A DNA stretch of 32,000 bases from Candidatus Poseidoniaceae archaeon. Its GTDB lineage: Archaea; Thermoplasmatota; Poseidoniia; Poseidoniales; Poseidoniaceae. The translations under genes and the position numbers were made by a program. Location of the stretch: the NCBI GenBank assembly GCA_943789275.1, contig CALSTM010000002.1, positions 720,001 to 752,000 on the forward strand, given 5' to 3'. This document shows, one piece after another, positions 1 through 32,000 of this stretch. Numbering within the stretch: the stretch's first letter is position 1; every line of letters starts with the position of its first letter. Under the pieces are notes generated by a model, which was not told the DNA's origin, ran no database searches, and saw nothing but the letters and a program-made list of their open reading frames with translations.

Positions 1-2
1 AT

Positions 3-710
3 TGGCATCTCCATTTAGCAAGGCTGACAGAACATGCCAAACTACTGCGTATCGAATTACCTGAAAACATGCCTCAACAACTTGAAACGCTGCTTCAACA
101 GGAGCGTTCCTTGAAAAAAACGACTCAATCCCATGAACCGAAGTTGTTGGTAAAAATCAAGTGCACACAAGATGGAGAGCTGAGCGTCGATTCTCGAAGT
201 ATTGATTTCCGAAATGAGGAAGTTGATGCCATCACTGTAGAGGCTCCAAGATGGTCAAGTAAAGTAAACGGCACCAAGCATGGAGATTGGCAAGCGTATA
301 TCGATGCTCGACACGATGCGGAAAAGAAAGGAGTCGATGTCGCCTTGCTGGTACACGACTACGCCATCGTCGATGCAGACCGGGCTTTGCCCGTTGTCCT
401 CGATGAAGACGGTGTAGCATGGGTTGCTGCGCACAATGAAGGTGGAGTGGAAAGCATAACGTTTGAAATCCTGTCCCAACAACTGCAAAATGCCGGCATA
501 CCGGTCCAACATGGAAGACTCAATGAAAGGCTGGTAGCACGTGCTTCCGAAATAATAACCCTTGGAAGTGGTACTGGGGCGTGCCGAGTTTTATCGCTTG
601 ATGACGAATCGATTGGTGACGGCAATATGCTTTCATCGCTCTGCCAAACTCTTCTCGAAAACCACTATCAGAAAAACGAAACGTGGTCCGATGTGAGGTT
701 GTTAAAATGA
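3..710 (+). CDS. pabC: Class IV aminotransferase-fold protein, probable 4-amino-4-deoxychorismate lyase (PabC-like). The 5' end is truncated by the window edge.
   Basis: The reading frame is open from base 3 (WHLHLARLTEHAKLLRIELPEN...). It shows the HLxRL signature typical of fold-type IV PLP enzymes, a later TKH lysine context and a GVESITFEIL-type segment. Its stop TGA (708-710) overlaps the ATG (707) of the downstream ADC-synthase gene. Confidence 0.6.
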   Translation, partial: WHLHLARLTEHAKLLRIELPENMPQQLETLLQQERSLKKTTQSHEPKLLVKIKCTQDGELSVDSRSIDFRNEEVDAITVEAPRWSSKVNGTKHGDWQAYIDARHDAEKKGVDVALLVHDYAIVDADRALPVVLDEDGVAWVAAHNEGGVESITFEILSQQLQNAGIPVQHGRLNERLVARASEIITLGSGTGACRVLSLDDESIGDGNMLSSLCQTLLENHYQKNETWSDVRLLK

Positions 711-2938
711 ATCTCGACATCTTGGCTCTACAGAACCACATGCGCGAAGTTGGGTTATCAGGGCCAAAAGCAGTTCACTATGGAGGGCCTGATGAAGTCC
801 TGTTGTGCTCTTCAGGACCTCACTCTCATCTCGCTGAATATTCGATTTTATGCGGCCCATCCCGACGACGAGTTTTGGTTCGTCAACCGAAAAATATGGA
901 GTCTGTACAAGCGCATAGTCCTCTTCGGGGCGAGATTTCTCTGCATCAAGAAAAGAAAACGTTCACCGCCCAAGTTGAAGAATGGAAGCATGGATGCTGG
1001 TACCATTCTACGTCCATATTTGCAAAAGGGCTGGACGAGTTGATGGAAAAGTTACGTGATTTGACCTCAACAGCGTGCTTTGAGCAACGGCCTGCTTCAA
1101 AAATGCCTCAACGACCGTTTTGGACTGGCGCATTTGCTTACGACATGGTTCAATGGACGCAACCACTTCGGTTACAAAACCAACCGAAGCAGGATGAACT
1201 GCTTACGATTCTGTGGCTGGTTGAGCGAATGGTCGTCCAAGACCGTTCTACAGAATCAATGACTGTCCATGCTCTTCAAAACGACGATTGGGCTCAAAAA
1301 GTTAGCCTCAACCTCGACCTATTTCCGGCCCTGGATGACCTTGAAGCCCCCCTCAAATCCCAAGAAACAAGTTCGTTATCTGACCAGAAGCATGAAGCCA
1401 TCATTGACGACATTCGAGAGAGTATTCGAGACGGTCAAATGTACCAAGTCAATGTTGGCCGGTGGTGGGATGGAAGACTCACTGAACACCCAAGGCGTAT
1501 CTTTCAAAGGTTAAGCCAAACAAACCCCGCTCCATTTTCGGCATTCCTTTTCGCACCCGATCTCGGTCTTTCGCTGGTGTGTTGCTCACCAGAATCTCTC
1601 ATCCAAAGCGACGGTTCAAAGGTATTTACATCTCCAATCAAGGGCACTCGACCGCGTGGCGAAAACGACGAAAAAGAACTTCAACTTCGTGACGAAATGG
1701 TTCGAGATGAAAAGGAACGAGCCGAGCATCGAATGCTGGTTGATTTGATGAGAAACGATATTGCTACCGTCGCTCGAGTTGGCAGTATACAGGTCGAACG
1801 TTTTGATGTCGAAGCATACGCGCATGTACAACACCTCGTGACTCACCTTTCTGCTGATTTAGAAGACGGGAAGAACGGGGTTGATGCCATTCACAATGTG
1901 TTTCCAGGCGGGAGTATCACCGGCTGCCCTCGTACCGTCGTATGTGCTGCAATCGATGAAATTGAGCAACGGCCGCGCTCGTTTTGGACGGGTTCCATCG
2001 GTTGGATTGATGTACACTCAGGAGCGTGTTCACTGAATATTGCGATACGGACCTTGATCGCTAAACAACGGCGAAAGCAATGGTTCGGTAGCGTTGCCGC
2101 CGGCGGAGGAATTACCATTGGCTCCGACCCTCAGACCGAAGTTGAAGAAGCCAAATGGAAGGCTGCTGCGCTGCGTGAAGCGTGCGGATGGATTAAACGA
2201 GAACAATCTGATTTACCCATTGGAAAACTAGCCACGCACCCACTGCTCATCGAGGCTCCACCCCAAACAGTGCATGCAGGAAAAGTCGAATTTATCAGTG
2301 GAACTAAGGGGGATGCCAACGGGGTTCTTTTGATTGATAATCTCGACTCGTTCACATTGAACATTGCCCATGCAGTAGCCGGCTTGGGTCGAAATGTCAA
2401 TGTTCTCAAAGCCCGAAACGGGAATACAACGCGTGAGTGGAACACAGAATCGGTAAAACAGCTTATCCAACGCATCAAACCCACACACATCATCCTCGGC
2501 CCGGGTCCCGGAAAACCAACGGATTCACCGCTAACCATGGCCGTTGCAAATGCTGCACTTTCCGAAGAGATTTCCGTACCTGTACTCGGCATTTGCCTGG
2601 GCCATCAAGCGATTGGAATGGCAGCTGGTATGGAAGTTGTTCGCTCTGCCGGCGGACCTGTCCACGGTTCGCCTCGCCAATGTGAACATCAAGAAACTGG
2701 GTTATTTTCGGGCATCGAATCTCCAACCCTTTTTACTCGCTACAATTCCTTGTGCGTGATGGCATCTGAACCGACCTGTCTGGTAGAAACAGCAATCGAA
2801 ACCGATAGTCGAATGGTTATGGGCCTGCAACACGAAGCATTGCCGATACACAGTGTACAGTTCCATCCAGAATCTGTAGGTTCTCGTCACGGATTGACAT
2901 TGCTGCAAAATTTTCTCTCGATTGAAGCGGATGCTTGA
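707..2938 (+). CDS. pabB: Fused aminodeoxychorismate synthase. The N-terminal part is a chorismate-binding component I (PabB-like) and the C-terminal part is a class I glutamine amidotransferase (PabA-like).
   Basis: Chorismate-utilising motifs: YQVNVGRWW, ESLIQSDG..TSPIKGTRPRG, EHRMLVDLMRND, FPGGSITGCPR. GATase triad context: LLIDNLDSFTLNI, VLGICLGHQAIG, HSVQFHPES. The ORF track starts at GTG 683; I prefer ATG 707 because of its ATGA overlap with the upstream stop. Confidence 0.85.
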   Translation: MNLDILALQNHMREVGLSGPKAVHYGGPDEVLLCSSGPHSHLAEYSILCGPSRRRVLVRQPKNMESVQAHSPLRGEISLHQEKKTFTAQVEEWKHGCWYHSTSIFAKGLDELMEKLRDLTSTACFEQRPASKMPQRPFWTGAFAYDMVQWTQPLRLQNQPKQDELLTILWLVERMVVQDRSTESMTVHALQNDDWAQKVSLNLDLFPALDDLEAPLKSQETSSLSDQKHEAIIDDIRESIRDGQMYQVNVGRWWDGRLTEHPRRIFQRLSQTNPAPFSAFLFAPDLGLSLVCCSPESLIQSDGSKVFTSPIKGTRPRGENDEKELQLRDEMVRDEKERAEHRMLVDLMRNDIATVARVGSIQVERFDVEAYAHVQHLVTHLSADLEDGKNGVDAIHNVFPGGSITGCPRTVVCAAIDEIEQRPRSFWTGSIGWIDVHSGACSLNIAIRTLIAKQRRKQWFGSVAAGGGITIGSDPQTEVEEAKWKAAALREACGWIKREQSDLPIGKLATHPLLIEAPPQTVHAGKVEFISGTKGDANGVLLIDNLDSFTLNIAHAVAGLGRNVNVLKARNGNTTREWNTESVKQLIQRIKPTHIILGPGPGKPTDSPLTMAVANAALSEEISVPVLGICLGHQAIGMAAGMEVVRSAGGPVHGSPRQCEHQETGLFSGIESPTLFTRYNSLCVMASEPTCLVETAIETDSRMVMGLQHEALPIHSVQFHPESVGSRHGLTLLQNFLSIEADA

Positions 2939-2975
2939 AGAATCGGGAGCGATTGGAGCGTTTTGAGGGAGTACC

Positions 2976-3362
2976 ATGCCGACTTGCCGACATTGTTCAA
3001 GCACCTATTCTCGAGAGCAGTTCATTCATGGAAATGGACCAAACGCACAAGTTTGTGTGCGGTGTGGACTTGAGAAGGGCCTTGTTACCAAAGAACAAGC
3101 CAACAACATGTACGACGACTCTCTTCGAAGTTCCCGGCTCCAAATTATGGCCCGTAGGTACAGCGTTTTCATGTACATCCCATTGCTGTGGACACTGTGG
3201 GTTATGGTTCTCAGTGACGTCAGCCCATGGGGTTGGTATTTTCTCGGACTGTTGATTGTCTTGACGTTGTTAGCACCGGTTTGGTTCATCTACCGCGGTG
3301 GACAATATTCTGGCGACATGGCCCGGCTTACTCCTGCATACGAACGACCTGAAGGTCACTGA
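2976..3362 (+). CDS. Small hypothetical protein with an N-terminal CxxC...CxxC zinc ribbon and two predicted TM helices.
   Basis: ATG at 2976 preceded by GAGGGAG. The sequence has CRHC...CVRCG and then two hydrophobic spans (YSVFMYIPLLWTLWVMVL, WYFLGLLIVLTLLAPVWFIY). I chose it over the overlapping 2935..3255 ORF. Confidence 0.5.
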   Translation: MPTCRHCSSTYSREQFIHGNGPNAQVCVRCGLEKGLVTKEQANNMYDDSLRSSRLQIMARRYSVFMYIPLLWTLWVMVLSDVSPWGWYFLGLLIVLTLLAPVWFIYRGGQYSGDMARLTPAYERPEGH

Positions 3363-4646
3363 TCACGACTTTGCGTGGATTTTGAGAACGTCACCATCGT
3401 TCATCTCATGTTCTGAGCCAACAACCCTTCGCGTTCTTCCATCAACCCCTCGGATGAAACCATCACCGAGATCGCTGTGAACTTTGTACGCCAGTTGCTT
3501 TGCTTGAATAGCAGAAGGAACGACAAAGGCATCCGGCAAGACCTTGCCATCTCCATCTGTCCAGTGAGATTCATCTTGAACCGGATACACGACAATGTGG
3601 TCAAGTTCATCGAACAAAACGGTGTCAATCAACGGTGCAACACCCGTACCCTTGTTGGTTGAAAGGCGTTCAAGCATATGGTCAAGCGCTCTGGTTTGAG
3701 CCGGCGAGAGTGATTCAGGGTTTGAATATTCAAAGGACGGTTCACCGGGAATATATTCAATCAAATCCGCAGAACCAGCACGTCGTAATGCAAGTTCTAC
3801 ATCAGCCATGCACGCAACTAAGCATCCGTTGACCTCGATTCCTTGTAATACGCCTTCGGGTGCGATGTCGAACTTATTTGCAGCAATGTGGATTGGGAAC
3901 AACATACGCCTCACTTCAACGGCCAGAGCGGTGATTACCGTAGCATCCCAATCCCAAGGGCTACCAAGTGACTCGTGTTGTTTTTTGAAGGATTCAAAGG
4001 CGATAGAAATCGACAAAGGCGTCGCTCCTAACCCAGTGAGTTGTTCATGGATGTAGGATATCAAGCCTTTTTCTCCCTCTGCTTGAACACGGCGTACGCC
4101 TCTGGTCCAACCGTCGTTGAGAAGGCCCGAAATCCAAGCATCGAGTTCGACACCAAGGAATTGAATTTCATCACGTATCCGTTGTTGGGCAACCTCTTTG
4201 GTTTGGTTTGCACCTTGTGGATTGCCCTCTAAATCCGTTGTTCCTGCCGCATCAACAACCTGAATCAGCGCATCACAATTGGCTAAATCTGCCAAGAAAG
4301 CATTGCCCCGTCCTTTTCCTTCACTCGCACCGGGAACAAGGCCAGCAATGTCGACCAAAAAACAGGGTACAAGACGGCGATGGCCGACGCAAGAGCCCGT
4401 CCGCGGCTCGCATAAACTGCCTTGTCGAGGATCGTCATCACGGGTTGGCTCAAGACGGCCTTCTCCTTCCAATCGCATTCGAATGTCCTTGCAAGGGCAC
4501 GGTAAACGGGCCGCAACAAAAGCAACACCGACGTTTGGCTCAATGGTACAGAATGGGTAATTCGCAATGTCCACTTTAGCGAGCGTTGCTGCACTGAAGA
4601 AAGTCGACTTGCCAACGTTCGGTTTGCCAACCAATCCAATTTTCAC
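3363..4646 (-). CDS. Obg/YchF-superfamily GTPase of the archaeal-eukaryal Ygr210 type.
   Basis: N-terminal P-loop IGLVGKPNVGKSTFF, followed by NYPFCTIEPNVG, a DIAGLV G3-like motif and a C-terminal TGS-like GDVLKI. A Cys-containing insertion (CPCKD...C...C) lies within the G domain. The start is GTG, with an in-frame stop immediately upstream. Confidence 0.8.
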   Translation of the reverse strand: MKIGLVGKPNVGKSTFFSAATLAKVDIANYPFCTIEPNVGVAFVAARLPCPCKDIRMRLEGEGRLEPTRDDDPRQGSLCEPRTGSCVGHRRLVPCFLVDIAGLVPGASEGKGRGNAFLADLANCDALIQVVDAAGTTDLEGNPQGANQTKEVAQQRIRDEIQFLGVELDAWISGLLNDGWTRGVRRVQAEGEKGLISYIHEQLTGLGATPLSISIAFESFKKQHESLGSPWDWDATVITALAVEVRRMLFPIHIAANKFDIAPEGVLQGIEVNGCLVACMADVELALRRAGSADLIEYIPGEPSFEYSNPESLSPAQTRALDHMLERLSTNKGTGVAPLIDTVLFDELDHIVVYPVQDESHWTDGDGKVLPDAFVVPSAIQAKQLAYKVHSDLGDGFIRGVDGRTRRVVGSEHEMNDGDVLKIHAKS

Positions 4647-4670
4647 AGTGATTCCGCCTTAGGGAGGTGA

Positions 4671-6638
4671 TCACTCTTCTTCCGATTCGAGAATATCGTT
4701 ACGGATTTTGGAAATCATGATATCAAGTTCTGGGAGATTCAAGCGTCCGTCGCCGTCGAGGTCAACAGCATTGACAAGTCGGCCCATTTCCCATGGAGGC
4801 AGGTCTGCAATATTGGCCTTTGAAAGCGCTTGTTGGAATTCATATCCGTCAACTTCTCCAGAGCCGTCCAAGTCAATGGAACGGAAGAACTCGAAGATGG
4901 ATTGCTTTGTTTGCTTGAGGAATTGTGCGAGCATAACAAGTTCTTCAGGCACTGGGTACTCGGTGACTTCGTCGTTATGCAGTTGGGCAGAGACTCGAAT
5001 CAGAGATGAGCCGCCTTCGTCTTCTTCGACTTCACCAATGGTCAAGTTCGTATCGATACCAACGCCACGGCCGAGCAGTGTACGAATGGTTGTCGTACCT
5101 TCCACAAGTGTGTACGAGTGAATGTCACTTTGCACAGCCAAGTCTGCGAACGCTGCGTTGTTCGGGCGGCCGGTGTGAATCATTGAAAGTGCGGCCAAAA
5201 TCGTTGCCAGAGTCACGAAGTAAAACATGGCTGCAGAGACGAGGAAAAAGCCTCCAGTTGATGCCACGGCATCTTCGACACCGGAGTTGACGACTGCATA
5301 TGCGGTAAAGTCTCCAATCAGGGCTGAGATTGTTGCGGTAACCCCGCCGATGATGGTGAACCAAACGGCAAGTTGAGCGTTGCTTGCTTTAGCAAGTTGC
5401 TTTTGTGCGGCCAAAGGATAAGAGGAGAAGATGGCTGCAAGCATCATCAATCCGCCAATGGTCGAAATAAAGCCGGTATCAACTGTGTGCGCCATCGAAC
5501 CGAGTTTATCCATTCCGACGAAAGTGTCCATGCCGGTAAAGAAACCGCCCACTGCGAAAATTGGTAGCAGCATCATTGCAGCGGTAGCAGCAAATGCTCC
5601 GGGGCTCTTGACGATTCGTTCTGGGCTTGAAGCCGCTGTAGCTACCATGTTCACTGAACCAGCAAACAACGGTAGAAGTCCAATGGCCATGAGCAATGCA
5701 CCGATGTTTTGCAGCAATTCACCGCCGTCAGCAGCGGAGAGGTAGAACGGTGGGATGGTGATAAAGAGGAAAATCATGTTGGTTTTCTGTAAAGAAGCAG
5801 ACCAAACTGGCTTGCCTGCCGTGAATGGAATGATGTGGTATGCTGCCGCAAAGATAAGCGCTAGCGGGACCCAACCGTTCAAGACTCTCTCGGCCAACCA
5901 CACTGTTTGGGTGGAGTCGGCAAGATCGCCAAAGAAGGCAAAGAGCATGCTAACGATCTTAGCCACCAATGCCAAAACAAGGAACCAGGTTGTCGGAGAA
6001 ATATCATCGTGTTCTCGCTCACCAAAAGTGATGAAAACGTTAATCAAAAGTGCGAGGTGAAGCATTGCCCCTACCAAAAGCATAGAGATGTTCCGGATTG
6101 TTTCCAATACTTCTGTTCCGTTATCTATGTTGATGAATGAGAAAACAGCTGGAAGCAAAAGAACGACGATGGTTGATACCGTGAGAAGAACGGCAACCAT
6201 AGATGCACTGGCTTCACTTGCCAAACGACCCTTTGAAGAACGGGATACGGCGACAAGCGCAGCACCGATCAACAAATAATTCAGTGCAGTAGAAAAGAAG
6301 ATGGCGGTGTAATCGGTTAGCATTGAACCGTCGTCGTAACTCCAACCGACACTGGCAAGTGAATTGAGAGCGGTAGGGTCGTATCGGTGCCAAATTCCCA
6401 AAAACATGCCCAGTGCAGCCATGAAAAACCAAGCCATACCGAAGCGCATCCATGTCTTGGTTCCGCTTCCTGCTTTATCGTTGAACAAATCAATAAGACC
6501 TGCTGGAGCCTTGTTAAGCAAAAATAAGCCAACTTGGCGAAGTGGACTTGCCATTCCACCAATTCCTTGGACCATGTAGTTGGCTACAAGAGTAAGCGTA
6601 ACCAGTAAGAGACCTGCTGTAATGAATACTGTTTCCAT
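4671..6638 (-). CDS. Polytopic membrane protein (about 13-14 TM helices) with a C-terminal soluble domain carrying two canonical EF-hand Ca-binding loops.
   Basis: Hydrophobic spans run through the first roughly 500 aa. EF loops are DLDGSGEVDGYE (4839..4874) and DLDGDGRLNLPE (4728..4763). A strong SD (GGAGGTG) lies 6 nt upstream of the ATG. Confidence 0.75.
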   Translation of the reverse strand: METVFITAGLLLVTLTLVANYMVQGIGGMASPLRQVGLFLLNKAPAGLIDLFNDKAGSGTKTWMRFGMAWFFMAALGMFLGIWHRYDPTALNSLASVGWSYDDGSMLTDYTAIFFSTALNYLLIGAALVAVSRSSKGRLASEASASMVAVLLTVSTIVVLLLPAVFSFINIDNGTEVLETIRNISMLLVGAMLHLALLINVFITFGEREHDDISPTTWFLVLALVAKIVSMLFAFFGDLADSTQTVWLAERVLNGWVPLALIFAAAYHIIPFTAGKPVWSASLQKTNMIFLFITIPPFYLSAADGGELLQNIGALLMAIGLLPLFAGSVNMVATAASSPERIVKSPGAFAATAAMMLLPIFAVGGFFTGMDTFVGMDKLGSMAHTVDTGFISTIGGLMMLAAIFSSYPLAAQKQLAKASNAQLAVWFTIIGGVTATISALIGDFTAYAVVNSGVEDAVASTGGFFLVSAAMFYFVTLATILAALSMIHTGRPNNAAFADLAVQSDIHSYTLVEGTTTIRTLLGRGVGIDTNLTIGEVEEDEGGSSLIRVSAQLHNDEVTEYPVPEELVMLAQFLKQTKQSIFEFFRSIDLDGSGEVDGYEFQQALSKANIADLPPWEMGRLVNAVDLDGDGRLNLPELDIMISKIRNDILESEEE

Positions 6639-6650
6639 ACATCACACCTC

Positions 6651-6923
6651 CTAATCGACAATGACCTCGCTAAGGAGCGAAGCGACAATTGCGCCCACGC
6701 CGATGAGAATACCAATCAAGTAGTACCAAATTCCACTGCCGCCAAGGTTTCCGATAAGCGGTACCAGTTCACCGAGAAGCGGGATGTTATCCCAACCAAA
6801 CACGTTGGAGAATAAAGCAAGTAGTCCGAGGAGAGCAACGCTGAATAGTGTCAAAAAGACACGACTGCTCGATGGTTCTCCGGTTCCAACGGTAACATCT
6901 GGTAGAGTTGTAGCGTTTGACAT
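6651..6923 (-). CDS. Small (90 aa) membrane protein, first gene of a two-gene unit with the EF-hand membrane protein.
   Basis: GGGTGA lies 7 nt upstream of the ATG. There are two or three hydrophobic helices, including a Gly-rich stretch. Its stop lies 12 nt before the next ATG, whose SD overlaps that stop. Confidence 0.55.
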   Translation of the reverse strand: MSNATTLPDVTVGTGEPSSSRVFLTLFSVALLGLLALFSNVFGWDNIPLLGELVPLIGNLGGSGIWYYLIGILIGVGAIVASLLSEVIVD

Positions 6924-6940
6924 TTTTCTTCACCCTTACA

Positions 6941-6957
6941 TGACCCCGTAGGGGTCA
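6941..6957 (-). other. Perfect 7-bp stem, 3-nt loop hairpin (TGACCCC GTA GGGGTCA) between the radical SAM gene and the small membrane gene.
   Basis: Read directly. It lies 18 nt upstream of the 6923 start and immediately 5' of its SD. On the minus strand a CCCCTTTTTC run follows the radical SAM stop at about 7020-7029. Confidence 0.35.
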
Positions 6958-7029
6958 ATCCGTCCACTCGCATTGCGGTGATAAACATTCACTCCTTGCG
7001 AAGAGGTTTTTCCCGATTGAAAAAGGGGC

Positions 7030-8196
7030 CTAAGGTGAACGAAGACGGTCCAACACATTGCCACGACGATGCTTCGAAATCCCGAGGGGGACGGGTAGAG
7101 CTTGTTCTAGCAGAACTTCTTCCTTCCATGCCTTTTCACATTCACAGGACAGCCCTTCGAATTCTTCCAACTCACCGGAAACTGCGTAGCGCTCAATAGC
7201 AGCAACGACCACGGAATCGCATGAGCCACAATTGTGAGCGCCGCGAATTTTTCCCCCAGCAGTAGGATGGATAATGAGGCGACAAACTTGGTCGTCGTCG
7301 CCGTTTTTTCCGCCTTTAGGATGGATGGTTGGGTGAGCTCTACGTATCATTTCAACCAAAGACCAGAGCCATGGTGGGCGGTATTCATTGTTGCGATGGA
7401 GGCGATCAATGATGGTCCCGCGCTGGATATTCATCGGATTTACTGAGATTTCATCGCTGCGTTCCGCCACTTGCTCAATCCACTTCACACCGTGATTCAA
7501 TGCATCAGCTTCACTCATAAACGGTGGTTTGAACATCAAATAGGTCTTGACTCGAATGTTAAATTTTTTCAAGTTTTCAACTGCTCTGTCCCATGATTTG
7601 GTCGTGAAGCCTTTGTTTACATGGAAGCGAAGAACTTCGTCATCATACGCCTCAAGCCCGACAGCCACAGCAAAACTCTGGTTCAATTGAGATGCCCAGG
7701 CGAGTTTTTCTTCGGTGAGTTGTTCGCATCGGCTTTCCACAATCAGTTCTTTGCCGAGTTCTTGGCAATCTCTCAGCACCGTTTCTTGGAATTCCACAGG
7801 GATTTCCCTGTCCTCAAGCAAAGAGCCACTGGTGTAGACTTTAACCATGGCGTGGTCTTTGAAATCCTCGAATTTTCGTTTGGCATAAGCCCATTGGGAG
7901 TGGAGATCTTCGTTGGTCACATCATCCCTGGTATCGTTGAAATATCCGCAGAAAGTACAACCACTGGACCACCACCAATGGCATCCCTTCGTTCGTAGAA
8001 TCACGGTTACTGCACTGCAAGGCGTTCCATCAGCCAGTGTTTCAGGCGTGTAGTAGACGGTTGCAGGTTCACCCGCATCCCATGATTGTTGACGAGCGAC
8101 AGCCCAAGGCGTATTTGCTGGAGCTTTGACAAGGTCATGGATTCGTGAACCCTTTGCGCCATCTCCGACAAGTGTCAATGACTTCGGCCCGACCAT
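7030..8196 (-). CDS. Radical SAM enzyme of the TIGR01210/Elp3-related type, possibly the archaeosine-synthesis protein RaSEA.
   Basis: Cys triad ILRTKGCHWWWSSGCTFCGY (7948..7983), followed by a TIM-barrel-like pattern (VYTSGSLLED, ESRCE, VAVGLEAYDD). The C-terminal region contains AHNCGSCD. I prefer ATG 8196 (GAGGGA 4 nt upstream) to the TTG at 8214 used by the ORF track. Confidence 0.7.
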   Translation of the reverse strand: MVGPKSLTLVGDGAKGSRIHDLVKAPANTPWAVARQQSWDAGEPATVYYTPETLADGTPCSAVTVILRTKGCHWWWSSGCTFCGYFNDTRDDVTNEDLHSQWAYAKRKFEDFKDHAMVKVYTSGSLLEDREIPVEFQETVLRDCQELGKELIVESRCEQLTEEKLAWASQLNQSFAVAVGLEAYDDEVLRFHVNKGFTTKSWDRAVENLKKFNIRVKTYLMFKPPFMSEADALNHGVKWIEQVAERSDEISVNPMNIQRGTIIDRLHRNNEYRPPWLWSLVEMIRRAHPTIHPKGGKNGDDDQVCRLIIHPTAGGKIRGAHNCGSCDSVVVAAIERYAVSGELEEFEGLSCECEKAWKEEVLLEQALPVPLGISKHRRGNVLDRLRSP

Positions 8197-8256
8197 GGTA
8201 TCCCTCAATGACAAGTCGCATGGCTTTGCCGTTTCAATGCACCGCTTAGAATTCGG

Positions 8257-9108
8257 CTAGGAATCGGATGGAATGAAGAGAATGGTCGAGCCGGCACGCA
8301 CAAATTCCCCCTTCGGATGAGAAGAGTTTTGTTCCTCGGCAGAGACAACATTTGGAGTGAATAAGCGTGCAGGTGCCCGAATGTCTACACGTGAGCCGAG
8401 ACGTATCATGCCGTAACGTTGTCCGCGACGAACTTCAGAATCGACACCCAGCCACGGAACGATGGTCCGAGCGAAAGCCCCTGAGATTTGTGTGACTTCA
8501 ATCATGAGTTCCTCCTCTCCTTTGAACACGCTGCGAACCCTTTCATTGTACTGACTTTCCTTTTTGTAGGCTGCCAGAAAAGGACCGCGTCGAAGACCTT
8601 TGCCAGCCCTGTGCTCCATTCTGTGAAGTGTTCCCGCAAGCGGAGCTCGATTGACATGGACATCAAGTGGAGACATGAAAATCGCGATTCGGAACACATC
8701 GTCGTTGGATTCCTCGCCCTCCTTCACTGGTTCAAAACGTTGTTCGGTTTCAAACTGCAGGGGATGTTCCAATGGTTCAGGATACCAATCTCCGGTGAGT
8801 GTATCGGACTCACACTCACCAGACGCCAACTGTTCTTTGTTGGGGCGTCGGCCCGTTGCTCGTTCGCGGCGAACAAACATGACGTGACCGTCTGCTGGGC
8901 TTACCAATACATTCTCATCGCGTGGGATAGGACGGTCTGGGTCTCGCCAAAAATTAGCGCAAAAAGCTGAGAGCATCAAGCAAAAGATACCGAACAATGG
9001 AATGAATCCATACAACGAATCAATGGTTGCACCGATGATGAGAGCACTGCCTCCCATCATCAAAGGGATGAGAACTGGAGCGTGGCCACCATGGGCCAGT
9101 CCACCCAT
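8257..9108 (-). CDS. psd: Phosphatidylserine / archaetidylserine decarboxylase proenzyme (small membrane-anchored type).
   Basis: Two N-terminal TM helices. Psd motifs are SPADGHV, MSPLDVHVNRAPLAGT and the self-cleavage-type G-S site (IRLGSRVDI). GAGG lies 7 nt upstream of the ATG and overlaps the upstream gene's stop. Confidence 0.8.
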   Translation of the reverse strand: MGGLAHGGHAPVLIPLMMGGSALIIGATIDSLYGFIPLFGIFCLMLSAFCANFWRDPDRPIPRDENVLVSPADGHVMFVRRERATGRRPNKEQLASGECESDTLTGDWYPEPLEHPLQFETEQRFEPVKEGEESNDDVFRIAIFMSPLDVHVNRAPLAGTLHRMEHRAGKGLRRGPFLAAYKKESQYNERVRSVFKGEEELMIEVTQISGAFARTIVPWLGVDSEVRRGQRYGMIRLGSRVDIRAPARLFTPNVVSAEEQNSSHPKGEFVRAGSTILFIPSDS

Positions 9109-9117
9109 AGAATCGCC

Positions 9118-9894
9118 TCACTCAGCCCAAGGGTCGTCGCCATCAGCCCAAGTGGCTGCAGCGGTGGTTTCAGGAGCTGCCGGTTCTGCAACTTCTTCGG
9201 TTGCTTCCTCAGTTGCTGCTTCTTCGACTTCTTCGACTTCTTCAGAAGCAGCATCAACGACTTCGACGGATGCTGTCGAATCCTCAGCAGCTTTGCCCTC
9301 TGCTTCAGCATCAGCCAAATCCGAAGCGCGTGCCTCAACCATGTCTTCCATCCGTTCGGTGAACGCACGAGCCATATGCTGTGATTTTCGCTCTGCTTCG
9401 ATAGCACGCTCGATCATTTCGTAGCGTACCTTGATTGCCTTGTTGAGGTCTTCGAAAATTTGCATGTGATCGACGTACCAGTCGTCCCGAGCTTTCATCT
9501 CAACGACAGCGTGCTTCAAATCGTTGTCCAGTTCTTCAGCGATGCTGAAAACGGTGCTAACACGGTTCTTTTCCCGGGTATACTTTTCTTCCATCTTCTC
9601 CAATTCAGGTTCAAGATGTTCGACTTTCTTTGAGGCTTTGACAGCACGGAGTTCAAGTTCACGGACTCGAACTTCTTTTTCCGACAGGAGTGCTTCTTGT
9701 GTTTCCTTTTCGATTTCACGTTCAATGATTTCTTTTTCCAAAACTTCGATGGTTGCTACTGCATCCTCAAGGTCGGATTGTGCGGAGGTAAATGCTTCGT
9801 ACAGGACCTTGATTTGGTCTTCGTATTCTTCAGCAGTCAATTTCTTTACAGCCGGTTCAAAGTCCGCTGGGATAATGGTTCCGTCTTCGGTCAT
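9118..9894 (-). CDS. Hypothetical coiled-coil protein with a strongly acidic Glu/Ala/Thr-rich tail ending in WADGDDPWAE.
   Basis: Heptad-like charged sequence throughout. I prefer ATG 9894 (GGGTGA 4 nt upstream) to the TTG at 9948. The gene ends 10 nt before the psd start. Confidence 0.6.
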   Translation of the reverse strand: MTEDGTIIPADFEPAVKKLTAEEYEDQIKVLYEAFTSAQSDLEDAVATIEVLEKEIIEREIEKETQEALLSEKEVRVRELELRAVKASKKVEHLEPELEKMEEKYTREKNRVSTVFSIAEELDNDLKHAVVEMKARDDWYVDHMQIFEDLNKAIKVRYEMIERAIEAERKSQHMARAFTERMEDMVEARASDLADAEAEGKAAEDSTASVEVVDAASEEVEEVEEAATEEATEEVAEPAAPETTAAATWADGDDPWAE

Positions 9895-9940
9895 TGCTTC
9901 ACCCGGAGGCAAGCCTCCGTGAACACCCACACACCTCCAC

Positions 9941-9964
9941 CCTATCAAGCCGACGCTTGATAGG
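9941..9964 (-). other. Perfect 10-bp stem, 4-nt loop hairpin or palindrome (CCTATCAAGC CGAC GCTTGATAGG) between pip and the coiled-coil gene.
   Basis: Read directly. It lies 30 nt downstream of the pip stop and 47 nt upstream of the 9894 ATG. No T-run follows it. Confidence 0.5.
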
Positions 9965-9993
9965 ACTGATTCTAACCAGCAAACGGACCAAGA

Positions 9994-10956
9994 TTAACGG
10001 TAAGAGTCCGTTACAGAAACAAGTTCTCTAGCGATGCTTACTTCCCCCATCGAATGGCCCGCATCCGGAACCAATACCAGATGGCTTGAAGGTACGGCTT
10101 TGTGCAATTCCCACGCACTGCGGGCTGGGCAAACTACATCGTATCGTCCTTGGATAATGTGCATTGGGATGTGTTGAATGGAATCCACATGATTGAGGAT
10201 ATGTGCTTCTTCAAGGAAAATAGCGTTGATGAAGTAATGGCATTCAATTCGAGCGAACGCAACTGCGAAATCTAAATCTTCAGCCTTTTCGAGGTATGAG
10301 TCGTCTGGGAAAAGACGGCTTGTGGCCATCTCCCAGCGCGTCCATTCCTTGGCGGCTGCACGCCGAACGGAGACATCTTCGCTGGTAAGGCGGGAATAGT
10401 ATGCTGTGATGAGGTCGTTCTGCTCATTCAAGGGGATATGTTCGCGGTATGCCTCAAATGCATCGGGGAAAATATGACTGGCTCCGTCTTGGTAAAACCA
10501 CCGAAGTTCGCTCTTTCGGCACATAAATATGCCACGCAACATCAAGCTAATTGCACGATTGGGATGCTGTTGAGCGTAAACCAGAGAGAGGGTTGAGCCC
10601 CACGAACCACCAAAGACATGCCACTCCTCGATACCGAAGGTCTCTCGAAGTAATTCAATATCATGAACGGATGCTTGGGTCGTGTTGTCTTCGAGTTCAG
10701 CGTATGGTGTTGATTTCCCGCATCCGCGCTGATCAAACTGGATAATGTTGTACGCAGTTGGGTCGAAGTACCGGCGGTATGCTGGCTGTCCACCACCGCC
10801 TGGTCCCCCGTGAATCACAATCACTGGCATGCCGTCAGGATTTCCACTCTTTTCCCAAGCAATTGTGTGCAAATCCGATACGCGTAACATGCCCGTTTCA
10901 TAGGGCTCTATCAGCGGATACAATACATCGTCAATCGTGGTCGTAACATCGAGCAT
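9994..10956 (-). CDS. pip: Proline iminopeptidase (alpha/beta hydrolase, S33 family).
   Basis: LYPLIEPYETGML, HGGPGGGG, nucleophile elbow GGSWGSTL and a C-terminal DAGHS. Confidence 0.9.
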   Translation of the reverse strand: MLDVTTTIDDVLYPLIEPYETGMLRVSDLHTIAWEKSGNPDGMPVIVIHGGPGGGGQPAYRRYFDPTAYNIIQFDQRGCGKSTPYAELEDNTTQASVHDIELLRETFGIEEWHVFGGSWGSTLSLVYAQQHPNRAISLMLRGIFMCRKSELRWFYQDGASHIFPDAFEAYREHIPLNEQNDLITAYYSRLTSEDVSVRRAAAKEWTRWEMATSRLFPDDSYLEKAEDLDFAVAFARIECHYFINAIFLEEAHILNHVDSIQHIPMHIIQGRYDVVCPARSAWELHKAVPSSHLVLVPDAGHSMGEVSIARELVSVTDSYR

Positions 10957-10994
10957 GAACCTTCGTAAGGCCGGCGAATATTGTTCTTATCGGA

Positions 10995-11651
10995 ATGGAC
11001 ATCTTCTTGGAATGGGTCGGTTCGACCGTTTTTATGAGCCGGAGAGAAGCGACCGAAGTTTTTAGCGAATGGGCCGAGAAAGGCAAAGACAAGGGTATGG
11101 AAAATGGCCATGCTGCATCGGTTCATGCCATGCTAAAGCTCGCCGGCATCCCTCGTTCAGAAACCTATTCTGCCGTTGACGTAGGATGCGGAAACGGTTG
11201 GGTATGCAGACTTTTAGCACAAGATGAAACTTCCACTCGTGTTGTAGGCGTTGACGGTTCTGAGGCCATGATTGCTAAAGCAAAAACGATTGATTCAGAA
11301 GGTGATTACCGCGTCACTGTGTTACCAGATTGGGAACCTTCAGAGAAATTTGATTTTGTCCACAGTATGGAATTCCTGTATTACCTTCACGACCCTCAAT
11401 CCATGCTCAAACAACTTCACGACAACTGGATGAACAGCGGTGGAATGCTGGTTGCAGGTGTTGACCATTACCTCGAAAATGAAGACAGCCTAAGTTGGCC
11501 TGAAGCATTGAACGTCCACATGACAACACTCAGCATGGACGATTGGAAAACAGCTATGATTGAAGCAGGTTTTAGGGACGTGGAACTTCACCAAGTTGCC
11601 GCAAAAGACTCGTTCATTGGGACACTGGTCATGTGCGGTAAAAAGGCCTAA
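10995..11651 (+). CDS. Class I SAM-dependent methyltransferase.
   Basis: Motif I VDVGCGNGW, then an acidic VGVDGSEAM, then FDFVHSMEFLYYL. Confidence 0.75.
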   Translation: MDIFLEWVGSTVFMSRREATEVFSEWAEKGKDKGMENGHAASVHAMLKLAGIPRSETYSAVDVGCGNGWVCRLLAQDETSTRVVGVDGSEAMIAKAKTIDSEGDYRVTVLPDWEPSEKFDFVHSMEFLYYLHDPQSMLKQLHDNWMNSGGMLVAGVDHYLENEDSLSWPEALNVHMTTLSMDDWKTAMIEAGFRDVELHQVAAKDSFIGTLVMCGKKA

Positions 11652-14600
11652 TCGTCGTCATCCCCAACAGGGCCGAGAACTGAGCCTTCAGGCCCGCATA
11701 GCCGGATTTGTCCGCGCCCAAATGGGCATTGAGAACAGATGTGCGATGAATCTTCAGGCAAGCGTGGAGGTTCACTCACCGCTTCGGGCGTAGCGGAGAG
11801 TTGCGCCATCCATTCAAGGTGTTGTGCAAGTGTTTGGGACGCAGATTCATATTCGTTTTGAGTCAACTGGACCATACGGCCCGATGCTCCGATGAGCAAG
11901 GCTGGAGGAAGGACTCTGCGGCGCTCACTCGCTGGCTTCTGTTGCTCAAGCACCTCGAGAGCCATCGAATACAGGGTTAACTGAAGTCGGTGTTCGTCGA
12001 GTATCGAACGCTCTTCCAAAGTTGATGGGTAAGGAACCAACACATCGCCCTTGTATCTTTGAAGACGGCTTCCAGACTCTGGGTTTTCTGAGTTGAACTC
12101 GTCACGGCACCCCTTGGTCTTCAAGTCGACCACTTGGAGACAGCCGTTGCCTTGCTCGTCGCGCATGGCGAGAACTAAATCCGCTCGTCCATCAAAAAGA
12201 ACATCAACGTGGTCAATTTGTGCAAGATTCTGGGTCCCTTCGACCGAAAAGCCGGTTCTAAGCAGGCCGTCAAATCCGACTTTATGCCGGAAAAAAAACG
12301 GAAGTTCGGTGCGTAATCCTTCGACTTTAAACCCGAAATGTTGCTCACCGGCAGCATACCGTCCAAGCAGTCCATTCCGGACCAGTGAACCGAGTTCAAC
12401 TAACCGATCGAAGGTTGGCTTGAAGGCTTCTGAATCTGTGGCAGTAATGCCTTCTTCTGTCAAAACGCGTACAATGGTTTCTTCATCGTCAAGTAAGTCC
12501 TTCCCGTCAAAAGTCCATGCAGCCATAAGTGGAGTAGAAGGCGGTGCATTCTTGATGAAAGGGTTTTCCAAACCAAGTTCCACCAACCGATGCATGAGTG
12601 TTCCAAAAACAGTCGCTGGCGGGTATATCGATACTGAGGACTCTGGCAAAGGCCGATTCAAAAAGAAATTCAGTGGTTCTGGGTTCCAGCCTTTCACTTC
12701 CGAGAGCCAGTGACGGCGAGGACAGGCAAAACTGGTATCCAGTCCATGGGCCGTCATTCGCATCATTTCACTGACAAGAGGAAGGGCGGTTTGAGGTGCT
12801 GGAACTGGACTCATCTGAGTCAGTTGAGTCTCAAGGTTCATCCATCGTTGAAGCGGAGTTGCTGTACTCAAGCCAGGGAAACAATCTGGAGAATGGTACA
12901 CATACAGGGATTTGACTGATTGAGGACCCAAGCATGCATCTTCAATCAGCGAACGGGGGTTGAAAGAAAGGGTCGTTTCCTTGTATTGCGAAAGCGAGGT
13001 TGCAAAGGAGTCATTTGGCTGAAGCCATGGCGAATCTTGAACACTGTTTTGATGAGACAAACTTCGTAATCCATCAAGCCACATGGCGCCCATCGTCTTC
13101 ATCGAAGGCTTACTCTTGAGTTCCAAAAAGCGAGTTTCTTCATGGATTGTTGCTGTGTCGCTAGGGGAGCCTACAACAATCAATCGGTCCTTCACACGGG
13201 TTAAAGCAACGTAGAACTCACGCCTGCGTTCAGCCTGTCGCTGCGCGTGGTCCATTCGTTTAGCAAATTCCCAAAGACCGTCATCTGGGCGGTCGCGTGA
13301 AGACCACGGATTGATTCGACCAGCAACCACTTGCGGAGTAACCAGGACATTGTTGCGTACTGCTAACGAAGCATCGGACTTACCCGCATGGAACATTCCT
13401 GCCACAACAACAACCGGAGCTTGGAGACCTTTTGCTCCGTGGATTGTCATCACTTGCACTGCCCCTCCAGAAGGCGTGATAATAGCAGAGGGACCCTTGC
13501 CACCGAGCGACTGAAGTGATTTCATGCGGTTGAATATTGCCGAGGCTTCATGACCCAATTCCTTACCAATTGAAGCTGAAAGTGCACACCAAGCCTCAGC
13601 GTTCTGCCGAGAAGTATCATCCGAGTATGCGAAGAGCAAGTCCGAATGGTCAAGAACGGCATCAAAGACATCGTGTACTGCACCTTGTTGCACCATCGAC
13701 TCCATGTGCTCCACCAGTCTTTTGACCGAATCACTGGGTGCAAATTTGTGCATTTTCTGCCACCAGGTTAACTCGTCGGTTGACGACATCAGAGCATGGG
13801 ATTGTGCGTCGTTAAATCCGAACACCGGAGAGCGAGCAAGAGCCAATGCAGCATGACGAGAATGAGGGAAAGCGATCAATTCAAGGCAAGCGAGCAGAGG
13901 AGCAACGACTGGCCGCTCCAAAAGCGCACCTTGCCGGTCAGCCATAACCGGTATGCCGCGAGATTGAAGGCGCTGAATCAAGTCGGGAATGTATTTTCTC
14001 GAATGAACCAAAATGAGTACGTCCTCAGGCCGAACGGCTGTGGAATTCGACGCCACTTTGTGGTACCCGTTTACCGATGCATCCCACACTTGTGTTGGGC
14101 TTTGAGTGACAAGAGCTTGCAATCGGGCAGCAATCAATTCGTTTTCGAGATGAGCACGTTTGGCATCAGGGTCTGCAAATGTATCAATTTGTTTTTCGAG
14201 GTCAAGGCTTGGGGGCTCAACTCCAATTTGCAACGGTAAAAGCCACTCAAGTACACCTTCGACTTCTTCTTTGACCTCTGCAGGTTCTTCAAGGTCCCTG
14301 GCGGGACGGAGTGATTGTGATTCAGCATGCCAATCTCCAGGTAGAACGTAATGCCGTTCATCGAATACATCGTCAAATAAACCGTTCATCGTCCGCATTA
14401 AGTTGTGGAGAGTTCGGTGGTTAGAGGTCAAGTCGATATGACCCAAAAGTCGCCGAGCTCGGCGCTCGTCAGAAACCAATTCTACGTAACCACTTCCGTC
14501 CTCAAATCCAACTTCGACGTGTTGCCACAACTGGGATTCCACTGCCTTACCTTCGATTTGAGAGCTTTGGATAAACGACTTTCCAGCACCAACTGGGCGC

Positions 14601-16624
14601 GGGTCTCTCCCACACCCCTCCACGCGTAAATGTTGCAGCCTTGGTTCTGATTCTTCAATCGAATTCGCCGATTGGATGGCTGCCACCGTACGGCGCATGA
14701 CCGTAACTTCTGCTTGTCGGAACCGGTAGATACTTTGTTTCATATCACCGACGATGCAAACGGTTGGGTCCCAGGGCCCTAAAGGTCGAAGCGGTTCATC
14801 TGCTTCGAGCCTACGATGGCCCCAGAGACGCGCAAGGAGACGGAAGTGTGCTGGGTTGGTGTCTTGGTATTCATCAATGATGAAGGCACGATATTGACGG
14901 CGAATCGTTTGCAAGGTGTAGAAACGGCGCTGAAGGTCTTCGTAGCATGACTGGTCTTCGCCAGCCAAGCGCATGGCACGAGAAATATGTTGGTCGGACC
15001 AAGGTTCGTCCCCCAACCGGTCAAGTGCTTGAACAACGACTGGAGGGTAGACATGGCGAACCATGTCCGGGCATCGTGCGAGCAAAAGATCCGCAACAAG
15101 GCGTTGTATGTCATCATAGTCGTGAACGCCTTCGTGGGCTTTACGTAGCGACAAAATATCCTGACAACCTCTGTGTACGACAAGCAAATCATTGAGTACA
15201 TTGGTTTGGAGTTCATCCGAAATTCGAAGGCGTCCTTCGGGTGCAAGGTCACTGAACGACAAGGTGACTTCCTGACAACGTATCTTCGAATCTTCAGGCA
15301 AAAACGGTAATTCCGAGGTGGGGTGGAGCAAGAAGGCACTGCGGCCGAGAAGGCAAACAAGCTTGCCGAGTCGGCCTGTCAAGAGGTCTTTCAGTTCATC
15401 TCCGGCATTCATCGCATCCACTACAACGGCTTCTTTTTCTGCCTTTGAAACGCCTTTGGCGGCGGATTTCGATAACAGTCCAGGGTGCCATCCTTCGGAA
15501 TGGTTGGCTTGCGGCAGACCTCCTTTCGGGAAGAAATTCGGTACTTCGTCCGCCAATTGGTTGGTTGTTGCCGCAGCAATCGCCACCTGCCAAACCCATT
15601 GCAGGCATTCGCCGGGGTCATCGGAAACTGTTTGACGAGCCAATTCAGTGAGATGGTTGAATCGGGTGAGAGTGGTTCCAATTTTCGCCTCACATGCGTG
15701 GACGTAACTTGCAGCGTGGTTCATGTAAACGTTAACCCATTCCGAAAGGGAATGTTGTAAGGATTGAGCAAAACCAACAACGGTATGCCGAACGGGTTCA
15801 AGGAACATATCCATGAGTATCTCGTAAGGCATTGGCCCATCACCGCTCCAATTATGCCCAAGTGTTTGCGCCCGAGCAAGCATGGCTTGATACGCCTCTT
15901 CAACGAACAGTGACTTGCCGAGCATTCCACTCAGTACGACGGCTGAACGTTCTTGACCGCCAAGCAGGACTGCGAGGCGGTTTCTTGATGCTAAGAACGC
16001 CCCGATGTGACCTCGAACTCCGGCTTCATGCGCATCATCGATGGTTCGAATCCGCCATGCTGAATGCAGTGCTTCCCTGATAAGGAGCGGCGCTCTTTCT
16101 TCAGAAATCTGCTCCCGGCTTGGATGAACTGCAACCAAGTCGAGATGCGGTGAGACAAGTTGAGAAAGAAAAGCATCGATGGTTGAAATCGGTGCTTCAT
16201 CGAGAGCAGACATCAAGGTCTCGATGTCTCCCTCGCGAATTCGAGGGTCGAAAATACCCTCGTCATCCGCTTTTTCCGTGGAGGTAGCACGGCTTTGGCC
16301 GACCCGGTGTCGGATTCTTGCTTTCAATTCTGCAGCGGCTTTCTTGGTGAATGTAATGGCTACAACTTCACTTGGCAGTAACCCCTTCCATTCCTTAGGA
16401 GGCGTTCGTTGACGAGGGGGTGCTCGCAAGAATCCGCTCGCTTGAATGGATTCTCGAGGGCCGGGCGGAAGTAAATGCGTAGCACGCTGCTCTGATGAGA
16501 GAAGGTGTTGCACATAGCGTTCAGCCATCACCGTCGTTTTCCCAGTGCCTGCGCCCGCATCCAACGCAATGTGTTTATCGAGGTCAAGGCCAAGTTGTTG
16601 GCTTCGATTAAATTCAATAATCAA
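11648..16624 (-). CDS. addA: AddA/RecB-like SF1 (UvrD-type) helicase fused to a C-terminal RecB-family PD-(D/E)XK nuclease with a Cys cluster (1658 aa).
   Basis: Walker A DAGAGTGKTT (16535..16555). Helicase motifs IIDEYQDTNP, GDMKQSIYRFR, TIHGAKGLQAP and FYVALTRVKDRLIV. Nuclease signature GRADLVL...VVDLKTKG (12110..12184) plus QLTLY. Cysteines are FACPRRHW and CSQCPFGRGQIRLC (11696..11737). The TTG start overlaps the upstream stop (TTGA). Confidence 0.85.
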   Translation of the reverse strand: MIIEFNRSQQLGLDLDKHIALDAGAGTGKTTVMAERYVQHLLSSEQRATHLLPPGPRESIQASGFLRAPPRQRTPPKEWKGLLPSEVVAITFTKKAAAELKARIRHRVGQSRATSTEKADDEGIFDPRIREGDIETLMSALDEAPISTIDAFLSQLVSPHLDLVAVHPSREQISEERAPLLIREALHSAWRIRTIDDAHEAGVRGHIGAFLASRNRLAVLLGGQERSAVVLSGMLGKSLFVEEAYQAMLARAQTLGHNWSGDGPMPYEILMDMFLEPVRHTVVGFAQSLQHSLSEWVNVYMNHAASYVHACEAKIGTTLTRFNHLTELARQTVSDDPGECLQWVWQVAIAAATTNQLADEVPNFFPKGGLPQANHSEGWHPGLLSKSAAKGVSKAEKEAVVVDAMNAGDELKDLLTGRLGKLVCLLGRSAFLLHPTSELPFLPEDSKIRCQEVTLSFSDLAPEGRLRISDELQTNVLNDLLVVHRGCQDILSLRKAHEGVHDYDDIQRLVADLLLARCPDMVRHVYPPVVVQALDRLGDEPWSDQHISRAMRLAGEDQSCYEDLQRRFYTLQTIRRQYRAFIIDEYQDTNPAHFRLLARLWGHRRLEADEPLRPLGPWDPTVCIVGDMKQSIYRFRQAEVTVMRRTVAAIQSANSIEESEPRLQHLRVEGCGRDPRPVGAGKSFIQSSQIEGKAVESQLWQHVEVGFEDGSGYVELVSDERRARRLLGHIDLTSNHRTLHNLMRTMNGLFDDVFDERHYVLPGDWHAESQSLRPARDLEEPAEVKEEVEGVLEWLLPLQIGVEPPSLDLEKQIDTFADPDAKRAHLENELIAARLQALVTQSPTQVWDASVNGYHKVASNSTAVRPEDVLILVHSRKYIPDLIQRLQSRGIPVMADRQGALLERPVVAPLLACLELIAFPHSRHAALALARSPVFGFNDAQSHALMSSTDELTWWQKMHKFAPSDSVKRLVEHMESMVQQGAVHDVFDAVLDHSDLLFAYSDDTSRQNAEAWCALSASIGKELGHEASAIFNRMKSLQSLGGKGPSAIITPSGGAVQVMTIHGAKGLQAPVVVVAGMFHAGKSDASLAVRNNVLVTPQVVAGRINPWSSRDRPDDGLWEFAKRMDHAQRQAERRREFYVALTRVKDRLIVVGSPSDTATIHEETRFLELKSKPSMKTMGAMWLDGLRSLSHQNSVQDSPWLQPNDSFATSLSQYKETTLSFNPRSLIEDACLGPQSVKSLYVYHSPDCFPGLSTATPLQRWMNLETQLTQMSPVPAPQTALPLVSEMMRMTAHGLDTSFACPRRHWLSEVKGWNPEPLNFFLNRPLPESSVSIYPPATVFGTLMHRLVELGLENPFIKNAPPSTPLMAAWTFDGKDLLDDEETIVRVLTEEGITATDSEAFKPTFDRLVELGSLVRNGLLGRYAAGEQHFGFKVEGLRTELPFFFRHKVGFDGLLRTGFSVEGTQNLAQIDHVDVLFDGRADLVLAMRDEQGNGCLQVVDLKTKGCRDEFNSENPESGSRLQRYKGDVLVPYPSTLEERSILDEHRLQLTLYSMALEVLEQQKPASERRRVLPPALLIGASGRMVQLTQNEYESASQTLAQHLEWMAQLSATPEAVSEPPRLPEDSSHICSQCPFGRGQIRLCGPEGSVLGPVGDDDD

Positions 16625-19600
16625 TTGACTTCACCTCCAAGGGTTGCTGAAGGACAAATTTGGCGAACTGAACAATACGAGCAATGCTTTCCAGGCGTTG
16701 GATTCACTGAGCCATTCGCTGCTGTTTCTATGGCTCTGTTCGCTGTGCGTATTCGTTCCTGAATCCATGCACGGAATCCATTGGATTCCGTGAAATCCGT
16801 ACCCAGCATTCGATGGTGGTTTTGAGTGTACATTGTGCGTTCGCCAATCTCACCGGTGCCAATGTATTTCAAAATCGACGAGTCGATTTCCACGTAATGG
16901 GTCGTCGACTCACCAATCTCAGAGACACCCACGCCGACTACTCGGTCCCCTGGATGACTCTGCTCCCATGCTCGAGCATACAATCCAAGCTGAACTTCGT
17001 CAAACAAAGCTTTGCGATGTCGGTCCCCCTTATCGCCAAACTTTGGGCCATTCACCGTCTTCAAATCACGAATGATGACAAAACGGCTTGCAGCGGATGG
17101 ATGCTCTAAGGAAAGGGGTTCATCCGGCGGAGATGCGGAAAGTACGCCGTCTTTGATGGCTTGAGTTCTCATTTCAGGGTCCAATACAATCGCGTCGACG
17201 CGATCGACTCTTCCTGACAAGTTGAACGTGACCGGTTGAGATAAGTCATCCACTCCATCGACGTTCACATAATTGCCCTTCTTTGAAGAGAACGCCCATT
17301 CACAGGCAAGTGGGCCAACTCCGGTAAGTGCGAAATCCGATTCAATCATACGTCCAATACGTCCGCTGGGTTCGAGTTCATGCTCCCCCTCAAGGTACAG
17401 CCTCCATTCAGCGGGTGTCACGCCAATCATCTCTCGACAACGGTGAACTGCTACAGCGTCATATCGAGTCAACCATGGGACTTCATCGGAGAGGTATGTC
17501 AAGACAGCGCCCCACAATGCATCAACGGAGTTGTTTGGACCAAGGTGAAGTGGTAAAGGGGAAGAGACTGCATCTTCAGCTGTCGGGATTCCATGACTTC
17601 GTAACAAAGCCGCTTCAGTGTCGTGTATGAGCGTCCCGCGAGTACGCGATTCAAGATCCTCGCTCAAGGTTTCCTCGGCTCTGGCTTTGAGTTGCGTATC
17701 CATCCACGCTTTCCGAGGACATTGCAGCCATGACTGCAAGCGGCTTTGAGACCACTTTTCTCGCTTGATGGAAGATGACTTTAGCCCCAATGTCGAGTTG
17801 AGAACTTCGCTTGGGAATGTGTATCCTGGTAACGGCCTCGGGTCAATTGCGGGACCCCTTGACCTGCTGTTGACCTTCAAACCAAGATGCGGCCAATGTT
17901 TCTGCTGGCTTGAGCCAACCCCTACTTGAGACTTCGTTGGTTGGAGAATTATCCCGTCGACGCTCAAGAGATGATGTCGATTCTCCCATGTAAAGTAATC
18001 ACCATTATCGAGGTTTTTCATGACCGGTTGACGAAGATGTCGGTCGTTTTGAAGTTCCAACTCATGGGCCAGGGCAAGGCTGGTGTTCGAAAGAACTGCT
18101 GCCTCGGGCGTCCCACCGTCTCCAAGTTCAAGACCTGAACGTTGACGAACATCGCGTCCGCGGCGCCCACCTCGCTCACCAACTGCTCTACCGTCGCGCA
18201 TCGACATGGTGAACGGTCTTGGAGTAAGCCAAACGTTCCCTCCACCGTGTTCATCATTCGTCCAATGCCAACTTCGGTGGGGATTTCCTTCCTGATGCGA
18301 TTGCTCGTCTAGGAACGAAGGGGCTTGGTTGAACGATGAAAGCGTTCCATCGGCACGAGTTTCTGCCAACCATTCTGCTAATGGAGCACTGGGGCCACCG
18401 CCTTCTTCTGCACTTGTATCAAACACAACAACCTCAGAACCTGCATTGAGCAGATGGCGAAGATGATGCCTTCCTTGACGGATGGTTAAATCCGATGAAA
18501 AGAGTCCCAGTCGTAATTGGGCTGGCGCATCGAGCCACGGAACCTTTGACGCCTTCATTGTCCATGAGTTCACATCCAGCCCTACCAAGAGAATGAGGTC
18601 TGCTTCAACCCCAAGAGCCTTCTCGGGGGTAAGAACAAGAACATTTTTTCCTCGAGAGCGAGAGCGAGGGAGAGACGTTCTCGACAAGGTTTGTTCAAAA
18701 TGTTGAATGAATTGTTCTCCGTTCTTCGGCGAATGCAAATTCGCTTTTTCTAACAATCCTTGAGTGGTTTGATACGCTTCTTTGACCATTTGAAGGCCCG
18801 CAAGGGAACGATCAAAAAGAGCGGTCCTCTTGGTTAAATCTCCCCAATTTAGCCGTTGATAGACCGCATCCAACCATTCGGCACCGGTCTTCAATCGAGG
18901 AGGGAGCGGGAGTCTTTGCCCAGAAGAGCATCCAATCGCTTCGCCTTCGAGGGAGCGGCGCGATTCATCATCAATCAGTGGTGCCCAAATACGGGCCACA
19001 CAATGCATCCACCATTGCGTCTCCTCAAGGGCTTGGCGTTGCCGCTCAGGGTTTTCTCCAAGCTGTGGTGTGGCCTGCGCCAATATTGCCAACCAGCGTG
19101 ACAGACTTCCAAGGCCGCCACGGACATGGAATGAACGCGCGATGTTCTCTAAGATTTCTGGATGAGGACGAGGCGCCCAAGTCCGCTCACTTGGATGGTT
19201 TAGAGATTCAACCGCTCCGTTGATTAACGGCAGGCTGTTGTGTTCATACAAAACTCGGAGGTGCTGCAAAGACCATGCTTCCATTCCAATTCCAAGTTTC
19301 ATTGCTCGTAAAAGACCTGAGACGGCCGGTACGTGTTCCAAGTCCACCTTCTCAGCACCGCAAGTAAAACCCAACGGTTTGATACGCGAATGCCACTGAG
19401 GTAGATTTGACTCCGCAGCACCATCAATTATCAGCACCGTTCCCGAGGAACGGAGTGAGAAAGAGCGTAATAACTCAATGGCCGCATCCATGCTGTGTTT
19501 GCAACGTTCAAGTGTCACGCGATGCAGGCTTGTTTGGCGTTCAATTCCACGTCGAGAGCACCATGGCACGTTTGCCGTGGGTTTCCAAACTTCGTGTTTT

Positions 19601-20451
19601 GGAAGCCATTCTGGAAGGTTTTTTTGAGTCACATACTCCCATTCTGCTTCAAAGAGATATGCTCCGTGATGGCCTAAACGGAATGAACCTGCACAACACA
19701 ATTGATGAATCGGACGATGTCTCGACAACTGTTGATAGAAGGAGCGTTCTATTTCGGTGAAATCAGGTGCAGTGTTGAGCAAGACAATTCCATCCACATC
19801 GTTCAGAGTGAACGGGGAATATTCCGATTGAAGGAGAGCTTGAGTCAGTACATGGAGTGCATGATGAGGATGAGTCCCCGATAGAGTCAACTCAACACGG
19901 TTGAGTATTTTGTCGAAATCACGAGCCCCTGGGTCCTCCTCCCATGCCCAGGGCTGGTTGAGTTGGGTGAGGGTTCGGTGCAACATAAGCACACGTTCAG
20001 TTTGAAATGGAGACCACTTTCTGCCTTCGATGGCGGAAAATAGTAAGGGTAAATCGCCGTTTTCAGCGGCAAGTTTGGTGTGCGCATGCACAACTGCGAA
20101 TGTACCTGCTTCATCGTCGAGCAACGGTGGGAGGCCTAAATCCAAAATGAGCAACTGTGCAAGCCGTTGAAGCGTGAGGTGGTGAGTTGTATCAACGGGC
20201 GCATCGATCTGTGATAATCGAATTAACGTCTGGTTGCGGCTGGCCTCATTCGGGTGGACGACAAGGAGATTCGCCGCATCACCACTGCACAACGCCTCAA
20301 TCAGCCAAGGAGGCAAGTTATCTCCCGAATCAATTGCCTCGAGAGTGATTGATACAGTCGAATCGTGTTTCATCTCGGCCGCCCCATCACCATTACAGAC
20401 GCCGACTGTTCTTGAAGGCTCGTTGCCAAAACGAAGTGGTGTGTATATCAT
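16621..20451 (-). CDS. addB: AddB-like subunit (1276 aa). The N-terminal helicase-like region has no recognisable Walker A. The C-terminus is a RecB-family nuclease with a Cys cluster.
   Basis: C-terminal motifs: LQCPRKAW, GRVDRVDAIVL, FVIIRDLKTVNG, EVQLGLYARAW and HCSYCSVRQICP (16654..16683). Gene order (B then A) and coupling match bacterial addBA operons. No GxGKT is visible in the N-terminal 100 aa. Confidence 0.7.
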   Translation of the reverse strand: MIYTPLRFGNEPSRTVGVCNGDGAAEMKHDSTVSITLEAIDSGDNLPPWLIEALCSGDAANLLVVHPNEASRNQTLIRLSQIDAPVDTTHHLTLQRLAQLLILDLGLPPLLDDEAGTFAVVHAHTKLAAENGDLPLLFSAIEGRKWSPFQTERVLMLHRTLTQLNQPWAWEEDPGARDFDKILNRVELTLSGTHPHHALHVLTQALLQSEYSPFTLNDVDGIVLLNTAPDFTEIERSFYQQLSRHRPIHQLCCAGSFRLGHHGAYLFEAEWEYVTQKNLPEWLPKHEVWKPTANVPWCSRRGIERQTSLHRVTLERCKHSMDAAIELLRSFSLRSSGTVLIIDGAAESNLPQWHSRIKPLGFTCGAEKVDLEHVPAVSGLLRAMKLGIGMEAWSLQHLRVLYEHNSLPLINGAVESLNHPSERTWAPRPHPEILENIARSFHVRGGLGSLSRWLAILAQATPQLGENPERQRQALEETQWWMHCVARIWAPLIDDESRRSLEGEAIGCSSGQRLPLPPRLKTGAEWLDAVYQRLNWGDLTKRTALFDRSLAGLQMVKEAYQTTQGLLEKANLHSPKNGEQFIQHFEQTLSRTSLPRSRSRGKNVLVLTPEKALGVEADLILLVGLDVNSWTMKASKVPWLDAPAQLRLGLFSSDLTIRQGRHHLRHLLNAGSEVVVFDTSAEEGGGPSAPLAEWLAETRADGTLSSFNQAPSFLDEQSHQEGNPHRSWHWTNDEHGGGNVWLTPRPFTMSMRDGRAVGERGGRRGRDVRQRSGLELGDGGTPEAAVLSNTSLALAHELELQNDRHLRQPVMKNLDNGDYFTWENRHHLLSVDGIILQPTKSQVGVGSSQQKHWPHLGLKVNSRSRGPAIDPRPLPGYTFPSEVLNSTLGLKSSSIKREKWSQSRLQSWLQCPRKAWMDTQLKARAEETLSEDLESRTRGTLIHDTEAALLRSHGIPTAEDAVSSPLPLHLGPNNSVDALWGAVLTYLSDEVPWLTRYDAVAVHRCREMIGVTPAEWRLYLEGEHELEPSGRIGRMIESDFALTGVGPLACEWAFSSKKGNYVNVDGVDDLSQPVTFNLSGRVDRVDAIVLDPEMRTQAIKDGVLSASPPDEPLSLEHPSAASRFVIIRDLKTVNGPKFGDKGDRHRKALFDEVQLGLYARAWEQSHPGDRVVGVGVSEIGESTTHYVEIDSSILKYIGTGEIGERTMYTQNHHRMLGTDFTESNGFRAWIQERIRTANRAIETAANGSVNPTPGKHCSYCSVRQICPSATLGGEVN
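16631..16638 (-). promoter_or_regulatory. Shine-Dalgarno GGAGGTGA for the AddA-like gene, embedded in the 3' end of the AddB-like gene.
   Basis: The minus strand reads GGAGGTGA AGTCAA TTG A, with the TTG start and TGA stop overlapping at 16621..16624. Confidence 0.6.
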
Positions 20452-20471
20452 TGATATACTGTAGGTGGCAT
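20448..20471 (-). promoter_or_regulatory. Candidate 7-codon leader ORF (MPPTVYQ*) whose TGA overlaps the AddB-like ATG.
   Basis: The minus strand reads GGTGA ACAT ATG CCA CCT ACA GTA TAT CAA TGA. The SD spacing (4 nt) is the same as at other genes in the window. The main ATG (20451) has no SD of its own. Confidence 0.3.
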
Positions 20472-20504
20472 ATGTTCACCGGAATCGGTTTGGTTCTTTC
20501 TTTC

Positions 20505-20512
20505 TTTATATA
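20505..20512 (-). promoter_or_regulatory. TATA box (TATATAAA on the minus strand) for the AddB-AddA operon.
   Basis: The plus strand reads TTTATATA. The predicted TSS, about 26 nt downstream, falls next to the GGTGA at 20476..20480. Confidence 0.45.
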
Positions 20513-20591
20513 CTGTGGAAGAGAATAGTCTTTGTTTGTGGAAACATGAACAGGTCTTGTTTTGCAAAATCTGCTCATGATGGCCGGCAGG

Positions 20592-20599
20592 TTTAAATA
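20592..20599 (+). promoter_or_regulatory. TATA box (TTTAAATA) for the TFB-like gene.
   Basis: Exact match to the archaeal TTTAWATA consensus. The predicted TSS is about 20622, at the foot of the 20624..20697 stem. Confidence 0.45.
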
Positions 20600-20623
20600 A
20601 AATGACTTTCATACTCTACCTGT

Positions 20624-20697
20624 TGGGCCGTAAAATATCATTTCGTCACTCAAACGGGGGCACCCCCCGGAAGAGCGGCAAGTGGTTGAACGGCCCA
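20624..20697 (+). promoter_or_regulatory. Stem-closed structured element in the predicted 5' leader of the TFB-like gene.
   Basis: TGGGCCGT (20624..20631) pairs with ACGGCCCA (20690..20697). An internal G/C hairpin GGGG-GCAC-CCCC lies at 20656..20667. The SD AAAGGAG (20714..20720) follows downstream. Confidence 0.35.
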
Positions 20698-20729
20698 CAA
20701 ACGACCAAACATGAAAGGAGATAATAAGG

Positions 20730-21929
20730 ATGACTGAAGACATGAACCAAAAGAAGATTGAATTGACAAACTGCGATGAGTGCGCAAGCAAAAACCTCAC
20801 CGCTATGCCCGAAAAGGGAGAAACATGGTGCGACGACTGTGGCCTTGTCCACAAAGACCAGAAGATTCTGGCGAACGACAACGGAAACGCACTGTTCGGC
20901 GAAGGGGCTCACTACCACTCCGTTCGGCAAGATGCTGACCAAAACCGAAACATGGGTGGGACCGGTCCAAAAATGCGGTACGGTTCCAAGGGCGTAATTA
21001 ACCCAGGCAAATACCGATTGCTCGAGAAAATCGACCGAAGCACCGTTCGCAACCCACACCCATTTGCCAACCGTGTCAAACGTAACATCGAACAGTTGTA
21101 CGGCCGTCACGCTCTCCACATCCTCGAATACATCGTTGAGATGTCATGCAAGCCACTTACCGGTCAACAAGAGCTGATTCGAAAGAAGCAAAGCAAGTCA
21201 CTCGCTAAGCGATTGGGCATGCCAAAACAATCCATTTGCCGCAAGGACAAGGGTATCAAGGGTTCTTCAGAGGAACAAAACGCCGTAATCATTGCTGCAG
21301 CAATCGTTGAACTGGCAGGAGATTTGGGCATCATGCCAAAGTTCGACCGACGTTCCACCATGGACAAGGCCGATATCACTCCAAAACAAATCAGCAGCGC
21401 TCGTATTCGTATTTTGCAACACTGGAAGGCCCGCCTTACCATGAAATGGGCAGCCATGCCTCCACGAAAGAACGCAAACGACCGCCGAGAGGATTCAATC
21501 ACTCAGGCCATGGAACACGTGTTCGAAATGCTCGGAGAACACCTCAGTACTGAGGACTACGAGAAGGTGTTGTATGAAACAGAAACTCGCTTGGCTCTGC
21601 TCAAAGAAGGGACTGGTGGAGCACTGACCATCAATATTGAAGCACGAATGGTCGTTTGCGTTACCGCCTACGCCAGTTTGAACTTCTTCGGATTGCAATC
21701 CGGAGCTGCTGATTTACTTGCTGCCGTTTTTGGCCTCACAAGCAGTGGGATTCGTTCCCGCTACGATGCACTGGTGAAGAAATCCGAAGCCGGGACATTT
21801 CATGATGCTGGCGCTTTTGACGTATCGATAGCATGCTACGACCCTGAATCCGACAAACACGCACAGAATGCATTGATAGCCAAAGTTCGCTTGGGCAAAG
21901 TATGCGGAAAGCGTACCTCCTCGTCTTAA
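20730..21929 (+). CDS. tfb: Divergent transcription factor B (TFIIB-family) paralogue, 399 aa.
   Basis: N-terminal TFIIB-type zinc ribbon CDEC-x15-CDDCGLV (20772..20840). Helical, cyclin-like segments follow (GSSEEQNAVIIAAAIVELAGDLGI...ITPKQISSARIRIL). The B-reader/linker region is poorly conserved and the protein is about 100 aa longer than a typical TFB. AAAGGAG lies 9-10 nt upstream. Confidence 0.65.
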   Translation: MTEDMNQKKIELTNCDECASKNLTAMPEKGETWCDDCGLVHKDQKILANDNGNALFGEGAHYHSVRQDADQNRNMGGTGPKMRYGSKGVINPGKYRLLEKIDRSTVRNPHPFANRVKRNIEQLYGRHALHILEYIVEMSCKPLTGQQELIRKKQSKSLAKRLGMPKQSICRKDKGIKGSSEEQNAVIIAAAIVELAGDLGIMPKFDRRSTMDKADITPKQISSARIRILQHWKARLTMKWAAMPPRKNANDRREDSITQAMEHVFEMLGEHLSTEDYEKVLYETETRLALLKEGTGGALTINIEARMVVCVTAYASLNFFGLQSGAADLLAAVFGLTSSGIRSRYDALVKKSEAGTFHDAGAFDVSIACYDPESDKHAQNALIAKVRLGKVCGKRTSSS

Positions 21930-22831
21930 TTGTCTTCTTGATGGCCTTTGTGCCTTCATCGACCGTGGCAGCACCAGCAACTCAGACCGATGTTGGAATG
22001 TTGTTCGGTGGGCAGTGGTCGCTAGCGAACGAGAGTGGAGTTGTATCAACCAACCTGAGCGAATTACCACCCATCGTCGAAGTGTACACAGCCACATGGT
22101 GTTCAAACTGTGTCGATGTCGAGCACGCTTTGGACAACATCGAGAACGAAAGTGGCATCCAACAGTACCACATTCACAGGGCCATTAATGAAATTCAAGA
22201 CCCATTAGGCAGCATCGAAATCGATCAACACTTCATTGACCGCTATGGCACTCAAGCGCCTCCAGCAGTGATCTTTAATGGCACTACCATCAAAATAGGT
22301 AGTATCGCTGAAGCTGCATCGTTGGAAGAAGAGTTTACTTCGCTTTCCGAGATCCACCTCTCGCTTATCGGCGACTCGAGTTTTGCTTGGACGCCTGTTT
22401 CACAAGATGCTGGGTTCGTCGCATGGTCCCTTGATGTTGAAAACATGATTGCTCCTGAAGGCAGTACCATCGTTGCTCAGGCATGGATTGTCGAAGACTC
22501 GGCCCGATTTGAAGACGGGTCAAACGGTCTCGAAAATTACCCGCACGTTGTAAGGGGAATCGTTGAATTAGGTCACCTAAACCTCACGAGCGAATCCGTT
22601 TCCATGACCGGTAATACGACCGTTTCACTCCCACCTGCATACGATGGGTCCGACCTGTCTGTTCACCTTCTGTACCAGTTGAATTATCCGGTTGAAAGTG
22701 TGGAAGATGTTAGCCAAAACAACGAATGTGAAGGAACGGATTGCGAAGACGAAGAACAATTTATTCCTGCAGCATCGATACTGATGAGCATGAGCGTTCT
22801 TATTGGCGTGGCTTTGTTACGTAACGATTGA
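21902..22831 (+). CDS. Secreted, C-terminally membrane-anchored thioredoxin-fold protein with a CxxC motif.
   Basis: Signal-peptide-like N-terminus MRKAYLLVLIVFLMAFVPSSTVAAP. Thioredoxin-like VEVYTATWCSNCVDVEHAL. Acidic linker ECEGTDCEDEEQ followed by a TM anchor (IPAASILMSMSVLIGVALLRND). It overlaps the TFB-like gene by 28 nt. Confidence 0.6.
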   Translation: MRKAYLLVLIVFLMAFVPSSTVAAPATQTDVGMLFGGQWSLANESGVVSTNLSELPPIVEVYTATWCSNCVDVEHALDNIENESGIQQYHIHRAINEIQDPLGSIEIDQHFIDRYGTQAPPAVIFNGTTIKIGSIAEAASLEEEFTSLSEIHLSLIGDSSFAWTPVSQDAGFVAWSLDVENMIAPEGSTIVAQAWIVEDSARFEDGSNGLENYPHVVRGIVELGHLNLTSESVSMTGNTTVSLPPAYDGSDLSVHLLYQLNYPVESVEDVSQNNECEGTDCEDEEQFIPAASILMSMSVLIGVALLRND

Positions 22832-22841
22832 GTTCACGGGA

Positions 22842-25193
22842 TTATTTGTGTTGGGGAAGCCTGCGGTTTACATCGCGAAGGTCTTGTTGTAATTCCGAAC
22901 GAAAATTACCGGGTTTTTGAGGCGTCTGCATTACCTCACTGAAGTGCCAATGCCACGGCGGCGCATCTGGAACGCCGAGAGAGGATTGAGCACTATCAAG
23001 ATGAAGCGAGAGGTTTCGGCGCGCCGTCTGCTTAGCATGATCTCTTCGCACAAATACGGTTTTTTGGTCCTGAGTACCGTTCTCAACAAATCCAAGGAGA
23101 ACGGCAAACCTTCGAATAATGCGTCGTTCCTGAGGACTGCGCACGGTCATCGAAAGATGGCAGTGCTCAAAGGTAACATCATCGCCATCCAAAACCCCAA
23201 GCCGGAAGGTCGAGCCAATTGGATGCAAGAACAAGGCTTCCCAAATTCTCGGGAATATTTCGCAGAACCGTCGCTCTCCGTTTCGAATATCACCGACTGG
23301 TAGGTTTTCGACAATTGCTATTTGTCGCTGTCTTTGATGTTGGAGTTGCACCCAATTGTTCCGTTCACGCCCGAAATGGTGGAAGAAATGATGCATTTCT
23401 GACTCTTCCTCAAGAGGACCGTCTTTCAACGATTTGTGCCACATTTCAATGAACTGCGGATGCGGCATAGTGGAATTTGCCGCTACGGCGTGCTCGACAA
23501 GAACATCACATCGAGATTTATGATTCGGACCGACATCGTCACGTTGCCATCGTCGGCGGTTGAAAGCTATGTTTCTACGGAACAAATGCATCATGTTGTG
23601 TTGCTCCCCCAGTTCTCCCACAGACTGGTCTCGCGGTAACCATCGAATACTGCTCGCGTGTTGATTCATGATTTGTTCGAATTGTTTGACTGTTGAATCG
23701 TGGAGAAATGGAAGGTGCTTTTCGGTCAATGGTGTAGGGAAACCAAGCGGAGACCTTGAGGCAATGTGTTCCCTTAAACTATCGATTTTTCCGGAGGTTT
23801 TGACATCGTCTACCAGAGACAAAATTACTGACACGATTGTATCCCCGAGAGGAACCGTGGTATGAAATGAGCCTTCATGAATACAAAGCGGTGTAGTCCT
23901 TCTCGGTTCTAAGGAATCTATCGCCCGAATAACAAACGGCGCTCGATGGGCTCCTTTGCCGACTTTGACTTCATAGAAATGACCCATCCGACCGATAACC
24001 AACATGCACTCATCATGAACAAAAACCCTGTCCGAATTGCTGTCAATGACTTCACGGAGAAACTGAATTGAGCGACGAAGAGGGGCAGGTATCTGGTGAG
24101 ATTCATGTTTTGAATCGGTCCAATTATGCTGTAAAGCATAGAGCAGATTAGAGGCTGAGGACTTGAGAGGTGAGTAGGCAAGAGAAAGGAGATAGGCCCA
24201 AACTGCTGGCTCGTCTGGAACGGTTGTTTTTCTCGATGCGTTGTTTTTCGACCGCACAACGAACTTGAGTTTTCCACCAACAATTTCAAACGGCAGGGTT
24301 CGAGCGTTTTGGAACTGATTGGGTTGAGAATAGACGAGCCATCGTCTGGTCCAGGGATAGGTGGCGAGTTCCTCTAATCCGGTCGGATGGTGGCTAAATG
24401 CTTCTTTCAAACGGTTCTCAAACTTCGTCCCAATCGGTGTTGAAAGCCTTTGACGAACATCGCGAGACCAGACGCCCAGTGGATTCATTAGCAAATGTTT
24501 TGGTGGTTCAAGTTCCTCTTCAGCCATCCATTCAACCCATGAAAGCATAGACGAGGCGATCGGCTTATCCAAAGATTCACGGATTCGATGAAGGCCAATG
24601 AGACGGCGGGGTAGCCTGCGAATTTCGAGGGTTTCTATGGCATCTGTTCTCATGCAGGCGATGGCTGTGAGTAATTTCGACATGTTCCATCCGCGCCGGT
24701 TTTTCTTCGAAGAAAGGAGAGTCAGTACTGAAACCATCGGAATCACTGCAAATGTTACTCTGCCGTTGATGTACATCTGATCCTCTCGAAACGATATGTG
24801 TGCGCCATCGAAGAGATGGAAGCCACAATGCAATTGATTTCGCTGTTTTTTATCCAACCGTACGCCGTCAGAAATCCGCTGGATGATGGTTTTCATCTCA
24901 GCATCGTCGCACGGGGCTGACAGCACTGGGTCCATCGTGGAATCCGGTAACCTCGCCCAGCAAACATCTTCAGTTTGAGACACATTCTGCACCAGATTGC
25001 GCCAACGTTGCCTCGCTGTGCAACTTCCACCACCAATCAATTGCAGTGCTTCAGTATGTTTATGCTCAGGAATCTCATACGACCACCTTTTACCTGTTTT
25101 AGAAACGATAAGCGATTCACACAGCAGGCACGGTGTTGTTGGTGAAGGGTGCTCGCAAACAGAGCAAAACGAGGTGTGCAATTGCCCAACCAT
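22842..25193 (-). CDS. Large orphan protein (783 aa) with an N-terminal zinc ribbon. It has no family I can recognise, but it does show a PD-(D/E)XK-like signature.
   Basis: Uninterrupted 2.35-kb ORF. Zinc ribbon CSVC-x8-CLLC (25119..25166). Central RVFVHD-x13-EVKV (23958..24029). The protein is Arg/His/Trp-rich. Confidence 0.7.
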   Translation of the reverse strand: MVGQLHTSFCSVCEHPSPTTPCLLCESLIVSKTGKRWSYEIPEHKHTEALQLIGGGSCTARQRWRNLVQNVSQTEDVCWARLPDSTMDPVLSAPCDDAEMKTIIQRISDGVRLDKKQRNQLHCGFHLFDGAHISFREDQMYINGRVTFAVIPMVSVLTLLSSKKNRRGWNMSKLLTAIACMRTDAIETLEIRRLPRRLIGLHRIRESLDKPIASSMLSWVEWMAEEELEPPKHLLMNPLGVWSRDVRQRLSTPIGTKFENRLKEAFSHHPTGLEELATYPWTRRWLVYSQPNQFQNARTLPFEIVGGKLKFVVRSKNNASRKTTVPDEPAVWAYLLSLAYSPLKSSASNLLYALQHNWTDSKHESHQIPAPLRRSIQFLREVIDSNSDRVFVHDECMLVIGRMGHFYEVKVGKGAHRAPFVIRAIDSLEPRRTTPLCIHEGSFHTTVPLGDTIVSVILSLVDDVKTSGKIDSLREHIASRSPLGFPTPLTEKHLPFLHDSTVKQFEQIMNQHASSIRWLPRDQSVGELGEQHNMMHLFRRNIAFNRRRWQRDDVGPNHKSRCDVLVEHAVAANSTMPHPQFIEMWHKSLKDGPLEEESEMHHFFHHFGRERNNWVQLQHQRQRQIAIVENLPVGDIRNGERRFCEIFPRIWEALFLHPIGSTFRLGVLDGDDVTFEHCHLSMTVRSPQERRIIRRFAVLLGFVENGTQDQKTVFVRRDHAKQTARRNLSLHLDSAQSSLGVPDAPPWHWHFSEVMQTPQKPGNFRSELQQDLRDVNRRLPQHK

Positions 25194-25214
25194 AGTAGGT
25201 TAGATTATCGAGAG

Positions 25215-25222
25215 TATTTAAT
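25215..25222 (-). promoter_or_regulatory. TATA-like box (ATTAAATA on the minus strand) overlapping the threonine aldolase stop codon. It is positioned for a leaderless transcript of the 783-aa orphan.
   Basis: One mismatch to TTTAAATA. Its centre is about 25 nt upstream of the ATG at 25193. No SD lies in the 24-nt gap. Confidence 0.3.
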
Positions 25223-26270
25223 TCTCCAACGATGAAAAAGCCTCGATGATACGCTCGACATCCTCATCCGTAACATGGAGATGAACAACGATGCGACAAA
25301 CATTCGGTTTAACGTCCAAGACATCAATATTCAGTTGACGGAGGCCTTCCATGACCTCAAGCGCTGGCATCCGGGATTCAAAGTAAACCATGTTGGTCTC
25401 TACTGTATCCATTTTTACCTCAAATCCATCGAGTTTATTGATGGCTTTAGCGAGAACCTGAGTACGTCGATGGTCTTCAGACAAACGGTCCACGTGATGT
25501 TCGAGCGCATGTAAACATGCAGCCGCAAGAATACCAGACTGGCGCATACCCCCGCCGAACATCTTTCGCCAGCGATGAGCTTGTGCGATAAAGGAATGAG
25601 TGCCGACCAAAACAGAGCCAACCGGTGCACCAAGACCTTTTGAGAAGCAAATGGAAACCGAATCGTAATCGCGTAACATGCGATGAAGAGGGGTTGCCGT
25701 TGCAACAACCGCATTGAAAATTCGCGCACCGTCCATGTGTATTGCGCAGTTGTTCGACTTAGCAACTGCAGCAATATCGTCTAAGGTGTCCTGTTGATAG
25801 CAAGCACCGCCTCCTCTGTTGGAAGTGTTTTCGACGCACACCAATGTGCCGTCTGGGAAATGAGAAAGCGAGCCGGCTTGTTTTCGAATGGCGAGTTGAA
25901 CATCTTCAGCTCGCATCAAACCGCCGTGAACGTCGACCAGCGCAATCGATGCACCGCATAGGGCGGCGTACCCCCCACCTTCATAGATGTAAATATGGCT
26001 GTTCTTCGCAGTAATAATTTCGTCGCCTGGACTGGTATGGGCCCTTAAAGCAATGGCGTTTGACATGGTCCCTGATGGAACAAATAAACCAGCTTCTTTA
26101 CCGCACATTTGAGCCATTTTCTGTTCCAGTAAAGACACTGTAGGGTCATCACCAAGCACATCGTCGCCAACAACAGCCGCGTTCATTGCTTCACGCATGA
26201 GTGGCGTTGGTTGAGTAACGGTATCTGAACGAAGGTCGATTCGGTCGGAATTGTAATCACGCATAACCAT
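25218..26270 (-). CDS. ltaE: Low-specificity L-threonine aldolase (PLP-dependent, fold type I).
   Basis: IDLRSDTVTQPT, GTMSNAIAL, HMDGARIFNA and the PLP-lysine context SICFSKGLGAPVGS. Confidence 0.85.
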   Translation of the reverse strand: MVMRDYNSDRIDLRSDTVTQPTPLMREAMNAAVVGDDVLGDDPTVSLLEQKMAQMCGKEAGLFVPSGTMSNAIALRAHTSPGDEIITAKNSHIYIYEGGGYAALCGASIALVDVHGGLMRAEDVQLAIRKQAGSLSHFPDGTLVCVENTSNRGGGACYQQDTLDDIAAVAKSNNCAIHMDGARIFNAVVATATPLHRMLRDYDSVSICFSKGLGAPVGSVLVGTHSFIAQAHRWRKMFGGGMRQSGILAAACLHALEHHVDRLSEDHRRTQVLAKAINKLDGFEVKMDTVETNMVYFESRMPALEVMEGLRQLNIDVLDVKPNVCRIVVHLHVTDEDVERIIEAFSSLEN

Positions 26271-26307
26271 CGCAATGCGTCACTCCTCATGAAGGCAATG
26301 GAGTTGT

Positions 26308-26724
26308 TTAGAGGAGTTTCAATTCACCCGTAATGGCTTGAAATTGCTCTTCCGTATCTGGCCCCAGTGCAAGTACAGTGAGTGAACCGCTTGGGATTTG
26401 TGTGTGGCCTGCGTCGTGGACAAGTGTCGTCATAATGCCTGCTTCTTTGGCTGATTTTTCAAGCACCAATAAGTGCTCGGCATCCGTTCCTTTTAAGCAG
26501 ACTTTTTTTTGCCCAGTAGCGAGCCATTGTTCGAGGTAAAGTGGTTTGATGGAGCCGGCTTTCATTGTAGCCATCACCGCTCCGTGTCCGACTTGAGCGG
26601 CCATTTTCCCTTTACCCATCTTCAATCCTTGATTGACGACACACACCATTTTACACGGCCCTTTCGGGTTTTGCCCGCTTGGAGAAGGAGCTGTGAGTCG
26701 ATGTAAAAAAGAACGTAATCCCAT
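26308..26724 (-). CDS. pth2: Peptidyl-tRNA hydrolase, archaeal/eukaryal Pth2 type (paralogue B), with an N-terminal extension of about 25 aa.
   Basis: KMVCVVNQGLKMGKGKMAAQVGHGAV...VHDAGHTQIPSGSLTVLALGP. GGTGAT lies directly after the upstream stop, 4 nt from ATG 26724. The ORF track starts at GTG 26727. Confidence 0.8.
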   Translation of the reverse strand: MGLRSFLHRLTAPSPSGQNPKGPCKMVCVVNQGLKMGKGKMAAQVGHGAVMATMKAGSIKPLYLEQWLATGQKKVCLKGTDAEHLLVLEKSAKEAGIMTTLVHDAGHTQIPSGSLTVLALGPDTEEQFQAITGELKLL

Positions 26725-26732
26725 CACATCAC

Positions 26733-27107
26733 CTAATACGGTTTCAAGTCCGATACAAGAGCATCAATGGCGCGACGGGGTGCTGGACCAATACCGAGGA
26801 CTGTAATCGTCCCCGGCGGAACTTCAGTGTGACCTGCATCTTTGACAAGCGTCGTCACTAGACCGGCCGCTTGTGCCTGTCCAGCAAGCCGTTGAAGCGT
26901 TTCGAGGTCGTCTGCACGTAGGCAAATTTTCCTCGCCCCCCCGTTCTTCCAACGCTCAACAAGTCGGGCATGAGACTTGCGAGCATTCAACGTGCAGGTT
27001 ACAGCAGCGTGCGAACACTGGACGGCAAGTTTGCCTGCTGACATCTTGAGGTCTTTGCGAGCAATGAGTACCATTGATGGGTCTTCAGCCGTCGATACCA
27101 TGGCCAT
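26733..27107 (-). CDS. pth2: Peptidyl-tRNA hydrolase, Pth2 type (paralogue A).
   Basis: MVLIARKDLKMSAGKLAVQCSHAAV...VKDAGHTEVPPGTITVLGIGP. The start is ambiguous: ATG 27107 or 27101 overlap the upstream gene, and ATG 27074 would give a canonical N-terminus. Confidence 0.8.
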   Translation of the reverse strand: MAMVSTAEDPSMVLIARKDLKMSAGKLAVQCSHAAVTCTLNARKSHARLVERWKNGGARKICLRADDLETLQRLAGQAQAAGLVTTLVKDAGHTEVPPGTITVLGIGPAPRRAIDALVSDLKPY

Positions 27108-27744
27108 TCACCACCGCAAACTCGATTTCTTCGAGCGATGGTTGCTCTTCAAGAAGATTGGAGAACCAACTGCCCATCCAGACAACAAAGGCAAAATTAC
27201 CTGCCATATGGAGAAGATCAAACGGTATGCCATGAAGAAGGTAGGTGGCAAATTCGACAAAGCCAATTGTACCGTCAAGTATGGAGAAAGAGACGATGAT
27301 GTCAAACCATACCGCCGCTGCAAGCGATGCGAAAATTGCTCTGCGTAGATTGAGGCCCGAGGGTGTTACCAGTGAGAGTTGTGAGCCAGCGAAGGCGACG
27401 CTTGCCCAACCGGCTGCTTGGAATACGGTCCACCACCCATCGCCCATGAAGAAATTCGAAATCATAGCGACAAGCACAGCAAATGCTGCCCCACGTCGTG
27501 CCCCCAATTGAGCACCAACAAGCAAAGCAGCTACCGTAACCGGTTGGATATTTGGCAACGGTTGCATGACGACTCGAATCAAAGAAACCGACAAAACAAG
27601 CGCTGCTAAGAAGAGCGTGTCCATGACCGGACGCTTCGTTGGCTTTGCCAAAAGCCAAAAGGCAACTCCCAGTAACGCGGCATCCAATACCAAACTCGCG
27701 AATGGAGAAAGTGTGGGGCCGTGAACACCCATTGCTTGGAACAT
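27085..27744 (-). CDS. Six-TM-type membrane protein resembling ECF-transporter substrate-capture (S) components.
   Basis: Hydrophobic throughout. The MQPLPNIQPVTVAALLVGAQLGARRG segment resembles the PN-x-x-P ... G-x-x-x-G opening of S-component-like families. No ATPase or T component is nearby. Confidence 0.5.
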   Translation of the reverse strand: MFQAMGVHGPTLSPFASLVLDAALLGVAFWLLAKPTKRPVMDTLFLAALVLSVSLIRVVMQPLPNIQPVTVAALLVGAQLGARRGAAFAVLVAMISNFFMGDGWWTVFQAAGWASVAFAGSQLSLVTPSGLNLRRAIFASLAAAVWFDIIVSFSILDGTIGFVEFATYLLHGIPFDLLHMAGNFAFVVWMGSWFSNLLEEQPSLEEIEFAVVNGHGIDG

Positions 27745-27785
27745 AATTCAACCCAAGAGGGTGGATGATTTGAGGCTTACCTAAG

Positions 27786-29462
27786 TTATACGGGAGTCCA
27801 TCGGACTATTGAGGTTGATTCAACCGCCACATTATCGACAGAAACCCGTCCTTTGGAACCGTCGACAAAGTACTCCCATCCATCGCCTTGTACGCCGTTG
27901 ATCGAAGAGATATAGATGCCAATACTCGTTTCTTCCACCGTAAGAGAACTGTTTCTTTCTTCTGCAGCAGCTCTGGTCAAGGTGTACACATTTTCGTGGC
28001 CGACCAATCCTCCAACCGCTGCTTCTTCTCCATCGAATTCAAAAATAACGATTTGAGTGCCAAGCCAAGATTCGGGCCATTCATCATTCCAGACTTCTGT
28101 TGTTGAAGCAGGAAGGTTCTGGTCAACCGCCTGGGACCACAATTGCGATACGTCGGGAACGATGAGAAGCAAAATCAAAACAGTGAAGAGACTCGATGTT
28201 CTCAAAAAGAGGTCCCTGTTTCCATTGAGAACAAAGATGGCTGAAGAACCGAGAAACACATAGGCTGCAAAAATGAGGCCCTGAGTTGACCAATCAAAAT
28301 CCTTTGAAAGTTCAGTTTCCTCGGCCTGAGCCAATTGATACAGGTGAAGAACAGATTGGTCGTTACCAAATGCGGTATAATTTACTCCGCCCGATACGAA
28401 CCACAGTGGAGCGGCGGTCCCGTAACCGTAGATGCCTACATCGATGAATTCAAACGTCAAATTTTGGCCATCTTCAAAAATAAACGAGCCCCAGTTGGAA
28501 TCGGGAGTATTGGATGGAGCGATGATTTGACCGTCGTGATGCCAACCAATTTCACCGTTCGTGTGGAACGGTATTTGGCTTTCAACCGAACACGTATCGT
28601 TACAACTTAGCATTCTTAGATTTTCTGAATCTGCTACCACCACATATTGCCCTTGCAAAGAGGGGAGAGCTGGAGAGGGTCCTGCGAGAAATTGTTGCCG
28701 TTGTTGACCGCTTTCAGGGTCGAGAATAAAGATTGTACTGTCCATAGGAGATTGGACATGAACAAGCAGTCCCGCAGAAGTAAGGAGGGGAGCGTGACGT
28801 ATTTTTCCCTGGAAGCTTGCCAGAGCCGTCGCATTTCCGTTAGCGTGAACCTGCCATAACGTACCAAGTTCATCTCCAGAATACATGGAGTCGCCGTAAA
28901 TACTCACGCCGTTCCTCCAACCAAGGCCTGTTTCGACCCACCAATCTTGCGAACCATCTGCAAGGCAGAATTGTCCAATGCCTCGCCGCGTCGGATAGAT
29001 AACGTGGTCTTGCGAAACGCTTGCAGCGCCGGTGATGCCCCAGCCTGCAACTTCAGTTTGAGCAGTCCAGTACACACTTCCGTTGCTCGGATGTAAAGCA
29101 TTGATGACGCCATCGGTCCAACCGACAAGGAGAAGATCCGGCCAGGCTCCACATGCTCCCTCGCCAGATTTCACCGGCAACAACGGTGACATGTCGTTGT
29201 TTTTGGAATGAACATTGGAGTATTTCCACGCTAAAGTCCCGTCAAGTTCCAAAGCAGTAACCGACGGTTCTGAATGTCCAGAAGTGCGAACGATAATTTT
29301 CTCATCGACGAAAATCGGTGATGTGGAAATATATCCTGCTCCAAAATCATATTCCCAAGCCCGTGAATTTTCTTGGTTCCAAGACGATTCAACCGCATCG
29401 GCGGTGACGAGTGGCAACAGCATGATGCTGAGGAAAAGGAACGCTATCAAGCGCTGAATCAT
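27786..29462 (-). CDS. Secreted PQQ-like (BamB-type) beta-propeller protein, with two TM helices and a C-terminal transcobalamin-like (DUF4430-like) domain.
   Basis: Signal peptide MIQRLIAFLFLSIMLLPLVTADA. Repeated xxDGxxxW blades: LELDGTLAWKY, HPSNGSVYWTA, LADGSQDWWVE, LDPESGQQ. TM helices are GLIFAAYVFLGSSAIFVL and LFTVLILLLIVP. The C-terminal IGIYISSINGVQGDGWEYFVDGSKGRVSVDNVAV...VRW spans about 27789..28080. I prefer ATG 29462 (GGAGTGA 5 nt upstream) to GTG 29471. Confidence 0.7.
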   Translation of the reverse strand: MIQRLIAFLFLSIMLLPLVTADAVESSWNQENSRAWEYDFGAGYISTSPIFVDEKIIVRTSGHSEPSVTALELDGTLAWKYSNVHSKNNDMSPLLPVKSGEGACGAWPDLLLVGWTDGVINALHPSNGSVYWTAQTEVAGWGITGAASVSQDHVIYPTRRGIGQFCLADGSQDWWVETGLGWRNGVSIYGDSMYSGDELGTLWQVHANGNATALASFQGKIRHAPLLTSAGLLVHVQSPMDSTIFILDPESGQQRQQFLAGPSPALPSLQGQYVVVADSENLRMLSCNDTCSVESQIPFHTNGEIGWHHDGQIIAPSNTPDSNWGSFIFEDGQNLTFEFIDVGIYGYGTAAPLWFVSGGVNYTAFGNDQSVLHLYQLAQAEETELSKDFDWSTQGLIFAAYVFLGSSAIFVLNGNRDLFLRTSSLFTVLILLLIVPDVSQLWSQAVDQNLPASTTEVWNDEWPESWLGTQIVIFEFDGEEAAVGGLVGHENVYTLTRAAAEERNSSLTVEETSIGIYISSINGVQGDGWEYFVDGSKGRVSVDNVAVESTSIVRWTPV

Positions 29463-29467
29463 GACAA

Positions 29468-31498
29468 TCACTCCGAGAGGTTTTGAATCGCTTGGCGAAG
29501 AAGGGCGCTGACGACTTTCCCATCTGCTGCCCCAACTGCTTGCATCACCACGCCCATAAGAGGACCCATAGCACCCATTCCACGCTCTTTGACAAAGTCT
29601 GCTCGTTCAGCCACAATTCCTTCGATAATGGCGCCTAAGTCCCCGGCATCCGCTGGTTTGAAGCCGTTTGCTTCACCGAAGTCAGCGATCTCTTGATTGC
29701 TTGGTGAAGCACCAGCAAAGTGTTCAATGATGTCGTTCATTGATTCCCGTGTGAGGAGCCCTTCTTCTTTGACTGCCAGTACTTTAGCACATAATTCTGG
29801 GTCAGCAGTATCGTTCTCTAAAACTACGCTTGCCCAACCCTTGTGGGGTAAACCGTTGGCATGGTCGACAAAGATGTCGTCCAATTCACGTGCAAGCAAC
29901 TGACTTGCTTGGTCGCCTGAAACTTCAAACTTCGATAATCGTTCACGGCGTTCATCGTCTGTCATCGGTAAGGATTCAAGAATTTCTTGCCAACGTTGAT
30001 CTGTTAGGGAGAAGACTGGGACGTCGGTCTCTGGATACATTCGAGCCCCTCCCGGCAATGGACGCATCGGGGAGGTAGTGCCGTCCTCAGGTGCACCCTT
30101 TTTGACAACCACATTTCGGACTTCCTGTGCAGTTCTATGCCATGCTTTTCGAGCTCTGGTCAAGACGCTCTCAAGTGCAAGTTCTGCTTGCCACTGTGGG
30201 GCAAGACAGAGAATGAAACCGTCTGCGGGAGAAAGTGAGAGGTGTTGACGAACCAAATCGACGTGTTCTGTTTCAATGCCATACGCTGGTAGTTCGTCCG
30301 AGTGAAAAACACCTTTGACGCCAGCAAGTTTCGCAGCACCCGCTAATTCTCGGCCAAGCCTTGGCATCTGTGCGCCTTCCTTATCCAATGTTTTAGAGCC
30401 GATTTTTCCGGCAAGGCCAGCAAGAGGTAAAGCGAGCATGGTGAATCCATTGGCTAAGCCGGTCTTGACCATTTTTGATTCGCATGAGGTAAAGCACTCG
30501 CTGGTATCTTCCAAAACAAGAGGGAGATGTGCTGCAACGGCCTTGGCGACCTCCGTTTCGACCACTGAATCATCGCTTCGGCGGTCGGGAGGAAGCGCTG
30601 GCAAGGACAAATCGCTGCGCAATTGGTTGGCCAGTCTGTAGAAGTGGAGTTGCCGGGACATTTCCAGACGGATAATTCGCGGAATCCATGAAAGATCTTG
30701 ACAACCTTTGATTTCAACACGGTCGCCGCATGCTAAAGAGACGTTCAGGTCTTGACGAATACTACCGAGTCCGCGACGAACTCTACGCGTCTGTCGTAGA
30801 CAGCGTCCAAGCGCCATCGATGTTTCCTTTGCATGCTCTGGAGATACGACATCTGGAGATGTTGCAATTTCAATCAAAGGCAAACCAAGTCGGTCGAGGT
30901 TGTAGATGACTTGTTCTCCATTTGAAGTCGACAACGTATCGAGTTTACGAGCACTGTCTTCTTCTAAGCACAAGACATCGACCCCAACTGGACCTGTTTC
31001 GGTTTCAAGAACCCCGTCGACTGAAATGAGCGAGGTTCTTTGAAATCCACTGGTGTTTGAGCCATCGACGACAGTCTTACGCATCGTTTGTAGCAGTGAA
31101 ACAGGTTTCGCTTTAAGCAATGCCGAAACCGTGAGGGCGATTTCAACAGCATCTCTGTCGTGCGGTAGGGGTGGTTGCTCATCCAACTCGATTAATCCAG
31201 AATTTGGCGATTGAACGTAAACAAATGAACGGTTTCGGCGAGATTCAAAACGAGCAGCAATATCGATTGCGCCACCCTCGCCACGAGCCGCTCGCAAGCG
31301 TCGCTGGAAGCGAGTCCACTGCTCTGGTACGGTGTCAATGGTGACGTCGTAAAGTACGCCAGGTTGGCGGGAATGAAGTTTGCCGGTCGCAAGTTGTTGG
31401 TGAACCTCAATACCACACATGAAGCCTAATTCTGATGGATTGAGCGCATTGGCATCCTCGACATCACCGACTGGTTCTGTGCGAATTGGGCCGGCCAT
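29468..31498 (-). CDS. gatE: Glutamyl-tRNA(Gln) amidotransferase subunit E (archaea-specific GatE).
   Basis: N-terminal GFMCGIEVHQQLATGKLHSR. The GatB/E core includes LEEDSARK, NLDRLGLPLIEIATSPD and a DLNVS...VEIKG segment. An AspRS-like insertion is present, and the C-terminus is YqeY-like (MGPLMGVVMQAVGAADGKVVSALL). No gatD is in the window. Confidence 0.9.
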   Translation of the reverse strand: MAGPIRTEPVGDVEDANALNPSELGFMCGIEVHQQLATGKLHSRQPGVLYDVTIDTVPEQWTRFQRRLRAARGEGGAIDIAARFESRRNRSFVYVQSPNSGLIELDEQPPLPHDRDAVEIALTVSALLKAKPVSLLQTMRKTVVDGSNTSGFQRTSLISVDGVLETETGPVGVDVLCLEEDSARKLDTLSTSNGEQVIYNLDRLGLPLIEIATSPDVVSPEHAKETSMALGRCLRQTRRVRRGLGSIRQDLNVSLACGDRVEIKGCQDLSWIPRIIRLEMSRQLHFYRLANQLRSDLSLPALPPDRRSDDSVVETEVAKAVAAHLPLVLEDTSECFTSCESKMVKTGLANGFTMLALPLAGLAGKIGSKTLDKEGAQMPRLGRELAGAAKLAGVKGVFHSDELPAYGIETEHVDLVRQHLSLSPADGFILCLAPQWQAELALESVLTRARKAWHRTAQEVRNVVVKKGAPEDGTTSPMRPLPGGARMYPETDVPVFSLTDQRWQEILESLPMTDDERRERLSKFEVSGDQASQLLARELDDIFVDHANGLPHKGWASVVLENDTADPELCAKVLAVKEEGLLTRESMNDIIEHFAGASPSNQEIADFGEANGFKPADAGDLGAIIEGIVAERADFVKERGMGAMGPLMGVVMQAVGAADGKVVSALLRQAIQNLSE

Positions 31499-31567
31499 GC
31501 TTCAGCGGAGGCGTTCATCCTTCAAGACTACAACCCTTCACTTGGCACGAAGCATCAGTTTGAAATC

Positions 31568-32000
31568 TCAGTCAACTCGGGTTCGACCTACAAATGCCGA
31601 TGCAGAGAGTATGCCCAACATGGTAAGAGCGACACTAAGGCTCGGGAGAGAATCCGCATCGGGTTCAATGGGTTCAGGTTCCACGACGAGGTTTTCCTCG
31701 CATGGAATCCAGTGACCGTCAATTCCTGGCTCTCCAGCTCCGGTAATTCCACCGGCTTCAGAGATGTAAAGCAATCCAGAATTTGCTGGCCATTCGACGA
31801 CATAGTTGCCAGAATAGAAGGAGATCGTATCATCCCATACGGGCTGTCCATTTGCCACCCATGTGGTCTTACAAGGGCAAGCATATGGCGTCCAAAATTC
31901 GTAGGCTTGGTCTTCGCCAGGTGCAGTTGAGACCATACCATTTGGATCAACTTGAGTCACCTGATAATACATGCCTGAGTTGGCTGGATATTGGTAAATA
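31568..32000 (-). CDS. C-terminal part of a larger secreted or surface protein with a C-terminal TM anchor. The 5' end lies beyond the window edge.
   Basis: The frame stays open upstream of the track's Met to base 32000 (IYQYPANSG-M...). An internal repeat is visible (YPANSG / WPANSG). An acidic linker EPEPIEPDAD is followed by LPSLSVALTMLGILSASAFVGRTRVD. Confidence 0.55.
   Translation of the reverse strand, partial: IYQYPANSGMYYQVTQVDPNGMVSTAPGEDQAYEFWTPYACPCKTTWVANGQPVWDDTISFYSGNYVVEWPANSGLLYISEAGGITGAGEPGIDGHWIPCEENLVVEPEPIEPDADSLPSLSVALTMLGILSASAFVGRTRVD

Follow-up and report, generated by a model that had tools for sequence, protein, structure and literature searches.

Two overlapping genes of the AddB-AddA type

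The window, a 32,000-nucleotide stretch of contig CALSTM010000002.1 from a Candidatus Poseidoniaceae archaeon, contains two long open reading frames on its minus strand that we call B and A in the order in which they are read.

16621..20451, minus strand: B subunit gene, 1276 aa, predicted AddB-like inactive helicase-like scaffold with a C-terminal PD-(D/E)XK nuclease (open reading frame, PDDEXK_1, AF2, Foldseek)
16621..16624, minus strand: TTGA overlap between the B stop and the A start, translational coupling (junction read directly)
11648..16624, minus strand: A subunit gene, 1658 aa, AddA-like SF1A helicase-nuclease (open reading frame, translation, Pfam, NCBIfam and PDB matches)

The first-pass annotation of this DNA had described a translationally coupled pair joined by a TTG start and a TGA stop, and the coordinates, lengths and junction (...GGAGGTGAAGTCAATTGATT...) were all as it stated. 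The TGA stop of B occupies 16621-16623 and the TTG start of A occupies 16622-16624, with TTGA as the shared letters. The sequence it had placed 6 nt upstream of the overlap is GGAGGTGA (16631-16638), 6 nt upstream of the A start. Such an overlap recurs in 57 of 59 related loci, with a length of 4 nt (NTGA) in 45 and of 1 nt in 12. The two genes are adjacent and co-oriented, as expected of an addB-addA-type pair, and the haloarchaeal and Thermus pairs used for comparison also have B before A. Scans for tRNAs, Rfam families, promoters and terminators returned nothing specific.

Subunit A is an SF1A helicase fused to a RecB-family nuclease

The following features were located in A:

13175..16624, minus strand: helicase region, residues 1-~1150 (motif positions and spacing, conservation)
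16535-16555, minus strand: motif I, GAGTGKT, residues 24-30
14852-14875, minus strand: motif II, DEYQDTNP, residue 584
13181-13213, minus strand: motif VI, YVALTRVKDRL, residue 1138
11651..12772, minus strand: nuclease domain, residues ~1285-1658 (PDDEXK_1, AF2 model, Foldseek)
12110-12190, minus strand: GRADLVL...VVDLKTKG, with GRADLVL at residue 1479 and VVDLKT at residue 1498
11969-11983, minus strand: QLTLY, residue 1548

The proposal that A carries a full SF1A/UvrD motif set was borne out by motifs at residues 24, 91, 148, 584, 626, 732, 1060 (TIHGAKG) and 1138 and by significant matches to UvrD-helicase (PF00580, 3.6e-32) and UvrD_C (PF13361, 1.7e-15). The C-terminal domain matches PDDEXK_1 (PF12705, 4.5e-9) and contains all three RecB-family nuclease motifs, GxxD, DxK and QxxxY. 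This signature had also been recognized earlier; the motifs stand, and only the upper coordinate given for it, 12184, needs correction, since the G lies two codons further on, at 12190. All of the motifs in A are kept across 72 A orthologues.

The top NCBIfam match of A is addA_Gpos (2.5e-49) and its top PDB sequence match is AddA (3u44_A, 3.8e-18), followed by AdnB and then RecB. A profile of the nuclease domain alone gave no match in the PDB. The AF2 model of this domain (pLDDT 87.4) matched the AddA nuclease best (4cej_A, 2.7e-6 in Foldseek), followed by Dna2, AdnA, ACE1 and Cas4. Compared with the 1232 aa chain of B. subtilis AddA, A has 426 aa more, in agreement with the earlier estimate of about 400 aa. 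It is expanded in the nuclease domain, in the 1B region, which is 136 aa longer than in a haloarchaeal AddA, and behind motif III, where the same comparison shows an insert of 52 aa.

The domain architecture of A resembles that of the SF1 UvrD-like helicase and Cas4-like nuclease fusions known from bacteria and mesophilic archaea, in particular their pfam12705 branch (Hudaiberdiev et al. 2017, PMC5704561). The likeness is one of architecture. Those fusions stand alone or beside type III restriction-modification or Dcm-Vsr genes (PMC5704561), with no coupled AddB-like partner described. By contrast, A has such a partner as well as housekeeping neighbours.

Subunit B combines a predicted helicase-like scaffold with a second nuclease

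The following features were located in B:

17782..20451, minus strand: helicase-like region, residues ~1-890, lacking Walker A and all other ATPase motifs
16624..17769, minus strand: nuclease domain, residues ~895-1276 (motifs and PDDEXK_1)
17194-17214, minus strand: GRVDRVD, residue 1080
17056-17073, minus strand: IRDLKT core of IIRDLKT, residues 1126-1132
16978-16992, minus strand: QLGLY, residue 1154

As had been noted from the letters alone, B has its own nuclease signature (RVDRVD, IIRDLKT, QLGLY), and this region matches PDDEXK_1 (PF12705) with an E-value of 1.3e-18. The motifs of B are kept in 65 B orthologues and its nuclease motifs are invariant in A1. Cas4 profiles match the C-terminus of B. 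The reported lack of a visible Walker A also held, with the P-loop pattern [AG]x4GK[ST] absent across the whole B sequence and no helicase Pfam match found in B.

Sequence searches of B against the PDB, single or with a profile, returned nothing except a marginal Cas4 match over the CPR...H motif. In the helicase-like part there is a weak match to addB_alphas (residues 561-695, E 1.3e-5). The AF2 model of B (pLDDT 84.3) has B. subtilis AddB as its top Foldseek match over the full length (4cei_B, E 1.1e-18, TM 0.51/0.52). Because matches at the sequence level are weak or absent, homology of the ~890 aa N-terminal part to AddB rests mainly on the predicted fold, which points to an inactivated UvrD-like helicase. 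These results place B within the AddB/RecB-nuclease family. The first ~35 residues of B are not conserved among the 65 orthologues, so the true start may be M27.

We considered whether the pair might be a dual-motor machine like AdnAB of mycobacteria (6PPR/9NP6), or a machine like RecBC(D) in which B takes the place of RecC. AdnAB is also a heterodimer in which both subunits have a helicase fold and a nuclease. AdnA (4.5e-14) and RecC (4.5e-10) are the second and third structural matches of B, and AdnB and RecB hold the same ranks among the PDB sequence matches of A. However, AddB outscores both AdnA and RecC, and no RecD-like gene was found in the window or the conserved neighbourhood. RecC is not known to have intact nuclease catalytic motifs or the cysteines described below, and B has both. 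AdnA keeps Walker A and B (PMC3321194) and B has neither of these or any other ATPase motif; therefore an AdnA-like nucleotide-binding subunit is excluded (PMC3321194). We regard both versions of this idea as very improbable.

The pair is a divergent relative of AddAB

The architecture agrees with that of B. subtilis AddAB (3U44/4CEI) in several respects. In both there is a B-then-A pair in which A joins an SF1A UvrD-like motor to a RecB-family nuclease and B joins a helicase-like fold to a RecB-family nuclease that lies inside one plus three cysteines. AddA leads the sequence matches of A and AddB leads the structural matches of B. The pair differs in its archaeal host, in the greater length of A and in the absence of Walker A from B, which B. 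subtilis AddB keeps (PMC3321194).

Membership was judged with the NCBIfam equivalog cut-offs (TIGR02785/TIGR02784 for AddA and TIGR02773/TIGR02786 for AddB). A scored 168 bits against a cut-off of 707.65 and 131 bits against 860.75, B scored 23.5 bits against 486.5 for addB_alphas, and the addB_Gpos profile gave no match to B. Since these scores are far below the equivalog cut-offs, the pair is, as judged by profile, a distant relative of AddAB and not an equivalog member. Aligning A and B profile against profile over their whole length gave no useful information; the cropped nuclease domains of A and B align with each other over CPRxxW...H..E alone (E 0.0014). A literature search linking Poseidoniales or Marine Group II with AddAB, RecB, Mre11 or Rad50 found nothing relevant.

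A second archaeal pair is encoded on a plasmid of Haladaptatus sp. QDMS2 (NZ_CP119793.1). There, too, the gene for a UvrD helicase is immediately preceded by one of the PD-(D/E)XK nuclease family, and the B-like protein of this pair has C...C-x2-C-x5-C and no P-loop. Unlike the pair in the window, it is nearer to bacterial AddAB (addA_Gpos 331 bits, addA_alphas full-length, addB_Gpos 79 bits) and has cysteines in B alone, with no cluster in its A subunit. Its A is only ~25% identical to A from the window, and for B there was no BLAST match. Thus, with a canonical AddAB on a haloarchaeal plasmid, AddAB in archaea is not unique to Poseidoniales.

Four cysteines surround the nuclease domain of each subunit

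Cysteines bracket both nuclease domains, within FACPRRHW and CSQC-x9-C in A and LQCPRKAW and CSYC-x5-C in B, as had been suggested:

17719-17721, minus strand: first cysteine of B, C911 in LQCPRKAW, with the triad a predicted iron-staple ligand set
16654..16683, minus strand: C-terminal triad of B, C1257-x2-C1260-x5-C1266 (CSYC-x5-C; conservation 0.89-0.98 in 65 orthologues)
12722-12724, minus strand: first cysteine of A, C1301 in FACPRRHW, with the triad a predicted second iron-staple ligand set
11696..11737, minus strand: C-terminal triad of A, C1630-x2-C1633-x9-C1643 (CSQC-x9-C; conservation 0.94-0.99 in 72 orthologues)

Both sets are kept in Marine Group IIb proteins at 33-35% identity, with the set of A present in a protein at 35%. 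An arrangement of one distal and three C-terminal cysteines around a RecB-family nuclease is the pattern of AddB and Dna2 (PMC3378879). In AddAB the iron-sulfur cluster has been described in AddB only (PMC3378879), in agreement with what the first-pass annotation had said of the Bacillus enzyme, and in AdnAB it has been described only in AdnA, the AddB equivalent (PMC13000450). The pair in the window differs from both in having a conserved 1+3 set in the nuclease of A as well. We predict that each nuclease domain, on A and on B and not on B alone, binds a stapling iron-sulfur cluster.

The cysteines could instead bind zinc or be structural, in which case the machine would be a plain AddAB variant that lacks a second metallocluster. 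The triad of A, C-x2-C-x9-C, departs from the C-x2-C-x5-C of B and of both comparison B-like proteins, and the identity of a metal is unreadable from sequence. In addition, the cysteines are replaced in B (Y-S-Y), in A or in both (L023) in several lineages that still keep the genes. From these replacements we conclude that the cluster is not indispensable. Several features of the A nuclease nevertheless count against such a variant. Its bracket has the 1+3 pattern of AddB and Dna2, and PF12705 covers that whole bracket (residues 1292-1635). The fold matches of its model include Dna2, AdnA and Cas4-family proteins, all described as Fe-S nucleases. C1301 of A and C911 of B each lie in the turn of a helix-turn-helix in their models, where the first cysteine of AddB has also been placed (PMC3321194). 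We therefore think that zinc or a purely structural role is rather unlikely.

Among these iron-staple nucleases, Dna2 and Cas4 have a RecB-family core within four cysteines and both match the A nuclease model. The helicase of Dna2 is of class SF1B. Unlike the pair in the window, Dna2 carries its SF1 helicase on the same polypeptide as the Fe-S nuclease (PMC3378879), Cas4 is a small nuclease that is stand-alone or CRISPR-linked, and neither belongs to a two-subunit end-resection complex.

The pair is an inherited part of the Poseidoniales chromosome

The B-A pair lies inside one conserved chromosomal neighbourhood of 11 genes across Marine Group IIa, seen in ~47 loci with full flanks, and is also present in Marine Group IIb, so that both families of the order have it. 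The best 79 relatives are all on Poseidoniales-type contigs that share this gene order. Neighbours confirmed in the window are a GatE-type gene (GatB_N/GatB_Yqey), two Pth2 genes and a YGR210-type GTPase. GatE and Pth2 had been named earlier, together with a "TFB-like" gene, for which the Zn-ribbon match is below threshold (22.2 bits against a cut-off of 29), and a "RaSEA-like" gene, which is supported as a radical SAM protein only. The contig is archaeal, as had been argued from its neighbours. Among the 150 matches listed for B, which are full-length relatives or short fragments, every source name checked was Poseidoniales and no bacterial relative could be demonstrated. As the neighbourhood is fixed throughout Marine Group IIa and IIb shares the pair, we conclude that this is an old, order-wide and vertically inherited core gene pair, rather than one recently transferred or contaminating the bin. 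Of the two origins offered earlier, horizontal acquisition or a distinct lineage with two staples, the first fails as a recent event.

Two of the related contigs carry bacterial MAG labels, Rhodobiaceae (L058) and Salipiger (L065), which would be expected if a bacterial contig had been mis-assigned or a mobile island recently transferred. Nearly all of the best 79 are nevertheless labelled archaeal (Poseidoniales or broader), including the 2.06-Mb MG-II chromosome CM001443.1. The Salipiger-labelled contig has the complete Poseidoniales gene order, and the bacterial labels are therefore binning errors. The region is uniform in GC content. Searches of 72,556 plasmids by tblastn with B and the A nuclease domain gave no match, and no viral relatives were found in IMG/VR; on the latter result a viral origin was rejected. 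With archaeal-type flanks, archaeal labels and conserved gene order, mis-assignment or a mobile island is refuted, and we give it almost no credence.

A function mainly in defence against viruses or plasmids, like that of defence-associated UvrD-Cas4-like fusions or of helicase-nuclease pairs in defence islands, also deserves consideration. Such fusions are tied to type III restriction-modification and Dcm-Vsr contexts (PMC5704561), and the Haladaptatus pair (L080) adjoins BREX-5 PglZ and a MutH/Sau3AI nuclease on its plasmid. B (37-81% identity among relatives) and A (45-85%) evolve faster than their metabolic neighbours (radical SAM gene, 73-96%), and PADLOC returned a GajB match on A. The PADLOC matches are, however, only to generic UvrD/GajB and Cas4 segments. 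No gene for restriction-modification, BREX or cas functions turned up in the window, the neighbourhood is a fixed housekeeping one in every Poseidoniales locus examined, and the presence of the pair in both families is unlike the patchy spread typical of defence islands. A role that is mainly defensive thus appears improbable. RecBCD and AddAB carry out both repair and the destruction of foreign DNA, so the choice between defence and repair is one of emphasis and not of different mechanisms.

A proposed resection machine

Based on these results, we consider it probable that B and A together make up a heterodimeric helicase-nuclease of the AddAB type, whose genes belong to the chromosomal core of Poseidoniales (Marine Group II archaea). 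If it works like AddAB of B. subtilis, the complex of A and B would bind a double-stranded DNA end. The single active SF1A motor in A would move 3'->5' on one strand and unwind the duplex, with the 3' strand cut by the RecB-type nuclease of A and the displaced 5' strand threaded through the nuclease of B. The ATPase-dead helicase fold at the N-terminus of B would provide a scaffold and might also scan the DNA sequence. The reaction would be expected to leave a 3' single-stranded tail on which the archaeal recombinase could act. Linear foreign DNA that lacks protection would be degraded too, as it is by RecBCD and AddAB.

A more far-reaching possibility, to which we give less than even weight, is that this is an ancient Poseidoniales AddAB lineage with both nucleases Fe-S-stapled that serves as the main long-range resection engine feeding RadA and supplements or replaces HerA-NurA. 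The lineages that have lost cysteines would then show how the staple came to be dispensable, perhaps because iron is scarce in the surface ocean.

Marine Group II rank with the most abundant archaea of the plankton and are uncultured; hence their DNA-repair toolkit is known from genomes only. Break repair in archaea is described in textbooks as the work of Mre11-Rad50-HerA-NurA. An order-wide AddAB-type machine would mean that this scheme does not fit all archaea, and one must then ask how resection of a bacterial style would connect with RadA. The architecture varies known parts, and the idea that AddAB was transferred into archaea is not new, according to the passage of PMC2887965 that cites Cromie 2009. 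The machine appears to be a very divergent version of AddAB, and what is new in it is the occurrence of four cysteines on both nuclease domains, normally seen on AddB alone. The second cysteine set on the motor subunit, together with natural variants that have lost one or both sets, provides a ready-made comparative system that could test the role of the iron staple in helicase-nucleases, a question left open by the literature on AddAB and Dna2 (PMC3378879).

The gene pair and its genomic setting

The ORF scan of the window found two long, co-oriented reading frames on the minus strand, encoding an AddB-like subunit (B) and an AddA-like subunit (A). The features used here are:

16621..20451, minus strand: B, 1276 aa, ATG start
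11648..16624, minus strand: A, 1658 aa, TTG start
20730-21929, plus strand: 399-aa TFB-like protein, divergently oriented from B, TFIIB zinc-ribbon match below threshold
26308-27107, minus strand: tandem paralogues of Pth2 (peptidyl-tRNA hydrolase 2), 139 and 124 aa, 5 nt apart
4671-6638, minus strand: 655-aa protein recognisable only by a pair of C-terminal EF-hands (residues 579-638), which is unusual in an archaeal protein

The stop codon TGA of B and the start codon TTG of A overlap as TTGA, the junction reading …GGAGGTGAAGTCAATTGATT… with GGAGGTGA 6 nt upstream. The first-pass annotation had described the two frames as translationally coupled, and both frames and the junction were confirmed in the window sequence; the motifs it had listed for A and B were all found where it placed them or at most 2 codons away. 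The stop/start coupling is kept across related loci, as a 4-nt overlap in 45/59 and a 1-nt overlap in 12/59. The first ~35 residues of B are unconserved and most orthologues are 20-30 aa shorter (window 20373-20451, minus strand); translation may really begin at Met27, inside the annotated frame. The 278-nt divergent intergenic region has TATA-like runs (TATATAAAG) ~55 nt upstream of the annotated B ATG.

The window flanks encode a GatE-type GatB_N/GatB_Yqey protein, the two tandem Pth2 genes, a YGR210-type Obg-like GTPase and ordinary metabolic enzymes, and GC content is level across the window (0.48-0.52). A scan using one genome per species returned 209 stretches with relatives of A, the best 79 of which come almost entirely from Poseidoniales (Marine Group II) MAGs, with the 2.06-Mb Marine Group II chromosome CM001443.1 among them. 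Together with the archaeal-type flanking genes, this bears out the earlier view that the contig is archaeal. Two of the best 79 carry bacterial labels: CALDQY010000213.1 (Rhodobiaceae; locus L058), with a Poseidoniales A gene, and CAXQWT010000040.1 (Salipiger bermudensis; L065), with such a gene and the complete Poseidoniales gene order. Because of that gene order, both labels are likely binning errors, that is, contamination in public bacterial MAGs.

Subunit identity

Subunit A matched the Pfam families UvrD-helicase (3.6e-32), UvrD_C (1.7e-15) and PDDEXK_1 (4.5e-9, residues 1292-1635), confirming the helicase-nuclease signature read earlier from its motifs. Its best NCBIfam matches, addA_Gpos (2.5e-49, 168 bits), recB (131 bits) and addA_alphas (131 bits), fall well short of the equivalog thresholds (~700-860 bits). 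The closest solved structure by sequence was Bacillus subtilis AddA (3.8e-18), followed by AdnB (1.8e-10) and RecB (3.7e-7). A model of the A nuclease (pLDDT 87.4) matched the folds of the AddA nuclease (2.7e-6), Dna2 (3.1e-6) and AdnA (3.7e-6), then the Cas4-family protein ACE1 (3e-4) and Cas4 (3e-3). The ~400 residues by which A had been noted to exceed classical AddA were located by motif spacing against a 1275-aa haloarchaeal AddA and are spread over five regions: motif I to Ia (+23), the 1B region from Ic to II (+136; 436 vs 300 aa), after motif III (+52), motif VI to nuclease motif II, which holds C1301 (+102), and nuclease motif III to the C-terminus, which holds the cysteine triad (+73).

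The only Pfam match of B was PDDEXK_1 at the C-terminus (1.3e-18); its nuclease motifs (H..E, GxxDRVD, RDLKT, QLxLY) are complete and invariant in the family. A sequence search of B against the PDB gave no match, and one weak link of the helicase-like part to AddB was seen (addB_alphas, 1.3e-5, residues 561-695). When residues 77-1276 were modelled with AlphaFold2 on 41 family sequences (mean pLDDT 84.3), the model aligned from end to end with AddB chains (4cei_B, E 1.1e-18, TM 0.51/0.52); AdnA (4.5e-14) and RecC (4.5e-10) ranked next. The PDDEXK_1 and whole-length fold matches place B within the AddB/RecB-nuclease family. No P-loop pattern occurs anywhere in the protein, in agreement with the reported lack of a Walker A motif.

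The Poseidoniales pair combines a single live motor with two nucleases and a dead helicase fold, an AddAB-like architecture. The earlier AddAB-type interpretation is thus supported overall, with the refinements described here. We rejected an AdnAB-like reading because B has no ATPase motifs, and a RecBCD-like one because B retains an intact nuclease and no RecD-like gene lies in the window or the conserved neighbourhood. By sequence, both subunits are extremely divergent from the curated AddA and AddB families.

Comparison with other systems

A tblastn search of plasmids with A found mostly haloarchaeal megaplasmids at ~25% identity. One plasmid of Haladaptatus sp. QDMS2 (NZ_CP119793.1, 4594-11774; L080) has an AddB-AddA-like pair, a 1116-aa PD-(D/E)XK protein directly upstream of a 1275-aa UvrD-helicase protein, which is much closer to bacterial AddAB than the Poseidoniales pair is (addA_Gpos 331 bits, full-length addA_alphas alignment, addB_Gpos 79 bits). 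Its layout is canonical: B has C747...C1066-x2-C1069-x5-C1075, whereas A has a nuclease and no cysteine cluster. AddAB-like machines therefore already occur in archaea, and the Poseidoniales pair is not the only archaeal AddAB. The Haladaptatus pair lies directly downstream of a BREX-5 PglZ gene and a MutH/Sau3AI-family endonuclease gene, surroundings that resemble a defence island. Thermus oshimai plasmid pTHEOS01 (3764-8496; L081) carries a reduced version of this two-gene arrangement: a short AddB-like protein (746 aa; C553 and C725-x2-C728-x5-C734) overlaps an 831-aa UvrD/AddA-like helicase without a nuclease domain, with MoxR and VWA genes alongside.

According to PMC2887965, Cromie 2009 suggested that addAB had been transferred "even into the archaea". 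UvrD-Cas4-like fusions, encoded on their own or in defence contexts, are described from both bacteria and mesophilic archaea (PMC5704561). We found in the literature neither a description of an AddB-like partner coupled to a cysteine-bearing helicase-nuclease nor a mention of such a system in Poseidoniales; a review of archaeal double-strand-break repair does not mention AddAB or RecBCD (PMC8708640).

Cysteine sets on both subunits

In published accounts the cluster lies only in AddB (reviews of AddAB, PMC3378879) or only in AdnA (AdnAB, PMC13000450), whereas Poseidoniales A also carries cysteines. The conservation of each cysteine was scored across 72 orthologues of A and 65 of B. In A it was 0.97 for C1301 and 0.99, 0.99 and 0.94 for the triad C1630/C1633/C1643; in B it was 0.98 for C911 and 0.91, 0.91 and 0.89 for C1257/C1260/C1266. 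A Marine Group IIb pair keeps all eight at 35% (A) and 33% (B) identity, so the proposal of Cas4/AddB-type cysteine clusters on both subunits, including the less expected A set, held across orthologues. The first cysteine lies in a turn between two helices in both models (A, residue 143, between H134-142 and H144-153; B, residue 835, between H826-834 and H836-845), and the first AddB ligand is likewise placed in the AddAB structure (PMC3321194). Published work assigns AdnA, Dna2 and Cas4 to the Fe-S nucleases (PMC13000450, PMC3378879 and PMC5704561, respectively). The sets may bind zinc rather than Fe-S; the conservation, the helix-turn placement and the fold matches to Fe-S nucleases make two iron staples, one per subunit, a well-supported prediction. 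Besides the four predicted staple cysteines, three others in A are invariant across Marine Groups IIa and IIb: C518 (in LLLARCPD), C623 (just ahead of motif III) and C1248 (in YHSPDCF). C487 is conserved at 94%.

Distribution, inheritance and proposed role

B and A occur together at essentially every related locus with a sufficiently long contig. Among ~47 loci with full flanks, the recurrent order is lyase, hyp783, hyp309, TFB-like, B, A, methyltransferase, alpha/beta-hydrolase, hyp276, PS decarboxylase and radical SAM. The 399-aa "TFB-like" neighbour keeps its place beside B in most Marine Group IIa loci examined, while evolving very fast (23-89% identity); its only match, the TFIIB zinc ribbon, scored 22.2 bits vs a cut-off of 29. 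At the Marine Group IIb locus L082, which has a 1190-aa B and a 1643-aa A with an ATGA overlap, no gene of its size occupies that position.

The most divergent B clusters are 30-32% identical, and one has a member named Candidatus Thalassarchaeaceae (Marine Group IIb). A B profile gave 474 matches at E<=1e-3 among 1.84 billion representative proteins; the 150 listed are either relatives of full length or short fragments. P0242, the most divergent of those with full length, has cluster members named Poseidoniales. No B relatives were found in IMG/VR or in 72,556 plasmids. The gene order, the coupling, the presence in IIa and IIb and the lack of viral or plasmid relatives of B together mark the pair as a core feature inherited vertically throughout Poseidoniales. 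This refines the origins first proposed, horizontal acquisition or a distinct lineage: the pair is ancient and vertical within the order, and any acquisition from bacteria would predate the IIa/IIb split.

With the parts, folds, coupling and conservation of the pair established, we infer its mechanism by analogy with AddAB. The heterodimer would bind a DNA end; the A motor would track 3'->5' while the A nuclease cuts the 3' strand, and the 5' strand would thread through the B nuclease. The dead helicase fold of B would serve as a scaffold or scanning module, and the predicted clusters would staple each nuclease domain, with the B cluster, like those of AddB and AdnA, probably positioned at the fork. 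As RecBCD and AddAB also degrade foreign DNA, the role of the pair may be weighted towards defence; against this, its constant position among housekeeping genes and its retention throughout the order favour a role in genome maintenance.

Lineages with lost or rearranged cysteines

The C-x2-C-x9-C triad is kept in 97/119 full-length A clusters, 6 of which leave the first-cysteine pattern unmatched. About 8 A clusters have an alternative tail, C-x7-C-x2-C, and fourteen have lost the triad, among them P0144, P0188 and the ~1610-aa subclade P0191-P0203 (as in L044), with the tail ...MSCWN..., and P0101, P0103 and P0104, through point substitution of cysteines. In B, C-x2-C-x5-C is kept in 70 clusters, Y-S-Y replaces the triad in subclade P0009-P0015 (GRHYSYSSIRHVYP), and the spacing is C-x2-C-x2-C in P0030-P0033. 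Lost or rearranged sets were noted at loci L014, L023, L044, L064, L074 and L076 and in clusters P0009-P0015, P0030-P0033, P0101-P0104, P0113-P0128 and P0191-P0203.

Pairing of the sets within genomes

Both sets intact: 52 loci
A triad intact, B lost: 3 loci (L014, L064 and L074; the A of L074 has Ser at the first-cysteine column)
A lost, B intact: 1 locus (L044)
Both lost: 1 locus (L023)
Variant in both: 1 locus (L076; A C-x7-C-x2-C, B C-x2-C-x2-C)

The simplest reading is that both sets are ancestral, since they are widespread in Marine Group IIa and also occur in the single IIb pair that was examined. Repeated losses have followed, and the genes persist without the cysteines. That cysteine loss is tied to iron scarcity is only a guess. 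Together, the lineages with lost or rearranged sets make up a natural series in which the function of the iron staple can be explored.

Follow-up and report, generated by a model that had tools for sequence, protein, structure and literature searches.

The TATA box of archaeal promoters is centred about −26/−27 from the transcription start site. In some archaea most mRNAs are leaderless (0–5 nt), as in Haloferax volcanii, where they make up 72% (PMC4983044). Among proteins, the described systems closest to the one presented here are the PDDEXK_1 nucleases, the zinc ribbon of the TFB/TFIIB type (Zn_Ribbon_TF), the winged-helix ssDNA binder LP1413 of SCCmec (PDB 6btc; PMC6851490) and the lobes of UBC/E2 and RWD proteins, including the ELF/DRWD of FANCL and the C-terminal domain of Mad1. 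We compare with these a single gene from a 32,000-nucleotide stretch of Poseidoniaceae DNA, termed the window. The surface ocean counts Marine Group II (Poseidoniales) among its most abundant archaeal plankton, and to our knowledge no member of the group has been cultured.

The gene is an uninterrupted ATG-initiated open reading frame of 783 codons at 22842..25193 of the minus strand, as an earlier note on this DNA had described it. Against the 87%-identical orthologue L006 its dN/dS is 0.10 at dS 0.67, the mark of a genuine gene held by strong purifying selection; the lowest regional dN/dS is that of the core (0.055), and the C module has 0.07. We are highly confident in the combined statement that this is a real, constrained gene in an order-wide slot, with a Cys4 cluster, a leaderless-type promoter, a D394/E408/K410 string that is not conserved and a core marked by Cys437, Asp451 and Asp463. 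Domain boundaries, classes of paralogue (one of them a tandem partner with an acidic tail) and a conserved leaderless-type promoter are now described, and the residues that are truly conserved, Cys437, Asp451, Asp463, His416 and the motif GDxRNGERRxCE, replace a chance motif; the family is thereby directly testable by heterologous expression. The features are as follows.

25215..25222, minus strand: TATA-like box ATTAAATA, at −29..−22 from the A of the ATG, called from sequence and orthologue conservation
25209..25214, minus strand: conserved CTCTCG element adjoining the box on its 3′ side, with N-Y-C-T-C/A-G as the consensus of the family
25191..25193, minus strand: ATG start codon; transcription probably begins here or no more than a few nt away (leaderless)
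22842..25193, minus strand: coding sequence (783 aa and stop codon) for the long form, from MGIIa (Poseidoniaceae), of an uncharacterised superfamily specific to Poseidoniales
25119..25166, minus strand: Cys4 cluster C10-x2-C13-x8-C22-x2-C25, predicted to bind zinc from Cys conservation
24639..25076, minus strand: domain D1, residues 40–185, pLDDT about 90, winged-helix-like order of elements
24567..24638, minus strand: Arg-rich disordered linker, residues 186–209, called from pLDDT and charge
23739..24308, minus strand: superfamily core, residues 296–485, lobes A and B
23952..24035, minus strand: segment S387–G414 with D394, E408 and K410, non-conserved positions on strands 1–3 of lobe B
23805..23948, minus strand: truly conserved polar residues of the core, from column counts over 113 superfamily members
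23292..23738, minus strand: variable, partly disordered region, residues 486–634, with His-/Arg-rich low-complexity stretches
22959..23291, minus strand: C module, residues 635–745, alpha, three strands, alpha, two strands, alpha
22842..22958, minus strand: C-terminal Trp-rich tail (PPWxWH ... FRxELxxDLRD) and stop codon

The earlier note took the protein for an orphan, which it is not: we found 37 full-length homologue clusters, and full-length orthologues, from 99% down to 36% identical, occupy a conserved gene slot in at least 48 Poseidoniales species genomes. A wider superfamily, including paralogues in Thalassarchaeaceae, comprises 144 representative clusters. Labelled members all come from Poseidoniales, Thalassarchaeaceae or marine euryarchaeal MAGs, every one of them called 'hypothetical protein', and on this sampling of sequences the superfamily is found only in Marine Group II archaea. 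The same note's statement that no known family could be assigned stands, as our searches found no characterised relative. Pfam, NCBIfam, PADLOC and PHROGs gave no match to the 783-aa protein at E≤10, and no family recurred in the matches of 61 distant members. A sequence search of PDB gave no significant match, profile searches of PDB came back empty, and Foldseek found nothing significant in PDB (E≥0.16) or in BFVD. What is new here is the absence of any known relative outside the superfamily, not a demonstrated new mechanism. A large, single-copy, order-wide, constrained and separately transcribed gene that family and fold libraries miss points to lineage-specific cell biology overlooked by annotation.

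The gene is flanked by those for an aldolase, PTH2, a TFB-like protein, AddAB and a secreted protein of thioredoxin type. Throughout the order it lies near AddBA; this is weak evidence of function, because the whole block of unrelated genes is equally conserved. We found no coherent functional signal in the gene neighbourhood. At 12 loci the family occurs as tandem 'mid' and 'long' paralogues. The long copies there have pI 6.3–7.7 and the mid copies pI 4.3–5.2; all mid copies have, where the C module would be, a strongly acidic tail rich in Trp, with a net charge of −21 to −33 over the last 110 aa. The basic, Arg/His/Trp-rich composition noticed before in the window protein is borne out by full counts (R 70, K 32, D+E 87, H 42, W 18, pI 9.2). 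The accompanying remark that its neighbours are visibly acidic is right for most of them (pI 4.1–6.1), but the two PTH2 proteins (9.3 and 9.6) and the TFB-like one (9.1) are basic as well. All 23 MGIIa orthologues are basic (pI 8.1–9.5), with the charge concentrated in the linker and the C module, and the distant members of the superfamily have a median pI of 6.7.

At the N-terminus CSVC-x8-CLLC occupies residues 10–25, and each of C10, C13, C22 and C25 is at least 90% conserved among the 23 orthologues; a CxxC...CxxC arrangement is also present in far long, mid and short paralogues. The cluster may, on the strength of these cysteines, bind zinc. What the earlier note called a 'zinc ribbon' is confirmed in its place and its four cysteines; as to class it is a putative ribbon, and no zinc-ribbon Pfam model matched the 783-aa protein. 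As in Zn_Ribbon_TF, the conserved knuckles lie at the very start of the protein; unlike in Zn_Ribbon_TF, the spacer between them is only 8–10 residues and the model sets the second CxxC at the N-terminal end of a helix, much as in a treble clef. In the AF2 model it lies at the start of helix 23–29 (pLDDT 51–77), with isolated bridges only at residues 9 and 16 and helix from residue 23 onward. Zn_Ribbon_TF itself was weakly detected in the neighbouring TFB-like gene (20730..21929), whose product showed no similarity to the protein.

Domain D1 is modelled by AF2 as alpha60–71, beta90–92, alpha97–109, alpha115–123, beta132–136 and beta139–142, and its invariant residues include W64, W79, D88-P89-V90, G110, L121, G124-F125 and N143-G144. 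This order, alpha-beta-alpha-alpha-beta-beta, is like that of LP1413 (6btc; PMC6851490), which was also the best small-domain PDB match of the whole model in Foldseek, although non-significant (TMt 0.52, prob 0.33, E 2.1) and with the aligned part of the query unreported. The match presumably falls on D1, and the model suggests that D1 is winged-helix-like. Against nucleic-acid association it can be noted that the winged-helix assignment has as its basis secondary-structure order and a Foldseek match of probability 0.33, and that neither HTH nor zinc-ribbon families of Pfam match the 783-aa protein. The linker that follows has pLDDT below 50 at residues 186–203 and a family mean net charge of +4.1.

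The core is the only region common to all 144 superfamily representatives. In the AF2 model lobe A (302–356) has three strands and two helices, and lobe B consists of helix 372–385, a five-strand meander (390–435) and helices 449–479; modelled in isolation, the core reaches a pLDDT of only 63.9. Across the superfamily alignment Asp451 (23841..23843, in G450-D451) and Asp463 (23805..23807) are kept in all 113 members, Cys437 (23883..23885) in 112 of 113 and His416 (23946..23948) in 92 of 112; Tyr407, like His416, is mostly kept. Further toward the C-terminus, the variable region is shortened or absent in relatives of 610–710 aa, and its AF2 pLDDT falls below 50 at 523–558 and 592–634. A calmodulin-like PDB match to residues 556–632 (E 0.04) was set aside as compositional noise. 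The C module carries the invariant motif G634-D-x-R-x-G-E-R-R-x-C-E645 together with F675, C678, T683, R685 and E689, and has a family mean net charge of +5.2; it is present in long forms and absent from mid and short paralogues. By these alignments constraint centres on Cys437, Asp451 and Asp463 in the core, where His416 and Tyr407 join them, and on GDxRNGERRxCE in the C module. Only 10 nt separate the stop codon of the tail from that of the convergent gene 21902..22831.

The earlier note proposed a different centre, a PD-(D/E)XK-like core with D394, E408 and K410. These three residues are present in the window protein as it said, within a 28-aa segment that spans 23952..24035 rather than 23958..24029, 6 nt wider on each side. 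As in the PDDEXK_1 nucleases of the neighbouring genes, the D...ExK string lies in a central domain on a helix and three strands (372–411 in the AF2 model), so that it mimics the first half of a nuclease core, and genuine PD-(D/E)XK nucleases, AddB and AddA, are encoded 2.4 kb away. Here, unlike in those nucleases, the motif residues vary. Among the 23 close orthologues the D394 position holds D/E/A/Q/N/K/H and the K410 position K/R/S/Q/A, and over the 113 superfamily members the columns hold Asp in only 24/112 (21%), Glu in 33/112 (29%) and Lys in 22/113 (19%), a result that the note had itself named beforehand as telling against its reading. The pattern D-x(8-30)-[DE]-x-K matches this one protein nine times, and with none of the three residues conserved the D394/E408/K410 instance is no better than chance. 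The model also departs from the alpha-beta-beta-beta-alpha-beta arrangement expected around 380–420: over 372–461 it runs alpha, five-strand meander, alpha, the strands continuing where a helix and beta4 should follow. No PDDEXK family of Pfam matched the protein or 61 relatives at E≤10. The Foldseek comparison that had been suggested as a check found no restriction-endonuclease-like match to either the full or the core-only model, although that fold is abundant in PDB. We therefore reject the PD-(D/E)XK core, and a nuclease with D394 ... E408-x-K410 as its catalytic residues on the strands of the central domain is very improbable. It is hardly credible either that the gene belongs to a virus or mobile element, resident or domesticated (e.g. 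SWIM/MULE-like or magrovirus-derived), rather than being a cellular housekeeping gene. A BFVD match to an unnamed protein, A0A516M0H5, has probability 0.98 and E 1.4e-3 but TM 0.12/0.20 and an rmsd of 18.7 Å, and a very weak one (E 2.3) is to a phage SWIM-type protein; the C-x-H ... G-D spacing of the core recalls the SWIM CxC...CxH pattern only superficially. The SWIM zinc finger (PF04434) was rejected, as only its first Cys (C437) is present and its CxH positions read L-G-D; the residue two positions after C437 is H/V/Y, compared with CxCxnCxH in SWIM, and no SWIM match was found by Pfam at E≤10 in the 783-aa protein or 61 relatives. The chromosomal slot, moreover, is fixed across the whole order, GC content is even (0.47–0.52), PHROGs gave no match, and relatives were found neither on IMG/VR viral contigs nor, by tblastn, in 50,697 phage genomes.

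With moderate confidence at most, we take the protein for a zinc-finger factor associated with nucleic acids and not for a nuclease. The whole is best explained as a cytoplasmic multidomain housekeeping protein, the MGIIa long form of its superfamily, a reading to which we give slightly less than an even chance; nucleic-acid association as the mode of action is a suggestion of about the same or marginally lower standing. The putative zinc-binding Cys4 cluster, the winged-helix-like D1, the Arg-rich linker and the positive C module would together tether the MGIIa protein to DNA or RNA, and the core would then perform a non-nuclease function, binding a ligand, a metal or a partner at its Cys-Asp(-His) site. 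For the MGIIa subfamily, with its pI of 8.1–9.5, Cys4 cluster and winged-helix-like D1, nucleic-acid binding is plausible; the median pI of 6.7 indicates that it does not extend to the superfamily at large. That basic charge is not a superfamily trait speaks against tethering to DNA or RNA. A non-catalytic scaffold or protein-interaction factor is a somewhat unlikely alternative, in which the conserved Cys, Asp and His would serve as a structural site, perhaps for a metal, while partners assemble on the alpha+beta lobes; equally tentative is the version in which the Thalassarchaeaceae-type partner is the tandemly encoded acidic paralogue. The tandem arrangement at the 12 loci agrees with this, the acidic Trp-rich tail of the mid copies would suit a partner or chaperone-like subunit, the invariant residues are mostly structural Trp, Gly and Pro, and the loss of model confidence in the isolated core implies extensive inter-domain packing. 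RWD/UBC-like lobes, if real here, are typically interaction modules. The window organism, however, has a single copy in this slot, and one Cys and two Asp invariant over very deep divergence look more like a functional site than like packing alone.

Such a site could also be catalytic. A thiol-dependent enzyme with Cys437 as nucleophile or thioester carrier, aided by His416/Asp451, is favoured by the conservation of these three residues, by the low dN/dS of the core and by UBC/RWD, the one fold theme that recurred when Foldseek was run twice independently. Full-model matches of this type were UBE2A, Rad6, Ube2N, Cdc34, Atg10 and UBE2Z, and core-only matches FANCL (E 0.16), CDC34, Rad6, UbcH5 and Mad1-RWD. 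Like UBC/E2 and RWD proteins the core shows a helix, an antiparallel meander, a loop with a conserved Cys and then helices, with Cys437 at the meander end just before helix 449–461 in an order resembling E2 topology, and like the FANCL DRWD it has two consecutive such lobes. All these matches are non-significant, however (E≥0.16, prob≤0.30, TMq≤0.24; the best E2 ones E 1.0–3, TMt≤0.34). Unlike UBC/E2 the core has five strands, not four, and neither an HPN motif, which is absent from the alignment, nor YPxxxP. Aligned by hhalign with an E2 profile it scored a probability of 0.3%, compared with 99.9% for the positive control; no E1-like, Ubl or JAB gene lay in any neighbourhood examined, which again sets it apart from E2 systems. 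The acidic mid paralogues lack His416, and the isolated core, as noted, was modelled at low confidence. We thus doubt a novel alpha+beta core with a Cys437-Asp451(-His416) thiol centre, acting as an E2-like thioester carrier or as a cysteine-dependent nucleic-acid- or protein-modifying enzyme, and no less its version as a UBC/E2- or RWD-like lobe with a lineage-specific archaeal E2-like or cysteine-hydrolase-like activity; both are distinctly unlikely. If true, the zinc finger and winged-helix-like domain would target a thiol enzyme to its substrate, and in Thalassarchaeaceae that enzyme would form a two-subunit system with the tandem acidic-tailed paralogue.

Expression of the gene can be compared with described promoters. 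As first reported, the TATA-like box overlaps the stop codon of the upstream gene and no SD is present. The stop is the TAA (25218..25220) of the aldolase-like gene, 21 nt separate the box from the ATG (25193), and these contain no purine run of SD type; a GGAGG-like run is absent from these 21 nt in the window and in most orthologues. Of 43 distinct upstream regions of orthologues, 36 have a box that starts at −29/−28, against 2.7 on average and 7 at most in 500 shuffles, and its position is kept across orthologues whose proteins share only 36–40% identity. Its spacing to the ATG agrees with the textbook archaeal TATA-to-TSS distance. Six orthologues have the box at −36/−37, implying that their leader is short or that translation starts at another codon, and this sub-clade carries GGAG. 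Because the box is fixed at −29/−28 across divergent orthologues, the earlier proposal of independent, apparently leaderless expression gains support: the gene appears to be transcribed from its own promoter, independently of the upstream MCM...aldolase gene string, and the mRNA is probably leaderless, as predicted from the box position and the lack of an SD.

As in the leaderless promoters of Haloferax volcanii (PMC4983044), an A/T-rich 8-mer is centred about 25–26 nt upstream of the start codon and no SD is present. The fixed box-to-start spacing is that of archaeal TATA/TFB promoters, and here it is phylogenetically conserved. Unlike in the classical BRE/TATA/PPE description, a conserved YCTCG element directly follows the box on its 3′ side. 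AWATANNCTCG occurs twice in the window (0.19 expected), and the box with its CTCG element, at the same 26-nt spacing to the ATG, also precedes another gene in one sub-clade (L039 and L044–L047/L050), so the CTCTCG element is probably part of a general promoter architecture.

The ORF studied here is a real, constrained, order-specific gene. Its extent and a cysteine cluster near its N-terminus are as the earlier note had described them:

22842..25193, minus strand: the studied ORF, ATG start, uninterrupted, encoding 783 aa
25119..25166, minus strand: Cys cluster CSVC-x8-CLLC, residues 10-25

The composition counted by hand was also right (R 70, K 32, D+E 87, H 42, W 18; pI 9.2). The segment quoted for a proposed nuclease motif, SDRVFVHDECMLVIGRMGHFYEVKVGKG, starts at residue 387 and holds D394, E408 and K410 as stated, but its true span, 23952..24035, is slightly wider than had been given. 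Against an 87%-identical orthologue (dS 0.67) the gene shows dN/dS = 0.10, the central core (0.055) and the C-terminal module (0.07) having the lowest ratios for that pair. GC content is even along the window, at 0.47-0.52.

Poseidoniales (marine group II) are a globally abundant, uncultured archaeal order, and the studied protein represents a genuine 'dark-matter' protein family of that order. It had been called an orphan, a description that does not survive database searching. A search of 5.8 billion proteins gave 37 full-length homologue clusters (745-808 aa, identity falling from 99% to 36%); their sources were marine metagenomes or archaeal MAGs throughout, and no cluster had a Pfam domain or a name beyond 'hypothetical protein'. 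When one genome per GTDB species was scanned by pattern, 48 loci came up, among them one on the closed MG-II chromosome CM001443.1; every informative title was Candidatus Poseidoniales, Poseidoniaceae or an unspecific archaeal name (Methanobacteriota or Euryarchaeota archaeon). A search by HMM, exhaustive over 1.84 billion representatives, produced a superfamily of 144 members at E<=1e-3; those with labels are all Poseidoniales, among them Thalassarchaeaceae (MGIIb) and 'marine group II/III'. Since lineage-specific conserved hypothetical proteins are common, such a family is of moderate interest; that interest is raised somewhat by the length of the protein, its strong constraint, the single slot that it occupies order-wide, its invariant Cys/Asp site and its acidic-tailed tandem paralogue.

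The novelty of the family lies only in the lack of a nameable family or fold relative, and on this the earlier note was borne out. At E<=10 the studied protein had zero matches in Pfam, NCBIfam, PADLOC and PHROGs; 61 distant relatives had no Pfam match at 0.01, and each weak family that came up at E<=10 was matched by one member only. Searched with the single sequence, PDB returned only calmodulin matches (E 0.04, compositional), and PDB sequences searched with two family profiles gave none. The AlphaFold2 model has a mean pLDDT of 75.8 (core 83-90); confidence falls to pLDDT 63.9 when the core is re-predicted alone with a deeper alignment. Foldseek found no match at E<=0.001 for the full model against PDB (best E 0.28), the core alone against PDB (best E 0.16) or the full model against BFVD.

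Two themes recur among the weak structural matches; they are leads, not assignments. One is UBC/E2 and RWD (E2 enzymes, Atg10, FANCL ELF/DRWD, Mad1 C-terminal domain), matches that stem from the core, as its separate run showed, with TMq at most 0.24. The other is the best small-domain match, LP1413 (6btc; TMt 0.52, prob 0.33), an ssDNA binder of winged-helix type (PMC6851490); the N-terminal domain D1 (residues 40-185) has the element order alpha-beta-alpha-alpha-beta-beta, which agrees with that fold. Membership of the core in E2/UBC was rejected, hhalign against a verified E2 alignment giving 0.3% probability and the control 99.9%. The C-x-H...G-D pattern of the core, which has a superficial likeness to SWIM, was also set aside: ligand positions disagree, and no SWIM match was found at E<=10 in the studied protein or the 61 relatives. 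The top BFVD match, the unnamed 441-aa protein A0A516M0H5 (probability 0.98, E 1.4e-3, 342 columns), was discarded on its TM of 0.12/0.20 and because sequence search found no viral relative in IMG/VR or in 50,697 phage genomes; a mobile-element origin of the gene is highly improbable.

The studied protein has no PD-(D/E)XK site. The earlier note had placed a nuclease core at D394/E408/K410, to be judged by core topology and by conservation of the triad, and both went against it. Over 23 aligned orthologues, position 394 can carry E, A, Q, N, K or H in place of Asp, and R, S, Q or A may stand for Lys at position 410; most have E at position 408, some D or N. When 113 members of the superfamily are aligned on the family HMM, position 394 is Asp in 24/112, position 408 is Glu in 33/112 and position 410 is Lys in 22/113. 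In the AlphaFold2 model the three residues sit on strands 1-3 of a helix/five-strand meander/helix unit, which differs from the alpha-beta-beta-beta-alpha-beta core, and no PD-(D/E)XK match appeared among family models (including those run on the 61 relatives) or Foldseek structures. Because nine D-x(8-30)-[DE]-x-K strings occur in the studied protein, the pattern can be put down to chance, and a nuclease of this type is very hard to credit. Two other placements were tried and rejected: in G-D451...D463-x-K465 the lysine lacks conservation and the model places the residues on a helix, and in the C-terminal module, which is alpha-beta-beta-beta-alpha-beta-like, D669/D671/D672 and E676 are variable and (D/E)xK is missing.

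What is conserved instead is a Cys4 cluster, a Cys/Asp(/His) site in the core and a motif in the C module, distributed over three superfamily modules that lie between variable, partly disordered linkers:

Residues ~8-185: N module, Cys4 cluster plus domain D1
Residues ~275-480: core
Residues ~640-775: C module

The four N-terminal cysteines are at least 90% conserved in orthologues, and a CxxC...CxxC cluster opens each paralogue class. The cluster of the proposed zinc ribbon is thus conserved; it may or may not be a classical ribbon, since the model begins a helix at the second Cys knuckle (pLDDT 51-77). Residues kept superfamily-wide in the core (113 members) are G401, G404, Y407 (Y/W), G414 and G450, together with C437 (112/113), D451 (113/113), D463 (113/113) and H416 (92/112). 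In strand order H416 falls between strands 3 and 4, in their connecting loop, and C437 right after strand 5, which puts both on the same sheet edge; D451 caps the helix after C437. H416, C437 and D451 may accordingly lie near one another. In the 23-orthologue alignment of MGIIa (Poseidoniaceae) H405, H439 and H444 are invariant, as are the C-module motif G634-D-x-R-x-G-E-R-R-x-C-E645, the residues F675, C678, T683, R685 and E689, a PPWxWH tail and many Trp, Gly and Pro. Profile-profile comparison of four beta-meander/helix lobes gave no internal repeats (probabilities <=2%).

The studied gene is single-copy in the window. At 12 of the far loci two tandem same-strand paralogues fill the space that separates the aldolase gene from the gene for a 309-aa protein. 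The 'mid' copy (~550-595 aa, pI 4.3-5.2) retains the Cys cluster together with the Cys/Asp of the core, lacks the His416 equivalent and has its C module replaced by an extremely acidic Trp-rich tail, for example DDDDEWDDEWDDE, with a net charge of -21 to -33 over the last 110 aa. The 'long' copy (~650-690 aa, pI 6.3-7.7) is close to neutral and retains the C module. Examples, with the mid copy upstream, are:

Locus L061: 7145-8914 and 8971-11031
Locus L078: 7625-9361 and ~9400-11439

Tandem paralogues are also listed for L060, L062-L070 and L074. The pairing of mid and long copies suggests a two-subunit arrangement. A third, short class (around 430 aa, ~390-450) in Thalassarchaeaceae has the Cys cluster and core and no C module (L079 9001-10299; L080 9001-10167); its conserved context differs, between an AIRS/AIRS_C gene and Trm1 (PF02005) with a MoaA-like radical SAM gene. 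A basic pI (8.1-9.5) is specific to the single-copy MGIIa orthologues, where the positive charge is densest in the linker (residues 186-209) and the C module.

Our tentative preference, held at somewhat less than even confidence, is that the studied protein is a nucleic-acid-associated, non-nuclease factor. Three points are inferred, in falling order of our confidence: zinc binding by the Cys4 cluster, a winged-helix-like D1, and association of the basic MGIIa subfamily with nucleic acid. The tandem acidic partner and extensive inter-domain packing speak for a non-catalytic interaction scaffold, which we consider possible and, on balance, unlikely. A thiol-dependent enzyme with a UBC-like core is more doubtful still, and some of our confidence goes to no named reading.

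The gene has its own conserved promoter. Both signals pointed out earlier are present upstream of the ATG: a TATA-like box overlapping the stop of the preceding gene, and a spacer of 21 nt between box and ATG without a Shine-Dalgarno-like purine run.

25215..25222, minus strand: TATA-like box ATTAAATA, overlapping the TAA stop of the preceding gene

Of 43 distinct upstream regions of orthologues, 36 have a TATA-like 8-mer (TTGAAATA, TTCAAATA, xTTATATA or xTTAAATA) whose start lies at position -29 or -28 relative to the ATG; in 500 shuffles the number was 2.7 on average and 7 at most. In archaea the TATA box has its centre ~26-27 nt ahead of the point where transcription starts, and with this spacing transcription of the studied gene would begin at or next to the ATG. 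A leaderless transcript, as had been proposed, is well supported by this comparative evidence. In six other orthologous regions (L003, L009, L036, L038, L040, L048) the box is at -36/-37, which may mean that these loci use another start codon or have a short leader with an SD; in L003 and L038 a GGAG precedes the ATG by a few nt, and L003 has in addition a GTG in frame upstream. Some archaea have mostly leaderless mRNAs (0-5 nt), Haloferax volcanii for instance 72% (PMC4983044); we found no literature on leaderless transcripts in Poseidoniales.

After the box the orthologous upstream regions share a conserved Y-C-T-C/A-G element, and the window has two copies of the composite AWATANNCTCG where 0.19 would be expected. 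In one sub-clade the composite precedes an unrelated gene (~238 aa) at an identical 26-nt spacing to the ATG, so it looks like the lineage's general promoter architecture and not a dedicated operator. Either chance or an antisense promoter would account for the second exact copy:

16252-16262, plus strand: AAATACCCTCG, antisense within the AddA-like coding region

It lies ~370 nt inside the AddA-like 5' end (start 16624), near the AddA/AddB junction.

Gene order in Poseidoniaceae is constant from 99% down to 28% protein identity:

1-4: MCM; GatB/E-like; PQQ-propeller protein; DUF6580
5-8: PTH2; PTH2; Beta_elim_lyase (aldolase-like); studied gene
9-10: convergent pair (secreted thioredoxin-like 309-aa protein, TFB-like protein); AddB-like and AddA-like

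At 23 metagenome loci of far relatives (MGIIb-type, ~25-36% local identity) the studied gene, the 309-aa homologue, TFB-like, AddB and AddA genes are still together, the 309-aa gene being on the opposite strand. Since the block mixes unrelated functions, we attribute this order to inherited synteny rather than to a functional link of the operon type; the proximity to AddAB remarked on earlier is conserved across the order but uninformative on function. Rfam and tRNA scans found no RNA genes in the window, and we found no literature linking Marine Group II with AddAB. Other genes of note in the window are:

4671-6638, minus strand: 655-aa acidic protein
11648-20451, minus strand: AddA-like and AddB-like genes, bacterial-type, in an archaeal genome
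20730-21929, plus strand: TFB-like gene, product basic (pI 9.1), overlapping the next gene by 28 nt
21902-22831, plus strand: 309-aa protein, acidic (pI 4.1), convergent with the studied gene
26308-27107, minus strand: two tandem paralogues of PTH2 (archaeal peptidyl-tRNA hydrolase), 139 and 124 aa, both basic

The 309-aa protein, which has no Pfam match, carries a hydrophobic segment resembling a signal peptide in its N-terminal part, a thioredoxin-type motif (WCSNC) and a membrane anchor at the C-terminus; only 10 nt separate its stop from that of the studied gene, so the two transcripts must overlap or terminate inside coding sequence. The TFB-like gene adjoins the studied gene throughout the order; its product has a sub-threshold TFIIB zinc-ribbon match (22.2 bits, cutoff 29), no cyclin-fold match and no similarity to the N-terminus of the studied protein. 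AddA-like (1658 aa, UvrD helicase and PDDEXK_1) and AddB-like (1276 aa, PDDEXK_1) are conserved in position throughout Poseidoniales. The 655-aa protein carries a C-terminal EF-hand pair (residues 579-638), no other Pfam domain, and is unrelated to the weak calmodulin-like noise of the studied protein. The PTH2 pair is kept in all Poseidoniaceae loci examined.
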